A stretch of DNA of 64,000 nucleotides from positions 1 through 64,000 of the forward strand of contig JBKBRF010000033.1 of NCBI GenBank assembly GCA_046292385.1. Reading direction: 5' to 3'. Positions 1-64,000 of this stretch are shown here, piece after piece (within the stretch, counting starts at the first letter, position 1; each line of letters starts with the position of its first letter). Both the position numbers and the translations under genes were made by a program. Under the pieces are notes generated by a model. The model was not told the origin of the DNA, made no database searches, and saw only the letters and a list, made by a program, of their open reading frames with translations. Source of the stretch: Armatimonadota bacterium (GTDB taxonomy: Bacteria; Armatimonadota; SYMT01).

Positions 1-80
1 TTTCAACTGCCCTCCCCTCTCCTCCCCTCTCCCCCCCCCCTCTCCTTCCCTCCCCCCCCCCCCCCCCCCCCCCCCCCTCG
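1..80. other. Low-complexity poly-C tract at window start, probably a contig-end or sequencing artefact
   Basis: Almost pure C/T run, unlike the rest of the window. Confidence 0.6.
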
Positions 81-103
81 CCGATCAGAGCTCCCTGCCG
101 AGC

Positions 104-424
104 CTAGTACTCGTGGTCTTCCTGGTCGATGCGGCCATCGCCGTTGACATCCCACGTGAGGCCGCCCAGGCGGGTGTGGCACTCCCAGTCGCCCCGCAGC
201 GCGCAGTGAACGCGGTCGATGCGCGCGCCGTAGTGGAACTCCAGGTGGTTGACCTGGTAGTACCACGGCATGTCGGGATATCGCAGCTGGCCGCGCGGGC
301 CGAGACGCGCTTCCGCCGGCATGGCGCCGCCGCGCTCGGCGGTGCGATCCTGCGCCTGCGCGGCGGAGGCGGACAGCGCGAGCACCATCAGGGTGCCGCC
401 ACAAAGAGCGATCAGTCGCTTCAA
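104..424 (-). CDS. Small secreted hypothetical protein (~106 aa) with a C-terminal DxNxDGxID calcium-binding-like motif
   Basis: TTG start at 424 with AGGAG upstream; signal peptide MKRLIALCGGTLMVLALSASAAQA; WDVNGDGRIDQED at C-terminus. Confidence 0.7.
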   Translation of the reverse strand: MKRLIALCGGTLMVLALSASAAQAQDRTAERGGAMPAEARLGPRGQLRYPDMPWYYQVNHLEFHYGARIDRVHCALRGDWECHTRLGGLTWDVNGDGRIDQEDHEY

Positions 425-872
425 CTCGGGTCTCCTCTCTTCTCTTTCCGTGCGGAACCCCGCCGTGAGCCGATCCGGCTCACCGGGCGGAGAGACAGCC
501 GGTGTCTCCGGGTCTCCGGCTCCCCGGGGAGCCGGGCGGTACGATTTGAGACTGCGGTGGGTGTCGCTTCCCCGGCCCTCGACCGGGTGGCGACCGTCCA
601 GAATATGCCACGCTTCTCGCCGCCGCAAACGTCAATTGCGCTCCGGGTCGCTATCCCCTCCCGCCCCCGGGCGGCGACAGCGCGACGTTTGCTTTCCCCA
701 ACCCCCTGGTAGAAACGGGGCGAGGCGCCCGCTCGGTGGGGCTCCGCGGAAGGATGGCGTTGGAGTGCCGGCCCCCGGCGCTCCGGCGATCCGGCTCTCG
801 TGGAACGGCCGCCCGGTCGGGCAGGGAGACACCGCTCCTCACGCCTGCAGTTCCGACGAGGAGGAAACCGAA

Positions 873-1820
873 GTGAAAGCCGTCCTTCCGATAGTCGCCC
901 TGGTCGCGGCAGCCACTGCCGGCCCCGTGTTTGCGCCGGTCGCGCAGGCGCAGGGACCGGAGTATCAGCAGGTCAGCAAATGGCCGAAGAACAAGCCGAA
1001 GAAGGCCCCGCGCTACCGCAAGGTGCAGGTCTCCGCCGTCTCCACCGATCAACAGGGCCGGGTTTTCGTCTTCCAGCGCTCCCGTAAGCCGGTACTGGTC
1101 TTCGACCGCGACGGCCGGTTCATTCAGGCCTGGGGGAAAGGCTTCAGCGCCCCGCACGGCTGCCGGGTCGACCCGGAAGGCAACGTGTGGCTCACCGACG
1201 TCGACACGCACCAGGTGTTGAAGTACTCCCCAGAGGGCGAGCGGCTGCTCACCCTCGGCGTGAAGTGGCGCAGCGGGAGCGGGCCGGACCGCTTCAACGG
1301 CCCCGCCGACGTCGCCTTCGGTCCGAACGGCGACGTCTACGTGGCGGACGGCTACTACAACTCGCGCGTGGTGCGGCTCTCCAGGGAGGGCCAGTACCTA
1401 GGCGAGTGGGGCCAGCGCGGCAACGCCTGGGGGGAGTTCAATCTCCTCCACTCGATCGCCACCGACGCGGCGGGCCGGGTCTACGTAGCGGACCGGGAGA
1501 ACTGGCGGATCCAGGTCTTTACGCCGGACGGCCAGTTCATCCGCGGCTGGAAGGTCTATCAGCGCCCCTTCAGCGTCTACGTGACGCCGGAGCAGCAGCT
1601 CTTCGTGGGGGACGGCACCGGCAATACGGTGAGCATCTACACGCTGGAGGGACGCCTGCTGAGCCGAATCCGGCCGGGTAACCAGATGAACTGCGCCCAT
1701 ATGGTGACGGTAGACGACCAGGGCTGCCTCTACGTCGCGAACCTGGACGGCAAGCGCGTGCACAAGCTGGCGCCGGGACCACAGCTTCCGCCACAGCACC
1801 GCCAGGTCCTACGCCACTAA
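873..1820 (+). CDS. Secreted NHL-repeat beta-propeller, peptidyl-alpha-hydroxyglycine amidating lyase (PAL)-like family
   Basis: GTG start after GAGGAGG; signal peptide; NHL repeats (FNGPADVAFGPNGDVYVADGYYNSRV, HSIATDAAGRVYVADRENWRIQVF). Confidence 0.85.
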   Translation: MKAVLPIVALVAAATAGPVFAPVAQAQGPEYQQVSKWPKNKPKKAPRYRKVQVSAVSTDQQGRVFVFQRSRKPVLVFDRDGRFIQAWGKGFSAPHGCRVDPEGNVWLTDVDTHQVLKYSPEGERLLTLGVKWRSGSGPDRFNGPADVAFGPNGDVYVADGYYNSRVVRLSREGQYLGEWGQRGNAWGEFNLLHSIATDAAGRVYVADRENWRIQVFTPDGQFIRGWKVYQRPFSVYVTPEQQLFVGDGTGNTVSIYTLEGRLLSRIRPGNQMNCAHMVTVDDQGCLYVANLDGKRVHKLAPGPQLPPQHRQVLRH

Positions 1821-1925
1821 CCGCCCCCGGCAGGCGATCCGAGCTGCCCGCGCGCCGCTCGCTGCGGCGGCGCGGGCAGTTTGGCGTACACTGAGGGGCA
1901 AGCCGCCGCTCGCCTCGCACCCCCG

Positions 1926-3344
1926 ATGATGCGTCTCCGCCGACCCCGCTTTAGCTGGCACGCCCGCGACAAGCTGATCCAGCCGCGCCACCCGGCGCGC
2001 ACCGTGGCGCTGCTGTTTCTGACGGCGATCGTGGTGGGCGGCATCCTGCTCTCGCTCCCGCAGAGCGCCCGGGAGGAGCCGGTCGGCTGGAGCACCGCCT
2101 TCTTCACCGCCACCTCCGCCGTCTGCGTGACCGGGCTGGCGGTGGTCGACACCGGGACGGTCTTCTCCGCATTCGGGCAGGCGGTGATCCTCGGCCTGAT
2201 CCAGCTGGGCGGGCTCGGCTACATGGCGGCGTCGACCTTCCTGGTGCTGCTGCTCGGCCGGCAGCCCGGAATCCACGAGCGGCTGCTGGTGGGCGAGGCG
2301 CTCGGAACCGTTACCCTGCGAGACGCGCAGCAGCTCCTCTTCCGCGCGGTGCGGTTCACGCTGGTGGTCGAGCTGGTGGGAGCGGCGATCCTGACGACAC
2401 GCTTCGCGCAGGAGCCGGACCGCACCTTCGGCGAGGCGCTCTGGCGCGGTGTCTTCCACTCGGTCTCCGCCTTCTGCAACGCCGGCTTCGACCTGTTCGG
2501 GCCGGACCGCTTTCCGATCGCGAGCCTGGGCCGCTACCAGACCGATCTGATAGTGAACGTGACGGTGGCGGCGCTGATCATCATCGGCGGCCTCGGTTTC
2601 GTGGTGTGGGAGGAGCTGCTGCGCTACCGTTCGGGAAAGCCGCTCTCGCTCCACACGCGGCTCGTGGTGACCGTCACCTTCTGGCTCACCGTGGCCGGCA
2701 CCCTCGCCATCCTGGTGGCGGAGTGGTCGAATCCGAACACGCTGGCGCCGCTGTCGCCCGGCAACAAGCTGCTGGCGTCGGTTTTTCAGTCGATCAGCAC
2801 GCGCACGGCCGGGTTCGCGACGCTCGATTTCGGCGGGCTTCGGTCCATTACCCTCGCCATGATGGGGGTGCTGATGTTCATCGGCGGCTCGCCCGGAGGC
2901 ACCGCCGGCGGGATCAAGACCACCACCTTCGGCGTGACGGTGATCGCTGTCTGGGCGACCTTGCGCGGCCGGCCGGAGCCGGAGGTATTCGAGCGGCGCC
3001 TGCCCCCGGACCTGGTTTACCGCTCGCTGGTGCTGGTCTTCCTCTCGCTGACGGTCCTGATCGCCGGGACGTTCATCCTGAGCTTCACGGAGCCGCTGGG
3101 ACTGCAGCAGGCGGGAATCCGCACGAATCTCTTTGTTCGCATCCAGTACGAGGTGATCTCCGCGCTCGCCACCGTGGGACTGAGCACCGGCATCACCGGC
3201 TCGTTGAGTGAGGTGGGCCGTCTGGTGATCATGTTCATGATGTTCCTGGGACGGTTAGGGCCGCTGACCGCCTTCGTAGCCCTGGCCCGTCCGCCCCGCC
3301 CCGTGCCCCGCCGCCTGGCGGAAGAAAGAGTACCCCTGGGATGA
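1926..3344 (+). CDS. ktrB: Ktr/Trk K+ uptake membrane subunit (start 1881 or 1926)
   Basis: Motifs FTATSAVCVTGL, HSVSAFCNAGF, RTAGF, GGSPGGTAGGIKTTT, SALATVGLSTG. Confidence 0.93.
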   Translation: MMRLRRPRFSWHARDKLIQPRHPARTVALLFLTAIVVGGILLSLPQSAREEPVGWSTAFFTATSAVCVTGLAVVDTGTVFSAFGQAVILGLIQLGGLGYMAASTFLVLLLGRQPGIHERLLVGEALGTVTLRDAQQLLFRAVRFTLVVELVGAAILTTRFAQEPDRTFGEALWRGVFHSVSAFCNAGFDLFGPDRFPIASLGRYQTDLIVNVTVAALIIIGGLGFVVWEELLRYRSGKPLSLHTRLVVTVTFWLTVAGTLAILVAEWSNPNTLAPLSPGNKLLASVFQSISTRTAGFATLDFGGLRSITLAMMGVLMFIGGSPGGTAGGIKTTTFGVTVIAVWATLRGRPEPEVFERRLPPDLVYRSLVLVFLSLTVLIAGTFILSFTEPLGLQQAGIRTNLFVRIQYEVISALATVGLSTGITGSLSEVGRLVIMFMMFLGRLGPLTAFVALARPPRPVPRRLAEERVPLG

Positions 3345-4015
3345 ACCGGCAGATCCGTCACAGCGCCCTGGTGGTCGGCCTCGGCCGCTTCGGCAGCGCC
3401 GCCGCGGAGCGGTTGACCGCGCTCGGCTGGGAGGTGGTCGGCGTAGACATCGACGGCGAGGTGGTGCAATCAATGCGCGACCGGATCGGCCACGTGGTGC
3501 AACTCGACGCGCGGGACATCGACGCGCTCGCCACGCTCGACATCCCCGGCTTCGAGGTCTGCATTGTCAGCCGCGCCGCCGGGATCGAGAGCAGTATTCT
3601 GCTGGTGCTGAACCTGCAGCAGCTCGGCGCGACGCGGATTCTGGCAAAGGCCGCCTCGGAGCAGCACGCCCGCATCCTGCGGCGGCTGGGGCTGGCGGAG
3701 ATCGTCTTTCCGGAGCGCGACGCCGGCGTGCGCCTGGCGGAGAGCATCCAGGCGCCGAACCTGGTGCAGTGGATCGACCTGGAAGGCGACCGCGAAGTAG
3801 CAGTGCTGGTGGTGCCGGAGCACCGGGTCGGCACCCGCTTGCGCGAGTGGCGCGAGATCCAGCGCCCCAGCGTCTACGTCCTCGGCCGCCTCACCCGCGA
3901 CGGCCGGCCGCGCGAGGTAAACCGGGACGAGCCGCTCCTCTCCGGCGAGGTCGTCATCGTCGTCGGCCCCGTAGCGGACATCATGCGCCTGGCCGCCTCC
4001 GCGAGCGAGCCGTAG
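3341..4015 (+). CDS. ktrA: Ktr/Trk K+ uptake NAD-binding RCK subunit
   Basis: VVGLGRFG Rossmann motif, IVFPERDAG; 4-bp overlap with ktrB. Confidence 0.9.
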   Translation: MNRQIRHSALVVGLGRFGSAAAERLTALGWEVVGVDIDGEVVQSMRDRIGHVVQLDARDIDALATLDIPGFEVCIVSRAAGIESSILLVLNLQQLGATRILAKAASEQHARILRRLGLAEIVFPERDAGVRLAESIQAPNLVQWIDLEGDREVAVLVVPEHRVGTRLREWREIQRPSVYVLGRLTRDGRPREVNRDEPLLSGEVVIVVGPVADIMRLAASASEP

Positions 4016-4021
4016 GGACTC

Positions 4022-4240
4022 TGGAACCTGATTCACCGCAGAGACGCAGAGGACGCGGAGAGAACCTCCGAACCAGGATCCGAACCCGACTTACCGCCAA
4101 GACGCCAGGAACGCCAAAGGGAACCAGCACGGAAAAACCCCGGAGTCGCTGTGCGGGACTCGAGACGCGTAGCAGGTCCAACTCTGGTTCCGGTTCTCTC
4201 CGCGCTCTCCGCGTCTCTGCGGTGAATCAGGTTCGGGAAG
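4022..4240. repeat. MITE/REP-like element family B, copy 1
   Basis: Terminal inverted repeats ATTCACCGCAGAGACGC...GCGTCTCTGCGGTGAAT; matches 57530-57760 in reverse orientation. Confidence 0.8.
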
Positions 4241-4245
4241 GCAGC

Positions 4246-5154
4246 CTATCGCAACCCCGGCAGGCCCAGGAGGCGGGTGAGGATCAGGCGGGCTTTGCGG
4301 GCTTTGGAAAGCTCCGGGCGGCGGGTGAGGACGTCCCACTCCTGTGCTTCGATGGCGTTCAGGATCGCCTCGCCGCCGCGCGTGAACAGCTCCAGGTCGA
4401 GCCGCAGCCGCTTCGGGACCATGTGGACGAGCGGGAGGCCGGTCGCGAAGAGGCGCCGCGCGCGCTCCACTTCGAAGCGCATCAGCTCCCGGAATTCGGG
4501 CGTCACCTCTCGCCGCGCTATCTGCTCTTCTCGCACGCCAAAGCGCTCCAGGTCTTCCAGCGGCAGGTAAACGCGGCCCTTCTGCCAGTCGACCGTGACG
4601 TCCTGCCAGAAGTTGGTGAGCTGGAGGGCGGTGCAGGTGGCGTCGGAGAGGCGCTGGCGCTCCGCATCCCGGAATCCGAAGAGGTAGAGGACGAGCCGCC
4701 CGACGGGGTCCGCGCTGCGGGTGCAGTAGTCGAGCAGGTCGTCGTAAGTGGGAAACCGCTTGACCGTCTGGTCCTGCACGAAGGCGTCGAGCAGGTGGTG
4801 GAACGGGTCCGCGGGGATCTCAAACCGCTCGATCGTCTCGGCGAGCGCCACGAAGACCGGATGGCGCGGCGCCCCCGCGTAGCAGGAGACCAGCTCGTCC
4901 CGCCACCACTCCAGCGCGCGCAGCGCCATCCCGGAATCGGGCAGCTCGTCGCCCAGGTCGTCCGACCACCGGCAGTAGGCGTACACGTTGTACATGTGCT
5001 GCCGGAGCTCACGCGGGAGCAGCCACGAGACTACCGTGAAGTTCTCGTAATGCGTCCGCGCCAGCCGCTCGGTATACCGCCGCGCCTCGTCCGGGCTGTA
5101 GGTCCGGCCTTCGGCGACGCGGTAGTAGGCGGGCAGATGTTCGTAGACGCTCAT
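4246..5154 (-). CDS. hpnC: Squalene synthase HpnC (hydroxysqualene synthase)
   Basis: LARTHYENFTVVSWLLP, YAYCRWSDDLGDE, YCTRSADPVGRLVL, LQLTNFWQDV. Confidence 0.9.
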   Translation of the reverse strand: MSVYEHLPAYYRVAEGRTYSPDEARRYTERLARTHYENFTVVSWLLPRELRQHMYNVYAYCRWSDDLGDELPDSGMALRALEWWRDELVSCYAGAPRHPVFVALAETIERFEIPADPFHHLLDAFVQDQTVKRFPTYDDLLDYCTRSADPVGRLVLYLFGFRDAERQRLSDATCTALQLTNFWQDVTVDWQKGRVYLPLEDLERFGVREEQIARREVTPEFRELMRFEVERARRLFATGLPLVHMVPKRLRLDLELFTRGGEAILNAIEAQEWDVLTRRPELSKARKARLILTRLLGLPGLR

Positions 5155-5160
5155 CGTAAG

Positions 5161-5199
5161 AAAGGCTAAAGGTAAAAGGCTAAAAGGCGAAAAGGCGAA
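5161..5199. repeat. Short tandem heptamer-like repeat (AAAAGGC/AAAGGCT, about 5 units) directly upstream of the hpnC start
   Basis: aaaggctaaaggtaaaaggctaaaaggcgaaaaggcgaa. Confidence 0.7.
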
Positions 5200-5285
5200 C
5201 CGTGGGACCTCTTACTCGTTCTCACTCGCGGCGGTCCGGGAACGCTGCTGTACCCGGCGAGAGCGCACTGCTCCCGCAGGCTGCT

Positions 5286-5319
5286 TCTCCCACTCTCCCC
5301 TGCGCCCACTCCCCCACTC
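5286..5319. repeat. CCCACTC-unit repeat (family G)
   Basis: tctcccactctcccctgcgcccactcccccactc; relatives at 9861-9894 and 48951-49018. Confidence 0.6.
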
Positions 5320-5439
5320 AGTTCCATTTAGCACGCTGCCCGCCTCGGGCGATAGAGCGGGTAACCCGGTTGTTCGTTCTATCGTACGCGCTTCCCTGCT
5401 TCTCGTCACCCTTCGAGCAAATAAAAGTTTGCCAAATCG

Positions 5440-6162
5440 CTACTCGAGCAGGCAGCGGCGCAGGTCGGTGGCGTTCGGCAGGGCGTAGCCATGCCAGTCG
5501 TTGTTGAAGTAGGCATAGACGTCGAGCCCGTCGTCGAGGCAGCCGCGGAGGCGGTCGGCCCACTCCCGCAGCCGTTCCGGGGGATAGGTCCCGCCGTAGT
5601 TAGTGCCGTGGAAGCGGACGTAGACCCACGGCGCGGTGACCCGCCAGGGGTGGTCTGGGAGCAGGTCGTGGACGCAGAGCGCCGCCTCGTGGCGGTGGAG
5701 CAGCGCCATCACGTCTTCCCGGAGCCAGGAGGGGTCGCGGACCTCAATCGTCCACCGGTGCCGCTTCGGCGCCGCCTCCAGGAACGCTTCCAGGCGGGCG
5801 GGATTGGCCTTCCAGCGCGGCGGGAGCTGGACCAGGATCGGACCGAGGCAGCTTTCGAGCCGCTCCGCCCGCTCCAGGAAGAGCGAGAGCGACTCCCCCG
5901 GGTCCTTCAGCTTCTTCATGTGCGTGGCGTACCGGCTGTACTTCACGGCATAGAGGAAGCCGGGCGGCGCCTGCCGGCGCCACGCCTCGAAGGTGGCCGC
6001 TTCCGGCAGGCGGTAGAAGCTGTTGTTGATCTCGACGGTGTCGTAGCGCTCCGCGTAGAAGGCGAACCAGCGGCTCACCGGGAGCCCTTCCGGATAGAAG
6101 AGGCCCTTCCAGTGCTGGTACTGCCAGCCGGAGGTCCCGATCCGCGCCTCGCCCCGCCGCAT
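5440..6162 (-). CDS. DUF72 (YecE-like) domain protein
   Basis: RIGTSGWQYQHWKGLFYP, TVEINNSFYRLP, LGPILVQLPP, YAYFNND. Confidence 0.92.
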   Translation of the reverse strand: MRRGEARIGTSGWQYQHWKGLFYPEGLPVSRWFAFYAERYDTVEINNSFYRLPEAATFEAWRRQAPPGFLYAVKYSRYATHMKKLKDPGESLSLFLERAERLESCLGPILVQLPPRWKANPARLEAFLEAAPKRHRWTIEVRDPSWLREDVMALLHRHEAALCVHDLLPDHPWRVTAPWVYVRFHGTNYGGTYPPERLREWADRLRGCLDDGLDVYAYFNNDWHGYALPNATDLRRCLLE

Positions 6163-6244
6163 CGCCGCCGCTCCCTTCGGAGCGCTTCTACCCGGAAGGG
6201 CCGCCGGGCAGCCGTCGGGGGCCGCTTTTGAGGGTAAGTTAGCG

Positions 6245-6253
6245 TGGTATAAT
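6245..6253 (+). promoter_or_regulatory. Extended -10 promoter element for mutS2
   Basis: TGGTATAAT (TGnTATAAT consensus) about 170 bp upstream of the ATG. Confidence 0.6.
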
Positions 6254-6260
6254 CGCGGGT

Positions 6261-6418
6261 CGTACGTATTGCGTGCTGCGTATTGCGTTGCGATCTGCTC
6301 CGTCCTCTGAACCGGAACATCCTGCCGGGCGAGGCGCTGCAAAGGCTTTCCGCCCGGCACGATGGCTGCGGAATCACCGTCAAGCGCTCCGCTACGCAAT
6401 ACGGAATACGAGATACGA
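6261..6418. repeat. Family A hairpin element (CGTATTG/CAATACG arms), copy 1
   Basis: cgtattgcg...tgccgggcg...cgcccggcacga...gctacgcaatacggaatacg; four copies in the window. Confidence 0.8.
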
Positions 6419-6420
6419 AA

Positions 6421-8874
6421 ATGGGCCCCCATTCGCTGCGAGTTCTGGAGTATGGCGCCATCCGGGAGCGGGTGGTGCGGCTGGCGGCGTGCTCCCTCGG
6501 GCAGGAGCGGGCGCGGGAGATGGCGCCCTCCCTCGAGGAGGAGGAGGTCCGCCGCCTGCAGGTGGAGACCGCGGAGGCGGTGCGGCTGCTTAGCGGCGGC
6601 GGCGGGGTGCCGCTCGGCGGGGTGCACGACATCCGCCCGGCGCTGCAGATCGCCGCGGTGGGCGGCATGCTGGAGCCGCACGCGCTGCTGCAGGTCGCCG
6701 ATACGCTCTCCGCCGGACGCAAGCTGCGCGCCTACCTGCTGCAGCGGCGCGACCAGTGCTCCGTCCTGTCGGAGCTGGCCGGGCGGATCCTGGAGCTGCG
6801 CCACGTGGAAGACGCCGTCTACGGCGCCATCAGCGAGCAGGCGGAGGTGCGCGACGACGCCTCGCCGCTGCTGTCGCGCCTGCGGAGGGAGATGCGCACC
6901 ATCCGCGGGCGGATGACGGAGCGGCTCAACTCGATCATCCGCAGCCCCGGCCACCGGGACATGATCCAGGACCCGGTGATCACCACGCGGGACGGGCGCT
7001 ACTGCATCCCCGTCAAGAGCGAGTACCGAACCCAGTTCGGCGGGCTGGTGCACGACCAGTCGTCCAGCGGCGCCACCGTCTTCATGGAGCCGGCTTCCGT
7101 GGTGGAGCTGGGCAACGAGCTCCGGCAGGTGGAGCTGAAAGAGCGCGCGGAGGTGGAGCGGATCCTGCGGCAGCTCACCGGGATGGTGGGGCAATCGGCC
7201 GAGGATATCCGCTACTCCGTGGAGGCGATCGGGGATCTCGACTTCATCGTGGCGCGCGCCCGCCTGGCGCTGGAGATGAACGCGGTCGAGCCGATCCTGA
7301 ACCGGGACGGCTTCATCGGCCTGCGGCGCGCCCGCCATCCGCTGCTCACCGGCGACGTGGTCCCGATCGACATCGACCTCGGTCGGGAGAAGACGGTCAT
7401 CGTCATCACCGGTCCCAACACCGGCGGAAAGACGGTCAGCCTCAAGACGGTCGGCCTGCTCACGCTGATGGCGCAGTCCGGGCTGCAGATTCCCGCGCAC
7501 GAGGGGAGCACGCTCTCCGTCTTCCGCGGCGTCTACGCCGACATCGGCGACGAGCAGAGCATCCAGCAGTCGCTCTCCACCTTCAGCGGCCACATCACCA
7601 ACATCGCCGGCATCCTGGAGCAGGTGGAGCGGACCGGGGCGAAGTCGCTGGTGCTGCTGGACGAGGTGGGCGCCGGGACCGACCCTACGGAGGGCGCGGC
7701 GCTGGCGAAGTCGATCCTCCAGCACCTGCTCCAGCGGGGCGCGCGCACCATTGCGACCACCCACTACGGCGAGCTGAAGGAGTTCGCCTACTCCACCCCC
7801 GGCGTGGAGAACGCGAGCGTGGAGTTCGACACCGAGACGCTCCGCCCCACCTACCGCCTCCTGATCGGGATCCCGGGAACGAGCAACGCCTTCGCGATCT
7901 CGGCGCGCCTGGGGCTGCCGCTGCCGATCGTGGAGAGCGCGCGCAGCCTGATCGGGACCGACCGCACCGTCCTCTCCGAGGTGATCCAGCGGCTGACCGA
8001 AGAGCAGCGGGAGACGGAGCAGGACCTCCGCAAGGCGGCGCAGACCGCGCGGGACCTGGAAGCGAAGCAGGCGCGGCTGGAGCAGGAGCTGCAGCGCGCG
8101 GAGAAGGAGCGCGCGGAGATCCTCTCCAAGGCGCGCGCCCAGGCGGAGGAGATGGTCCGCTCCGCCCGGCGCGAGATGGACCGGGTCCGCGACGAGATCC
8201 GCCGCCTGGAGAAGCAGGCCCGGCGCGCCTCCGAACAGCAGACGACGACGCCGACGGGGCTGCAGCAGGTCCGGGAAAAGCTGACCCGCGCCTCCGGCCG
8301 CATGGAGCAGCGCGCGGAGCGGGTCACCCGTCCCCGCCGCGGTGAGACCGACGCCGTACCGGAAGCGGCGCCGCAGCCCGCGCCCGGGCCGCTGGCCGCC
8401 GGAGACGTGGTCTGGATCTCCGGGCTGAACCAGCGCGGCACCCTCGTCTCGATCGGCGAGGACGACCGCGGACAGGTGCTGATCGGCTCCATGCGCATGA
8501 CGGTGCCGCTGGAGAACCTCCAGAAGATCCACTCCGCCACCCCCGCCACGCGCACCCCGGCACCCAGCCCGGCCAGCCGCGCCGCCGCCGGGGCCCTCTC
8601 CGACATGCGGCTGCAGGCGCGGGCGAACATCTCGCCGGAGGTGAACCTGCGGGGAATGCGCGCGGAGGAAGCGATCCAGCGACTCGACGAGTACCTCGAC
8701 GACGCCTGTCTCGCCGGCATCTCCCCCATCCGGGTGGTCCACGGTAAGGGCACCGGAGCGCTGAAGCGCGTGGTGTGGGAGCTCCTGCAGCAGCACCCCC
8801 ACGTCTCCGGCTACTCCCACCCTTCCGAAGAAGAAGGCGGAGCCGGCGCCACGGTGGTCACTCTTAAGGAGTGA
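6421..8874 (+). CDS. mutS2: Endonuclease MutS2
   Basis: ITGPNTGGKTV Walker A, DIGDEQSIQQSLSTFSGH, LLDEVGAGTDP, C-terminal Smr domain (VVHGKGTGAL). Confidence 0.97.
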   Translation: MGPHSLRVLEYGAIRERVVRLAACSLGQERAREMAPSLEEEEVRRLQVETAEAVRLLSGGGGVPLGGVHDIRPALQIAAVGGMLEPHALLQVADTLSAGRKLRAYLLQRRDQCSVLSELAGRILELRHVEDAVYGAISEQAEVRDDASPLLSRLRREMRTIRGRMTERLNSIIRSPGHRDMIQDPVITTRDGRYCIPVKSEYRTQFGGLVHDQSSSGATVFMEPASVVELGNELRQVELKERAEVERILRQLTGMVGQSAEDIRYSVEAIGDLDFIVARARLALEMNAVEPILNRDGFIGLRRARHPLLTGDVVPIDIDLGREKTVIVITGPNTGGKTVSLKTVGLLTLMAQSGLQIPAHEGSTLSVFRGVYADIGDEQSIQQSLSTFSGHITNIAGILEQVERTGAKSLVLLDEVGAGTDPTEGAALAKSILQHLLQRGARTIATTHYGELKEFAYSTPGVENASVEFDTETLRPTYRLLIGIPGTSNAFAISARLGLPLPIVESARSLIGTDRTVLSEVIQRLTEEQRETEQDLRKAAQTARDLEAKQARLEQELQRAEKERAEILSKARAQAEEMVRSARREMDRVRDEIRRLEKQARRASEQQTTTPTGLQQVREKLTRASGRMEQRAERVTRPRRGETDAVPEAAPQPAPGPLAAGDVVWISGLNQRGTLVSIGEDDRGQVLIGSMRMTVPLENLQKIHSATPATRTPAPSPASRAAAGALSDMRLQARANISPEVNLRGMRAEEAIQRLDEYLDDACLAGISPIRVVHGKGTGALKRVVWELLQQHPHVSGYSHPSEEEGGAGATVVTLKE

Positions 8875-8876
8875 GC

Positions 8877-9028
8877 AGGGTCGAGGGGATAGGGTTTAGG
8901 GTGTAGAACTTCCACGGGAGGCCGACACTGCTTACCGCTGGCGGTAGATTGAATGCGGAGAAAGCTCCGGATCCGCGGCGAAGCCGCACCGCAGCCCCCT
9001 ACACCCTATCCCCTGCACCCTAGACCCT
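8877..9028. repeat. Family D hairpin element (AGGGT../..CCCTA tandem arms)
   Basis: agggtcgaggggatagggtttagggtgtag ... cctacaccctatcccctgcaccctagaccct. Confidence 0.7.
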
Positions 9029-9034
9029 TCCCCA

Positions 9035-9856
9035 ATGAGTCACCAGCTTGAAGCGGATATCCTGGCCGCCTCCCAGCCGCTCCGGGTGCCGGGCGGGGAG
9101 GAGCGGCGCGTGCTGGCGTCGCCGGCGGTGGAGCGGCTGTCCGGCTCGGCGGGCGTGCCGCGCTGGGAAGTGGAAGCCGCGGCGGTGGAGCTGGGCATCG
9201 TGCCGCTGCACTTCCTCCGCAACCAGGCCCGCTTCTCGCCGGAGGCGCAGGCGCGGCTGATCCGCGCGCGCGTGGTGCTCATCGGCGGAGGTCCGGTGCT
9301 GGCACGCGCGGGGGAGCTGCTGGCGGCAAACGGCGTCGGGCGGATCGACGTCCTCTCTCCGCAGCCGGACGGCGCCGCGAGCGAGGCGGCCTCCGACGGC
9401 GACAAGATCGCGGCGGCGGTCCGCAACCGGAACGCGAGCAGCGAAGTGCTCTCCGCTCGCTGCGAGGTGAAGAGCGGGCGCGGACTGGAGCCGCTCAAGG
9501 GAGCCGACGCCGTCCTCGCCTGCCTGCGGGACTCGATGGAGGAGCAGCTTCTCCAGTTCGCCTGCCGCCGGGTAGAGAGACCGCTCGTCCTCGCCGGCAT
9601 CGAGGAGCGCCGAGGTCAGGCGACCACCGTCCTCCCCGGCGACCCGGGCGTGGCGCTGGTTTACAAGCCCCGCCACCCGCACCTGGAGCCGCAGCGCACC
9701 GGCGCCGACCTGGACGGCCGCGCGGTGCTGATGGTCGGGGCCTGGCTGGAAGAGCAGGGCACCCGCCTGATCCTGGGAGAAGGCGAGCTGCTGCGGGGAA
9801 GGCTGCTCTACGCCGACCTGGAAACTGGAGAGATGACAGAATACCCACTCGTTTAG
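9035..9856 (+). CDS. ThiF/MoeB/HesA-family protein with degenerate motifs
   Basis: LRNQARFSPEAQARLIRARVVLIGGG..LAANGVGRI; DAVLACLRDS; GQATTVLPGD. Confidence 0.7.
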   Translation: MSHQLEADILAASQPLRVPGGEERRVLASPAVERLSGSAGVPRWEVEAAAVELGIVPLHFLRNQARFSPEAQARLIRARVVLIGGGPVLARAGELLAANGVGRIDVLSPQPDGAASEAASDGDKIAAAVRNRNASSEVLSARCEVKSGRGLEPLKGADAVLACLRDSMEEQLLQFACRRVERPLVLAGIEERRGQATTVLPGDPGVALVYKPRHPHLEPQRTGADLDGRAVLMVGAWLEEQGTRLILGEGELLRGRLLYADLETGEMTEYPLV

Positions 9857-9860
9857 GACT

Positions 9861-9894
9861 GAGTGGGCGCAAGGGGGAATGGGCGAGTGGGAGA
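9861..9894. repeat. GAGTGGG-unit repeat (family G)
   Basis: gagtgggcgcaagggggaatgggcgagtgggaga. Confidence 0.55.
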
Positions 9895-9910
9895 CCCGAG
9901 TTTCCGCTCG

Positions 9911-10000
9911 GTTGGCAGGTTCCAGGTTAGCAGGTTGCAGGTTCCGAACCCCGCTGGTCGGTCAGCCAACTTGAAACCTGTCAACTTGCCAACCTGCAAC
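9911..10000. repeat. Family C hairpin element (CAGGTTG/CAACCTG arms), copy 1
   Basis: gttggcaggttccaggttagcaggttgcaggtt...aacttgaaacctgtcaacttgccaacctgcaac. Confidence 0.75.
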
Positions 10001-10048
10001 AAAGCTTCCCCATCCGGAGCGTGAGAAGGCGGCGATTCAGGAGAAACT

Positions 10049-11188
10049 GTGGAGACGGTAGTTCAGTTTGGCGCGGGAAACATCGGCCGCGGGTTCGTGG
10101 GGCAGCTTTTTACGGAGGCGGGGTACGAGGTCGTCTTCGTCGACGTCTCGCCGGAGTTGGTCGAGGGGTTGAATGACCGGCGCTCCTACCCGCTGCGGCT
10201 GGTGGGACCGGATCGGTTCGAGACGCTGGAGGTGCGACCGGTCCGCGCGGTGAACGGGCGCGACCTGGAAGCCGTCGCCGCGGAGCTGGAGCGCTGCGCC
10301 TTCGCGTGTACCGCGGTCGGGGTGCCGGCCCTCCCCCACCTGGTTCCGGCGCTCGCCGCGGGCGCGCGGCGCCGCGAGCGGACGCTCGACGTGATCCTCT
10401 GCGAGAACCAGCTCCACTGCTCCGATCTCCTGCGCGGGCTCCTGGCGCAGCACCTCGATCCGGGGCAGCTCTCCCGGGTGGGGCTGGTGGAGAGCGTGGT
10501 CAGCCGGATGGTGCCGGTGCTCTCCGAGGAGGACCGGCAGAGCGATCCGCTGTTGGCGGTGGCGGAAGACTACCCCACCCTACCGGTGGCGAGCGCCGGC
10601 TTCCTGGGGACGTTGCCGGATATCCCGTCGCTGGAGCCGGTGGCGCAGTTCGGCGCCTACGTGGAGCGGAAGCTTTACGTCCACAACATGGGCCACGCCG
10701 CGGCGGCCTACCTCGGCTTCGAACGGGGCTGCGAGTACATCCACGAGGCGATGGAGCGGCCGGAGGTCGCCGCGGTGGTCGAAGGCGCCATGACGGAGGC
10801 GGGCGAGGCGCTCGTGCGGAAGCACCGCTTCGACCGCGACGTGATCCGGCGGCACCGGGAGAACCTGATCCGCCGCTTCCGGAACGCCGCGCTCCGGGAT
10901 ACCGTCCTGCGAGTCGGGCGCGATCCGATCCGCAAGCTCCGTCCGGACGACCGCCTCGTCGGGGCAGCGCTGACCTGTCTCGATTGGGACGTCGAGCCGG
11001 CGTCGATCGTCCGGGCCCTCGCCGCCGCCTTCCGCTTCGCGCCGGAGGGCGATCCCGCCGCGGCGGAGGTGCAGAGAGTGGTGCGCGAGGCGGGCCCCGG
11101 CGAGGCGCTGCTCCGCTTTACGGGCCAGCGCCCGGACGGCGAGCTGGGCCGGCGGGTGATGGAGGCGTGGGAGACTTTCCGCGGCTAA
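10049..11188 (+). CDS. mtlD: Mannitol-1-phosphate 5-dehydrogenase family
   Basis: VQFGAGNIGRGFVG, ILCEN, ERKLYVHNMGHA, RVGRDPIRKL...DRLVG. Confidence 0.9.
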   Translation: METVVQFGAGNIGRGFVGQLFTEAGYEVVFVDVSPELVEGLNDRRSYPLRLVGPDRFETLEVRPVRAVNGRDLEAVAAELERCAFACTAVGVPALPHLVPALAAGARRRERTLDVILCENQLHCSDLLRGLLAQHLDPGQLSRVGLVESVVSRMVPVLSEEDRQSDPLLAVAEDYPTLPVASAGFLGTLPDIPSLEPVAQFGAYVERKLYVHNMGHAAAAYLGFERGCEYIHEAMERPEVAAVVEGAMTEAGEALVRKHRFDRDVIRRHRENLIRRFRNAALRDTVLRVGRDPIRKLRPDDRLVGAALTCLDWDVEPASIVRALAAAFRFAPEGDPAAAEVQRVVREAGPGEALLRFTGQRPDGELGRRVMEAWETFRG

Positions 11189-11272
11189 CAGGTTGGCAGG
11201 TTGCAAGTTTCAGGTTTCGAGCCCCACCCCACCAGGTGCTAACCTGGAACCTGCCAACCTGCAACTTGGAAC
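11189..11272. repeat. Family C hairpin element, copy 2
   Basis: caggttggcaggttgcaagtttcaggtt...aacctggaacctgccaacctgcaacttg. Confidence 0.75.
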
Positions 11273-11321
11273 AGAGACTGGCCGCCCTCGCGCCAAAGTG
11301 CGGGCCCACCGAGGAAGTAAG

Positions 11322-12635
11322 ATGCTGAAACGCCGCGATCTCTTGAAGCTGGGCGTGATGGCCGGCGCCTCCGCCGTTGCCGGCGGCTGCGTCCGCCCGC
11401 TGGACGAGCCGGACCTCCAGATCCGGATCTTCCAGGGCGGGTACGGCATCGACTTCTACGAGCAGGCCGCCCGGGAGCTCGAGGAGCTCGAGGACGTCAG
11501 GCTCGACCTGAAGGGCGATCCGCGCATCTGGGAGCAGCTCCGGCCGCGGTTCGTCGGGGGCGACCCGCCCGGTCTCACCATGCCGGGCTGGGGAATGGAC
11601 CACTACGCCCTGATCTACGAGGGGCAGGTGATGCCGCTCGACGACGCCCTGGCGAGTCCACCGTACGGCGAGACCTCCGGCGACTGGAAGGACGACTTCC
11701 TCCCGGCCGTGCTGGAGATGGGGCAGTTCCGCGGCAAGACCTACCTGCTCCCCTACTTCCTCACGCTGAACGGCTGGTGGTACAACGCCGGGCTCTTCGA
11801 GGAGAATGGCTGGACGCCGCCGCGGACCTACGACGAGCTGCTGTCGCTCGGGGAGAAGATCCAGGCGAAGGGCATCGCTCCGATCACCTACCAGGGCAAG
11901 TACCCGTACTACGCCATCCAGGGCTTCCTGCTGCCGTGGGTCATCGGCATCGGCGGGATCGAGGCGTTCCAGAAGGCGGAGGCGCTGGAGCCGGGCGGGT
12001 GGTCGAGCGACGCCTTCGTGGAAGCGGCGCGGCGGGTGGTCGAGCTGCGGGAGCGCGGCATGTTCCAGAAGGGCGCGGACGGCATGAGCCACACCGAGGC
12101 CCAGATGGAGTTCCTGAACGGCCGCGCCGCCATGATCCCGTGCGGCACCTGGCTGGAGACAGAGATGAAGGAGCAGACCCCCGCCGGCTTCCGGATGCGC
12201 TTCTTCACGCCCCCGCACGTGGAGGGCGGCAAGGGCGACCCGACCGCGTTGCAGGTGGGCACCGAGCCGTGGCTCATCCCCACGCAGGCCCGCAACCAGG
12301 CGCTGGCGATCCGCTACCTGAAGTACATCACCACGCCGAAGAAGGCGCGGGAGTTCGTCCTCGCCAAGGGGACGCTCAGCGCCATCCGGGAAGCGAACGT
12401 CGACCCGCTCCCGGACACCCTCGCCAGCGCCGCGGAGGCGCTCCGCTCCGCCGGAGTCACGTGGACGCCCAACTACACCCGCTGGTACAAGGAGCTGGAA
12501 GAGATCTGCCGCAGCGAGTTCGCCTCGCTCCTGATGGGCTCCAGCACGCCGGAGCAGTTCGCCGCCAAGATGGAAGCGGCCGCCCAGCGCCTCAACCGCG
12601 ATCCCAACGTCCCGAAGCCTCTGCAGATGTCTTGA
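11322..12635 (+). CDS. Carbohydrate ABC transporter solute-binding lipoprotein (NgcE-like), Tat signal
   Basis: MLKRRDLLKLG...AGGC twin-arginine lipoprotein signal; FQGGYG; WYNAGLFEENGW..PRTYDELL; QGKYPYY. Confidence 0.85.
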   Translation: MLKRRDLLKLGVMAGASAVAGGCVRPLDEPDLQIRIFQGGYGIDFYEQAARELEELEDVRLDLKGDPRIWEQLRPRFVGGDPPGLTMPGWGMDHYALIYEGQVMPLDDALASPPYGETSGDWKDDFLPAVLEMGQFRGKTYLLPYFLTLNGWWYNAGLFEENGWTPPRTYDELLSLGEKIQAKGIAPITYQGKYPYYAIQGFLLPWVIGIGGIEAFQKAEALEPGGWSSDAFVEAARRVVELRERGMFQKGADGMSHTEAQMEFLNGRAAMIPCGTWLETEMKEQTPAGFRMRFFTPPHVEGGKGDPTALQVGTEPWLIPTQARNQALAIRYLKYITTPKKAREFVLAKGTLSAIREANVDPLPDTLASAAEALRSAGVTWTPNYTRWYKELEEICRSEFASLLMGSSTPEQFAAKMEAAAQRLNRDPNVPKPLQMS

Positions 12636-12764
12636 GGGGCTGGTGTAAGAAGAGGGGATGGGGGATGGGCTGGAGATAAGGGGATGGAATTGTCCCTGTC
12701 TCGCCTGACGGGGAGCTTCTGCGGCCCCGGAGTGCGGCAAAGTCCCGATCGTGGCGAGCGAGTG

Positions 12765-13103
12765 CTACCGGCGGGCGGTTGCCCGGCGGTAGACGTAGAA
12801 GTACTTGCGGCGGCCCTGGCCACGCAGAGCTGGGCTTAGATTGAGGCACGCCCGGCTGCGGGTGGCTTCCATCACGAAGGGCTCCTCTACCTCACGGCTG
12901 CGGATAGCGGCATAGGCCCGGAGCACCGGGTCGAAGTGAGTGTCGCCGTGGACTTCCCACGCCTGTCCCAACGCCTCGAACCGCGCTACCGTGGCAGGGT
13001 TTCCCCCCGAGTCTCGCCCGTCCAGCCGCTTCCACTCCGGGTGAGCCTCCCGCGCGGAAAGCACCTCGGCTTCGACCCAATCGACGAAGCTCTTGTAGAT
13101 CAT
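12765..13103 (-). CDS. Hypothetical protein (~112 aa)
   Basis: ATG at 13103 overlaps the stop of the upstream gene; protein-like composition. Confidence 0.6.
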   Translation of the reverse strand: MIYKSFVDWVEAEVLSAREAHPEWKRLDGRDSGGNPATVARFEALGQAWEVHGDTHFDPVLRAYAAIRSREVEEPFVMEATRSRACLNLSPALRGQGRRKYFYVYRRATARR

Positions 13104-13372
13104 GCTGTCCCCTCTGTCCGCCGGAACCGCACCCATCGCTCGGCACCGGTCTGGCGCACTTCCTCCACCCGGAACCCGGCTCCCATCCACGCGCTCGCAT
13201 GCGGCCGATTGCGGGTGTCCACCTGATTAGCCCACCAGGCTCGATGCGCGTGTGCCGAGTGGGGTAATTCGCCGCCGATCAGCGCCTCCAGTTGACGATA
13301 GCTCAGTATCACCTCCCTTTGACCCGACGGTGTGGCGAGCAAGAATTGCCGGAGAGGATCGTATCTGGACAC
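13100..13372 (-). CDS. Small protein resembling DUF7662
   Basis: GTG start after GAAGGAG; SRYDPLRQFL...LSYRQLEALIGGELPHSAHAHRAWWAN...AWMGAGFRV. Confidence 0.7.
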   Translation of the reverse strand: MSRYDPLRQFLLATPSGQREVILSYRQLEALIGGELPHSAHAHRAWWANQVDTRNRPHASAWMGAGFRVEEVRQTGAERWVRFRRTEGTA

Positions 13373-13865
13373 GGGTTTAGGGTCTCCTTCGCGCAGGGGC
13401 GGGCCGCCAGAGAGACGGCCGGCCAAGCACCCTCGTGATTGGGTTCTGCGACACACGGCCCCGAGTCCTCGTACGTCTGTACCTCTGGATCGAGGCGTTA
13501 TGCAGTCCCCATCTCGATCGTCCCGGTGACCCGCGGAGAAGGAGCCTCCGGGCGATCCTGCTGCCTGTGAGCGTGCCGCACACCGTCGCTCGGACAGCGA
13601 CGGTGCGCCTGGCGGCTGGAGGAGTCGGCCCTGCGCCCGGGAGATCGCAAAAGATCGCTCAGTATCAGTAGCCTCCCTCACCTGCGGAGCGGGACAAGTT
13701 AATGCGAAATATATCATTAAAATTAATGCTGACCGGTTTTCTGGTTCTGACGAGATCTAAAATAGTTATGAGCGTCCGGGGCATCGCTGCCGGGGCGCGA
13801 GGAATCCCGAGGCCGGCTGCGGGGCGCTTCCCGCCGGGCCGCTAGCGGTTGAGAGTAGGGTTGTA

Positions 13866-15002
13866 GTGAAGCCAGAGAGACGTCATCGCTGGGTTGCCGT
13901 GGCCTGTGCAGTAGTGGGTGTGGCCCTGGTGGTCGGGGGAGAGCTGCTCTGGCGGCAGAAGTCGGTTCCGGACTTCGATCCCCGGGCGCTGATCGACGCC
14001 CGCGAGGTGAGTGAGTTCCGTGCCCTGGATCAACCCCGCATGGTCTCCGGCGCCGAGGCGGACTTCCTCCACGACGACGACTACGTCCTCGGCCTCACCC
14101 TGAACGGCGAAAGCCGCGCGTACCCCTCGCGGTTCGCCTCGCTCCACCACGCGATCAACGACCAGGTCCAGGGCCAGGCGGTGGCGATCACCTACTGCAG
14201 CATGTGCGGTACCGGAGTCGGTCTGAACCCGACCGCGGGGGGACGCACGCTCACCTTCGACCTGTACGGCCTCTACTACGCAGTGGCTGCCGTCTACGAT
14301 CGCGAGACGAAGAGCGTCTGGACCCCCACTACCGGGCGGGCCATCCTGGGTCCGCTCGCCGGCACGCGCCTCGAGCGGTTCCCGCTGTTCGATACCACCT
14401 GGAAGGAATGGAAGCAGCTCCACCCGGACACCCTGGTCATGGCGCCGGACGAGCGCTTTGCGGAGCACTATCCCCCCGCGGACCAGCCGGAGCCGCGCGG
14501 CTATCCGCACTTCCCCCAGCGATCGATGGAGGCGAGCGTGACCCGCGGTGACCGGCGCCTCTCTCCATTCGAGAAGGTGCTGGGCGTCAAGGTGCCGGTC
14601 CCGGCCGGCGCTGCTTCCGGTGCGGACGCCGTCGCGCGCCGGGCTTACCCCATTGGAACGCTGGAGAGAGAGGGCAGCGTCGTCAATGACCAGCTGGCGG
14701 AATGGCCGATCGCGGTCTTCCTGGAACCGAAGAGCGTATCGGCGACCGCGGTCTCGCGCGTGCTGAACGGTCGGACGCTCACCTTCAAGGGGAAGCGGCT
14801 GCCGGACGGCCGCGTGGAGATCTACGACCGGGAAACCGGCACCCGCTGGAGCCTGCAGGGCCGCGGAGAGGCCGGCCCGCTGGCCGGACAGGAGCTGGCG
14901 TCGGTGGAGAGCCACCTTAGCGCGTGGTACGGCTGGTCGGCGTTCTTCCCGGACACCTCCATCTACCGGCGGGACGATCCGCCTCAACCGTTCGGCGGGT
15001 AA
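13866..15002 (+). CDS. DUF3179-domain membrane-anchored protein
   Basis: N-terminal TM; ESRAYP, ITYCSMCGTG, YDRETKSVW / YDRETGTRW duplication, WYGWSAFFPDT. Confidence 0.85.
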   Translation: MKPERRHRWVAVACAVVGVALVVGGELLWRQKSVPDFDPRALIDAREVSEFRALDQPRMVSGAEADFLHDDDYVLGLTLNGESRAYPSRFASLHHAINDQVQGQAVAITYCSMCGTGVGLNPTAGGRTLTFDLYGLYYAVAAVYDRETKSVWTPTTGRAILGPLAGTRLERFPLFDTTWKEWKQLHPDTLVMAPDERFAEHYPPADQPEPRGYPHFPQRSMEASVTRGDRRLSPFEKVLGVKVPVPAGAASGADAVARRAYPIGTLEREGSVVNDQLAEWPIAVFLEPKSVSATAVSRVLNGRTLTFKGKRLPDGRVEIYDRETGTRWSLQGRGEAGPLAGQELASVESHLSAWYGWSAFFPDTSIYRRDDPPQPFGG

Positions 15003-15122
15003 GCGCCGCCGGCCCGGGCACCCGCATCCAGGTATCGACCGGTCGGGCGGGTCCTGGTCAGAAGGATCGCGCCGGGACCCGGAGGCCCCGGCGCGCAGGT
15101 CGCCAATCGGCAGATCAGGACC

Positions 15123-16415
15123 TCACTCGTCTTCGCCGGACCCCTCTGTCGCCGAGCGCAGGTAGTGGTGGAGGATGTAATTGCCCACCTTTCGCCCCTG
15201 GAGCGCGCCGGCTTCCTGGTCGAATCGGAAGTGGATGCCGCCATAGACGCGGGCGTCGGAGATGTCGTCGGTGATTTCCTTCCAGGACGTGTAGTTGAGC
15301 ACGAGCCCCGGCAGCGAGGGATGGGTCAGGGTTAGGTTCTGCCCGTGCTCGCCGAAGATGCGCTCGAGGATCACGCGCGGGGCCCCGGAGACCGCTCCAT
15401 GGCCGGAGCCGTAGCTCGGATGCGTCGGCGTAGAGAGCAGCGGCGTCCAGGTCGGGTCCGGCTCCGTGAGAGTGTTGCCGTCTTCATCTCCCCTCCGGAT
15501 CGCGGCCTGCGGCCGCCACATGCGGTAGAAGTACTTCGTCTCCCACACCGCAACCGTGGCATCCACCATCGCCATATTGATGAGTGCGAAAATCCGCGCG
15601 TTTTCAGAGAGCGTCTTCCCCTGGGCGGCGCTCTCCTGCCGCGCGACCGTGTTCCAGATCTGCACCGGTGAGGCGGCGTTGTAGTACCGGGCCACATTCT
15701 CCCGGTCCAATGACCGGAACGGGTTGGGGCCTGCCCGCCCGAGGAGCTTCACCTCGTTGTAGTCCGCCGCGTACCGCCCGCTGTTCATGGCAGGGGGCGG
15801 CGGACAGCGGAACTGCGAGCTGGAACTCAAGCCGAAGGGGACGACCGATCCCCAGTTCGGAAGGAAGGCCGCTGCGGGGGCGGGATTGAAGTCGCCGGGA
15901 AGTCCGGTGCTTGCGTAGGGGAGCGGGAGGTTCCATCCGTCGTTCGCACGAAGGGCGAGCATCACTTCCGCCGCCCGGCGGCCCGTCTTGATGCCGGCCT
16001 CGTGGTCATCCCCTGGGAGCGCCAGCAGCGCCTGGTTGAACTCGTTCGTGAGCTGCGTCAGGAGGTCGGGGGCCGCCAACCACAGGCTCTGACGCAGCTC
16101 CACCAGCGTGTAGTAGGAGGCCGCGATGGCGGCCGCCTCCGGCTCAGCCCCCGGCTCGGGGTCGAAGCCGCCGACGTAAGGCTCGTAGTCGCCCGTGATC
16201 GAATTGACCGCCTCGAAGACCGCCAACTGCGTGATGGCGGCCCAGCGGGCCTGGAAGAGCGGGTTGCTCGGGGCGCTCGGCGGAGCGTTGACCGACACCA
16301 CCCGCTGCATGATCTCGTTCCACCCCGTAACCGTGTCGGCGCGTGCGGGACGGGCGCCCATCAGCACCAGCATCGCGACGGCCAGGTAGGCCAGTGGCTG
16401 AAGAAGCCGTTTCAT
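15123..16415 (-). CDS. Secreted vanadium-dependent haloperoxidase-like (PAP2 superfamily) protein
   Basis: Signal peptide; KYFYRMWRP, PTHPSYGSGHG, ARVYGGIHFRFD vanadate/phosphate-binding motifs; GAGGAGG RBS. Confidence 0.88.
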   Translation of the reverse strand: MKRLLQPLAYLAVAMLVLMGARPARADTVTGWNEIMQRVVSVNAPPSAPSNPLFQARWAAITQLAVFEAVNSITGDYEPYVGGFDPEPGAEPEAAAIAASYYTLVELRQSLWLAAPDLLTQLTNEFNQALLALPGDDHEAGIKTGRRAAEVMLALRANDGWNLPLPYASTGLPGDFNPAPAAAFLPNWGSVVPFGLSSSSQFRCPPPPAMNSGRYAADYNEVKLLGRAGPNPFRSLDRENVARYYNAASPVQIWNTVARQESAAQGKTLSENARIFALINMAMVDATVAVWETKYFYRMWRPQAAIRRGDEDGNTLTEPDPTWTPLLSTPTHPSYGSGHGAVSGAPRVILERIFGEHGQNLTLTHPSLPGLVLNYTSWKEITDDISDARVYGGIHFRFDQEAGALQGRKVGNYILHHYLRSATEGSGEDE

Positions 16416-16489
16416 CCGTCTGCCTCCTCATCGGCGCACTCTCCGGGACGGAGAGGCCGGTCGCCCGGGAAAGCGGGAGACCTGCCCTC

Positions 16490-16560
16490 AATGTAACCGT
16501 CCACCCTCTCGGGACTCTCCCAGGTGAGGGGTGGAAGGAACACTCTCGGAAGCCTCTCAG
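16490..16560 (-). promoter_or_regulatory. SARP-box-type promoter 1: -10 TACATT plus four direct repeats
   Basis: + strand: aatgta 16490-95; ctctcgg 16506, ctcccag 16517, ctctcgg 16543, ctctcag 16554. Confidence 0.75.
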
Positions 16561-16624
16561 CGCTGCCTGGCTCCCCGGCGCTCCGTCCGATCCAACAGAT
16601 CCGTCCGATCTGCCGAAGGCAAGG

Positions 16625-16654
16625 AAAAGCCGAACCCGTCTGGGGGTCCGGCTT
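16625..16654 (-). terminator. Intrinsic terminator after the Kelch gene
   Basis: Minus strand AAGCCGGACCCCCAGACGGGTTCGGCTTTT, a hairpin with a T-tail. Confidence 0.7.
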
Positions 16655-16681
16655 CATCCTTCGGAGCGGCTCGAGCCCAAC

Positions 16682-18310
16682 TCACCTGGTGATGGTGATG
16701 TACGTGTAGGCCGTCGCCGGGCTGACACCCGCCTTGGTGATGGTGACGGTAATCCGGGAGGATGAGCGCCGCGGCTGGAACTTGTGCTTTCCCGTGACGG
16801 TGAACCCGCCTCCGGCCTTCACCTGGATGGTTCCACTGGAGGAACCGCCGTCTCCCCATTGAATGGTCGCCTTGTAGGCAGTCGCTGCGGACGGGTTCAG
16901 GTCCGTAAAGTTCGCGACCGGCCCAGAATACTGGCTGCTGCCGGTGACGATGTTGAGGCCCGTGGCGCTCAACTGCGGCGTCACCCTCGCGTAGCCGCTC
17001 GAGACGCCCCAGGAACCGTCGGCCGCAGCCACGGTGATCCGCATTACAAGGGTGCCCGGGGTGGTGTAGGTGTGCGACCCTGCCACGCTGAACCCGCCGC
17101 TGCCGTTGGCAGTGATGAGACCGACGGACGTCTGCCCGTCCCCCCACTGGATGGAGGCGTTGAAGTCCGCGGCTCTGGTCGAGCGTGGGTCCGTGAAGCT
17201 AGCGACAACTCCCGTAAACGCGACCCTTTCGATCGCCTGGATCGACGCGGCCGTGACGTTGGGTCCCGTGGTCTGGTAGACCTCTACCTGGCGCTGTGTC
17301 AACAGATACCCGTCCCAGCTCTGGTCCCATCCGCCCAGAACATAAATGCTCCCGTCCTGGCCCATGGTTACGGCCGGCAGGTCGTGTACGGCGTTCGGCC
17401 GCGCCACGGCGGCCCAGCTATCCCGAGCGGGATCGTAAGCCTCGACCGAGTTGTAATACACCCAGCCGTATTCGTCGAAGTCGCTTCCGATCGCGTAGAT
17501 CCGGCCATCCCCGGCGGGACTCAGGTGGACACCCTCGGTGTGCCCGGCCGACAGAGGGGCGAGCGACTCCCAGGCGTTCGCGAGCGCATCGAATCGGTAG
17601 ACGGCGGTGCTTACGGCGCCATCCGGGTTATAGCCGCCGGCGAAATAGATTCGCCCCCCGGCGTCGCTCGTCACACCTGCCCCCTGGAGGAGCCTGATCG
17701 GAGGGTCGATTCGCGGAGACCAGGCGTTCGTGGCGATGTTGTAGGCGATCAGGTACGGAGGCAAGGGAACGCCGTCGTGTCGACCGACTATGGCGTAGAT
17801 CCGGCCGTCGTTCCCCACCGCCGCCGAGTTGACGTGTTCCGTAGACGGATCGATGGGCAGCGACGCGATGGGCGACCACTGGTTGGCACGGGTGTCGAAG
17901 GCTTCCGCACGGGTGGCATAGGGCTCCGCCAGGTCATAACCCTGGAAACCGCCGATCGCGTAGATGCGCCCGTCCCGGCCGGTGACACATCCGAAGTAGG
18001 CGCGACGATTGGCCATAGGGGCCACGGAAACCCAGGTGCCGGTCCGGCGATCGTAGGCAAACACCGCCGCCGAATAGTTCCAGCCATCGTGGCCGCCGAG
18101 GACGTAGACGCGGCCGTCTGGACCGGTGGCCGCGCCGGCCCACCCGAGACCGACAGGCATGGGTTCGACATACTTCCACGTGCCCACGTCGGCCCGCGCG
18201 GGGCCGGCGGCGCAGCAGAGCAGCACCGCTGCCGTCGCAAGACATTTGAAGGAACCCCGGAGCATCGACATCCCTTTCGCCAGGCCCATTCGCTTGATGG
18301 CCAGTTTCAT
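16682..18310 (-). CDS. Secreted Kelch-repeat protein with two C-terminal PKD/Ig-like domains
   Basis: Six Kelch repeats (DGRVYVLGG, DGRIYAIGG...); two ASIQWGDG/ATIQWGDG domains; signal peptide ending PARA; exact start uncertain. Confidence 0.85.
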   Translation of the reverse strand: MKLAIKRMGLAKGMSMLRGSFKCLATAAVLLCCAAGPARADVGTWKYVEPMPVGLGWAGAATGPDGRVYVLGGHDGWNYSAAVFAYDRRTGTWVSVAPMANRRAYFGCVTGRDGRIYAIGGFQGYDLAEPYATRAEAFDTRANQWSPIASLPIDPSTEHVNSAAVGNDGRIYAIVGRHDGVPLPPYLIAYNIATNAWSPRIDPPIRLLQGAGVTSDAGGRIYFAGGYNPDGAVSTAVYRFDALANAWESLAPLSAGHTEGVHLSPAGDGRIYAIGSDFDEYGWVYYNSVEAYDPARDSWAAVARPNAVHDLPAVTMGQDGSIYVLGGWDQSWDGYLLTQRQVEVYQTTGPNVTAASIQAIERVAFTGVVASFTDPRSTRAADFNASIQWGDGQTSVGLITANGSGGFSVAGSHTYTTPGTLVMRITVAAADGSWGVSSGYARVTPQLSATGLNIVTGSSQYSGPVANFTDLNPSAATAYKATIQWGDGGSSSGTIQVKAGGGFTVTGKHKFQPRRSSSRITVTITKAGVSPATAYTYITITR

Positions 18311-18383
18311 CCCACTCTCTCCCGAAATGGTGGCACTCTCCCGATGGAGGTGCGGGCCGCCCTGGAGCGGGAGTCCCAGCCTG

Positions 18384-18454
18384 AATGTAACCGGCCGCTC
18401 TCTCGGGACTCTCCCAGGGGAGGGGTAAAACGAACTTTCTCGAAAGGCTCTCAC
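18384..18454 (-). promoter_or_regulatory. SARP-box-type promoter 2: -10 TACATT plus four direct repeats
   Basis: + strand: aatgta 18384-89; ctctcgg 18400, ctcccag 18411, ttctcga 18437, ctctcac 18448. Confidence 0.75.
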
Positions 18455-18473
18455 CAGGCAGGAGCCCGAAAGT

Positions 18474-18502
18474 AAAGCCGAACCCCTCCTGGGAGTCCGG
18501 CT
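18474..18502 (-). terminator. Intrinsic terminator after the prepilin-like gene, similar to 16625-16654
   Basis: Minus strand AGCCGGACTCCCAGGAGGGGTTCGGCTTT. Confidence 0.65.
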
Positions 18503-18553
18503 CATCCTGCTTCTTTCGGAAACGGCCAACTGGCCGCGTCAGGGATTAAGCGG

Positions 18554-19468
18554 TCACGTGCTGATCGCGCTGGGGTGGACCGTCATGTTCGGCTCCTGTT
18601 CCGGCCGGAAGAGCAGCATGCGTCCGCAGGGGTCGACCCACGCCTGCGCGATGGTGCCGTCCGCGTGGTAGCGGAACGGCTCCGTCGCCGGGTCGGTGTT
18701 CATCGTGGTCCCCCCCACCTTCTTCCACCTGGCGTGGCCGTCCGCGTAGAGCCAGTGCTGGCCACCGTGGTGCGCCTCGGGGCGACCGTTCATGAACATC
18801 TGGACATAGAAGGTGCCCCGCGCACCGGTGCTGGTCCTCCCGGTGGCGGGATCACAGTCTCCCAGCCGGAAGGGCCAGGCACTCTCCGGCGCGAAGAGCG
18901 GGTGGACCCCGGGGTTGATCTGTCCGGCTCCCCGCCATCGGGAGCGGCCGGTCTCCCAGAGCAGCGGCACGAGCGCCGGGTAGCGGACCTCGGATTGGTT
19001 CAGCGCGCCCAGCAGCCCGTTGAACGAATAGCTGATCTCCGTCGGCTGGACGCCGGGGGTGAGGTTCGCCATCGCTGGATCTCCGGGGATCAGGTCGGCG
19101 GTCTCACCCGAGGGGCAGGCCCAGATCTTGTAGCTCCGGGTGTACGCGTAGACGGCATTGGGGCCCTGAGAGCTGTACCACGCCAGGTGTTCGGGTGAGC
19201 TCCGGTCGACCACCAGGTTGGGCGGCGAGTAGTAAGCCAGCCGGCCGGCCCGGTCGGGAGCCTGGGCGCCGAGGGGAAAGAGCTCGTCGTGATCCTGTAC
19301 GTAGAGCATGAAGGCATTGCCGAGCTGCCTCAGGTTTGAAAGGCAGGTCGCCGCTCGACCCTTCTCCCGCGCTGCCGCGAGTACCGGAAAGAGCAGCGCC
19401 GCCAGGATGGCGATGATCGCGATCGCCACCATCAGCTCGATCAGCGTAAAGGCACGTTTGCGGGACAT
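18554..19468 (-). CDS. Prepilin-type N-terminal cleavage/methylation protein (DUF1559, H-X9-DG C-terminal motif)
   Basis: RAFTLIELMVAIAIIAILAALLFPV..AREKGR..TCLSNLRQLG; HHGGQHWLYADGH. Confidence 0.92.
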   Translation of the reverse strand: MSRKRAFTLIELMVAIAIIAILAALLFPVLAAAREKGRAATCLSNLRQLGNAFMLYVQDHDELFPLGAQAPDRAGRLAYYSPPNLVVDRSSPEHLAWYSSQGPNAVYAYTRSYKIWACPSGETADLIPGDPAMANLTPGVQPTEISYSFNGLLGALNQSEVRYPALVPLLWETGRSRWRGAGQINPGVHPLFAPESAWPFRLGDCDPATGRTSTGARGTFYVQMFMNGRPEAHHGGQHWLYADGHARWKKVGGTTMNTDPATEPFRYHADGTIAQAWVDPCGRMLLFRPEQEPNMTVHPSAIST

Positions 19469-19499
19469 CGGAATCTCCTGTGTGCGCGCGGAGATAAAG

Positions 19500-20108
19500 T
19501 CACTCTACAGTGCCGGCGCCGTGGGCGGCCGGGTCAAAACCGGCGGGCCAGCGGGTGCCGCGGTTAAAGCCGGCGCGTTCCAGGATGGCGCCAGTCAGGT
19601 TCGCACCGTCAAGGTTCGCGTCGTCCAACTGGGCGTCGGACAGGTTGGCGTTTGCCAGGTTGGCCCCCGAGAGGTCGGCGCCGCTGAGGTTCACCCCTTC
19701 GAGGCGCGCCCCGGTGAGATTGGCGCCGGGAAGGCGTGCCCGGGCGAGCTGGGAGCCGGTGAGAGAGGCGCCGGAGAGATCGGCGCGACTCAGGTCCGCT
19801 TCCGTCAGGTTCGCCGTGCGGAGGTTGGCGTTTCTCAGGTTCGCCCCGGCGAAGCTCCGGCCGTGGAGCGCTGCCCGCTCCAGGTTGGCCGGCCCGAGCC
19901 GACCGGGCAGGAGGAACCCGGCGACGGCCACCACTCCCACCGCGGCGGCCAGCAGCCAGCGGCTCTGGAGCGTCGCGATCCCATTCCGGATTCGTTCGCT
20001 CACCGGCGCGGGCGCCGCCGCCACGAGCTCGGCTCCGCAGTCATAGCAGGAGCTCTTCCCGGCCGGGTTGGGGGCGCCGCAGCGGCTGCAAGGGTTCATC
20101 CGGGACAT
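19500..20108 (-). CDS. Zinc-ribbon + TM + pentapeptide-repeat protein
   Basis: CSRCG...CYDCG; TM segment; A(N/D)L repeats; TRWPAGFDP tail. Confidence 0.88.
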   Translation of the reverse strand: MSRMNPCSRCGAPNPAGKSSCYDCGAELVAAAPAPVSERIRNGIATLQSRWLLAAAVGVVAVAGFLLPGRLGPANLERAALHGRSFAGANLRNANLRTANLTEADLSRADLSGASLTGSQLARARLPGANLTGARLEGVNLSGADLSGANLANANLSDAQLDDANLDGANLTGAILERAGFNRGTRWPAGFDPAAHGAGTVE

Positions 20109-20117
20109 TAGGCGCTC

Positions 20118-23100
20118 CTACCTCGCTCCGCCTGCCGCCGGCCGGACATCCGGCACGGTGACCGCGGCCTGGAACGGCCACATGCGTTGAACGCGCCGGC
20201 GATCGGTCTCGTTGAACGTGGCGGCGCGCCAGAGCCGCACCCTCCCGTCACCGGCTCCGGCGGCCAGCATGCGGCCGTCCGGGGAGAACACCGCCGAGTT
20301 GATGAAGTGAGAGCCGACGTCGAGCGAGGCGACCTCCCGGCGGGCAGTGACGTTGACGTTATAGATCTTGACCACCCGGTCGGTGCTGCCCACGGCCAGG
20401 CTGTTGCCGTCCGGCGAGAAGGCCACCGAGTAAATGTAGCCGTGGACCCCCTTCAGCGTTGCCGCGGGCAGCTCCGCTTTGCCGGCCCCGGGAACGGGCC
20501 GCGTCACGTCCCACAGGCTGACATTCCCGTCGGACTGGCCGGCGGCGATCAGCCTGCCGTTCGGTGAGAAAGCGATCGAAAGCGAGTAGCCGCCGCGAGG
20601 CGAGAGTATCCGGGGTGTCTGGTCCTCTCCCCTCGCGATCTCCCAGAGGCGGATGGTCCGATCCTGGCTGGAGCTGGCCACCATCCGTCCGTCCGGCGAG
20701 AATGCGACACACGCGACCGGTGCGGTATGCGCCTGCAGAGTGGCGATCTGGTGGACCGGGCGCTCGGCCACGTTCCAGAGCCGGACGTTGCAGTCTCCTT
20801 CCGCCGAGGCGAGGGTGCGGCCGTCGGGCGAGAAGGCGAGGGAGTAGATCCCGTGCGCGTGCCGCTTCAAGGGCCGGATCAACTCTTCTCGGGTCTCGAC
20901 GTCCCAGAGGCGAATGGTGCTGTCCGCGCCCGCCGTGGCGAGGGTGCGGCCGTCGGGGGAGAACGCCACGGAGAAGACGGCGTCCTTGTGCCCCTTGAAG
21001 GTAGCGGGCGTCTGGCTCCGGCCCCCGGACACCTCCCAGAGGTAGACGCTGCGGTCGAACCCCGCGGTCGCGAGCCTCTTGCTGTCGGGGGAGAACGCCA
21101 CCGCGGCGACGGTGTCGTCGTGGCGGGGGAGATGGTCCTGATCGGCGCTGACGGAGGAGGGCCACAGCTTCACGGTCCCGTCCGCGCCGGCGGAGGCGAG
21201 GGTTCTGCCATCCGGCGAGACAGCGACGCAGTGGACCTCCGCGCGGTGTCCAGCGAGTGTGCGGAGCAGCTCGCCACGCCCGTTGTCACGCGGGGTACTC
21301 ACGTCCCAGAGCATGATCGCGGTGTCCCAGCCGCCCGAGACCAGCATCTTGCCATCGGGGGAAAACGCCAGCGAATGCACGTTCGTGGAGTGGCCCCGAA
21401 AGCTTCGCAGCAGCTTGCGGGTGCGCACGTCCCAGAGTCGGCCGAACCCGTCCACTCCACCCGCCGCCAGGAGTGAGCCGTCGGGCGAGAGCGCAAGCGA
21501 GGTGAACGCCACCTGCCGGCGGCGGCTGTTGGCGGCGGCCCCGTCGAACGGCCGCTTTCGGAAGTTCGCGGTCGCGAAGATGCGTCCGTTGCTTAGCGTC
21601 CGGGCCCCGGGCTTCGCCTCCGCCAGGCTCCAGGTCCGGATCGTGTCGTCGCCGGCGGACGCGAGAGTCTTTCCGTCCGGAGTAAAGGCGACCACGAAGA
21701 CCCGGGCCGTATGTCCCGTCAGGGTCAGCGCGGTCTGGTCCTGACCCTTCACCATGTCCCACACCCGGATCGTCCGGTCGTCGCTGGCAGTCGCCACCTT
21801 CCCGCCGTCCGGGGAGAAGGCAACCGACCAGACGATGCCGTTATGCGCGGGAATGCTCATCACCTGGCGGCGGGAGGGGACATCCCAGATCCTGAGTGTG
21901 CCGTCCAGGCTTCCGGAGGCGAGTCGCCGTCCATCGGGTGAGAACGCGACGCAGTCCACCTCTTCCGTATGGCCGGTCAGGGTGGCGACTTCATGGCCCG
22001 TAGCCGCGTCCCACAGCCGCACCGTGCGGTCTCCGCCCGCGGAGGCGACACGGCGTCCGTCCGGGGAGAAGGCGACGGAGGTAACCACCCCTACGTGCCC
22101 GGTAAAGGTCGCGCTGGCCTCGCCCTGGCAGAGGCGCCAGAGATAGCGCCACTCGAACCCCCGCACGTCCGCGTCGCCGGGTCGGGGGCGGTGTCCTTCT
22201 AACAACTCCGCCGCCCGGGCAAGATCCCGCCGCTCCCAGGCGCGCTGGGCGAGGTTCATGTCCGCCGCGTAGAGGTAGTGCTCCGCCATCCGCCGATTCT
22301 GGGCTTCCCGCTGTGCCGTGCTGCGCTCCGAGAACGCCAGACCGCCGATGACCGCCATAATCGCGGATGAGACGGCGGCGGTGCGCAGGAGCCCCCGCCG
22401 GAACGCGGCTTTCTGGCGGCGCACCTCCGCATCCGGCATGTGCAGCCTGACCCAGTCCAGATCGAAGACCCGCTCGTAGATCCGGTTGCGGACGGCCAGG
22501 AATGCCCTGCACTTTCTTCTCGCGGGCAGTCCCACCTGATCGGCGACGCGGACGATCCCCGAGAGGCGCAGGAGGCTGACCAGAGGGTTGTTCTCGTCGC
22601 CGCTCACCCGCTTGCCGCGCCGCACCAGCCCGTAGAGATCCAGGAGGGCGGCGAGATCGACCTCGCTTCGCAGGAGACGGTCCCGCACGAAGAGCAGGTT
22701 GTCGTCCCGCTCCCGGGCGGCCAACGAGAGGAACAGCGCTTCGCAGACCCGATCCACGCCCGCGGCATCGCGGACGGTCCCATCCTGGACGACGGCCAGG
22801 CAGAGGCGCTGCGTCAGGTACGGGTGCCCGCCGGTCCAGAACAGAGTGCGCCGCAGCAGAAGGCCGGCGTGGCTCTTCCCCAGTCCCGGCACGTCGCGCT
22901 TCTCCAGGCCGAACGCCAGCGGCATGGCCTCCGCTTCGGTGAAGTCCGTGAGCTCGATCCGGCGGCCGATGTTGAACGGGGTGGTGCGGGTGTCCTGAAT
23001 CAGGTCCGAAGGAGAAGCGACGCCGAGCAGGCAGAAGGTGAGCCGCTCGTAGCGCGGGTCTTCCGACCGCCGGTTGAAGCAGGCGCGGAGAGCGGCGAAA

Positions 23101-23588
23101 AACTCGTCCGTGGAGAACGGGAGGGAGCGCACGGTATCGATCTCGTCGATGAAGATCACCAGCCGCTGGCCGGGTCCGCAGGAGAGCGTCACCACGGTGG
23201 GAAGCACCACCTCCCGGAGCGCCCGCACCCAGCGCTGCAGCGGGCTCAGGTGCGCGTGCTCCCTCCAGAACCGGTGCAACTCCCGCTCCAGGTCCAGCTG
23301 CTCGCCGATGATGCCCAGCAGCCCCTCGTACCACTGCTCGGGGGAGAGGTTCTGGCCTAGCGTGGTGAGGTCCAGGACTGCGACGCTCGTGCCCACCTCA
23401 CGCAGGCGCACCGCCGTGCGGACCATCAGGGAGCTCTTACCCATCTGCCGGGCGGTGAGGAGATAGCAATACTCCCCTTGCAGCAGCGCGTGGTACAGCT
23501 CGTCGTCCGCCCGTCGTTCCACGTACGAGGGCGCCTCCGGACGGAGGGTTCCCCCCGTGACGTAAAAGCTGGAAGTGAGCGTCTTCAC
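20118..23588 (-). CDS. AAA_35-type P-loop NTPase + hydrophobic segment + about 14 WD40 repeats
   Basis: FYVTGGTL..APSYVER.AD; ARQMGKSSL; IFIDEID; TPFNIG; 14 GH/AFSPDG/WD repeats. Confidence 0.93.
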   Translation of the reverse strand: MKTLTSSFYVTGGTLRPEAPSYVERRADDELYHALLQGEYCYLLTARQMGKSSLMVRTAVRLREVGTSVAVLDLTTLGQNLSPEQWYEGLLGIIGEQLDLERELHRFWREHAHLSPLQRWVRALREVVLPTVVTLSCGPGQRLVIFIDEIDTVRSLPFSTDEFFAALRACFNRRSEDPRYERLTFCLLGVASPSDLIQDTRTTPFNIGRRIELTDFTEAEAMPLAFGLEKRDVPGLGKSHAGLLLRRTLFWTGGHPYLTQRLCLAVVQDGTVRDAAGVDRVCEALFLSLAARERDDNLLFVRDRLLRSEVDLAALLDLYGLVRRGKRVSGDENNPLVSLLRLSGIVRVADQVGLPARRKCRAFLAVRNRIYERVFDLDWVRLHMPDAEVRRQKAAFRRGLLRTAAVSSAIMAVIGGLAFSERSTAQREAQNRRMAEHYLYAADMNLAQRAWERRDLARAAELLEGHRPRPGDADVRGFEWRYLWRLCQGEASATFTGHVGVVTSVAFSPDGRRVASAGGDRTVRLWDAATGHEVATLTGHTEEVDCVAFSPDGRRLASGSLDGTLRIWDVPSRRQVMSIPAHNGIVWSVAFSPDGGKVATASDDRTIRVWDMVKGQDQTALTLTGHTARVFVVAFTPDGKTLASAGDDTIRTWSLAEAKPGARTLSNGRIFATANFRKRPFDGAAANSRRRQVAFTSLALSPDGSLLAAGGVDGFGRLWDVRTRKLLRSFRGHSTNVHSLAFSPDGKMLVSGGWDTAIMLWDVSTPRDNGRGELLRTLAGHRAEVHCVAVSPDGRTLASAGADGTVKLWPSSVSADQDHLPRHDDTVAAVAFSPDSKRLATAGFDRSVYLWEVSGGRSQTPATFKGHKDAVFSVAFSPDGRTLATAGADSTIRLWDVETREELIRPLKRHAHGIYSLAFSPDGRTLASAEGDCNVRLWNVAERPVHQIATLQAHTAPVACVAFSPDGRMVASSSQDRTIRLWEIARGEDQTPRILSPRGGYSLSIAFSPNGRLIAAGQSDGNVSLWDVTRPVPGAGKAELPAATLKGVHGYIYSVAFSPDGNSLAVGSTDRVVKIYNVNVTARREVASLDVGSHFINSAVFSPDGRMLAAGAGDGRVRLWRAATFNETDRRRVQRMWPFQAAVTVPDVRPAAGGAR

Positions 23589-23716
23589 GCAGGTTCCTGG
23601 CTCTGTACCGGCTGCACCCGTCCGCTCCGCCGCGTCTGGGTGGCCACTCGCTCACCCACCCGCCATTCCGAGTCGCTGCTCTTCGTTCGAGGACCCGGCC
23701 CCGGCACGCTGCTGAT

Positions 23717-23787
23717 ACTGTAGCTGGGGTCCGTCTCGGAGCTCTCTCAAAACCAGCGTCTCCGCAAGTCTCTCAGAACTCTCTCAC
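23717..23787 (-). promoter_or_regulatory. SARP-box-type promoter 3: -10 TACAGT plus four direct repeats
   Basis: + strand: actgta 23717-22; gtctcgg 23733, ctctcaa 23744, ctctcag 23770, ctctcac 23781. Confidence 0.72.
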
Positions 23788-23805
23788 CACCGCGGGGGCG
23801 GGCTT

Positions 23806-25677
23806 TTACATGGCCAGCTTGCGGTGGAGGAAGCGAGCATAGACTTCACACCGAAGGCGCGCCGCACCCGATGCCTCTCCGGTGAGGACCCCGGCGCTGC
23901 GCAGGCGGAAGAAGCTCTCCGCGGAGGGGCACGGGTGTCCGTCCAGCACGGCGCGGAGCGCCTGGGTGAGGTCGGGATCCCGCGCCAGAGCGGCGAGCAA
24001 GCGGCGAAGGTGATCGCTGAAGATTCCTTCCTCTCGCTCCGCGTCGGCTTCGAAGGCATCGATCGGCCGCTGGCGCGGGTCCGACTCGGTCCCATGCCGC
24101 GTCGCCATCTCGTGGAGGCCGCGCCGCACGAGGTAGGGATGACCGCCCACCAGCCGGTAGAAGCGCCCCAGCTCCTTCGCGTCGCGGAGTGGCCCGCCGT
24201 ACCGGCTGTTGAGCTCCGCCACCTGGTCCCAGGTGAAGTCCTCCAGCACCAGGCGCGTCCCCACATTGAAGGGCGAATGGTTCAGGTCGCTGATGAAGAG
24301 GTGCGCCTCCGTGGCGTAGGCCATCGCGAGGGTCAGCCGGCCCCACGGCCCGGCGGGGTCCAGGGCTCGCTCGTTGTGCCACGAGCGGAAGATGCCAAAT
24401 ACCTCGCTGGCAAACCCGCACGAGAACAGCCGGTCCACTTCATCCAGCCCCCACACCAGGCGGGTCTCCAGCCGGCCCAGGACCTCCCGGCGCAGGTAGC
24501 GCCGGAGGCTCAGTCCTGCGCCGCCGCCTTCCCACGTCTCTGTGGGAACCCTATCTAGCTCCAACTGCTCGGAGATCCAGCTGGCGAGGACCCGGAACAG
24601 CGAGTCGGCCGAGGCAAGGTGCGCCTCGCTGAGGACCTGGAAATCGGTGAAGACCACCCGCGCTCCCGCCTCGCGCGCGTGCTGGAGCTCCCGGGCCAGG
24701 AGCGAGGTTTTGCCCACCTGGCGAGCGCCCTTTACCAGGACCAGGCTGTCCCCCCGCTTCACGGCCTGCCGGAACTCGCGATCCGCCGGGCGCGGCAGGT
24801 AGAACCGGGAGCCGAGCGGTACCGCCCCGCCGACCGGCTCCAGAAGCTCCCGGGGGACGGGGGGTAGAGAGGGCTCCGGCGCCGTGTCGCTCGCGCGCTC
24901 CGCTGGTACCGCCGTATGGGCGGGGCTGGCGGAGCCTCCCGCCAGCTCCGCGGCCAGTGCCCGGGTAGCGGCAGCTGGGGCAGCGTTCAACTCGCCCTTG
25001 AGGTGGGCCGCCAGCTCTTCGTAGTGGCGAAGCGCGGCGGCCGGCTGTCCCATCGCCGCGTGCAGCCGCATCACGGCGCGATGCGCGGTCTCGCGGAGTG
25101 GATCCGAATGCGCCGCGCGCAGGGCATAGAACAGCGCGCGCTCGTACTCCGCCATCTTCTCCAGCTCGGCGGAGAGCTGCTCCAGTGCCTGGAGCAGCAG
25201 CGAGCGAAGGCGGTGCTGCTCCGGAGGGATCCAGTCGTCATAGAACCCCGGCAGCAGCTCTCCCCGATGAAGATCCACCGCTTGCACCAGCAGGTCGATC
25301 CGCTCTTCGGACCTCGAAACGGAGCGGGCGGCCCGCAGCCCGGCCTCGAACTCCCAAACGTCCGTCGTCACCGCGGCCGGATCCAGATGGACGGAAAAGC
25401 GGTTGGTCACCAGCACGGCGCCGTCCGGCACTCCCGGGGGCTCCAGATCGCGCCGGAGAGAGGAGAGCGCGACACTCAGGTTGTGCCGGCTGGACTCGAC
25501 GCTGCCCTCCGGCCAGAGCAACCCGACCAGCACCTCGCGCGGATGACCGCGCGGAAGGTGGTAGGCCAGGTACGCCAACAGCGCCGCGGTCTTCTGAGTG
25601 CGGAATTGCGTGATCTCCCGCTGGCCCTGGTTCACCCGCAGCCCGCCGAGGAGTTGGATCCTGCATCGAGTCTCCAT
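23806..25677 (-). CDS. SARP-family transcriptional activator (winged HTH + BTAD) fused to an AAA_35 NTPase
   Basis: [76 protein letters not shown]. Confidence 0.92.
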
Positions 25678-25927
25678 GCAGCCTCCTTGCCGCCCTGAAC
25701 GACGCCGCGCCACCCCGGTTTCCGGGAGCACCGGACAAACTGTTTCCCACATCGACTAAGACGCTTGTTCTCGCCAAAGGCAGACTCCTTGCTATATGCC
25801 ATGACGTGGGGAATACGGAGGGGTTCCGTCATCGGTTTTACGACGATGGGGTGCGACCGCACGGTGGAAGCTGCTTACAACGAGAGATTGCAAGCTGCAC
25901 GCGAGGGCGAGTCTCCGTTCAAGAGCA

Positions 25928-26170
25928 CTACTGCTCACTGGAGTAGCAGCAGGCACCTCCACCGGTGGTGGTTGGGATCCTGCTCCACGCCAGGGATGAC
26001 CGCACCAAACCAGGCGACAGAGGGTCCAGGTGCAACGCCTCGCCCGCAACCTGCGCCAGCCGCCAGACGAACCGCTCCAGGATCCGCGTGCGGTCCATGA
26101 GGGTCCGTCGGCTCCAGCCCTGGGCCTTGCCGGTGATCCAACGGCCAACGGCGCGATTGAGATCGACTCC
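25928..26170 (-). pseudogene. Likely remnant of a tyrosine recombinase/integrase N-terminal (core-binding) domain
   Basis: Hand translation LNRAVGRWITGKAQGWSRRTLMDRTRILERFVWRL...LDPLSPGLVRSSLAW; no clear start and no catalytic domain; about 190 bp from the tRNA 3' end. Confidence 0.5.
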
Positions 26171-26363
26171 GGACGCCGGGGCGCAGCGATGCGGGAGCTC
26201 CGGGCGGCGCCCGGGGTGGAGACGGAAACAGCCGCCCGCCCCAGTCGAGGGGTAGAGGGTCTGAGCTGCGTTTTCAGCTCCTATCGAAGGATCGAAGGAG
26301 CTGGCGGATCAGGGAGTAGATGCGCTGTTTGTGCCTGATGTGGGAATCGGCACCGCTGAAAAG

Positions 26364-26436
26364 TGGGTCGGCTGGGACTCGAACCCAGGACCACCTCCTT
26401 AAAAGGGAGATGCTCTACCGACTGAGCTACCGACCC
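26364..26436 (-). tRNA. tRNA-Lys (anticodon TTT), CCA not encoded
   Basis: Cloverleaf GGGTCGG-TA-GCTC AGTCGGTA GAGC-A-TCTCC CTTTTAA GGAGG-TGGTC-CTGGG TTCGAGT CCCAG-CCGACCC-A. Confidence 0.96.
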
Positions 26437-26480
26437 ATGCCCCGCGTGCGGAGGAGACCGTCCGACCGAAAGGCGCGCGT

Positions 26481-26489
26481 AGTATAGCA
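26481..26489 (-). promoter_or_regulatory. Extended -10 element for tRNA-Lys
   Basis: TGCTATACT about 45 bp upstream of the tRNA. Confidence 0.55.
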
Positions 26490-26659
26490 CACCGCGCGCC
26501 CGGCTGCTACCTCTTCCGCGCCGCCCCGCGCCGGCGGCGCCCCGGCGGGCGGACAGGGAGTGTAAACTGAGTCCGGCCGGGCAATACCTTCTCCTGGAGG
26601 CGCGCGCCTGGCTGCTCCGAGCCCCGGGGCTCGCGATCCGCGCCGGTGTCTGGTACTGC

Positions 26660-28117
26660 ATGGCTTTCCGACTGCTTTCCGCGCTCACCCTGGTACTCCT
26701 GCTGCTCGCCGTCGCTCCGGCCCCGGCCCGACCGGGAGCGGAGCCGGAGTCTCCCGATTTCCGCTGGCGCCTGCCGGTGCGCCCGGCGGCGCTCGAAGCC
26801 TCCGCCGGGGAGTTGCTGCCGGGGCCGGACGACGGCCCCCCGCAGCTCCGGTGGAGCCTCTCCCTCTCGCCCGGGCAGGCCGCCGAGCTGCGGGTGCCGA
26901 CCCGCCGCGCGCGGGACCGGGACCTGCTGCTATTCACGGTGGCGGACGTCGAGCCGAAGGTGCCGCTGCGGCTCACGCTGCTGGATGCGGACGGCGCCGC
27001 CGCGGCGGAGGAGCTGCTCTCCGCGGACGAGATCCGCGTGGCGCGGCAGCGAAGCCTGATCCTGCGGGAGGCGGACGGCCGTCCCGCGACGCTCCGCGTG
27101 GAGCTGGTACCGCCGGAGAACGGCAGCCCGCTGCCGGAGCGGGTGGAAGTCACCCTCTCCCGGATGCAGTTCTTCCGTCTCTCGGAGCGCTCCCGCCCGG
27201 ACGCCTGGCTCGTCGTCGGCGCCAGCCTGGAAGAAGCGGCGTTCAAGGACCCGGACCAGTTCTGGCGCGCCGTGCGGCGCCGCTACCCCCAGGCAGACCC
27301 GCTCTTGATCTCCCTGGCCCAGGGCGGCTGGGTCATCGACAACGCCCTCCGCCGGGCGCCGGAGACGCTGCGACGGCATCCCCAGATTCGGACGGTGCTG
27401 GTCCATATCGGCGGCAATGACATCACCCGCGCCCGCTACTACCCGAATGACGCCGGCCGCATCCGGGACCGGATGCGCGAGCTGCTCGAGCTTCTAAGTG
27501 GCGACGGCCGGCAGGTCTACCTTTCCCGGATGAGCTACCGGGCGTACAAGACCGAGCCGCGGGTGCCGCCGGAGTTCCACGGCTCCCTGCCGTACAACCA
27601 GATGATCTATGATCCGCTGATCCGCGAGTACTCCCCCGCGCTTCTCGATCCGCGCACGCTGCAGACGCGGATGGACCCGTACGACTACTTCCTCCGCCAC
27701 CCGGAAGAGCTGAGCCCGGACGGGGTCCACAACACCGAAAAGGGGCAGGAGAGCTGGATCCGGCTTTGGACCGACGCGGTCACCCCGCTGGTCTATGAGC
27801 CGGAGGTGCGCCGCGCCGCCCTCCGGGAAACGAGTGCTCGCCTGGCCGCCGAGGAGTCCCGGCGGAATTCCGCGAACCGTACTCTGAGCAGTCGCTCGGG
27901 GAAAGCAGGACGCGGAGCCGCCCAGCCGGCCCCGCCCGTTTCACAGAAGGGGAAGGGCCATGCGCAGGGCAGCACTCGGAGTGGTGGGGGTGGGAATCGC
28001 GGCAGCGGGCCTGCTGTGGCTCCGGCCCGTGGCGTCGGAGGTGAACCAGGTCAAGGAAGTAGCCCCCGGAGTGTTCTTCCACGAGGGGGATCTGCACGGG
28101 CACGGGCACTGCAATAA
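26660..28117 (+). CDS. Secreted SGNH/GDSL hydrolase-like protein; 3' end overlaps the next gene
   Basis: Signal peptide; VVGASL (block I variant), HIGGND (block III), PDGVH (block V). Confidence 0.75.
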   Translation: MAFRLLSALTLVLLLLAVAPAPARPGAEPESPDFRWRLPVRPAALEASAGELLPGPDDGPPQLRWSLSLSPGQAAELRVPTRRARDRDLLLFTVADVEPKVPLRLTLLDADGAAAAEELLSADEIRVARQRSLILREADGRPATLRVELVPPENGSPLPERVEVTLSRMQFFRLSERSRPDAWLVVGASLEEAAFKDPDQFWRAVRRRYPQADPLLISLAQGGWVIDNALRRAPETLRRHPQIRTVLVHIGGNDITRARYYPNDAGRIRDRMRELLELLSGDGRQVYLSRMSYRAYKTEPRVPPEFHGSLPYNQMIYDPLIREYSPALLDPRTLQTRMDPYDYFLRHPEELSPDGVHNTEKGQESWIRLWTDAVTPLVYEPEVRRAALRETSARLAAEESRRNSANRTLSSRSGKAGRGAAQPAPPVSQKGKGHAQGSTRSGGGGNRGSGPAVAPARGVGGEPGQGSSPRSVLPRGGSARARALQ

Positions 28118-29021
28118 CGCCTGGGTCGTCTTCGACGACTACGTGCTGGTGGTCGACGCCAACTTCCCCTCCGGCGCGCAGGTCGTTATCCCCAAGATTC
28201 AGGCGAGCACCCGGAAGCCGATCCGCTTCGCGTTCGACACCCACCACCACGGCGACCATGCCTACGGCAACCAGGTGTGGGTGGAGAACGGCGCGATCCC
28301 GGTGGCGCACGAGGGCGTGATCCGGGAGATGAAGAAGTACGAGACCGGCTACTACGGCAGCAAGCCGGGCCGCTGGGAAGAGGCGGCCCGGGACCGGCCG
28401 GACGTCGCCGCCAGCCGCCTGAAGCCGCCCACCCTCCTCTTCCCGAAGGAGCTGGTCTTCGATGACGGGAAGCACCGCCTGGAGCTGCGGCACTTCGGCG
28501 TCGCCCACACCCACGGCGACGGCTGGGGCTGGATGCCGAAGGAGAAGATCCTCTTCAGCGGCGACGCCTGCGTGAACGGCCCGTTCAACTACGTCGGCGA
28601 CGGCCACGTGGGCCAGTGGATCAAGACGCTGGAGGCGGCGCAGAAGCTGGGTGCCACGACCGTCGTCCCCGGCCACGGCCCGGTGGCGGACGGCTCGCTG
28701 CTCGAAGACCAGCGGCAGTTCTTCCTGGAGCTCTACCGCCACGGCCGGCGGCTGCACAGCACCACGAAGTCGCCCCGCGAGGCGCAGGAGCAGGTGGAGC
28801 GGATCAAGGCAGAGATCCGGAAGAAGCCGCGTATCGCGAAGTATGTCGGCGACTCCTTCGCGGCGCAGGTGGAGAAGGTCTATATCGAGCTGGGCGGCAC
28901 GCCGTTCCCGCCGAAGACCCTGGCCCGCCGCGCCCGCGAGACGCACGCCCGCGACCACCGCCTCCTCCTGCGGGACGCCCCTACGCAGCGCGGACCGTTC
29001 GTCGCGCGGAAAGGCAAGTAG
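27960..29021 (+). CDS. Metallo-beta-lactamase-fold hydrolase (cyclase-like), secreted
   Basis: DTHHHGDH, AHTHGD, LFSGD, VVPGHG. Confidence 0.9.
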   Translation: MRRAALGVVGVGIAAAGLLWLRPVASEVNQVKEVAPGVFFHEGDLHGHGHCNNAWVVFDDYVLVVDANFPSGAQVVIPKIQASTRKPIRFAFDTHHHGDHAYGNQVWVENGAIPVAHEGVIREMKKYETGYYGSKPGRWEEAARDRPDVAASRLKPPTLLFPKELVFDDGKHRLELRHFGVAHTHGDGWGWMPKEKILFSGDACVNGPFNYVGDGHVGQWIKTLEAAQKLGATTVVPGHGPVADGSLLEDQRQFFLELYRHGRRLHSTTKSPREAQEQVERIKAEIRKKPRIAKYVGDSFAAQVEKVYIELGGTPFPPKTLARRARETHARDHRLLLRDAPTQRGPFVARKGK

Positions 29022-29023
29022 CC

Positions 29024-29596
29024 ATGAAATCGACTCGACGTTTACTCGGCTGGGCCATGGTCTTGTCGGTCGCCGCGGCGGCGCTGGCCGGCAGCGCGCT
29101 CGCCGCCCGGCCGCGGGTTGCGGTCGGCTGGCACGACGAGCTGAACAAGCCGCGTCGCTGGACGGCTTTCCCGCCTCCCAATGCCGCGGAGAAGCGGGTG
29201 CCGCGCCGCGGCGTGATGCGGCTCCGGATTCCGCCGGCGGCAGCCCAGGACCCGGCGCCGCCGTTCTACTGGGCGACGGTACACCGCGTCGCCGAAGTCG
29301 ATCTGGACCGCTATCCGATCCTCGCGGTGCGCACCACGCGGCTGAGCGGCGACACCTGGTGGGACTTCATGGTGCAGGAGGTACAGGACGGGGAGCTGGT
29401 GGGGCCGGAATACAAGACGCCCAGCTCGCGCGAGCCGGGCGTGCTTCTGTACGATCTCGCCAGTGAGACCGGGCTTTCCGGGACCAGGGAGCTCCGCATT
29501 CGCCTCAACGTAGCGCGAGTCACCCCCGGCTGCTGGGCCGACTACACCTACGTGCGGTTCTTGAGCCGCGGCGAGGCCGCCTCGCTGGCGGAATAG
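29024..29596 (+). CDS. Secreted hypothetical protein (predicted beta-sandwich)
   Basis: ATG 2 bp after the MBL stop; signal peptide MKSTRRLLGWAMVLSVAAAALAGSALA. Confidence 0.7.
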   Translation: MKSTRRLLGWAMVLSVAAAALAGSALAARPRVAVGWHDELNKPRRWTAFPPPNAAEKRVPRRGVMRLRIPPAAAQDPAPPFYWATVHRVAEVDLDRYPILAVRTTRLSGDTWWDFMVQEVQDGELVGPEYKTPSSREPGVLLYDLASETGLSGTRELRIRLNVARVTPGCWADYTYVRFLSRGEAASLAE

Positions 29597-29621
29597 GAGA
29601 ACGGACGCCCGCGCGGACGGC

Positions 29622-30041
29622 TCACGCGTCGCCGAGGACGGTGACGACGACGGTGCGCCGCCGGGGACGGACGTCGCACTCCAGGTGGAAGATCTGCTGC
29701 CAGGTGCCGAGAGCCGGCTCCCCCTCCGTCACCGGCACCGTGACGCCGGGGCCGAGGAGGGTCGCCTGGAGGTGGGAGTGGCCGTTGCCGTCGTGCCAGC
29801 GCTGCTCGTGGCCGTAGTCCCGGCTCGGCGGGATCAGCCGGTCCAGCATGGCCGGCAGGTCCTCTCGCAGCCCCGGCTCGAGCTCGATCACGCCGACCGC
29901 TGCCGTGCTGCCGAGGTTGAAGACGTGGGCCAGCCCCGTGCGGATGCCGGAGCGGCGCACCACCTCTGCCACCCGCTCCGTCAGGTCGTGCGTCTCTCCA
30001 TGGCCGCGCGTCTCAAGGGTAAGCTGTTCCTGGTGCACCAT
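29622..30041 (-). CDS. yjbQ: Secondary thiamine-phosphate synthase family YjbQ (UPF0047)
   Basis: GSTAA, DGNGHSHLQATLLG, LGTWQQIF. Confidence 0.92.
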   Translation of the reverse strand: MVHQEQLTLETRGHGETHDLTERVAEVVRRSGIRTGLAHVFNLGSTAAVGVIELEPGLREDLPAMLDRLIPPSRDYGHEQRWHDGNGHSHLQATLLGPGVTVPVTEGEPALGTWQQIFHLECDVRPRRRTVVVTVLGDA

Positions 30042-30267
30042 CGCGGACTCCTGCGGTTTGGCTGACGGCCCGGCAAGCTGCAGGTTCGAAGCCGGAGTGA
30101 CTGTGGGCAATACTTCCTCCGGCCTCGCGAAACCAGCCGGGGTCGCCGGGCCGGCCGGTTTGTTCGCTCGATACCGACAGGCCCTCTCTTCATTGATAAG
30201 CTTTGCGTGACCGCCCCGCGGCCTCCTTTACTCCTCCGCCGCCCATCCGGATGCGCCACGTCCGACT

Positions 30268-33200
30268 ATGCCTACTGAACCCTCGTCTTTTCTCCACCTG
30301 GGCACCGCCGCCACCCTGATCGGCGCCGCCCTCTCCGTGCTTCAGATGGCGCCTGCCGAAGAGGCAGAGGCCCCGTTCCGAGCGGAGCTCCTGAGCCGGG
30401 AGCAGCTCGCCGAGCGGGCGCGGCAGCTGGCGCGGGAGCACCGGGTGCTCCCCGGAAGGCAGCGCGGGCGCCCGCTGCTGCGCCGGGTGGAGGAGAGTGC
30501 GCGGTCGCTGGTCCGCAGCTACCAGGCGATCGCGGCGGCGGCGCGCCGGGGCGAGCCGGTGACGCCGGCCTCGGAGTGGCTGCTCGACAACTTCCACATC
30601 GTGGAGGAGCAGATCACCGGCATCCGCAAGCACCTGCCGCGCACCTACTACGCGGAGCTGCCGAAGCTGCGGGACGGGGAGCTCGCCGGCTACCCGCGGG
30701 TCTACGCGCTGGCGCTGCTGATCATCTCCCACTCCGACGGCGCGCTGGACGAGGAGACGCTGGCGGAGGTGGTGCAGGCGTACCAGAGCATCTCGCCGCT
30801 CAGCATCGGCGAGCTCTGGGCGGTGGCGATCATGCTGCGCGTGGGGCTGGTGGAGAACCTCCGTCGCCTCACCGAGCCGCTGGAGGCCCAGCGCCTGGCG
30901 CGCGCGGAGGCCGACGCCTGGGCGGAGCAGGTGATCGCCGCCGCGGCGAACGGCGCCTCCGAAGTAGCAGTGGTGCTGGGACAGCTCGCCGGGAGCCGGC
31001 TGCGGCTGCGGGACCCGTTCGTCGTGCGACTGGTCCAGCGGCTCCGCGGTCGCGGCGCCGCGGTGCAGCCAGTGCTCGACTGGCTGACGCGCCACGTCTC
31101 CGGCCAGGGCGGTCCCACCATCGAGGAGCGGGTCCGCGCGCAGAACCAGCTGCAGGCGGCGGACCAGGTCTCGATCAGCAACACGATCACCAGCTTCCGG
31201 CTGCTCGACCGCATCGACTGGGCCTCCTTCTTCGAGAAAGTGAGCCTGGTCGAGGCGGTGCTCCGGCGAGATCCCGCCGGGATCTACACGCAGTGCGACT
31301 TCGCCACGCGGGACGCCTGCCGGCATGAGGTGGAGCGGATCGCCCAGCGCAGCAACTCCACCGAGCTGGAAGTTGCCACGGAGGCGATCGACCTCGCCCG
31401 GGAGGGAGAGGCGCGCCGTCCCGGAGAGGTGCGACGGGCGCACGTCGGTTATTACCTGATCGACCGCGGCTGCCGGGAGCTGGAGCGGCGGTCGGAGTAC
31501 CGCCCCACTTCCGGCGAGCGGGTCCATACCTGGGTGCTGGACCACCCGACCGCCATCTTCCTCGGCGCAATCACGCTTTTCACCGTGCTCTTCACGGCGA
31601 TCGCGGTCTGGTACGCCGCCGTGGCCGGGCCGGATGCCTCGCCCTGGCTGGTGGCGCTGGCCGGCCTGGCGGCGCTCATCCCCGCCAGCGATCTGGCGGT
31701 CTCCGTGGTCAACCGCACCACCACGCTGCTGCTCCGGCCGCGCGTGTTGCCGAAGCTCGACTTCAGCACCGGCACGCCGACGGAGTTCCGCACGCTGGTG
31801 GTGATCCCCACGCTGCTCACCAGCGAAGAGGGGGTCGACGAGCTGCTCGACAACCTGGAAGTTCACTACCTGGCCAACACCGACCGGAACCTCCACTTCG
31901 CGCTGCTGACTGACTTCGCCGACGCGCCGCAGGAGGAGATGCCGTCCGACCTGGCGCTCCTCCACCGCGCCATCAGCGGCATCCTGCGGCTGAACGACCG
32001 GTATGAGGGGGTCAACTGCTATCAGCGGTTCTACCTCTTCCACCGCCCCCGCAAGTGGAACCCGTGCCAGGAAGTCTGGATGGGCTGGGAGCGGAAGCGC
32101 GGCAAGCTGATGGAGCTGAACCGGCTGCTGCGCGGCGCGGAGGACACCAGCTACCAGATCGTGATCGGCGACCGCGAGGCGATCCAGGGGGTGAAGTACA
32201 TCCTCTGCCTCGACTCGGACACGCAGCTTCCGCCGGAGTCGGCCCACCGCCTGATCGGGACGATGGCGCACCCGCTCAACCGCCCGGTCATCGATCCGGA
32301 GACGCGGCGCGTGGTGGAAGGCTACGGGCTGCTCCAGCCGCGCGTGAGCATCAACCTGCCGAGCGCCGCGCAGACGCTTTTCACCCGCATCTTCTCCGGG
32401 AACGCCGGGGTCGACCCCTACACCACGGCAGTCTCCGACGTCTACCAGGATCTCTTCCGCGAGGGGATCTTCTGCGGAAAGGGGATCTACGATCTCGACG
32501 CCTTCGAGCAGGTGCTAGAGGGGCGGGTCGGCGAGAACGAGCTGCTGAGCCACGACCTCTTCGAGGGCAGCTTCGCCCGCTGCGCGCTCGCTACCGACAT
32601 CGAGCTGTTCGACGACTACCCGGCCCGTTACAACAGCCACGCCGCCCGGCAGCACCGGTGGATCCGGGGCGACTGGCAGCTCCTGAAGTGGCTGGCGCCG
32701 CGGGTCCGGCAGCCCGCCACCGGGGGGCGCCCGGGCCCGAACCCGCTCTCCGCCATTGCACGGTGGAAGATCTTCGACAACCTCCGCCGGAGCATGGTGG
32801 CGCCGGCGCTGGCGCTGATGCTGGCGCTCGGGTGGCTCGTGCTGCCGGGAGAGCCGGTGGTCTGGACTCTCGGCGCGCTCCTGGTGGTGCTCTTCCCGAT
32901 CTACGCGCACCTCGCCGGCGCGCTCATCGTCGATCCGCGCGCCGTCCCCTGGACCAGCTACTTCTGGAACGTCTGGTACGACGCGCTGACCAACCTGGAG
33001 CAGGGGGCGCTCACGCTGAGCTTCCTGATGCACCAGGCGGTGAACGCGGTCGACGCGGCGGTGCGCACCCTCTGGCGCATGTTCGTCACCCGACGGAACC
33101 TGCTGGAGTGGACCACCGCCGCCGCCGCGGAACGGATGCTCGGCTCGGACCTCGTCAGCTTTACCCGGCGGATGGCGCCGTCGGTTGCCGTCTCCGCCCT

Positions 33201-36200
33201 GCTGCTGGTGCTGGTGGCGGCGCTCCGGCCGGGGGCGCTCGGCGCGGCCTTGCCGGTGCTGCTCACCTGGTTCGCCGCGCCCTGGGTCGCCTGGGCGGTC
33301 AGCCGGCCGCTCCGGAAGGAAGTCGTCACCCTGGCCCCGGATGAGATCGACTACCTGCGCCTGACCGCCCGAAAGACCTGGCGCTTCTTCGAGGAGACGG
33401 TCAGCGAAGCCGACAACTGGCTGCCGCCGGACAACTACCAGGAAGACCGGTTGCCGGCGATCGCGCACCGCACCTCCCCCACCAACATCGGCCTCCTGTT
33501 GCTCTCCACCGTCTCCGCGCGCGACCTCGGTTATGTCGGCCTGCTGGAGATGACCGACCGGCTGGAGCGCACCATGGCGACCCTGGACGGGATGGAGAAG
33601 TTCTGCGGGCACTTCTTCAACTGGTACGACACGGAGACCGCGAAGCCGATCCTGCCGTTCTACATCTCCACCGTCGACAGCGGCAACCTGGCCGGGCACC
33701 TGATCGCGCTCAAGCAGGCGTGCTGGGAGCTGCAATCGGAGCCGGTCTTCGGGGAGCAGACGCTGGCGGGCCTGCGGGACGTGCTGGCCGGGCTCCGCGA
33801 GGCGCTGGGCGACAAGGAGGGCGTGCTGGCGGAGCCGCTGGCGACGATGTCCCAGCTCCTGAACGATCCGTCTTACAGCGGCCCGGCTTGGCACTTCCAC
33901 CTGCAGAAGATCCGGTCGGTCGCCACCGTGATCGAGCAGCAGGCGGCGTCACTCTCCGAGATCGAGCTCGGCCGGGAGCCGCGGGCCTGGATCGGGATGC
34001 TTTCCCGGTCCGCGGCGGAGCTGCAGCGCGACCTGGAGACATTGATCCCCTGGGCCGGCCTCCTCACCATGCAGCCGGTGCCGTTCGGCGACGGCAAGCC
34101 GCTGTTCGGCGACCTCGAGGACCGGCCGCACGTCTTCGCGGAGCTGGTGACGCCCCCGGGAAAGCGCCCGCGCGGGCTCTTCCAGCTCGCGGAGGCGATG
34201 GACCGCGCCCTCGCGCACCTGGAGCGGCTCTACGCCCGCCTGGAGCTGGACGGGGTCTCCCCGGAGCAGCAGGAAGCGGCGCGGACCTGGCTGGGCGAGC
34301 TCCGGAACGCCTTCGAGCAGTGCCGGGTGCAGCGGGTGCAGCTCCTGCGCCGCCTCAGCGCCCTGGCGGAGCAGGCGAACCGGATGGTCGAGGAGATGAG
34401 CTTCGCGTTCCTCTACGACGAGGCGCGCGATCTCTTCGCCGTCGGCTACAACGTCACCGAGGCGCGGCTGGACGGGTTCCACTACGACCTCCTCGCCTCC
34501 GAGTGCCGGCTGGCGAGCTTCGTAGCGATCGCCAAGCGGGAAGTGCCGCAGAAGCACTGGTTCCGGATGGGCCGGGCTCTCACTTCCGCCGGCGGCGAGC
34601 GGGCGCTCGTCTCCTGGAGCGGCACGATGTTCGAGTACCTCATGCCGCTGCTCGTGATGCGCTCCTACGGCGGCACGCTGCTGGCGGAGACGATGCCGGC
34701 GGTGGTGCGGCAGCAGCAGCGCTACGCCGCGCGCGAAGGGGTGCCGTGGGGGATCTCCGAGAGCGGCTTCAGCGCTCGCGACCCCGGCATGAGCTACCAG
34801 TACCACGCCTTCGGGGTGCCGGGCCTGGGGCTCAAAGCGGACCTCTCCGAAGACCTGGTGATCGCGCCGTACGCCACCCTGCTCGCGCTGCCGCTGGCGC
34901 CGCGGGAGGCGGTGCGGAACCTGGAGGCGCTGGAGCGCGAGGGAGGCGAGGGCCCGCTCGGCTTCTACGAGGCGATCGACTACACCCCGACCCGCCTGCC
35001 GCGCGGCGAGCGGAGCGAAGTGGTGCGCAGCTACATGGCGCACCACCAGGGCATGGCGCTGGTGAGCCTGGCGAACTATCTGCTCGGCGACCCGATGCAG
35101 CAGCGCTTCCACGCCGACCCGCTGGTGAAGTCGGCGGAGCTGCTGCTCCAGGAGCGCAACCCGCGCGAGGCGACGCCGGCCCACCCGCAGACGCAGGAAG
35201 TGCTGGCGGCGCAGACCGTCCGGCGCGAGCTGGCCGCCGCCTCCGTGCGCCACTACACCACGGCGCAGACGAGCACCCCGCGCGTGCAGCTCCTCTCCAA
35301 CGGCAGTTACGCGGGAATGGTCACCAACTCCGGCGGCAGCTACAGCACCTGGAAGGGGATCGCCGTCACCCGCTGGCGGGAGGACCCGACCCGCGACCAC
35401 TGGGGGACCTTCCTCTACCTGCGCGATCTGCAGAGCGGCAGCGTCTGGAGCGCCACGCAGCAGCCGCTGCCGCAGGTCGCCGCGGAGTACGAGGTCTACT
35501 TCACGGAGGACAAGGCGGAGTTCCAGCGGCGCGAGCACGGCATCATGAGCCGGCTGGAGGTTTGCGTCTCCCCCGAAGACGACGTCGAGATCCGGCGGCT
35601 CACGCTGACCAACCTCTCCGACCAGCCGCGGGAGATCGAGGTGACGAGCTACGCGGAGGTGGTGCTCGCCAAGCCGCAGGCCGACATGGCCCACACCACC
35701 TTCAGCAACCTCTTCCTCGAGACGGAGTTCCGTCCGGAGCGCACCGCCCTGCTGGCCACGCGCCGGCCACGCGCCGCGGGACAGGAGCGGCTCTGGGCGG
35801 TCCACGTGCTGGCGCACGAGGGGGTGCCGGCGGAGATCTGGGCCGCCACCGAGTACGAGACCGACCGCGCCCGCTTCACCGGCCGCGGACGCACCACCGC
35901 CAACCCGCTCGCCCTGGAGACGAATGAGCCGCTCTCCGGCGCCACCGGACCGGTTCTCGACCCGATCTTCTCCCTGCGGCAAAAGGTGCGGATGGCGCCG
36001 CGGCAGACGGTCCAGCTCGCCTACATCACCGGCGCCGCGGCCAGCCGGGAAGAAGCGCTCGCCCTGGCGGAGCGGTACCACGACCTCCGCGCCGCGGGCC
36101 GCGCCTTCGAGCTGGCGTGGACCAACAGCCAGGTAGAGCTGCGCCACCTGGGGCTCACCCCGGAGCAGGCGAACCTGTGCCAGCGCCTCGCCTCCCGGGT

Positions 36201-39198
36201 GCTCTACGTCGACTCGTACGTCCGTCCCCCGGCGGAGGTGCTGGCCCGCAACACGCAGGGGCAGTCCGGCCTCTGGGCCTACGGCATCTCCGGTGACCTG
36301 CCGATCGTGCTGGCGCAGGTCGACAGCTTCGACGACCTCCCGCTCGTCTGCGACCTGCTGGTGGCGCACGAGTACCTGCGCCTGAAGGGGCTCAGCTTCG
36401 ACCTGGTGATCCTGAACGCCCACCCGCCCGGCTACCTGCAGCCGTTCGAGGAGGCGCTCTTCGACGCGGCGCGCAACGAGGGCGCCTACTTCGACCAGCC
36501 GGGCGGCGTCTTCATCCGCAAGGCGGAGCACATCCCGGACGCCGGCCGCCACCTGCTGCTCTTCGTGGCGCGGGCGGTCTTCAACGGCGACTACGGCTCC
36601 CTGGCGCACCAGCTCGACTGGCGGCCGGAGCGCAAGGAGCCGCCCGCGGAGTTCCAGCCGGCCCGCGCGCCGCTGCCGCCGCAGCACCACGAGCCGATGC
36701 ACATGGACCTCCGGTTCTTCAACGGCTTCGGCGGCTTCAGCGCGGACGGCCGCGAGTACGTGATGCTGCTGTTCGGGCGGGAGTGGACCCCCGCGCCGTG
36801 GATCAACGTGATTGCGAACAAGAGCTTCGGCTTCCTCGCGTCGGAGGCGGGCCTCGGCTACACCTGGTCGGGGAACAGCCGGGAGAACCGGCTGACGCCG
36901 TGGTCGAACGATCCGGTCTCCGACACCCCCGGCGAGGTGCTCTACCTGCGCCACGAGGACACCGGCCGGCTCTGGTCGCCCACCCCGCTGCCGATCCGGG
37001 AGCGAAACACCTTCGTGGTGCGGCACGGCCCCGGCTACACCACCTACCAGCACGAGTCGCACGGGCTGAACCAGGAGCTGACCGTCTTCACGCCGCCGGA
37101 CGAGCCGGTCAAGATCGTCCGGCTCAAGCTGCGGAACGTCTCCGACCGCGTCCAGCGCGTCTCCGCCACTTACTACGCGGAGTGGGTGCTCGGCGTGCTG
37201 CGGGACCTGAACCACCCGTACGTCGTCACCTCGCTCGACTCCGCCACCGGGGCGCTGCTGGCGCGCAACAGCTACAACACCGAGTTCGCGCAGCGGATCG
37301 CCTTCCTCGACGTGAACCGGATGCAGCGCACCGTCACCGGCGACCGGACCGAGTTCCTCGGCCGCAACGGCAGCTACCGCAGCCCGCGCGCGCTCAGCCA
37401 CTCCGACCTCTCCGGCACGGTGGGCGCGCAGCTCGACCCGTGCGGCGCGGTGCAGGTGAAGCTGGCGGTGCAGCCGGAGACGGAGCGGGAGCTGATCTTC
37501 ACCCTGGGTGAAGGCGCCGACCTGGCGGAAGTCCGCAACCTGGTGAACCGCTACCGCGATCCGAAGGAGGTGGATAACGCGCTGGCGACGGTACGGCAGG
37601 TGTGGGAGGACGTCCTCGGCACCGTCCAGGTGGAGACGCCGGACGGCGCGCTCGACCTGCTGCTGAACCGCTGGCTCCTCTACCAGGTCCTCGCCTGCCG
37701 CGTGTGGGCGCGCTCCGCGCTCTACCAGTCGGGCGGCGCCTTCGGCTTCCGGGACCAGCTTCAGGACGTGATGGCGCTCATCTCCAGCGGCTCCGCGCTG
37801 GGCTGGCAGGTGGCGCGGGAGCAGATCCTGCTCCACGCCAGCCGCCAGTTCATCGAGGGCGACGTGCAGCACTGGTGGCACCCGCCCACCGGCCGCGGCG
37901 TCCGCACCCGCTTCTCCGACGACCTGCTCTGGCTGCCGTACGTCACGCACCATTACGTGAAGACGACCGGCGACACCTCGATCCTGAGCGAGCAGGCGCT
38001 GTTCCTGATCGGCCGCCCGCTGGCGGAAGGCGAAGACGAGTACTACGACCTGCCGACCGTGGCGGACGAGAGCGCCACGCTCTACGAGCACTGCCTCCGC
38101 GCCATCCGCAAGGGCATGACCCAGGGCGCGCACGGCCTCCCGCTCTTCGGCAGCGGCGACTGGAACGACGGCATGAACCGCGTGGGCCACGAAGGCCGCG
38201 GGGAGAGCGTGTGGGTCGGCTGGTTCCTCTGCTCCATCCTCCAGGACTTCGCGCCGATCTGCGAACTGCGCGGCGAGCACGAGCTGGCAGAGGAGCTCCG
38301 GGCGGAGGTCGTCCGCCTGCAGGCCGCGATCGAGGAGCATGCCTGGGACGGCGAGTGGTACCGCCGCGCCTACTTCGACGACGGCACGCCGCTCGGCTCG
38401 AAGGTGAACGAGGAGTGCAAGATCGACGCGATCGCGCAAAGCTGGTCGGTCATCTCCGGCGCCGGCGACCCGGCCCGTTCCCGCCAGGCGATGGAGAGCG
38501 TGGAGAAGTACCTGGTGAACGAGAAGGACGAGCTGATCCTGCTCTTCACCCCGGCCTTCGACAAGAGCAGCCTCGACCCCGGCTACATCAAGGGCTACGT
38601 CCCCGGCGTGCGGGAGAACGGCGGACAGTACACCCACGCCGCGCTCTGGACCGTCCTCGCCACCGCCCTGCTCGGCAAGGGCAAACGCGCCCATGAACTC
38701 TTCACGCTGCTCAACCCGATCTGGCACGGCGACACGCCGGAGGCGGTGGCGAAGTACAAGGTCGAGCCGTACGTGGTCGCGGCCGACGTCTACGGCGTCC
38801 CGCCGCACACCGGCCGCGGCGGCTGGACCTGGTACACCGGCTCCGCGAGCTGGATGTACCGCGTGGGGCTGGAGGCGCTGCTCGGCTTCAGCCTGCTCGG
38901 TGACGCGCTCACGATGAACCCGTGCATCCCCGCGGAGTGGCCCGGCTTCCGCCTGAACTACTGCCACGGAGAGACGAAGTACGTGGTCACCGTGGAGAAC
39001 CCGGACCGCGTGGAGACCGGCGTCCGCGAGGTCACCCTCGACGGCAATCCGGTCCCGGACGGCCGCGTCCCGCTCGTCGACGACGGCCGCGAGCATGCCG
39101 TCCGCGTGGTGATGGGCACCCCCACCGTCTCCACCGCAGGCGACGGCCGCGCCCCTATCGCCAGCCCCGCGCCGACCCCCGCGGCGGGGGCTGAGTAG
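30268..39198 (+). CDS. ndvB: Cyclic beta-1,2-glucan synthase (GT84 + cyclisation domain + GH94 phosphorylase)
   Basis: 2976 aa; EWLLDNF, WMGWERKRGKL, LSHDLFEG, RQHRWIRGDWQ, RTSPTNIG, LLASECRL, QSGGAFGFRDQLQD, GDWNDGMN, RENGGQYTH. Confidence 0.96.
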   Translation: MPTEPSSFLHLGTAATLIGAALSVLQMAPAEEAEAPFRAELLSREQLAERARQLAREHRVLPGRQRGRPLLRRVEESARSLVRSYQAIAAAARRGEPVTPASEWLLDNFHIVEEQITGIRKHLPRTYYAELPKLRDGELAGYPRVYALALLIISHSDGALDEETLAEVVQAYQSISPLSIGELWAVAIMLRVGLVENLRRLTEPLEAQRLARAEADAWAEQVIAAAANGASEVAVVLGQLAGSRLRLRDPFVVRLVQRLRGRGAAVQPVLDWLTRHVSGQGGPTIEERVRAQNQLQAADQVSISNTITSFRLLDRIDWASFFEKVSLVEAVLRRDPAGIYTQCDFATRDACRHEVERIAQRSNSTELEVATEAIDLAREGEARRPGEVRRAHVGYYLIDRGCRELERRSEYRPTSGERVHTWVLDHPTAIFLGAITLFTVLFTAIAVWYAAVAGPDASPWLVALAGLAALIPASDLAVSVVNRTTTLLLRPRVLPKLDFSTGTPTEFRTLVVIPTLLTSEEGVDELLDNLEVHYLANTDRNLHFALLTDFADAPQEEMPSDLALLHRAISGILRLNDRYEGVNCYQRFYLFHRPRKWNPCQEVWMGWERKRGKLMELNRLLRGAEDTSYQIVIGDREAIQGVKYILCLDSDTQLPPESAHRLIGTMAHPLNRPVIDPETRRVVEGYGLLQPRVSINLPSAAQTLFTRIFSGNAGVDPYTTAVSDVYQDLFREGIFCGKGIYDLDAFEQVLEGRVGENELLSHDLFEGSFARCALATDIELFDDYPARYNSHAARQHRWIRGDWQLLKWLAPRVRQPATGGRPGPNPLSAIARWKIFDNLRRSMVAPALALMLALGWLVLPGEPVVWTLGALLVVLFPIYAHLAGALIVDPRAVPWTSYFWNVWYDALTNLEQGALTLSFLMHQAVNAVDAAVRTLWRMFVTRRNLLEWTTAAAAERMLGSDLVSFTRRMAPSVAVSALLLVLVAALRPGALGAALPVLLTWFAAPWVAWAVSRPLRKEVVTLAPDEIDYLRLTARKTWRFFEETVSEADNWLPPDNYQEDRLPAIAHRTSPTNIGLLLLSTVSARDLGYVGLLEMTDRLERTMATLDGMEKFCGHFFNWYDTETAKPILPFYISTVDSGNLAGHLIALKQACWELQSEPVFGEQTLAGLRDVLAGLREALGDKEGVLAEPLATMSQLLNDPSYSGPAWHFHLQKIRSVATVIEQQAASLSEIELGREPRAWIGMLSRSAAELQRDLETLIPWAGLLTMQPVPFGDGKPLFGDLEDRPHVFAELVTPPGKRPRGLFQLAEAMDRALAHLERLYARLELDGVSPEQQEAARTWLGELRNAFEQCRVQRVQLLRRLSALAEQANRMVEEMSFAFLYDEARDLFAVGYNVTEARLDGFHYDLLASECRLASFVAIAKREVPQKHWFRMGRALTSAGGERALVSWSGTMFEYLMPLLVMRSYGGTLLAETMPAVVRQQQRYAAREGVPWGISESGFSARDPGMSYQYHAFGVPGLGLKADLSEDLVIAPYATLLALPLAPREAVRNLEALEREGGEGPLGFYEAIDYTPTRLPRGERSEVVRSYMAHHQGMALVSLANYLLGDPMQQRFHADPLVKSAELLLQERNPREATPAHPQTQEVLAAQTVRRELAAASVRHYTTAQTSTPRVQLLSNGSYAGMVTNSGGSYSTWKGIAVTRWREDPTRDHWGTFLYLRDLQSGSVWSATQQPLPQVAAEYEVYFTEDKAEFQRREHGIMSRLEVCVSPEDDVEIRRLTLTNLSDQPREIEVTSYAEVVLAKPQADMAHTTFSNLFLETEFRPERTALLATRRPRAAGQERLWAVHVLAHEGVPAEIWAATEYETDRARFTGRGRTTANPLALETNEPLSGATGPVLDPIFSLRQKVRMAPRQTVQLAYITGAAASREEALALAERYHDLRAAGRAFELAWTNSQVELRHLGLTPEQANLCQRLASRVLYVDSYVRPPAEVLARNTQGQSGLWAYGISGDLPIVLAQVDSFDDLPLVCDLLVAHEYLRLKGLSFDLVILNAHPPGYLQPFEEALFDAARNEGAYFDQPGGVFIRKAEHIPDAGRHLLLFVARAVFNGDYGSLAHQLDWRPERKEPPAEFQPARAPLPPQHHEPMHMDLRFFNGFGGFSADGREYVMLLFGREWTPAPWINVIANKSFGFLASEAGLGYTWSGNSRENRLTPWSNDPVSDTPGEVLYLRHEDTGRLWSPTPLPIRERNTFVVRHGPGYTTYQHESHGLNQELTVFTPPDEPVKIVRLKLRNVSDRVQRVSATYYAEWVLGVLRDLNHPYVVTSLDSATGALLARNSYNTEFAQRIAFLDVNRMQRTVTGDRTEFLGRNGSYRSPRALSHSDLSGTVGAQLDPCGAVQVKLAVQPETERELIFTLGEGADLAEVRNLVNRYRDPKEVDNALATVRQVWEDVLGTVQVETPDGALDLLLNRWLLYQVLACRVWARSALYQSGGAFGFRDQLQDVMALISSGSALGWQVAREQILLHASRQFIEGDVQHWWHPPTGRGVRTRFSDDLLWLPYVTHHYVKTTGDTSILSEQALFLIGRPLAEGEDEYYDLPTVADESATLYEHCLRAIRKGMTQGAHGLPLFGSGDWNDGMNRVGHEGRGESVWVGWFLCSILQDFAPICELRGEHELAEELRAEVVRLQAAIEEHAWDGEWYRRAYFDDGTPLGSKVNEECKIDAIAQSWSVISGAGDPARSRQAMESVEKYLVNEKDELILLFTPAFDKSSLDPGYIKGYVPGVRENGGQYTHAALWTVLATALLGKGKRAHELFTLLNPIWHGDTPEAVAKYKVEPYVVAADVYGVPPHTGRGGWTWYTGSASWMYRVGLEALLGFSLLGDALTMNPCIPAEWPGFRLNYCHGETKYVVTVENPDRVETGVREVTLDGNPVPDGRVPLVDDGREHAVRVVMGTPTVSTAGDGRAPIASPAPTPAAGAE

Positions 39199-39219
39199 CC
39201 GCCTCTCACTGGAGAAAAC

Positions 39220-39254
39220 CCCGTGATTGCGTGAAACATCCACGCAATCACGGG
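39220..39254. terminator. Perfect 14-bp stem-loop after the glucan synthase gene (terminator or operator)
   Basis: cccgtgattgcgtg-aaacatc-cacgcaatcacggg. Confidence 0.55.
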
Positions 39255-39351
39255 ATAATCCTGTCACGGGTGCTGCCTATGGCACCCGTGGCGCCGGTGA
39301 CGCAGCACGCGCAGGGGATCCGTGTCGCTGTCTCACCGCATGAGAGCGAGC

Positions 39352-40647
39352 ATGCTGGTCGATTTCACCGTAGCGAACTTCCGCTCCATCAAAGAGCCGG
39401 TCACCCTCTCCGCCATCGCGACCGGCCGGAGCACCGGGAGCGGCAAGAGCGGCGCCGCGTCAGCCCGCTACCTGACGGACGAGCAGATTGCCCCCGCTCG
39501 CCCTGTCGAGGGGCACGGCGTCTCGCTGCTCCCCGCCCTCGCCATTTTCGGCGCCAACGCCTCCGGGAAGAGCAACGTAATCCGTGCACTCTCGGAGCTG
39601 CTACTCCTCGCCTCCGGCAGGAGAGACTCGGATCGCGATGCGTTAAGGGGGATCGTGCCGTTCAAGCTAGACGCGCCTACCCGAAAAGCGCCTACCGAGT
39701 TCCAGATTCGAGTAGCGGCGGGCGAAGCCGTCTTCACTTACGAGATCCACGTTGATGCGTCCCGCGTCTGGAAGGAGCAGCTCGATTACGCCCTCAAGCC
39801 GCCGCGTCGCTCCAGGCTACTCTATCGTCGGCAGTGGCTTCCGGAGCGGGAGCAATACCGCTGGAAGAACGGCGAGGACTTTCTGGGAGCGCATACGCAG
39901 CTCCAGGAAGCACTGCGCCCGCAGCAACCGTACCTGGGCTTGTTGGTTAAGCAGCTTCAGGTCGAAGTAGTAGAGCCGCTCCGTGACTGGCTCTTCTCCA
40001 CAGGTCCGTGCTGGTGCCCTGAAGACGAGGCGGCGCTCCTTCGCTGGACCACCTACAACGCGAGTGAGCATCCGGAGTTTCTCGTGAGCCTGAATCAACT
40101 CGTCCGGTCAAGTGACACCGGCATTGACCGCGTGGGGCTCCAGCCTCGAAAGAGGGTCGTTGGCCCGGACGGATGGGAAGATCTCGAGTTGATCGTGACG
40201 CGCTCGGGAAACGATGGGTTGGTTTCCTGGGGCATGTCCGAGGAGTCAGCGGGAACGCAGCGCCTCGTCGCGCTCTCGTACGCGTTGCTCCTCTCGTTGA
40301 GACACGGTGGCGTGTGCCTGATCGATGAGCTCGACGCCAGCCTACATCCCCACCTCGCTCGGCGGATCGTGCGGATGTTCCAGGATCCCGCCACCAACCC
40401 GAACGGAGCGCAGCTCGTTTTCACCAGTCATGACGCCACCCTGCACGACGGCGAGACGCTGCGGCGGGACCAGACCTGGTTCACGCAGAAGCGAGAGGAC
40501 GGCTCGACCGAGCTCTACTCCTTGAGCGACTTCAAGGTGCGGCGGGACCTGGCGATTGAGCGGGCCTATCTCGACGGTCGATTTGGCGCCGTTCCCGTAC
40601 TACCACCCATCACGCAGATGCTCTCGGAGCCGGAGAAGGCCGCGTGA
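39352..40647 (+). CDS. rloA: RloA/AbiLi-like AAA_21 ATPase
   Basis: MLVDFTVANFRSIKE, IFGANASGKSN, ESAGTQRL, LIDELDASLHP, QLVFTSHD, RRDQTWF, YLDGRFGAVP. Confidence 0.9.
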   Translation: MLVDFTVANFRSIKEPVTLSAIATGRSTGSGKSGAASARYLTDEQIAPARPVEGHGVSLLPALAIFGANASGKSNVIRALSELLLLASGRRDSDRDALRGIVPFKLDAPTRKAPTEFQIRVAAGEAVFTYEIHVDASRVWKEQLDYALKPPRRSRLLYRRQWLPEREQYRWKNGEDFLGAHTQLQEALRPQQPYLGLLVKQLQVEVVEPLRDWLFSTGPCWCPEDEAALLRWTTYNASEHPEFLVSLNQLVRSSDTGIDRVGLQPRKRVVGPDGWEDLELIVTRSGNDGLVSWGMSEESAGTQRLVALSYALLLSLRHGGVCLIDELDASLHPHLARRIVRMFQDPATNPNGAQLVFTSHDATLHDGETLRRDQTWFTQKREDGSTELYSLSDFKVRRDLAIERAYLDGRFGAVPVLPPITQMLSEPEKAA

Positions 40648-41079
40648 GCCCGAGTCGGAGCCTGCAGCGCCCGTCAGGACATCGGACCTATGGGACTCGG
40701 GTGCTGATTGCCTGTGAGGGTGCGAGTGAAAACGGCTCTCGCGGGAGGATCACGGTCGGTTGGCACCCTGGCGCGGCCTAACCCCCCAGCCCCCTTCCCT
40801 GAAGTGGAAGGGGGAGCTACAGCATCACACCCATAGCTCCCCTCTCCTCTCAGGAGAGGGGCCGGGGGTGAGGCCGCGAATGAAGTAGCGCTCACCGTGT
40901 TTTCGCCCATCCCGGGTGCCCGCAGCCGCATCGGCAACTCTGTGAGCCAAGCCATCCGCCGCGCGGAGGCGCTGGCAGTCCGCGTCGCGGAGGTGGGGGA
41001 CGATCCCCATCTCAACCCCACTACCGGCGTCGGCAGGCTGGTGGTCCACCTTCGCGAGCTGAGGTCCTCGCGCCCGTAA
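40644..41079 (+). pseudogene. rloB: Disrupted rloB: N-terminal fragment 40644-40781 and C-terminal fragment to 41079
   Basis: GTGA overlap with rloA; RVLIACEG motif then a stop; downstream fragment AIRRAEAL...NPTTGVGRLVVHL; central part absent. Confidence 0.7.
40774..40877. repeat. Inverted REP doublet (CCCCCnGCCCC(T/C)T(T/C)CC...GGAGAGGGG type)
   Basis: ggcctaaccccccagcccccttccc..ggaagggggagcta / tagctcccctctcc..ggagaggggccgggggtgaggcc. Confidence 0.75.
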
Positions 41080-41132
41080 ACTGCCGCGGCGGACCGAGGT
41101 CGTTCGAGAGTGGACGCCGAACGGGGCGCCGT

Positions 41133-41666
41133 ATGCTGACGATCCGCCCTGCCCGGTGGCCGGACGATGCCGCCGCGCTCGCCGGTCTGGATACCTCGTT
41201 CACGACCGAGCGGATCTACCGGGTGGTCTGCGAGGAGCTCGGGTTCACGCTGGTGGAGGAGCCCGTCGACCCGCCACTGTGGAAGAGCTACGGGCCGATC
41301 TCCCCGCCGGAGCCCTCGGCAGTGCCGCCGATCGCCCTGGTCGCGGAGTTGGATGACCGCGTCGCCGGCTATGCGGTGGTGGAATTCTCGGAGTGGAACC
41401 GGCGGCTCCAGGTGTCTCACCTCTACGTGGCGCCGGAATGCCGTGGGCGCGGGGTGGGGACGGCGCTGCTGGCGAAGCTGGAGTGGTTCGGACGCACGTT
41501 CGGCGCCCGGTGCCTCTGGGTGGAGACGCAGAACGTGAACCTTCCGGCGGTCGAGTTCTACCTCCGCCGCGGCTTCCGGCTCTGCGGGCTCGACACCTCC
41601 CTCTACGACCCGGCGGAGCCCGGCAGCGGCGAAGTGGCGCTCTTTCTCTCCCGCGATCTCTCCTGA
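41133..41666 (+). CDS. GNAT acetyltransferase, Nat1/Sat streptothricin N-acetyltransferase-like
   Basis: LDTSFTTERIYRV, GFTLVEEPVDPPL, WNRRL, RGRGVG, ETQNVNLPA, GFRLCGLDTSLYD. Confidence 0.8.
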   Translation: MLTIRPARWPDDAAALAGLDTSFTTERIYRVVCEELGFTLVEEPVDPPLWKSYGPISPPEPSAVPPIALVAELDDRVAGYAVVEFSEWNRRLQVSHLYVAPECRGRGVGTALLAKLEWFGRTFGARCLWVETQNVNLPAVEFYLRRGFRLCGLDTSLYDPAEPGSGEVALFLSRDLS

Positions 41667-43801
41667 TGGAATATCCGATGACCGACCTCTCGCGAACCGC
41701 CCTCCCGGCCCGTGCCCTGGCCGTGCTCCTCGGCATGCTGGCGCTGGGCGCCGTCTCCGGTGGGGTCTCCCACGGCGCCGGCGCGGCGGAGACAACCCCG
41801 ATCCACCCGAACCTGCGCTACTACGAGCCCCCGCCGCGCACTCCCAGGAAGGAGACGCTGGACGTCGACCTCTGCGTCTACGGCGGTACCTCCGCCGGGG
41901 TGGCGGCGGCGGTGCAGGCGGCGCGCGACGGGCACACCGTGGTGCTGGTCGCGCCGGAGGCGAACCTCGGCGGGCTCAGCAGCGGCGGGCTCACCTGGAC
42001 CGACTTCGGCAACAAGAGCGCGATCGGCGGCCTCTCGCGGGAGTTCTACCGCCGCGTGGGGCAGAAGTACGGTGCCGAGGTGGAGTGGACCTTCGAGCCG
42101 AAGGTCGCGGAGCAGGTCTTCCAGGAGTGGATCGCGGAGGCGAAGGTCCCGGTCCGCTACCGCCACTTCCTGAAGGGGGTGAAGAAGGACGGCCGCCGCC
42201 TGATCTCGCTCACCACCGAGCGGGGACTCACGGTGAACGCGCGGATCTTCATCGACGCCACCTACGAGGGCGACCTGCTGGCGCGCGCGGGGGTGCGCTA
42301 CACCGTCGGGCGGGAGTCGAACGCCACCTACGGCGAGACGCTGAACGGCGTGCAGGTGCGGGACAAGCACCAGTTCGAGCACGCCGTCTCCCCGTACGTG
42401 GTGGAGGGCGACCCGAAGAGCGGGCTGCTCCCCGGCATCGAGCCGGGCCCGGTGGCGCCGGCCGGCTCGGGCGACCACCGCGTGCAGGCGTACAACTTCC
42501 GCCTCACCCTCACGAAGGACCCCGCCAACCGGATCCCGTTCCCCAAGCCGGCGGGCTACGACCCGCGCGAGTACGTCCTGCTCTCCCGCTACCTGCAGCG
42601 CGACACGCAGTTCGTCTTCGGCAAGTTCGATCCGCTGCGCGGGGGGAAGGTCGACAAGAACAACCACGGCGCGATCTCGACCGACTACATCGGCCAGAAC
42701 TACGGCTGGCCGGACGGCAGCTACCGGGAGCGGGAGAAGATCTTCCAGCGGCACGTGGTCTACCAGCAGGGGCTGATGTGGTTCCTCGCCAACGACCCGA
42801 GCGTCCCAGCCGAGGTGCGAAGCCGGATGAGCGAGTGGGGCCTGCCGAAGGACGAGTTCACCCGCACCAGCGGCTGGCCGCACCAGCTCTACATCCGCGA
42901 GGCGCGCCGCATGCTCGGCGACTACGTGATGACGGAGCACGACTGCCGCGGCAAGCGAAAGGTCGACGACTCGGTCGGCCTCGGCTCCTACGGCATGGAC
43001 TCCCACAACTGCCAGCGGGTGGTGATCGACGGCCGCGTGATGAACGAGGGCGACGTGCAGGTCGGCGGCTTCTCTCCGTACCCGGTCTCCTACCGCGCCA
43101 TCGTGCCGAAGCGGGCGGAGTGCGAGAACCTGCTGGTGCCGGTCTGCGTCAGCTCCTCCCACATCGCCTACGGCTCGATCCGAATGGAGCCGGTCTTCAT
43201 GGTACTGGCGCAGTCGGCGGCGGTCGCGGCCGACATGGCGCTCGACGGCGACGGCGTGGTCCAGAACGTGCCGGTGCCCAGCCTGCAGGAGCGTCTCCGG
43301 GAGCTGGGGCAGGTGCTCGAATGGACCGGCACCGCCGCGGCGAACGGCTCCGCCCCGCTCATCGCGCCGGGCTCGCTCCCCGGAGTGGTGCTGGATGACG
43401 TGGACGGCCAACGCTCCGGCACCTGGGCCGTCTCGACCCGCTCCGTGGAGCGGCGAGTCGGGACCGGCTACCTCCACGACAACGACACCCGCGACGGCCG
43501 CTCGCAGATCCGCTTCACGCCGGAGATCCCCGCCGCCGGCGAGTACGAGCTGCTGATACTCGCCCCGCCCCACCCGAACCGCGCCACCAACGCGCCGGTG
43601 GAGATCGCCATCGGCAAGGAAGACCCGATCCGCGTCCGCGTCGACCTCCGCGGCCCGCAGGGCAGCGGCTTCCGCCCCGTCGGGCGCTTCCTGCTCCCCG
43701 CGGGCCGCCAGACCACCATCACCGTCTCCAACGGCGGCACCGACGGCTACGTGGTTGTCGACGGGGTGCAGCTCCTCCGGCACTCGGTGGAGGTCCCGTA
43801 G
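41666..43801 (+). CDS. Secreted FAD-dependent oxidoreductase with a C-terminal golvesin/xanthan-lyase-like CBM domain
   Basis: VYGGTSAGVAAA, IDATYEGDL, VQAYNFR, YIREARRM, SHIAYGSIRMEP, VVVDGV. Confidence 0.88.
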   Translation: MEYPMTDLSRTALPARALAVLLGMLALGAVSGGVSHGAGAAETTPIHPNLRYYEPPPRTPRKETLDVDLCVYGGTSAGVAAAVQAARDGHTVVLVAPEANLGGLSSGGLTWTDFGNKSAIGGLSREFYRRVGQKYGAEVEWTFEPKVAEQVFQEWIAEAKVPVRYRHFLKGVKKDGRRLISLTTERGLTVNARIFIDATYEGDLLARAGVRYTVGRESNATYGETLNGVQVRDKHQFEHAVSPYVVEGDPKSGLLPGIEPGPVAPAGSGDHRVQAYNFRLTLTKDPANRIPFPKPAGYDPREYVLLSRYLQRDTQFVFGKFDPLRGGKVDKNNHGAISTDYIGQNYGWPDGSYREREKIFQRHVVYQQGLMWFLANDPSVPAEVRSRMSEWGLPKDEFTRTSGWPHQLYIREARRMLGDYVMTEHDCRGKRKVDDSVGLGSYGMDSHNCQRVVIDGRVMNEGDVQVGGFSPYPVSYRAIVPKRAECENLLVPVCVSSSHIAYGSIRMEPVFMVLAQSAAVAADMALDGDGVVQNVPVPSLQERLRELGQVLEWTGTAAANGSAPLIAPGSLPGVVLDDVDGQRSGTWAVSTRSVERRVGTGYLHDNDTRDGRSQIRFTPEIPAAGEYELLILAPPHPNRATNAPVEIAIGKEDPIRVRVDLRGPQGSGFRPVGRFLLPAGRQTTITVSNGGTDGYVVVDGVQLLRHSVEVP

Positions 43802-43814
43802 GTGCCGGGCCGTG

Positions 43815-44378
43815 TCAAGCGTCAGCAGCCGCGTGGTCTGTCGATGGCTCAAAGCCCGCGGAGGCCATCTGCTGGACTACCGGCTCGATCGGGGTGGGGT
43901 CCGTGAAGTAGAGCGTGGTGAAGTCGTCGTCGTCGGTCCGGAGCAGCGCGCGGCCGTGATCCGGCACCACCCAGAGGTCGTAGTAGCCGCTCCAGCCGAA
44001 GGCGATCTGCGCCGTCACGAGCAGCGTCAGGGCGGGCCGCTCGTCGGCGGTGAACCGCAGCGCGCCTTCGAAGTCCGCCGGGATACCGAGGCTCCGCAGC
44101 ACCGGCTCCAGCCCTTCGTTCTCGCCCTGGTCCCACCACTTCCCCTCGCGCTTGAGGACCCAGCAGTAGTCGAAGGGCGAGAGCGTGTCGAGGAGCGCGG
44201 TGACGAACGCGAGGAGCGTCTTCGTCTCGTAGGGAGTCGACCACTCGCGACTCTCCGTCGTGCCGGAGCGCGAGGTGAGCTCCAGCGAGAAATGGCCCTC
44301 AGACCACTCGCGGTTCTCGGCCTGAATCGGCGAGTCCGCGCACCAATCGTGAAACGTCTCGAGCGACGCAAGCTGCAT
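43815..44378 (-). CDS. Hypothetical protein
   Basis: ATG at 44378; protein-like composition; follows a co-oriented gene. Confidence 0.65.
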   Translation of the reverse strand: MQLASLETFHDWCADSPIQAENREWSEGHFSLELTSRSGTTESREWSTPYETKTLLAFVTALLDTLSPFDYCWVLKREGKWWDQGENEGLEPVLRSLGIPADFEGALRFTADERPALTLLVTAQIAFGWSGYYDLWVVPDHGRALLRTDDDDFTTLYFTDPTPIEPVVQQMASAGFEPSTDHAAADA

Positions 44379-44407
44379 TCTCGGGTCTCGGTCGGAGGAC
44401 GATGGCG

Positions 44408-44959
44408 TCACCGTCGGGCGGAACGGAGTGCCTCCGCGGCGAGGTTGCGCACGGCGCGGGTGGCTCCGGTGGCGGCGAGGCGCTCCAGTTGGGCGGTTGA
44501 AAGGGGGTGGATCCGCAGCAACTCGCGCTGCGCGCCGCCGTCCCCAGAGGAGAAGATCCGGTCGAAGGTCGCTTCCGTCAGGCCGGTCCGGAGCTCGGCG
44601 TAGAGCCGGAGACGGCTGACCAGGCGCACGAGGTCGGACTCTCCGGAGGCGAACGCGCGCTCCCGCATCTCGTCCGGGCACTCGCTGAGTTTCAGGATGT
44701 CATGCATCATCGCCCGGCCCATCGCGGGGTCGGGATCCTCGCCGCCGAGCGAATAGAGCGCTTCGCACTGGTCCGGGTCGATCGGCCGGCTCCCGGAGAG
44801 ATACTCGCGGAAGGCGTAGTACCGGTAGTGCTCCGGGTGCGGGTCTTCCCCGCGCTCGAAGATCCGCCCCAGCTCCGCGAGCCGGTCCGGCGTCACCACC
44901 CCCAGCTCGCTCCAGCGGCTCGTGAACCCGAGGATCTCGGTGTAATCTCGACTATTCAT
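44408..44959 (-). CDS. Hypothetical alpha-helical (HEAT/LRV-like) protein
   Basis: 8-bp overlap with the upstream gene; helical repeat-like C-terminus. Confidence 0.7.
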   Translation of the reverse strand: MNSRDYTEILGFTSRWSELGVVTPDRLAELGRIFERGEDPHPEHYRYYAFREYLSGSRPIDPDQCEALYSLGGEDPDPAMGRAMMHDILKLSECPDEMRERAFASGESDLVRLVSRLRLYAELRTGLTEATFDRIFSSGDGGAQRELLRIHPLSTAQLERLAATGATRAVRNLAAEALRSARR

Positions 44960-45923
44960 TGAAGAGCTGCTCCAGGTATTCGCGGGCCTCGAAGGCCAAC
45001 TCGACTAGCGGTAGCCATTCCTCCGGGCCGCTGCACCACCAGGTCCACTCCGATTGGTGCGGCCAATGTCCGAGGGTAAGCCGGTAGGTCGTTCCGTCCT
45101 TACCGCCGCCGAGCTCGGGCACGTAGGCGGGTATCCGGATCTTCTGCAACTCCAGCAACAGGCTCTCGGCCCACGCGCCGTCGAGTGGCACCTCGTCTTG
45201 AACCAGAGATGCGGTCCAGCCCTGCTCCTCCACCGGAAGCCGCACCCGTTCCCGGAACGAAAGCTCGGTGCCGTACGTCCACGACACGTACTGCGCGAAG
45301 TAGGCGGTGATCTCTCCCGGGGAGCGGCGCCCGACAATCCGCCAGCTCGAGGCAGGCTCGAACGGGGGCTTCTCGAATAGCCGCAGGTAGAGGGTGCCGT
45401 CGACTTCGGCAGTCTCCTCCTCAACCTGTAGATTGAGCTCCGCCTCCTGCTTAACGTTCAACTGCGGAGAGATGGCGTCCAGATCCGGAATCTCGATCAG
45501 CTCGACGCTCGCCGCCAGCATCCGCTCCACGACCGCGTCGCGGACAGGGTCTTCGTAGATCGGATAGACCTCTCCCTCTTCGTCGTAGATCAGGTTCCGC
45601 GGGGACCCGTCCGGCGGTTGGAAGCGGATCACCAAAAACCGATCCGCTCGGCCGGTCCAGAGATACTTGTAGGGCGCCAGCTTCTGCTGGAGGACCCAGG
45701 CGTCGCCATCGAGGACGGGCACGCCTGCCGCCAGCATCCGCTCCAAGACCAGCGCACAGAGCCTTGCATCCGGCGGGGTGAGGTAGGTTCCGTCCCGATG
45801 GTAGATATCGAGGTATTCGCTTTCGTCCGGCAGCACCACACGCACGAGCACGTGGTTCTGGCGCTCGGAGGTCCACCAGGGGGCGCAGTCCGTGAGCTCT
45901 TCTGGGGGTGGCAGGTCACTCAT
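44952..45923 (-). CDS. Hypothetical protein with an internal tandem duplication
   Basis: ...LVLERMLAAGVPVL / ...AVVERMLAASVELI; 8-bp overlaps with both neighbours. Confidence 0.7.
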   Translation of the reverse strand: MSDLPPPEELTDCAPWWTSERQNHVLVRVVLPDESEYLDIYHRDGTYLTPPDARLCALVLERMLAAGVPVLDGDAWVLQQKLAPYKYLWTGRADRFLVIRFQPPDGSPRNLIYDEEGEVYPIYEDPVRDAVVERMLAASVELIEIPDLDAISPQLNVKQEAELNLQVEEETAEVDGTLYLRLFEKPPFEPASSWRIVGRRSPGEITAYFAQYVSWTYGTELSFRERVRLPVEEQGWTASLVQDEVPLDGAWAESLLLELQKIRIPAYVPELGGGKDGTTYRLTLGHWPHQSEWTWWCSGPEEWLPLVELAFEAREYLEQLFNE

Positions 45924-46854
45924 CGTCTACAGCCGTTTTGAAGCTCAACTCCGCCGCGTCGTTGCTCCGCCGGACGGCGAACCCCGGCAGCTCCATCACC
46001 AGGCCGAAGTGGTATCCACCGCTCCGGTAGCGGAGCAGCCAGAGGGTGCGGGGCGGGCCCGTGTCGATTCGTTCGCCCGCGGCGGCCACGTTCCATTCTA
46101 CGGGGTGGCGGCGACGCTCCACGGTGTCGAAGCGGTGGTAGCGGGGGACGTAGGCGGCGGCCCAGAGGTGAGGATCGCCGGCATAGTCGCCGAGCTGCGG
46201 GCGGAACCGCTGGAGCAGCTCGCCGTAGGTCCGCTCCGGCGGGAGCTTCGCGTGGGATTCGACGTACTTCTCCACGGCGCGGCGGAACTGTCCCTGAAGC
46301 CAGACCTGGCGGTGCGCTCCCACTCGTCCCTCCAGGCCGGGATAGGGGCGCTCCGGCAGCAGCAGGATGGCCAGCCCGAGCGGGACTCCGAGCAGGTGCA
46401 CCGCCACCGAAGCGCCGAATACGCGCCGGAGCGGGAGGCTGCCGGACTTCGACGGCGCTCTTCGCCAGACCAGTGCCTCGACCGTCGCGGAGAGCAGCCC
46501 GAACAGGGTGAAGAGCAGGACGGCGGATCCGAACGGGTTCGGGTTCAGGCGGCTGCCCAGGATGCCGTCCAGACCATAGACGAAGATGCCCGAGAAGAAG
46601 CCGCCCACTCCCGCCGTAAGCAGGTTCGCCGTGAAGGCGCAGCCGAGGGCGCGGAGGGGCGGCACGCGGAGCCAGCGTCCGAGCAGCAGCGCCTCGAAGA
46701 GCAGCGTCGCCGCCACGTAGGCCAGCCAGGGACCCCAGGCGAAGGTCGCGAGCGCGAGGCCCATCGCGCCGTTCGCCCACGCCGGGGAGGCGGCGAGCAG
46801 GAGCGGTGCCGCGGCGAGAGCGATCCGCCCCAGCGGCGGCGATGGTGGCGACAT
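45916..46854 (-). CDS. Hypothetical membrane protein
   Basis: Signal-like N-terminus plus several TM segments. Confidence 0.7.
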   Translation of the reverse strand: MSPPSPPLGRIALAAAPLLLAASPAWANGAMGLALATFAWGPWLAYVAATLLFEALLLGRWLRVPPLRALGCAFTANLLTAGVGGFFSGIFVYGLDGILGSRLNPNPFGSAVLLFTLFGLLSATVEALVWRRAPSKSGSLPLRRVFGASVAVHLLGVPLGLAILLLPERPYPGLEGRVGAHRQVWLQGQFRRAVEKYVESHAKLPPERTYGELLQRFRPQLGDYAGDPHLWAAAYVPRYHRFDTVERRRHPVEWNVAAAGERIDTGPPRTLWLLRYRSGGYHFGLVMELPGFAVRRSNDAAELSFKTAVDDE

Positions 46855-46947
46855 GGACGGCCTCTTTCTCCGGCAGGGGTGCATCTTCACAGAAGGAATG
46901 CTGCCGGACGGGGGATTGGGTGGGCGGATCCGATACGATAGAGTGGA

Positions 46948-47571
46948 ATGCCGAAGCTGGAGCTGCTGGTCAATACGGGGTGGGACCTCTTCCTGGGGGT
47001 GGTGCCGGTGGCGCTCGGCTACCTGCTCGCGTGGGGGGTCGGCCGCACGCGTCCGTGGCTACGCCTCCTCTGGCTGCCGGTGGCGGCGGCCTGGCTCTTC
47101 TTTCTGCCGAACGCGCCGTACCTGCTGACGGAGGTCCGGCACTACCTGAGCGACTACGCCGGCGAGTTTCCGAACTCCGAGCGACAGCGGCAGCGCTTCC
47201 TCTTCTGGACCGGCTTCTACCTGCTCTTCAGCGGCGCCGGCGCCTGGCTCTGGACGCTCTCAGTGAGACCGGTGCTCAAGGGGCTGGGACGCGCCCGGAT
47301 CCCCGGCGCCCTCGTCCTGCCGCTGCTCTCGCTCGCCTCGGCGTTCGGGGTCTACCTCGGCCTGCGGCCCCGCTTCAACAGCTGGGACCTGCTGACGCGT
47401 CCCGCCGAAGTGCTGCGGATCGCGCGGAACGTGCTGCTCTACGAGGAGCTGGCGTGCTGGTACATTCTCGCCTTCGGCGCAGCGCTCTGGCTGCTCTACC
47501 TGGCGATGGATGCCTGGGTCGACGGGATCGCGCTGCGGTTCAAGAAGGATCGCAAGACGGAGCGGAAGTAG
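46948..47571 (+). CDS. DUF1361 membrane protein
   Basis: WLFFLPNAPYLLTE..H, GVYLG..RFNSWD. Confidence 0.88.
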   Translation: MPKLELLVNTGWDLFLGVVPVALGYLLAWGVGRTRPWLRLLWLPVAAAWLFFLPNAPYLLTEVRHYLSDYAGEFPNSERQRQRFLFWTGFYLLFSGAGAWLWTLSVRPVLKGLGRARIPGALVLPLLSLASAFGVYLGLRPRFNSWDLLTRPAEVLRIARNVLLYEELACWYILAFGAALWLLYLAMDAWVDGIALRFKKDRKTERK

Positions 47572-47573
47572 GA

Positions 47574-47790
47574 CGTATTGCGTATTCCGTATTGCGTAGC
47601 GGCTCGTTGATCCCACTGTCCATTACAGCGTGCCGTGCGGAAGGCAGCTCCCGGCGCCCCGCCCGGCACGACGTCTCGTGAAGCGGTCGCGGCGCCTCGC
47701 TACGCAATACGGAATACGCAATACGGCGCCTCTCTGCGCCATACGCAATACTCGATACGGCCACCCCGACGCAGCGGAACACGCCTACGC
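47574..47790. repeat. Family A hairpin element, copy 2 (extended right arm)
   Basis: cgtattgcgtattccgtattgcgtagcgg...gctacgcaatacggaatacgcaatacgg. Confidence 0.8.
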
Positions 47791-47794
47791 TACC

Positions 47795-48952
47795 ATGCGC
47801 ATCGCCCAGTTTACCGAGAGCTACCGGCCTGTCATCAACGGAGCGGCGGTGGCGGTGCGCTTGCTCTCCGAGGAGCTCTCGCGGCGGCACGAGGTGCGCG
47901 TCTTCGCGCCGCGGTATCCCGGGTTCGCCGATGACGAGGCGGTGCTGCGGTTCCCCTCGTACCGGGTGCCGCACCAGCGCGACTACCCCCTGGCGATCCC
48001 CTACTCCCGCCGCCTCCACCGCGCCTTCGCCGGATCGGGGTTCGAGGTGGTGCACACCCACTCGCCCTTCGCGCTGGGGCAGACGGGTCTGCGCTGGGCG
48101 CGGCGGCACGGGGTACCGGTGGTGACGACCTATCACACCATCTACGAAAGCTACGCCCACTACGCGCCGTACTTTCCGAAGGCCTGGGTGGCGTCGTTCC
48201 TGAGGCGGCTCTCCCGGCTCTACTGCGACCGGTGCGACGTGGTGGCGGCGCCGACCGCCCCGATTCGCGACCTGCTGCTGGAGTACGGGGTGCGCACCCC
48301 GATCCACGTAGTGCCGACCGGCCTCCGCTTGCTCCCGCCGGCGCCGCCGGACCCGGCCTTTCCCCGAGGTCGCTACGGCATCCCGCCGGACGCCCCGCTG
48401 GCGCTCTATGCCGGCCGGCTGGCGCGGGAGAAGAACCTGGAGCTGCTCTTCGCGGGGTTTGCCCGGGTCGCGCGGGAGCTCCCCGTCGCCTGGCTCCTGG
48501 TCTGCGGCAGCGGGCCCGTCGAGGCCGAAACGCGGCGCCTGGCGGCGGCGACCGGCGCCGCGGAGCGGATCGTCTTCACCGGGTTCATCCCCCCGGAGCA
48601 GATGCCGCCGGTCTACGCCGCCGCCGACGTCTTCGCCTTCAGCTCCCTCACCGATACGCAGGGGCTGGTGCTGACCGAGGCGAAGGCGGCGGGGCTGCCG
48701 GCGGTCGCGGTCGACGCGTACGGTCCCGGACAGGTGGTGGCGCACGGGGAGGACGGGCTGCTCACCGCTCCCGACGTGGAGGCCTGGAGCGACGCGCTGC
48801 TGCACGTGCTGCGCGACCCGGCCGTGCGGTCACAGATGCGGAAGCGAGCCCTGGAGCGGGCGCGGGACTTCACGATCGAGGCGACCGCCGCCCGCTACGA
48901 GGAGCTCTACGCCGAAGCGAGGGAAAGAGCCGGACGGCGGAAGCGGGACTGA
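47795..48952 (+). CDS. GT4 glycosyltransferase (diacylglycerol glucosyltransferase-like)
   Basis: MRIAQFTESYRPVING, VTTYHT, GRLAREKN, DTQGLVLTEA. Confidence 0.9.
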   Translation: MRIAQFTESYRPVINGAAVAVRLLSEELSRRHEVRVFAPRYPGFADDEAVLRFPSYRVPHQRDYPLAIPYSRRLHRAFAGSGFEVVHTHSPFALGQTGLRWARRHGVPVVTTYHTIYESYAHYAPYFPKAWVASFLRRLSRLYCDRCDVVAAPTAPIRDLLLEYGVRTPIHVVPTGLRLLPPAPPDPAFPRGRYGIPPDAPLALYAGRLAREKNLELLFAGFARVARELPVAWLLVCGSGPVEAETRRLAAATGAAERIVFTGFIPPEQMPPVYAAADVFAFSSLTDTQGLVLTEAKAAGLPAVAVDAYGPGQVVAHGEDGLLTAPDVEAWSDALLHVLRDPAVRSQMRKRALERARDFTIEATAARYEELYAEARERAGRRKRD

Positions 48953-49018
48953 GTGGGAGAGCCGGGGAGTGGAGGAAAACCAGATCCCCCACTCCCCCAC
49001 TCCCCCCTGCGCCCGCTC
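48951..49018. repeat. Family G GAGTGGG/CCCACTC hairpin between convergent genes
   Basis: gagtgggagagccggggagtgg...cccccactcccccactcccccctgcgccc. Confidence 0.6.
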
Positions 49019-49024
49019 CTGCCG

Positions 49025-49876
49025 CTAGTCCCGGCGGCGGGAGTCGCGCACCAGCTCGATCGCGGTGGCGTTCACCGTCCGGGTGCCGGTGCTGCTGCCG
49101 GAGACGCGCACGTCCTGACCGAGGCGGAGGTCGTTCAGCCCGAACTGCTGCCCGCGGCCGCGGAAGTTGGCGCGGTCCACCTTCACCGTCCACACCTCGC
49201 CGTCGAAGTCGACGTCGATCTCCCGGTTCCGGCTGTCGAGCCCCACGACCTCACCCACGGCGTTGTTGGTCCAGCCGGCGCGGCCGCCGAAGAGGACCCG
49301 CCGCGCGTTGATCGCGTTGAGGCCGGCGCGCTCGCCGACGATCCGCACCCGCTCGCCGGTCTTGAAGTCGCGGAGCCGCGACGCGGTGCCGTTCCGGAGG
49401 AAGGTGGTATCCCGGTCGATCGTCACGCGGACGTTCCCGGCGGGAACCGTCACCTGGATGTAGTTGCCCTGGCGGTCGATCTCGCGGATCGTCCCCTCTA
49501 CCGTGCGGGACTGCCCCCGGACGGGCCGGTCGCGGTCATCGTCCCGGCCGCCGCTGCGCACGAACTGCACCTGGTTGGCGTGGATCCGCTCGGTGCCCTT
49601 CAGGTCGCCGAAGATGCGGACGGTGTCCCCGCGAGAGATCGTCCGTCCCGCCGGCACCGCCCCGCGCTGCGCGAAGACGCGGAAGGTCATCCCCTCCACC
49701 GCAATCACGAAGGTGTCGCGGTCCACCACCTCCCGGACCCGGCCGTAGGCCTGGACGCGGATGCCTTCTTCGTTCAGGGCGGTCTGGGTATCGCGGGGCA
49801 GGATCTGTGCCGCCGCCATCGTAGCCGCCAGCACGGAGCTGAGCGCGGCCAGTACCACAACGTTGCGCCGTTTCAT
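49025..49876 (-). CDS. Secreted protein with three DUF5666-like OB-fold repeats
   Basis: Signal peptide; repeats ending GDTVRIFG..IHANQV, GERVRIVG..INARRV, GQDVRVSG..VNATAI. Confidence 0.75.
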   Translation of the reverse strand: MKRRNVVVLAALSSVLAATMAAAQILPRDTQTALNEEGIRVQAYGRVREVVDRDTFVIAVEGMTFRVFAQRGAVPAGRTISRGDTVRIFGDLKGTERIHANQVQFVRSGGRDDDRDRPVRGQSRTVEGTIREIDRQGNYIQVTVPAGNVRVTIDRDTTFLRNGTASRLRDFKTGERVRIVGERAGLNAINARRVLFGGRAGWTNNAVGEVVGLDSRNREIDVDFDGEVWTVKVDRANFRGRGQQFGLNDLRLGQDVRVSGSSTGTRTVNATAIELVRDSRRRD

Positions 49877-49996
49877 CGTTCTGTTTCTCTTTCTTCAACC
49901 CGGCCAGCTGAACCCCGTTCCGGGCTCGCGCCGCGCTGACATATAGACCAGGAATCGGTCCTCAGGTTCCCACGATTGCAGAGCAGGCGAGCAGCC

Positions 49997-50773
49997 TCAC
50001 CGGCAGAGCAGCGCTCGCGCTACCGCGCGGGTCGCGTCCGCCACCTCGGAGACCGGCACATCCTTCAACGCGGCGATCCGCTCCGCCACCAGCGGCAGGT
50101 AGGCCGGCTCGTTGCGCCGGCCGCGGTGGGGAGTCGGCGCCAGGTAGGGGCAGTCGGTCTCCAGCACCAGCTCCCACAGCGGCGCTTCCACTACCACTTC
50201 TGGCAGAGCGCCCGGTTTCTTGTAGGTCAAGACACCGCCGATCCCCAGCAAGAGCCCCAGCTCCCGCGTCCGGCGGGCTTCTTCCACCGTGCCGCTCCAG
50301 CAGTGCATGATGCCGCGGAGGCCGGCGCGGGCGAACGGCTCGATCAGGTCGAGCGACGGCGTCACCGATTCCCGCGTGTGCACCACGATCGGCAGTCGCA
50401 GCTCCGCGGCGAGAGCGAGCTGTGCCTGCAGCGCCGAGTACTGCGCTTCGCGGGGGGAGAGATCGCGGTAGAAGTCGAGCCCGATCTCCCCGTACGCCAC
50501 CACCGCGGGGCTCGCCGCCAGCTCCCGCAGCTCCCGCTCCGCCGCGGCCGACCACGACTCCGCGTCGTGCGGGTGGATCCCGACGGCCGCGAAGAGGCCG
50601 CGCTCCGGGTCCGCCATCCGCACGGCGGCGCGGCTCGACTCGAGGTCGTACCCGATCAGCAGCAACTCCTCGACCCCGGCGGCGCGGGCGCGGGCCAGCG
50701 TCTCCGGCAGGTCCCCGGAGAACTGGACGTGGTTCAGGTGGCAGTGGGTCTCGAAAAAACGCGGCTGGTCCAT
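49997..50773 (-). CDS. tatD: TatD-family nuclease
   Basis: THCHL, GIHPH, GEIGLD, IVVHTRE, MHCWSG, LETDCPYL, NEPAY. Confidence 0.93.
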   Translation of the reverse strand: MDQPRFFETHCHLNHVQFSGDLPETLARARAAGVEELLLIGYDLESSRAAVRMADPERGLFAAVGIHPHDAESWSAAAERELRELAASPAVVAYGEIGLDFYRDLSPREAQYSALQAQLALAAELRLPIVVHTRESVTPSLDLIEPFARAGLRGIMHCWSGTVEEARRTRELGLLLGIGGVLTYKKPGALPEVVVEAPLWELVLETDCPYLAPTPHRGRRNEPAYLPLVAERIAALKDVPVSEVADATRAVARALLCR

Positions 50774-50978
50774 AGCTGAGAACGCGGAGCCGGGGCCCCC
50801 CAATCCGGGCACTCCTCTTCGCACTCGTTATCTTACTCCTACTCGGCGGTCTCTCGACTGGAGTGCTGGTGTCGGGACCCGCGGGCGCGGCCTCGGCTCC
50901 TCGCTAATGGCCCCCGGATGATTCTCGAGATATTGTATTTCCAGCCACTCTGCACCATCACCGGAAAGGGGTGACCCA

Positions 50979-51878
50979 ATGCGCCTCCTCATCAGGCTGC
51001 TGGCGCTCGCGGTGTGTCTTGCGGCTGTCGGGCTCGTTCAGGTATGGCTTCCGCGGCGCCGCGCGAGCGAGGCATTGATTCCCGCTCTGATGACGGGGGA
51101 GCCAGAGAGGGTTCAGGAGCTGCTTCGCGCGGGGGCCGACCCGAACTGGCGAGGCCGGACCGGGGAGCCCGCGCTGGTGCTGGCCGTGCACCATTGCCCT
51201 TCGTCGCTGTCGATGCTTCTGGAAGCGGGAGCCGACCCGAACGCTCGCGCGGTCGACGGTACCCCGGTGCTGGTGCTGGCGGCCCGGCATCAGTCGTGGC
51301 TCGGGTACCCCTTACTGCGCGCGGGCGCGGACCCGAACAGCGCCGGGCCCGATGGCGAGGCGGTGCTCGCCGTCGCGCTGCAGCGAGCGCCGCACCTGGC
51401 GTGGTCGCTCGTAAATTCCGGGGCCGACGTGAACGTGCGCAGCCGCAGAGGGGTTCCCTCGCTCGTTCTGGCACTGCGAGCTCGGGACAGCTCTCTCGCT
51501 CTGCGGATGCTGGAGATGGGCGCTGACCCTCGCGCCGCCAGCCCCGACGGGACAACCCCCCTCATGCTGAGCTGCCGCCTGGGGGATCCCCCGATCTGGA
51601 GAACGTGGACGCGAAGCAATGGACCCTGGCGACCGGCTTCACTCGCTTCGAGGCTGCTAGACGAGAGGGTAGAGATGAACGTCAGCCACACGAGTGGGCT
51701 GAACGCCCTGACGGAGGCAATCCGATCCGGAAACGTTTCGCTCGTGCGGCGGCTGCTCGCGGCAGGAGTAGAGGTGAACCCGGCCGCCAGGGACAGCGGC
51801 GCACTCACGCACATGGCGCCGGAGAGAGCGCGGCCCGAGGTTTCACGGCTGCTCCGGCGGGCGGGGGATCGTCGTTAG
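50979..51878 (+). CDS. Membrane-anchored ankyrin-repeat protein
   Basis: Repeated LL.AGADPN motifs; N-terminal TM. Confidence 0.85.
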   Translation: MRLLIRLLALAVCLAAVGLVQVWLPRRRASEALIPALMTGEPERVQELLRAGADPNWRGRTGEPALVLAVHHCPSSLSMLLEAGADPNARAVDGTPVLVLAARHQSWLGYPLLRAGADPNSAGPDGEAVLAVALQRAPHLAWSLVNSGADVNVRSRRGVPSLVLALRARDSSLALRMLEMGADPRAASPDGTTPLMLSCRLGDPPIWRTWTRSNGPWRPASLASRLLDERVEMNVSHTSGLNALTEAIRSGNVSLVRRLLAAGVEVNPAARDSGALTHMAPERARPEVSRLLRRAGDRR

Positions 51879-51948
51879 TAGCGTGCCGGGGGAGGGTTCA
51901 GGCTATCGGCTGTCGGACATGGGGGCAGTTCCGACCGACCAGAGTCTT

Positions 51949-53598
51949 ATGAAGCTCTTCCGCTCCCTCGGCTCCCTGAAGCTCCTCCGATCCGGCGCTC
52001 TCCTGCTAATCCCGTCCCTCACCGCCGCGGCCGGGGCTGCCGCGGTGCAGCCGCCGCCCGCGCCGGCGGCGCTGCCGGAGGCGCCCGCCAGGGCGGTTTC
52101 GCCGGAGGACGCGGTGGTGCTGATCCGCACCAGTAACTCGCTCCGCTCCACCCGCGGCAGCGGCTTTCTGATCGGCGACGGGAGCTGGGTGGTCACCGCG
52201 AGCCACGTGGTGTCGGTCGATCTCGGCAAGGGACGACGGGTGAGCGACCAGACCGCCCTCGTCTACGTGCCGTGGACCGGTCGCCCCTACGAGGCGCGGG
52301 TGATGGCGCTGGACGGCCCGGCCGACATCGCGCTGCTGAAGCTGCCGCAGAGCGGCTTTCCGGCGCTCCCGCTGGAAGGGCTGGAGGTGACCGACGCCAA
52401 CGCCGCGCTCGCCGCGCTGAAGGACCGCCCGCTGCGCCTCTTCGGCTTTCCGCTCACCTACGGCGAGGCGACGGTCGCCTCCCTCGCCAGGCCGGAGCAA
52501 AACGACAGCAAGATCCGCGAGATCGCGAAGCGGGGCGACACGAGCCTGAGCGTGCTGCAGTCGTGCCCGGACGCGCAGCCGGGGTGGAGCGGCGGGCCAA
52601 TCGTCAGCCTCGACCGCAACAGCGTGGTGGCGGTCTTCCACTCCCGGTACTACCCGAAGGCGAACGCGGAAGAGAGCTACCCCGCCGGCAGCGTGACGGG
52701 ACACCTGGCCCAGGTGCTGCGCTCCGCCGGGATCACCGACTTCGCTCCGTTCGTCCGTCCGCCGGCCTCCACGCTGCCGCGCCCGAAGGCGGCCGGGGAG
52801 CTGATGGCGCAGGAGATGCGCTCTCTCTCCTGGAGCGCCGCGGGGATGTGGGAGAAGGCGGAGGAGGAGCAGCGCAGCATCGTGGCGCGGGAGCCGTCCG
52901 ACGCCCTCGCCCGCTGCGAGCTGGGCCGGCTCCTGCTGGTGCAGAAGAAGTACCCGGAGGGCCTGAAAGAGCTGCAGGAAGCGGCCCGGCTGGCGCCGCA
53001 GAGCGTGACGGTGAACCTTTACCTCGGGAAGGCCTACCACCTCAACTTCAAGCCGAAGGAAGCGGCGGCGGCGCTCCAGGCGGCGCTGCGCAGCTCCCCC
53101 GACGAGGTGGAGCCGCAGCTTGCCCTCGCCGATCTCCACGAAGCGAACCAGCAGCCCGCCGAGGCGGAAGCGGTCCTCCGCGCGGCGCGGGAGAAAGCGC
53201 CGCTCCACCCGGGGCTCGTCTTCCGCCTGGGGCAGCTCGTCACTGCCCAGGGGAAGAAGCAAGAGGGCCTGAAGCTGATGGAGGAAGCGGCGGAGCTGGC
53301 AAGAGCCGACCCGGCCATCGTCACGATCCCGCTCCACTACGGCCGCGCGCTGGAGGACAATAAGAAGTACCGCGAGGCGGAGTCGCTCTACCGGGTGCTG
53401 CTGAAGAACGATCCGGGGAACCCCTCGATCCACTTCGCCCTCACCGTGCTCTACTACCGCACCGGCCGGTTCGAAGACGCCCAGATCCAGCTCAACCAGG
53501 GCATCCGCCTGCCGGGCCTCTCCGAGCCGATGCTGCAGAGCTTCCGGCAGCTCCAGGAGCTGATCAACAACCGCGGCGGAGTGGGTCCGCCGAAGTAG
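51949..53598 (+). CDS. Secreted trypsin-like serine protease with C-terminal TPRs
   Basis: GSGFLI, TASHVV (His), DIALLKL (Asp), PGWSGGP (Ser); TPR array; start could be 51919. Confidence 0.85.
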   Translation: MKLFRSLGSLKLLRSGALLLIPSLTAAAGAAAVQPPPAPAALPEAPARAVSPEDAVVLIRTSNSLRSTRGSGFLIGDGSWVVTASHVVSVDLGKGRRVSDQTALVYVPWTGRPYEARVMALDGPADIALLKLPQSGFPALPLEGLEVTDANAALAALKDRPLRLFGFPLTYGEATVASLARPEQNDSKIREIAKRGDTSLSVLQSCPDAQPGWSGGPIVSLDRNSVVAVFHSRYYPKANAEESYPAGSVTGHLAQVLRSAGITDFAPFVRPPASTLPRPKAAGELMAQEMRSLSWSAAGMWEKAEEEQRSIVAREPSDALARCELGRLLLVQKKYPEGLKELQEAARLAPQSVTVNLYLGKAYHLNFKPKEAAAALQAALRSSPDEVEPQLALADLHEANQQPAEAEAVLRAAREKAPLHPGLVFRLGQLVTAQGKKQEGLKLMEEAAELARADPAIVTIPLHYGRALEDNKKYREAESLYRVLLKNDPGNPSIHFALTVLYYRTGRFEDAQIQLNQGIRLPGLSEPMLQSFRQLQELINNRGGVGPPK

Positions 53599-53605
53599 AG
53601 CGGGT

Positions 53606-53760
53606 GCGTATTCCGTATCGCGTATTGCGTAGCGGAGGGCTGGGCCCTCGCTGCGGCAAATCCTGCCGGGCGTTTCGCTGTTGAGGAGCGCCTCGCCCGG
53701 CACGACGCAAGGTAAAGCGGCGGCAGCGTTCCGCTACGCAATACGGAATACGAAATACGG
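53606..53760. repeat. Family A hairpin element, copy 3
   Basis: gcgtattccgtatcgcgtattgcgtagcgg...ccgctacgcaatacggaatacgaaatacgg. Confidence 0.8.
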
Positions 53761-53761
53761 C

Positions 53762-55777
53762 ATGCGCTCTCCCCTTCCATCCTCCAGCGAGCCGTCCACC
53801 AAAGCCGCCGTCGACATCGGCGGGACGTTCACCGACTTCGTCGTCGTGCGCGGCGGGGTCCTCACGATCTACAAGGTGCCGTCGACCCCGGCCGATCCGG
53901 CCGAGGCGTTCCTCCGAGGTGCGGCGGAGCTGGAGATCCCGGCCGGGGCCCGGTACGTCCACGGCTCCACCGTCGCCACCAACGCGATCCTGGAGCGGCG
54001 GGGCGCGCGGGCGGCGCTGCTCACCTCGGAGGGCTTCCGGGACGTGCTGGAGCTGGGGCGGCAGACCCGCCTGGGGCTCTACGACCTGGAGCCGCGGAAG
54101 CACGTGCCGCTGATCCCGCGCGACCGCTGCTTCGAGGTGCCGGAGCGGGTGGACCGGGACGGCGAAGTCGTGGCTCCGCTGGATGAAGCGGCGCTGGAGG
54201 CGGCGCTCGACGCCGTCCTCGCCTCCGGGGCGGAATCGCTAGCGGTCTGCTTCCTCTTCAGCTTCGCGCGGCCGGAGCACGAGCGGCGCGCCGGGGAGCG
54301 GGCGCGCGCCCGGGGGCTCTCCGTGAGCCTGAGCAGCGAGATCCTGCCGGAGTACCGCGAGTACGAGCGAGCCAGCACCACCGCGGCGAACGCCTACGTG
54401 GCCCCGCTGATGGACCGCTACCTCGGCAGCCTCGACCGCCGCCTGCGGGAGCGGGGCCGGGAGCGGCTGCAGGTGATGCAGTCGAACGGCGGCATCATCT
54501 CGGTCGACCAGGCGCGCCAGGAAGCGGTTCGGACGGTGCTCTCCGGACCGGCGGGCGGCGTGGTCGGCGCGTGGCGGGTCGGCGCCGCCGCGGGCTACCC
54601 GCGGCTGGTGACGTTCGACATGGGCGGCACCTCCACCGACGTCTCGCTGATCGACGGGGAGCCGACCGGCTCCGCGGAGGGCGGAGTGATCTCCGACCTG
54701 CCGATCCGGGTGCCGATGCTCGACATCCACACCGTCGGGGCCGGCGGCGGGTCGATCGCGCGGGTCGATCCGGAAGGCGGCCTGCGCGTGGGACCGGAGA
54801 GCGCCGGCGCCGACCCGGGCCCCGCCGCCTACGGCCGCGGGATGCTCGCCACCGTCACCGACGCCAACCTGGTGCTCGGGCGGCTGCCGGAGGACCAGTT
54901 CCTCGGCGGGCGGATGCACCTCGACCCGAACCGCTCCCGTGCTGCCCTGGAGCCGCTGGCGCGCCAGCTCGGCCTGGGGCTGGAGGAGCTGGCGGAGGGG
55001 ATCGTCCGCGTCGCCGACGTGCAGATGGCGCGGGCGCTGCGGCGGGTCTCGGTGGAGCGGGGGCACGACCCCCGCCGCTTCGCGCTCCTCGCCTTCGGCG
55101 GCGGCGGCCCGCTGCATGCCTGCGCCCTCGCGGACGAGACCGGCATCCCGGAAGTGCTGGTGCCCCGGTACCCGGGCATCCTCTCCGCGCTCGGGATGCT
55201 GCTCAGCGATCTTCTGAAGGAGTACTCTCGCACGGTGATGCGGCCGGCGGACGAGACCCTGCCGGAGCTGGAGTCGCTCTTTGCCGAGCTGGAGGCGCTC
55301 GCGCTGGCAGAGCTGGCGGCGGAAGGCACGGCGCCGGCGCGCATCCGGCTGTCGCGCCACCTCGACGCCCGCTTCCGCGGCCAGAGCTACGAGCTGACGA
55401 TCTCCGGGGAGACGCTCGACCCCGCGCAGGTGACTCGCGGCCTGCGAGAGGCGCACACGCGGCGCTACGGCTTTGCGCCGGAGAACGGCGCGGCAGAGGT
55501 GGTGAACGTGCGACTGCGGGCAATCGGCCTTACGGAGAAGCCGCAGCTCCCTACCGCCATCGTGGAAGAGCTGCGAGAGCCGCAGCCGGTGGGCCGGCGA
55601 AGGGTGTGGCTCGACGGCGCCTGGGGCGAGTGCCCGGTCTACGCGCGCGCCGGGCTGGCTCCGGGGCACCGCTGGCGGGGACCGGCACTGGTGACGCAGG
55701 AAGACACCACCACCTGGATCCCACCCGGCCGATACGCCGTGGTAGACGGTGGTTACAATATCTTGATCCGCCGCTGA
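53762..55777 (+). CDS. hyuA: Hydantoinase/5-oxoprolinase subunit A (N-methylhydantoinase A)
   Basis: VDIGGTFTD, HGSTVATNA, LSGPAGG, DMGGTSTD, GAGGGSIA, FGGGGPLH. Confidence 0.9.
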   Translation: MRSPLPSSSEPSTKAAVDIGGTFTDFVVVRGGVLTIYKVPSTPADPAEAFLRGAAELEIPAGARYVHGSTVATNAILERRGARAALLTSEGFRDVLELGRQTRLGLYDLEPRKHVPLIPRDRCFEVPERVDRDGEVVAPLDEAALEAALDAVLASGAESLAVCFLFSFARPEHERRAGERARARGLSVSLSSEILPEYREYERASTTAANAYVAPLMDRYLGSLDRRLRERGRERLQVMQSNGGIISVDQARQEAVRTVLSGPAGGVVGAWRVGAAAGYPRLVTFDMGGTSTDVSLIDGEPTGSAEGGVISDLPIRVPMLDIHTVGAGGGSIARVDPEGGLRVGPESAGADPGPAAYGRGMLATVTDANLVLGRLPEDQFLGGRMHLDPNRSRAALEPLARQLGLGLEELAEGIVRVADVQMARALRRVSVERGHDPRRFALLAFGGGGPLHACALADETGIPEVLVPRYPGILSALGMLLSDLLKEYSRTVMRPADETLPELESLFAELEALALAELAAEGTAPARIRLSRHLDARFRGQSYELTISGETLDPAQVTRGLREAHTRRYGFAPENGAAEVVNVRLRAIGLTEKPQLPTAIVEELREPQPVGRRRVWLDGAWGECPVYARAGLAPGHRWRGPALVTQEDTTTWIPPGRYAVVDGGYNILIRR

Positions 55778-55933
55778 GGCAAGTTAGACTGGCGCTGAGG
55801 ACCCATTCGGACCATCTCTAAGGAAGAAGATGGAAGGGTTTCGGCGCCTGATACGTCTTAGGGGAGGACACCTGGGGCTTTTGCGGCTCCAGAGTCGGCC
55901 GCCGGCCCCCGGATCGAACGAATAACGCCCGCG

Positions 55934-57484
55934 ATGCAGTCGCCCCCCACCGCCGCAGAACAGGAGCAGGTGCGGACGGCGCGGTCCACCACCGCGTCGC
56001 CGCGCATCGTCGCGCCGGTGGTGACGCTCTCGCTCATCGCGGTGAACCTGCTGATGGCGCTCGGGCAGCTCGCCGCCACCGGCTTCCAGCTCCGGCCGGA
56101 GGAGATCGGCAACGCTCCCGTCAACTGGGCGCTCGGCGTCAAGCTGCCCTCACTGGTCCAATACGGCGAGTACTGGCGCCTGGTGACCGCCAACTTCCTG
56201 CACCACTCGTGGGGACACCTGGCGACCAACATGCTCGGGATTTACCTGCTGGGACGCCTGGTCGAGGCGTTCTACGGGCATGCCCGCCTGCTGGTGATCT
56301 TCGTGCTCTCCGCGATGACCGGCGCCGTCGCCAGCTACCTGCTCACTCCGAACGAGAGTCTCGGCGCCTCCACCGGCCTGATGGGGCTCCTGGGGGCGCT
56401 GATCGCCCACAACGCTCGCTACCGGCGGTACTTGCCGGAGCGGGTGAACGGCATGCTCTGGTTCCTGATCGCAGTGCTGCTGCTGCAGCTGGCGATCGAT
56501 ACCTCCCGACTGGTGAACAGCGACGGCTGGGGCCACTTCGGCGGCGCGGTGGGCGGCGCGATCATGGCGCTGCTGCTGGAAAGCCGCATCGCCGGGCCGC
56601 TGCAGTCGGAGCGGGACTGGCTGCCGCTCCCCACCGCCCTCGCCACCGCCATCGCGGTGCTCGCGTACGGCGCCTTCGGGCTGGCGAGCAGCCTTCCCAA
56701 CGAGCTCGACCTGCTCCGCGCCGGCCGCGCGCGCAGCGGCAGCGGCATCACCCAGAACCTGAAGCTGGTGGTGGAGCAGCGGCCCTACTTCGTGGAGGCG
56801 CGGATCTTCCTGGCACGGGTGCTGGAGCGCATGCAGCGCCACGAAGAAGCGGCGCGGCAGTACGAGCAGGTGCTGGAGCAAGGCCGCGCTAACCGCAGCC
56901 TCTACAACCAGGTGGAGGTGCTGGCGTCCAAGTTCTGGCTGGAGGCGAACCTCGCCTACGAGGCGGAGCGCTGGGAAGAGGCGCTCGATCACTATGCCCG
57001 CGCGGCGCGACTGACGCAGGACCGGGATTTGCTGGCCCAGGCGCACAACAGCATTGCGTGGATGCTGGCCGACAAGCTCCAGCGCGACTACCCGCGAGCG
57101 GAGCGGCACGCGCTGCTGGCGTTGAAAGCCCGCCCGAACGACCCGGCCATCACCGACACCCTGGCCTGGACCTACTACCGCCAGGGACGGCTGGAAGAGG
57201 CGCTCCGCACCCAGAAGCGGGCGGTCGGGCTGTGGGAGCAGCTCCCGGCGCAGCCAGGGCGGATGGAATACCGCCGGATCATGGGGGAGCTCACCTACCA
57301 TCTCGGCGCCATTTACGAGGCGATGCAGCGGCCCGACGAAGCCCGCGCCTACTACGAGCGCGCGCTGGAGCACCGGCCGGTCTATCCGGAAGCCCTGGAA
57401 GGCCTCCACCGCCTGCAGCAGGCCCACCCGGCCCCCACCGCCCCGCCCCCGGACCCCGCCGCCCGCACCGGCCTGCTCTCCTGA
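55934..57484 (+). CDS. Rhomboid intramembrane serine protease with C-terminal TPRs
   Basis: EYWRLVTANFLH..GHL..N, SLGAS, GHFGG; TPR tail (DTLAWTYYRQG). Confidence 0.9.
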   Translation: MQSPPTAAEQEQVRTARSTTASPRIVAPVVTLSLIAVNLLMALGQLAATGFQLRPEEIGNAPVNWALGVKLPSLVQYGEYWRLVTANFLHHSWGHLATNMLGIYLLGRLVEAFYGHARLLVIFVLSAMTGAVASYLLTPNESLGASTGLMGLLGALIAHNARYRRYLPERVNGMLWFLIAVLLLQLAIDTSRLVNSDGWGHFGGAVGGAIMALLLESRIAGPLQSERDWLPLPTALATAIAVLAYGAFGLASSLPNELDLLRAGRARSGSGITQNLKLVVEQRPYFVEARIFLARVLERMQRHEEAARQYEQVLEQGRANRSLYNQVEVLASKFWLEANLAYEAERWEEALDHYARAARLTQDRDLLAQAHNSIAWMLADKLQRDYPRAERHALLALKARPNDPAITDTLAWTYYRQGRLEEALRTQKRAVGLWEQLPAQPGRMEYRRIMGELTYHLGAIYEAMQRPDEARAYYERALEHRPVYPEALEGLHRLQQAHPAPTAPPPDPAARTGLLS

Positions 57485-57494
57485 TCTCCGCCCC

Positions 57495-57760
57495 CGGGAC
57501 TCACCGCAGAGCCGCAAAGGACACGGAGAGGAACCGAACGGGAATTCACCGCCGAGCCGCAGAGCGCGCGGAGAGAACCGGAACCAGAGGGAGGGGCCTG
57601 TTCCGCCTCACGGGTCCCGGACTGCAACCCCGAAGGTTTTCTCCCTACTGGTTCATTGCTTGGCGTTCTTGGCGCTCTTGCCGGTAAACCCGGTTCGGAT
57701 CCTGGTTCGGGTTCTCTCCGCGTTCTCCGCGTCTCTGCGGTGAATCCGGTTCGGGAAGGA
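57495..57760. repeat. MITE/REP-like element family B, copy 2 (inverted, with an extra arm)
   Basis: Reverse complement aligns by eye with 4022-4240 over its full length. Confidence 0.8.
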
Positions 57761-57763
57761 CCC

Positions 57764-59605
57764 CTATTCCGCTCCCACCTCCGCCAGCTCGCGCTCCCGC
57801 TGGCGGACCACCTCCTCTTGCTCCTGCGCCTCTTCCAGGCGGGCCTGCAGGTTCCAGAGCTTGGCGTAAAGACCGCCATGGGCGAGGAGCTCGTCGTGGG
57901 TGCCGGCTTCGGCGATGTGCCCGTGCTCCAGCACGTAGATCACGTCGCTGTCCACGATGGTGGAGAGCCGGTGCGCGATGACGATCGTGGTGCGGCCGCG
58001 GGCGAGCTGGTCCAGGGAGGCCTGGATGATCTTCTCGCTGTGGGAGTCGAGGTTGGAGGTCGCCTCGTCAAAGACCAGGATCTTCGGGTCGCGGACCACG
58101 GCCCGCGCGATGGCGACCCGCTGCTTCTCCCCGCCGGAGAGCTTCAGGCCGCGCTCGCCGACCACCGACTCGTAGCCTTCCGGAAGGCGCTGGATGAAGT
58201 CGTGGATGTTCGCCAGCCGGCAGGCGGCTTCGATCTCCGCCTGGGTGGCGTCCGGCTTGCCGAAGCGGATGTTGGCGGCAATCGTGTCGTTGAAGAGCAC
58301 CGGCTCCTGCGGCACGATGGCGAAGACTTCCCGCCGCGTCTCCGCGGAGAGGTCGCGCAGGTCGACCCCGTCGATCCGGATCCGTCCTTCCGACGGATCG
58401 TGGAAGCGGAAGAGGAGCTTGACGAGCGTCGACTTCCCCGCGCCGGAGGGGCCGACCACCGCCACGCGCGCGCCGGGCGGGATCGCCAGGTCGAGCCCCT
58501 GCAGCACGCCCGCGCGGCCCGCGTAGTTGAAGGTGACCTCCTCGAAGCGCACCTCGCCGCGCGGCTGCGGCAGCGGCACCGGGCGCGCCGGCTCCTGCAC
58601 CGTGATCGGGTTGTTGAAGATGCGGCCCATCTCGTCCAGGTCCGCGATGCCGTCCTTGATGCCGCGGTAGATCATGCCCAGCACGCCGATCGGTGTGGAG
58701 AGGCGCACCACGTAGGTGGTGAGCAGCACGAGGTCGCCGATCGTGAGCAGCCCGGCGGCGGCCTGCCGGATGGCGAGGTAGAGGATCGAGCCGAGCCCGA
58801 CCAGGATGATCGCGCCCTGCCCCGCCGAGATCGCGGAGTAGAGGCGGTTGGAGAGCACGGAGAGGTCGTACCAGCGGCGGATCCCCTCGCCGAAGCGGTC
58901 CATCCGCAGCCGCTCGTTATTGAAGTACTTGACCGTCTCAATGTTGGTGATGCTGTCGATCTGGACGCCGCTCGCCTCGTCGTCGGCGATGTTCGCGTTG
59001 AGGCGGAAGATCTGGCGCTTCTCCGTGGTCCAAATCGTGAAAGCGGTGTAGACCACCACCGTCGCCAGCGTGATCAGGCCGTAGCTGCCCGGATAGAGCT
59101 TGAGGAGCAGGGCGGAGACGAAGACGAGCTCCACCAGCACCGGCAGGATGTTCATCACCAGGAAGTCGAGGATCCAGGTGATGGAGCGGGTGCCGCGGCC
59201 GATCTTCCGGGCGAGTGCGCCGGTCTTCTGCTCCGCGTGGTAGGAGACCGGGAGCCGGAGCAGGTAGTCGAACACCGTCTCGCCGACCCGCCGCCCCACC
59301 CCGATCTGCACCGGCGCGAAGATCCAGTCGCGTGCGAACTCGCCGATGATCGTGATCACCCGCAGGCCGAAGTAGAACCAGACGGCATTCATGATGACGG
59401 AGAGCGGGTCTCGGGCGCCGATGCCGTCGATCACCTTCTTCAGGTAGAGCGGGTCCGCCGTCGCCGCCGCCCGCGCCAGGGCGAGGAAGAGGAGCGTCGC
59501 CGCGATGCGCGGGCCGTAGCCGCGGAAGCACGCCCAGAGATAGCTCCAGTCGGTCTTCCCCGTCGCGCCCGGCCGCCCGTTCACCCGCTCTTCTGCCGCC
59601 GCCAT
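57764..59605 (-). CDS. ABC transporter ATP-binding/permease, Atm1/HMT1 type
   Basis: DSITNIETVKYFNNE, GPSGAGKST, VGERGLKLSGGEKQRVAIAR, FDEATS. Confidence 0.93.
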   Translation of the reverse strand: MAAAEERVNGRPGATGKTDWSYLWACFRGYGPRIAATLLFLALARAAATADPLYLKKVIDGIGARDPLSVIMNAVWFYFGLRVITIIGEFARDWIFAPVQIGVGRRVGETVFDYLLRLPVSYHAEQKTGALARKIGRGTRSITWILDFLVMNILPVLVELVFVSALLLKLYPGSYGLITLATVVVYTAFTIWTTEKRQIFRLNANIADDEASGVQIDSITNIETVKYFNNERLRMDRFGEGIRRWYDLSVLSNRLYSAISAGQGAIILVGLGSILYLAIRQAAAGLLTIGDLVLLTTYVVRLSTPIGVLGMIYRGIKDGIADLDEMGRIFNNPITVQEPARPVPLPQPRGEVRFEEVTFNYAGRAGVLQGLDLAIPPGARVAVVGPSGAGKSTLVKLLFRFHDPSEGRIRIDGVDLRDLSAETRREVFAIVPQEPVLFNDTIAANIRFGKPDATQAEIEAACRLANIHDFIQRLPEGYESVVGERGLKLSGGEKQRVAIARAVVRDPKILVFDEATSNLDSHSEKIIQASLDQLARGRTTIVIAHRLSTIVDSDVIYVLEHGHIAEAGTHDELLAHGGLYAKLWNLQARLEEAQEQEEVVRQRERELAEVGAE

Positions 59606-59744
59606 ACCGTCTCCCCACGCCTGCGCGCTTGCTGCACTGCCCGTCCGGCAGTCGACCGGGGTTCAGTATAACGCTGCGGCTGACGGATGTTCGAGGCTCT
59701 CGCGGTGATTCAGGCTATCGATACGGACGCGTGCTGCATCGAAC

Positions 59745-59967
59745 TATTGCGTATTCCGTATTGCGTAGCGGAGAGCCGGGAGCGCTCGGCGAGAACATCG
59801 TGCCGGGCGAAAGGCAGCTCCAAGTGCCTCGCTCGGCACGACGTACTGGTGACGTGGGAAAGGCCTGCCGCTACGCAATACGGAATACGGAATACCAGCC
59901 GCCCGGCACGACGTCAGGTAAAGCGGGACCAGCGCTCCGCTACGCAATACGCGATACGCAATACGCC
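59745..59967. repeat. Family A hairpin element, copy 4 (right half duplicated)
   Basis: One left arm and two cggcacgacg...gctacgcaatacg right halves. Confidence 0.8.
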
Positions 59968-59982
59968 ATAATAGCTCTTGAG

Positions 59983-61380
59983 ATGATGGACCCCAAAAAG
60001 CTCCTGGAGAAGCTCCCGCGGTTCGACCGGGACAAGCCGTTCCGATTCCTGGGCCGGCGCGTGGTGCAGGCGATGGCGGAGGCGGCGACCGCCAACCTGG
60101 TGCTGGGCCAGCGCACCGCGCCCGGACAGTACCTGGTGGTGCGGCTGCTGCCGGACGCCGACACGCGCGACACCTGGGAGCAGCAGTTCGCGGAGAGCCG
60201 CCCCGCCCTGGTCCAGGAGCTGGAGCGAGAAAGCCAGGCGCGCGACATCAAGCCGCGCTCCGCCCTGGCGATCGACCTGGTCGCCATGACCGACGCCGAG
60301 GCGGAGCGCGGGGAGGCGGAGCGGGCGCTCTCCACCGTGCTGGAGGGCGACGACCTCACCGCCGCCCTGGCGCAGCTCCGGGAAGAGCGGGAGGTGATCC
60401 TGCCGCGCCGGGTCCGGACGCTGCTGCTGGAGAGCGAGCCGAAGGAGGCGCAGGCCTACGTCGACCACCGCCCGGTCGGAGTCACGCCGTGCCGGGTGGA
60501 GGACATCGGCGAAGGGGAGCACGTCATCACCCTCTCCCGTCCCGGGTTCCTGCTCCACGAGGAAACCTACCGCGTGGAGCCGGGCCGGCCGGGACAGAAG
60601 CTGGTCTACCGGGCGCGCCTGCAGCCGGAGCCGGACATGGGGGTGCTGGAGGTGAAAAGCTTCCCGCCCGGCGCCCAGGTGACGGTGGGAGCCGAGACCC
60701 GCGTGGCGCCCGCGCGCCTGCGCCTGCCGGCCGGACCGCTGGAGGTGCGGGTCGAGATGGAGGAGTACGAGCCGCAGACGCTGCAGGTGGAGCTTCCGCC
60801 TTCCGGCGAGGAGCGCCCGCACCGGCTGCAGGTGCGCCTCCGCTACCAGGGGCCGCAGAAGGACGAGATCGCGGCGCGGCTCATCATCTACAAGCCGGGC
60901 ACCTTCGCCCCCGCACCCGTGCCGGAGCGGCCGGAGCGGCCGGAGAACCGGATCAGCAGCTTCTTCCGGGATGTGGACGAGGACCTCGACCGCACGCAGG
61001 AATGGGACCTCTCGCCCGCGGAGCCGGCGCCCAGTCCGGAGCCGGAAGTGCTGGCGGAGCGGCCGCTGCGCCGCGGGGTGATCCTGATCGGCCGGGAGGA
61101 TCCCCGCGCGGAGCTGGTCCCGGACATCCGCCTCTTCGACGCGGAGAACAGCGTCTCCCGCGGCTGCCACGCCTGGCTCTGGATCTACGCGGACAAGTCG
61201 ACCGGCGCCACCTACAACACGCTCCTGATCGGCAACAACAGCCCCGCCGGGATCCGGGTGGACGGGCAGCTCGTGATGGAGACCCGCCGCCTCTCCGAGG
61301 ATTCCGAGATCGAGATCGGCAACTTCCGCATGCGGGTGGTGAAGGAGGTGCCGGAGGCATGGGTGGAGATCGACCTGTAA
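59983..61380 (+). CDS. FhaA-like protein: DUF3662-like N-domain + two PEGA + FHA
   Basis: LESEPKEAQAYVD..VGVTP (PEGA), VKSFPPGAQV (PEGA), ILIGRE..SVSRGCHA..IEIG (FHA). Confidence 0.75.
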   Translation: MMDPKKLLEKLPRFDRDKPFRFLGRRVVQAMAEAATANLVLGQRTAPGQYLVVRLLPDADTRDTWEQQFAESRPALVQELERESQARDIKPRSALAIDLVAMTDAEAERGEAERALSTVLEGDDLTAALAQLREEREVILPRRVRTLLLESEPKEAQAYVDHRPVGVTPCRVEDIGEGEHVITLSRPGFLLHEETYRVEPGRPGQKLVYRARLQPEPDMGVLEVKSFPPGAQVTVGAETRVAPARLRLPAGPLEVRVEMEEYEPQTLQVELPPSGEERPHRLQVRLRYQGPQKDEIAARLIIYKPGTFAPAPVPERPERPENRISSFFRDVDEDLDRTQEWDLSPAEPAPSPEPEVLAERPLRRGVILIGREDPRAELVPDIRLFDAENSVSRGCHAWLWIYADKSTGATYNTLLIGNNSPAGIRVDGQLVMETRRLSEDSEIEIGNFRMRVVKEVPEAWVEIDL

Positions 61381-62873
61381 ATCGCCGGCGGGTGCTGAAG
61401 GGAGCGCTCGCCACCGGCTTCGCCGCGGCCGTGCCGCGCCTGGCCTCCGCCGCGCCGGAGCCCCGCCGCCGGCCGGAGCTGATCCGGGAGGAGAACGCCC
61501 GCCAGGGTACCCGCGACTGGCTCCTCACCCGCACCGGGATCGACCCGAAAACCCGCTACCGCTGTCCCTGGATCGAGGGCTACTGCTCCCGCGCTTCCGT
61601 CGCGGCGGGCGAGACGCTGGAGATCATGGTCAGCGCCAACCCCGCCTCCCCCTTCCGGATCGACGTCTACCGGCTGGGCTACTACGGCGGCACCGGAGCG
61701 CGTCACCTGGAGACGCTCGGCCCCTTCAAGGGAGAGCCGCAGCCGGACCCGCCGGAGGGGGAAGGGCGCCTCCGGGAGTGCGCCTGGGAGCCCGCCGTGC
61801 GGCTGCGGATTCCGGAGGAGTGGCCGAGCGGCGTCTACCTCGGCAAGCTCACCGCGGAACGGGAGGGCTGGCAGAGCTACGTGATTTGGATCGTGCGGGA
61901 CCACCGCCCGGCCGACTTCCTCTTCCAGTGCAGCACCAACACCTGGCACGCCTACAACCGCTGGCCGAGCCAGTTCTCCCTCTACGACGACGGCAAGAAG
62001 GAATGGTACTGGGGACCGGACGTGCGGATCAGCTACGACCGCCCCTACGGCAAGTACTGCCAGATCTTCGACGCGCCGCTCTCCACCGGCTCCGGGGAGT
62101 TCCTGCTCTGGGAATTCCCGCTCGCCTACTGGATGGAGCAGCAGGGCTACGACGTCTCCTACATCACCAACGTGGAGACGCACGCGGAGCCGGAGACGCT
62201 GCTGCGCGGTCGCGCCTTCCTCTCCGTGGGACACGACGAGTACTGGTCGCGGGAGATGTACCGCAACGTGAAGCGCGCGCTGGATGCCGGGGTGCACGGC
62301 GGCTTCCTCTGCGGGAACAGCGTCTACGGAATCACCCCGATGAGCCCCAGCAGCAAAGGGGTGCCGCACCGCACCCTCACGCGCACCGGCATCTTCGGGC
62401 CGATGGACCCGCGCTACGTGCCCGGCTGGCCGGAGATGGAGCGCTTTACGGAGAACGGACCGAACGAAGCCCTGCTGATGGGCGCCCGCAGCGTGTGGCC
62501 CACAACGGGCGGAGGGCCCTGGGTCTGCTCGAAGGAAGACCACTGGCTCTTCGAAGGCACCGGGATGAAGAACGGCGACGGCATTCCGGGGCTGGTCGGC
62601 TGGGAGTTCCACGGCGCGCCGGCCGAGCTGCCGGGGCTGGAAGTGGTGAGCACCGGGAAGACGAGCGGCGGACGGGAAGACGGGACGTACACCAGCGTGC
62701 TCTTCCCCGGCGCGAAGGGCAACCTGATCTTCAACGCCGCCACGATCTGGTGGGGCGACGGGCTCTCCGAGCCGCCCGGCTACGTGCGTCCGAAAGTCTA
62801 CACCGAGCCGAAAGGGCCGGACCCGCGGGTCCAGCGGATTACGCGCAATCTCTTCGAGCGGTTCCGCGGTTGA
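61359..62873 (+). CDS. Tat-secreted N,N-dimethylformamidase beta-subunit-family (DUF6605) protein
   Basis: NRRRVLKG Tat signal; IEGYCS, YRLGYYGG.GAR, TWHAYN, SYDRPY, SVGHDEYWS. Confidence 0.85.
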   Translation: MGGDRPVNRRRVLKGALATGFAAAVPRLASAAPEPRRRPELIREENARQGTRDWLLTRTGIDPKTRYRCPWIEGYCSRASVAAGETLEIMVSANPASPFRIDVYRLGYYGGTGARHLETLGPFKGEPQPDPPEGEGRLRECAWEPAVRLRIPEEWPSGVYLGKLTAEREGWQSYVIWIVRDHRPADFLFQCSTNTWHAYNRWPSQFSLYDDGKKEWYWGPDVRISYDRPYGKYCQIFDAPLSTGSGEFLLWEFPLAYWMEQQGYDVSYITNVETHAEPETLLRGRAFLSVGHDEYWSREMYRNVKRALDAGVHGGFLCGNSVYGITPMSPSSKGVPHRTLTRTGIFGPMDPRYVPGWPEMERFTENGPNEALLMGARSVWPTTGGGPWVCSKEDHWLFEGTGMKNGDGIPGLVGWEFHGAPAELPGLEVVSTGKTSGGREDGTYTSVLFPGAKGNLIFNAATIWWGDGLSEPPGYVRPKVYTEPKGPDPRVQRITRNLFERFRG

Positions 62874-62922
62874 GAGCGACCGGGAGCGGCGCTCACCGCC
62901 GCTCCCGTGGTCCCGCTCCGGA

Positions 62923-63576
62923 TTACGAGGCGGAGGCGACCATGGCCCGGACCGCCTCTGGGTGGGGGTGTGCCACCGGTCCGCGGCTGTGCTGCTGCAG
63001 CGCGTGATCCGGTTCCGGCTTCTCCGGCGCTGCGTGGTGCGCCGCTACCGGCCGGCGCACGGTCGGCACCGTCTCGTAGACGAGCGCCTTGGTCCGATCC
63101 ACCTCCAGGTTCGCCCGGCCGAGGATGGCGCTGATCGGGATCGGTCCGAAGGTGCGGCTGTCCTCCGAGTTGTGGATGTTGTCGCCCACCACGAAGACGG
63201 AGTCTTCCGGGATCGTGGTCTCGCAGACCCGGATCGCGCTGATGCCGCCCTCGTACCGCCGCCGCATCTCATCCTCGCGGTTCTCGCGGATCGCCGCCAG
63301 CCACTCGCCGCCGACTTCCAGATAGCTCAGCTTCTCGCCGGGCCCGCGGTAGACCCGCTTGATGTAGGTCTCGCCACCCAGCCGGAAGACCACCACCTCG
63401 CCGCGCTGCGGCTTGTGGGTCTGGTAGTAGAGCCGGTCCACCAGGAGCACCTGTCCGTTGTCGAGGGTCGGCTTCATCGATTCGCCGAGCACCACCGTGG
63501 GGCTGAACAGGTTGCCGAAACCGTAGATCGCCGCGGCGACCACGCCGAGCGCGAGCAGTCTTCGCTGCCGGGTCAT
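62923..63576 (-). CDS. lepB: Signal peptidase I
   Basis: GESMKPTL, YIKRV, FVVGDN..NSEDSR.FGPI. Confidence 0.92.
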   Translation of the reverse strand: MTRQRRLLALGVVAAAIYGFGNLFSPTVVLGESMKPTLDNGQVLLVDRLYYQTHKPQRGEVVVFRLGGETYIKRVYRGPGEKLSYLEVGGEWLAAIRENREDEMRRRYEGGISAIRVCETTIPEDSVFVVGDNIHNSEDSRTFGPIPISAILGRANLEVDRTKALVYETVPTVRRPVAAHHAAPEKPEPDHALQQHSRGPVAHPHPEAVRAMVASAS

Positions 63577-63686
63577 TCCAGGTTCCTCTTTTACCAATCG
63601 TCCGGGTGACTTGCTGATTATCTGCGAGACCGGTCCGCATCTTGAGGCCGGGGAGCCCGCCTGTGAGCGAGACCACACGACCCCCG

Positions 63687-63695
63687 TGCTATAAT
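63687..63695 (+). promoter_or_regulatory. Extended -10 element for kdsC
   Basis: TGCTATAAT about 70 bp upstream of the ATG. Confidence 0.55.
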
Positions 63696-63765
63696 CCCCC
63701 TGCTCACCCGCTTTTCGGGAGATGAAGCCGGTCTCTCTTCGAACAGCTCTTACCCATCCCCGGTC

Positions 63766-64000
63766 ATGCTTAACGCGTCCTTAGGATCGAAGTTGCGGAG
63801 AATCCGCTTGCTGGCCATGGATGTCGACGGCGTGCTGACCGACGGCCGCATCGGCTGGGCGGCCGACGCGGCGGGCGCGCTCACGGAGCTAAAGAGCTTC
63901 AACGTAAAGGACGGCCTGGGGATCAGCGTGGCGCTGGCGGCCGGACTCCACGTGGCGTGGATCACCGGCCGTCTCTCCCCCATCGTGGAGCGGCGCGCCC
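63766..64000 (+). CDS. kdsC: KDO 8-phosphate phosphatase (HAD family), truncated by the window end
   Basis: Hand translation: IRLLAMDVDGVLTDG...KSFNVKDGLGI...WITGR. Confidence 0.88.
   Translation, partial: MLNASLGSKLRRIRLLAMDVDGVLTDGRIGWAADAAGALTELKSFNVKDGLGISVALAAGLHVAWITGRLSPIVERRA

Follow-up and report, generated by a model that had tools for sequence, protein, structure and literature searches.

In the literature SARPs figure as antibiotic regulators of actinobacteria, and their actinobacterial repeat has the heptamer consensus TCGAGXX. At pho boxes, the targets of class II activation by PhoB, two direct repeats of 11-bp periodicity stand in for the -35 element, lie about 10 bp upstream of the -10 box and are occupied by winged-helix domains in head-to-tail tandem. 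A review of SARPs describes them as 'exclusively found in actinobacteria' (PMC10972967). According to the work on AfsR at the afsS promoter of Streptomyces coelicolor (8K60, 8HVR; PMC10936776), a distance of 8 bp separates the 3' SARP repeat from the -10 element, repeats are spaced at 11 or 22 bp, each consists of 8 contacted and 3 uncontacted base pairs, and the AfsR box is centred at -29.5. PimR-type SARP-LALs (PMC5930380) are large SARPs with nucleotide-binding C-terminal domains, and their operators are heptamer repeats with 4-bp spacers.

A SARP-like regulator with an AAA_35 NTPase

The window (the whole stretch of 64,000 nucleotides analysed, from an Armatimonadota contig) carries on its minus strand a gene for a SARP-like regulator (23806..25752; 648 aa as listed), in which a winged helix is followed by a BTAD and then by an AAA_35 NTPase. 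Its true start is probably Met26, and in a model of residues 1-290 (pLDDT 86.7) residues 1-25 scored below 50. Pfam placed BTAD (PF03704) at residues 130-270 with 72.7 bits against a cut-off of 22.1, and AAA_35, which forms the C-terminal half, scored 230.9 bits. The winged-helix family Trans_reg_C reached 22.1 bits, under its cut-off of 26.2; the homologue in genome G002 cleared that cut-off with 32.8 bits. The OmpR-type winged helix of the SARP family was nevertheless found by fold, with the BTAD behind it: the top six PDB fold matches of the model were AfsR (8K60, 8HVR) and EmbR (2FEZ, 2FF4), with E values of 6e-12 to 6e-10, and the model superposed on the whole SARP domains of both over 250-254 columns, with TM scores that vary with the normalising length (0.64-0.76 for AfsR, 0.53-0.68 for EmbR). 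A phmmer search against the PDB returned AfsR at E 7.4e-4 over residues 30-266. The regulator residues aligned with T88 and R92 of AfsR are V and S, a positional reading in which the chain-numbering offset is inferred, and the box-linked SARPs considered below have in common the recognition-helix motif RH-x-LS-x-ALSSLR.

Likeness to AfsR lies in the SARP-domain fold and also in the presence of a C-terminal NTPase, which in AfsR gates activity through ATP, according to the same work. The modules themselves differ, being AAA_35 here and NB-ARC plus TPR in AfsR; Pfam found no TPR in the C-terminal half of the regulator, and the NB-ARC/NOD plus TPR composition of AfsR-type large SARPs is absent from it. 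Other box-linked Armatimonadota SARPs do carry NB-ARC and TPR. The host differs too, being no actinobacterium; its closest matches among named records are assemblies of Chthonomonadaceae and other Armatimonadota. Host and kind of target, however, describe the habit of the SARP family and not its structure.

Three promoter-like sites and their putative targets

Common to three sites in the window are minus-strand YGAGAG hexamers at 0/11/37/48, followed after 10 bp by TACATT or TACAGT. The plus-strand heptamers are CTCTCGG/CTCCCAG/CTCTCGG/CTCTCAG at site 1 (starts 16506/16517/16543/16554), CTCTCGG/CTCCCAG/TTCTCGA/CTCTCAC at site 2 (18400/18411/18437/18448) and GTCTCGG/CTCTCAA/CTCTCAG/CTCTCAC at site 3 (23733/23744/23770/23781). 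Both these coordinates and the 10-bp gap between the -10 box and the nearest repeat had been given by an earlier sequence-only reading, and they proved exact at all three sites; its spacing also held, but the repeat that it called a heptamer is better described as an 11-bp unit with 8-9 conserved and 2-3 variable positions.

Described in such units on the minus strand, site 3 comprises a distal box of two 11-bp direct repeats (23765..23786; TGAGAGAGTTC and TGAGAGACTTG), which begins 19 nt past the SARP stop codon, a proximal box in the place of the -35 element (23728..23749; TGAGAGAGCTC and CGAGACGGACC) and the -10 box TACAGT (23717..23722), with a transcription start predicted near 23710. At site 2 the distal box (18432..18453; TGAGAGCCTTT and CGAGAAAGTTC), the proximal box (18395..18416; TGGGAGAGTCC and CGAGAGAGCGG) and TACATT (18384..18389) predict a start near 18377. 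The corresponding elements of site 1 are the distal box at 16538..16559 (TGAGAGGCTTC and CGAGAGTGTTC), the proximal box at 16501..16522 (TGGGAGAGTCC and CGAGAGGGTGG) and TACATT at 16490..16495, with a predicted start near 16483.

The proximal pair resembles the AfsR box in being two 11-bp direct repeats with about 8 conserved and 3 variable positions each, in overlapping the -35 position and in its centre (about -28.5 here, -29.5 in AfsR). Between the end of the conserved octamer TGAGAGAG and the -10 box lie 8 bp, as the SARP promoter rule has it (11-bp phasing, -35 overlap, gap of about 8 bp); octamer plus 8 bp amounts to the same as hexamer plus 10 bp. Aligning the CGAG cores with the TCGAGXX heptamer instead gives a gap of 10 bp, which departs from the rule of 8 by 2 bp. 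The locus differs from AfsR in its box consensus (TGAGAGAG), in the extra repeat pair 37 bp upstream and in its non-biosynthetic targets. PimR (PMC5930380) has a main and a secondary operator in one promoter, comparable to the proximal and distal pairs here, but its main operator lies off the -35 and is read as class I activation, whereas the proximal pair here is in the -35 position, and its repeat is CGGCAAG against YGAGAG here; the guanylate-cyclase-like segment described for it also occurs in the box-linked SARPs of G126 and L075.

A minus-strand start codon lies 67-122 nt downstream of each site. Site 3 precedes an operon whose first gene (20118..23588, minus strand; 1156 aa) encodes an AAA_35-like NTPase fused to WD40 repeats, the latter with Pfam matches. 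The region 22764-23693 is 33% identical to SARP residues 261-559 (E 3.6e-21), and the protein has the N-terminal sequence FYVTGGTL...GKSSL; its G002 counterpart matches Pfam AAA_35 at E 3.7e-19. The NTPase of the WD40 protein is a paralogue of that of the regulator. The second gene (19500..20108, minus strand; 202 aa), which begins 9 nt past the first, encodes a zinc-ribbon and pentapeptide-repeat protein, and the third (18554..19468, minus strand; 304 aa) a protein with a prepilin-type N-terminal methylation motif and DUF1559; in G129 and G183, too, a member of this family follows immediately after a SARP box. The operon is closed, upstream of site 2, by a terminator-like minus-strand hairpin (18475..18503; 12-bp stem followed by UUUACUUUC; -26.1 kcal/mol, z -2.1). 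Site 2 precedes a Kelch-repeat protein gene (16682..18310, minus strand; 542 aa) and site 1 a gene for a PAP2 / vanadium-chloroperoxidase-like protein (15123..16415, minus strand; 430 aa), both with a signal peptide ending ARA|D. Between the end of the Kelch gene and site 1 lies a paralogous minus-strand hairpin followed by UUUUCC (16622..16660; -32.7 kcal/mol, z -4.1). A strong hairpin with a U-rich tail therefore precedes both site 1 and site 2, and the two would isolate the transcription units. The putative targets (STAND-like WD40 operon, Kelch, PAP2-like) are not biosynthetic.

The start codons, the hairpins before sites 1 and 2 and the lack of any sigma-70 consensus promoter in 15000-26500 all favour the earlier suggestion that these sites are promoters. 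That lack would also suit direct recognition by an alternative-sigma RNA polymerase, or constitutive UP-like elements, with no dedicated activator: an unusual -35 equivalent is possible, and the promoter conventions of Armatimonadota are uncharacterised. Hexamers phased by 11 bp, however, would leave 10 and 21 bp before the -10 box, distances that match no sigma spacer, three sites in 7 Mb are far below a general-use sigma regulon, and the linkage to SARP genes shown below would be left without explanation; we consider activator-free recognition very unlikely.

Specificity of the boxes and their linkage to SARP genes

The pattern YGRGAS-N5-YGAGAS-N10-TANNNT matched three times in the window, against a mean of 0.02 expected from 100 dinucleotide-preserving shuffles, of which 0/100 reached three matches. 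A similar expression, applied to both strands of the whole 7,043,135-base assembly, returned three matches, namely sites 1-3, and none elsewhere. With a matrix derived solely from 15 foreign sites, none of them from this genome, the proximal boxes of sites 3, 1 and 2 came out at the top of 14 million scanned positions (24.6, the best of the genome, 23.3 and 22.9). The next best score, 12.5, was that of the distal pair of site 2; the distal boxes of sites 2, 3 and 1 ranked 4th, 7th and 10th genome-wide.

Sites 1 and 2 share 30/40 positions of the non-motif core, and their leaders and upstream terminators are also similar; they are duplicates comprising promoter, 5' leader and upstream terminator. 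Site 3 matches site 1 at 26/30 motif positions but at 16/40 positions of the non-motif core and at 23/80 of the flanks, which is background level, bearing out the earlier remark that it has no obvious likeness to the others outside the motifs; it is independent of both. Since sites 1 and 2 are paralogous copies, the window holds two independent instances, not three.

This duplication is one argument for regarding the geometry as the product of copying and chance in GA-rich, high-GC DNA, without function. Another is that four GAGAG cores alone are unspecific (spacings of 22, 31, 39 and 47 each gave 4 matches at >=18/20, the same as 37), and a third is that phylum-wide totals equal those of controls. 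Such an explanation is nonetheless close to refuted by the presence of the entire grammar at site 3 within flanks of background identity, by the excess over expectation in the window and by the success of foreign sites in predicting sites 1-3 as the top matches of the genome.

Across 201 genomes of the phylum the pattern gave 30 matches in 22 genomes. The loose pattern gave about as many in a reversed control (30 vs about 26; gap-free count 26 vs 27), and it is only the SARP-linked subset with a gap of 10 that stands out over that control. A BTAD gene lay on the same contig and strand in 13/29 tested matches (G000 three times, G002:C26 twice, G126 three times, and G129, G183, G198, G087 and G142), in a sample of relatives that are mutually non-independent and with a search pattern derived from the very sites tested. 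In eight genomes, seven of them other than this one, the box begins 18-158 nt after the SARP stop codon on the same strand; in G126, L075, L076 and L129 a box precedes the SARP gene itself by 27-293 nt, and in G005:C1 a triple repeat follows, at 66 nt, a pair of SARP and AAA_35-repeat genes. No such box was found just downstream of the close SARP homologues G006:C232, G003:C202, G005:C8, G005:C4, G006:C298 and G004:C231. The phylum consensus is TGAGAGAGTTn twice, 10 bp and TAnnnT. One SARP-box locus was seen in an Anaerolineaceae assembly.

When the gap was left free at 5-15 bp, it was exactly 10 bp in 12/26 matches across the phylum and in 10/10 SARP-adjacent ones, so that a gap of 10 bp is preferred throughout the phylum. 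The distal pair at 37 bp was present at 3/3 sites here and at 0/15 foreign sites. Selection on spacing, as originally proposed, is supported by the 10-bp gap; the 37-bp distal pair is specific to this genome.

The proposal that the adjacent SARP binds the repeats gains computational support from its fold, from the BTAD linkage and from the adjacency in eight genomes. The repeats might instead be bound by another OmpR/PhoB-type winged-helix protein, for instance a two-component response regulator whose gene lies elsewhere, with the SARP gene a mere neighbour or target. The E. coli pho box has the same repeat layout, no box was found in the regulator's own upstream region, and some boxes in relatives (two in G077, G002:C49, G069) have no SARP on their contig. 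In comparison with the pho system, no receiver domain is present here, the linked regulator combines a BTAD with an NTPase, and the repeats have another sequence. Against such a protein, box-linked SARPs have three C-terminal architectures (AAA_35; NB-ARC plus TPR; cyclase-like plus NB-ARC plus TPR), spread over eight genomes and three named assemblies, with the SARP domain as their sole common element, and at G077:C408 the ORF immediately preceding the box is rich in TPR and interrupted by the end of the contig, which would suit a truncated SARP. We judge binding by such a protein distinctly unlikely.

Proposed mechanism and significance

Sites 1-3 are best read as SARP-dependent promoters without a -35 element that work like those of AfsR, and they are likely to be activator-dependent promoters forming a local regulon of the adjacent regulator. 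The sequences establish the motif, its uniqueness in this genome, the SARP fold and the repeated association of the box with SARP genes in relatives; we infer binding, activation, the transcription starts and the role of the distal pair, as follows. Two protomers of the regulator would bind next to each other, on the two 11-bp direct repeats that make up the proximal pair. With the -10 hexamer at -12 to -7 this pair would cover about -39 to -18 and therefore stand in for the missing -35 element, so that the regulator faces sigma region 4 and the core of RNA polymerase in the manner solved for AfsR. The register would be set by the constant distance of 10 bp from the last hexamer to the TAnnnT box. 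The second pair, 37 bp upstream (about -76 to -55), would probably be occupied by a second dimer, itself held through the AAA_35 NTPase domain, and activation may in this way become cooperative and nucleotide-gated. The expected output would be the operon for the paralogous AAA_35-WD40, pentapeptide-repeat and DUF1559 pseudopilin-like proteins, together with two secreted proteins, Kelch-repeat and PAP2/VCPO-like.

A bolder and rather doubtful extension is that the phylum-wide Armatimonadota SARP code (TGAGAGAGTTn twice, a set gap, TAnnnT) is wired here into a self-amplifying STAND-type switch. The SARP-AAA_35 protein would induce its AAA_35-WD40 sensor partner, and the two NTPases might co-assemble into a nucleotide-dependent oligomer that wraps or bends the DNA and so bridges the proximal box and the distal box 37 bp upstream (3.5 helical turns), with switch-like expression of the secreted Kelch and PAP2/haloperoxidase-like proteins. 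Both the constant 37-bp spacing of the distal pair and the repeated occurrence of SARP-AAA_35 genes together with AAA_35-repeat genes point to some higher-order assembly. If the switch exists, the SARP would deliver the output of a STAND signalling pair made up of two proteins, in a setting other than secondary metabolism.

Since the same grammar occurs at three sites and beside the SARP genes of relatives, an actinobacterial promoter design seems to be in use in a phylum that has hardly been studied. Armatimonadota possess the complete grammar of SARP promoters, with a box consensus of their own, non-biosynthetic targets and a different NTPase module, and the locus has counterparts in at least eight other genomes and three named assemblies. 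For a phylum with almost no data on regulation or promoters, the locus provides a concrete candidate regulon, and the box offers a means of predicting, purely from sequence, which genes SARPs control in uncultured bacteria.

Geometry and independence of the three proposed promoters

Reading the sequence together with its reverse complements, we found the same order of elements on the minus strand at site 1 (16490-16559), site 2 (18384-18453) and site 3 (23717-23786), namely, 5'->3', YGAGAG-5 nt-YGAGAR-20 nt-TGRGAG-5 nt-CGAGAS-10 nt-TACAKT: a distal and a proximal pair of 11-bp repeats, each pair a box, followed by 10 bp and a -10 box. The plus-strand heptamer starts listed in the sequence-only reading (16506/16517/16543/16554, 18400/18411/18437/18448 and 23733/23744/23770/23781) are exact; the -10 boxes, TACATT (16490-16495 and 18384-18389) and TACAGT (23717-23722), are each 10 bp from the closest repeat. 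The observation of three sites with the same geometry is thereby confirmed.

The pattern YGRGAS-N5-YGAGAS-N10-TANNNT has three matches in the window, against a mean of 0.02 in 100 dinucleotide-preserving shuffles of the window, none of which (0/100) reached three. The genome scan that the earlier reading had proposed, run with a slightly looser regular expression over both strands of the whole assembly (7,043,135 bases in 91 contigs, 98.45% complete, with the window as contig C33:1-64000), bore the motif out, returning three matches, all of them sites 1-3. A score built on four GAGAG cores was dropped as non-specific: at 18/20 or better, spacings of 22, 31, 39 and 47 each gave four matches, as did spacing 37. 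Patterns that take in the Y position as well as the -10 box replaced it, and it is the full grammar, not GA-richness, that carries the signal. One candidate fourth site (C38:27550, CGAGAG-N5-CGAGAG-N8-TAGAGA) was rejected, having the wrong gap and falling outside the top 20 of the matrix scan described below. Full boxes in the assembled genome are sites 1-3 only.

Sites 1 and 2 are paralogous DNA, with alignable promoters, leaders of ~67 nt and upstream hairpins, and with 30/40 identical positions in the non-motif core. Site 3 and site 1 are identical at 26/30 motif positions and at 16/40 of the non-motif core, and the earlier statement that site 3 has no obvious likeness to the others in its flanks held (23/80 flank positions identical, about background for DNA of 69% GC). 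Since sites 1 and 2 are paralogous and the flanks of site 3 are at background, the three sites represent two independent instances, the second of which (site 3) keeps every distance of the grammar. Downstream of sites 1 and 2, the PAP2-like and Kelch genes have predicted 5' leaders (16415-16483 and 18310-18377, minus strand) that are also paralogous; both leaders contain, directly before the ribosome-binding region, a GGAGAGTGC stretch that resembles the repeat core.

Overlaps from soil-metagenome contigs of other studies covered site 1 (16307-16793 with no differences and 16491-16804 with 4), site 2 (18285-18949 with 3 differences) and site 3 (23617-24000 with 14 differences and 1 gap, and 23593-23766 with 8 differences and 1 gap). 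Among the differences listed, four lie near site 3 (23647, 23673, 23684 and 23727), all outside the hexamers and the -10 box; with 563 further differences beyond those listed, this amounts to no more than a weak hint on conservation.

The regulator and the genes under the three sites

The gene adjoining site 3 (25752-23806, minus strand) encodes a protein with a BTAD domain (72.7 bits), an AAA_35 domain (230.9 bits) and a weak Trans_reg_C match of 22.1 bits, below the cut-off of 26.2. A phmmer search against the PDB gave AfsR as the sole match (E 7.4e-4, regulator residues 30-266). The structure predicted for residues 1-290 from an 11-sequence alignment had a pLDDT of 86.7, with residues 1-25 disordered, which suggests Met26, the point at which the homologues begin too, as the true start. 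The six best PDB matches of the model were AfsR (8K60, 8HVR) and EmbR (2FEZ, 2FF4), with E values of 6e-12 to 6e-10 over 250-254 columns and TM scores of 0.64-0.76 for AfsR and 0.53-0.68 for EmbR, varying with the length used for normalisation, and all matches ranked under these six were generic TPR; on the predicted fold, the SARP domain is therefore real. AfsR carries a C-terminal NB-ARC plus TPR, whereas the regulator here has AAA_35 instead. The closest named records that encode a relative of it belong to Chthonomonadaceae and other Armatimonadota assemblies, and the numerous DUF1559 and prepilin-motif proteins are in keeping with an Armatimonadota placement.

All genes of the locus described here run on the minus strand. 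Site 3 begins 19 nt past the regulator stop codon and precedes genes for a WD40 protein of 1156 aa (23588-20118), a zinc-ribbon and pentapeptide-repeat protein (20108-19500) and a DUF1559 protein with a prepilin-type methylation motif (19468-18554). The N-terminus of the WD40 protein (FYVTGGTL...GKSSL) is a paralogue of the regulator NTPase (33% identity, E 3.6e-21), and its counterpart in G002, another genome of the phylum, has a Pfam AAA_35 match. A hairpin with a U-rich tail (-26.1 kcal/mol, z -2.1), site 2 and a Kelch protein gene (18310-16682) follow, and then a paralogous hairpin (-32.7 kcal/mol, z -4.1), site 1 and a gene for a PAP2/VCPO-like protein (16415-15123); signal peptides ending in ARA|D are present in the Kelch and PAP2-like proteins. 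No sigma-70-consensus promoter was found in 15000-26500, which fits promoters without a -35 element, and no SARP box was found upstream of the regulator gene itself. Neither PADLOC nor NCBIfam yielded a system-level classification of the six genes.

Within the DUF1559 gene, metagenome contigs piled up over the conserved prepilin N-terminal methylation motif (19258-19554; summed depth 15-161 vs ~1-20 in neighbouring bins), an excess probably due to many paralogues and other organisms rather than to this locus. A tRNA-Lys gene (anticodon TTT; 26363-26436, minus strand) preceded by a TATACT box is found ~610 nt upstream of the SARP gene, so that the SARP regulon block begins directly after a tRNA gene, a habit common among genomic islands. 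About 5 kb beyond the regulator there is a very long open reading frame of 2976 aa (30268-39198, plus strand).

Boxes beside SARP genes in related genomes

Across 201 genomes of the phylum (G-numbers, with contigs as C-numbers; this genome is G000), the pattern gave 30 matches in 22 genomes and its reversed control ~26, and the loose pattern as a whole is at background level. BTAD domains were located in 20 other match-bearing genomes, which with the G000 regulator made 21 of the 22 (G196, with one match, was left out). A BTAD gene shares contig and strand with 13/29 matches (three in G000, two in G002:C26, three in G126:C187 and one each in G129, G183, G198, G087 and G142), and with open reading frames called, the box begins 18-158 nt past the SARP stop codon in 8/8 genomes with linked matches; G126 has an additional box ahead of the SARP gene. 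Among random positions, no more than a few percent would be expected so close to a BTAD gene, an estimate reasoned, not computed, from roughly 2-24 BTAD genes per genome of 4-7 Mb. The remaining 16/29 matches have poorer repeats and look like background. In a separate search of 79 loci (780,095 bases) around regulator relatives in named assemblies, with a gap of 8-12 bp allowed, three matches were found, all with a gap of 10 bp, on the SARP strand and 98-293 nt upstream of the SARP open reading frame, in two Chthonomonadia/Chthonomonadaceae assemblies and one Anaerolineaceae assembly.

Three C-terminal architectures occur among the linked SARPs (AAA_35; NB-ARC plus TPR; cyclase-like plus NB-ARC plus TPR); the element common to these proteins is the SARP domain, with a conserved recognition-helix region, RH-x-LS-x-ALSSLR. 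The adjacent SARP, named earlier as the likely binder, thus gains comparative support from this linkage of box and SARP gene in relatives. In contig G005:C1, where the regulator is 48% identical, a triple repeat (TGGGAGTTCTG, TGAGAGTTCTG, TGAGAGTCCGT) stands 9 bp from TATGCT and 66 nt past a SARP plus AAA_35-repeat gene pair. Just downstream of the closest SARP homologues, no box was found at G006:C232, G003:C202, G005:C8, G005:C4, G006:C298 or G004:C231; G003:C265 has TGAGAG-N5-TGAGAG directly after the SARP, without a clear -10 box, and G001:C107 a single TGAGAG 13 bp from TACATT.

When the distance to the -10 box was left free at 5-15 bp, 26 matches were listed, two of them overlapping at one site (the reversed control gave 27), with gaps of 10 bp in 12, 9 bp in 3, 6 bp in 4 and 8, 11, 12, 13 or 15 bp in the other 7. 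The gap is exactly 10 bp in 10/10 SARP-adjacent matches, a pattern in the compared sequences that supports the proposed selection on spacing. A 37-nt weight matrix made from 15 foreign sites only, and scanned over both strands of this genome, ranked site 3 (24.6), site 1 (23.3) and site 2 (22.9) as the top three, a result independent only at positions left free by the search pattern, because a pattern derived from this locus had served to find the foreign sites. The next score (12.5) was the distal pair of site 2, and those of sites 3 and 1 ranked 7th and 10th. The consensus of the 11-bp unit over 30 repeats is T-G-A-G-A-(G/C)-A-(G/C)-T-n-n, with 8-9 conserved and 2-3 free positions. A distal pair at -37/-26 is present at 3/3 sites here and 0/15 foreign sites; the G002 sites have instead an inverted hexamer 6 bp upstream (3/3).

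Several further arrangements were seen in these loci. In L026, the locus at G002:C26, the SARP-box promoter before an AAA_35-WD40 gene (~4110-4240) occurs as a tandem duplication with a period of 64 bp, each copy reading TCTCTCA-N6-TGAGAC-N5-TGAGAG-N10-TATCCT, with the inverted half-site preceding the direct pair; the layout is the same at G002:C49. A module of two genes is found repeatedly in the phylum, in which an AAA_35 protein, often SARP-fused, is followed immediately on the same strand by a more divergent second AAA_35 protein of 1000-1700 aa with WD40 or other repeats (window 20118-25752, minus strand; G005:C8, G005:C1, G006:C298, G002:C26, G004:C231, G198:C120/C156/C208/C260/C2, G126:C15 and G183:C1), an arrangement suggestive of a paired STAND-like signalling unit. 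In two genomes of another family, a prepilin-motif/DUF1559 gene lies downstream of the SARP box (L065, from G129:C1, 7718-10070; L066, from G183:C1, 5507-8163), with a DUF2092/AhpC-TSA redoxin gene next after it; the same DUF1559 class in the site 3 operon hints at a theme common to these regulons. In L129, from the Anaerolineaceae assembly, a Chloroflexota SARP of 1647 aa fused to nSTAND1 and WD40 repeats (484-5556) carries TGAGAC-N5-CGAGAC-N10-TATTGT at 130 nt upstream of its own start; the box grammar may thus not be confined to Armatimonadota.

Comparison with characterised SARP promoters

With the register drawn as in the TCGAGXX-like heptamer consensus, the gap to the -10 box here is 10 bp, equal to that between the pho box and its -10 box. 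If the -10 hexamer is set at -12 to -7, the proximal box extends from ~-39 to -18 and has its centre at about -28.5. According to the AfsR study (PMC10936776), SARP promoters contain direct repeats at distances of 11 or 22 bp, with 8 bp separating the 3' repeat from the -10 element, and two AfsR protomers bind side by side on two 11-bp repeats, contacting the first 8 bp of each and touching sigma region 4 as well as the core of the polymerase; the box has its centre at -29.5, overlapping the -35 element, and inhibition of AfsR is relieved by ATP binding to its C-terminal NOD. The conserved octamer here likewise ends 8 bp from the -10 box, and the box centres differ by one position. PimR, which is described as using a main and a secondary operator (PMC5930380), offers a precedent for a SARP-controlled promoter with two operators. 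By homology, it is likely that a SARP dimer would occupy the proximal pair and act in place of a -35 element.

SARPs are called exclusive to actinobacteria in a review (PMC10972967). Among the matches listed of a term-pair literature search, none concerned SARP boxes in Armatimonadota, and the sole overlap of SARP/BTAD with Armatimonadota was a soil survey. The grammar of SARP promoters is already known; what is new here is the phylum, the box consensus, the C-terminal module and the non-biosynthetic targets.
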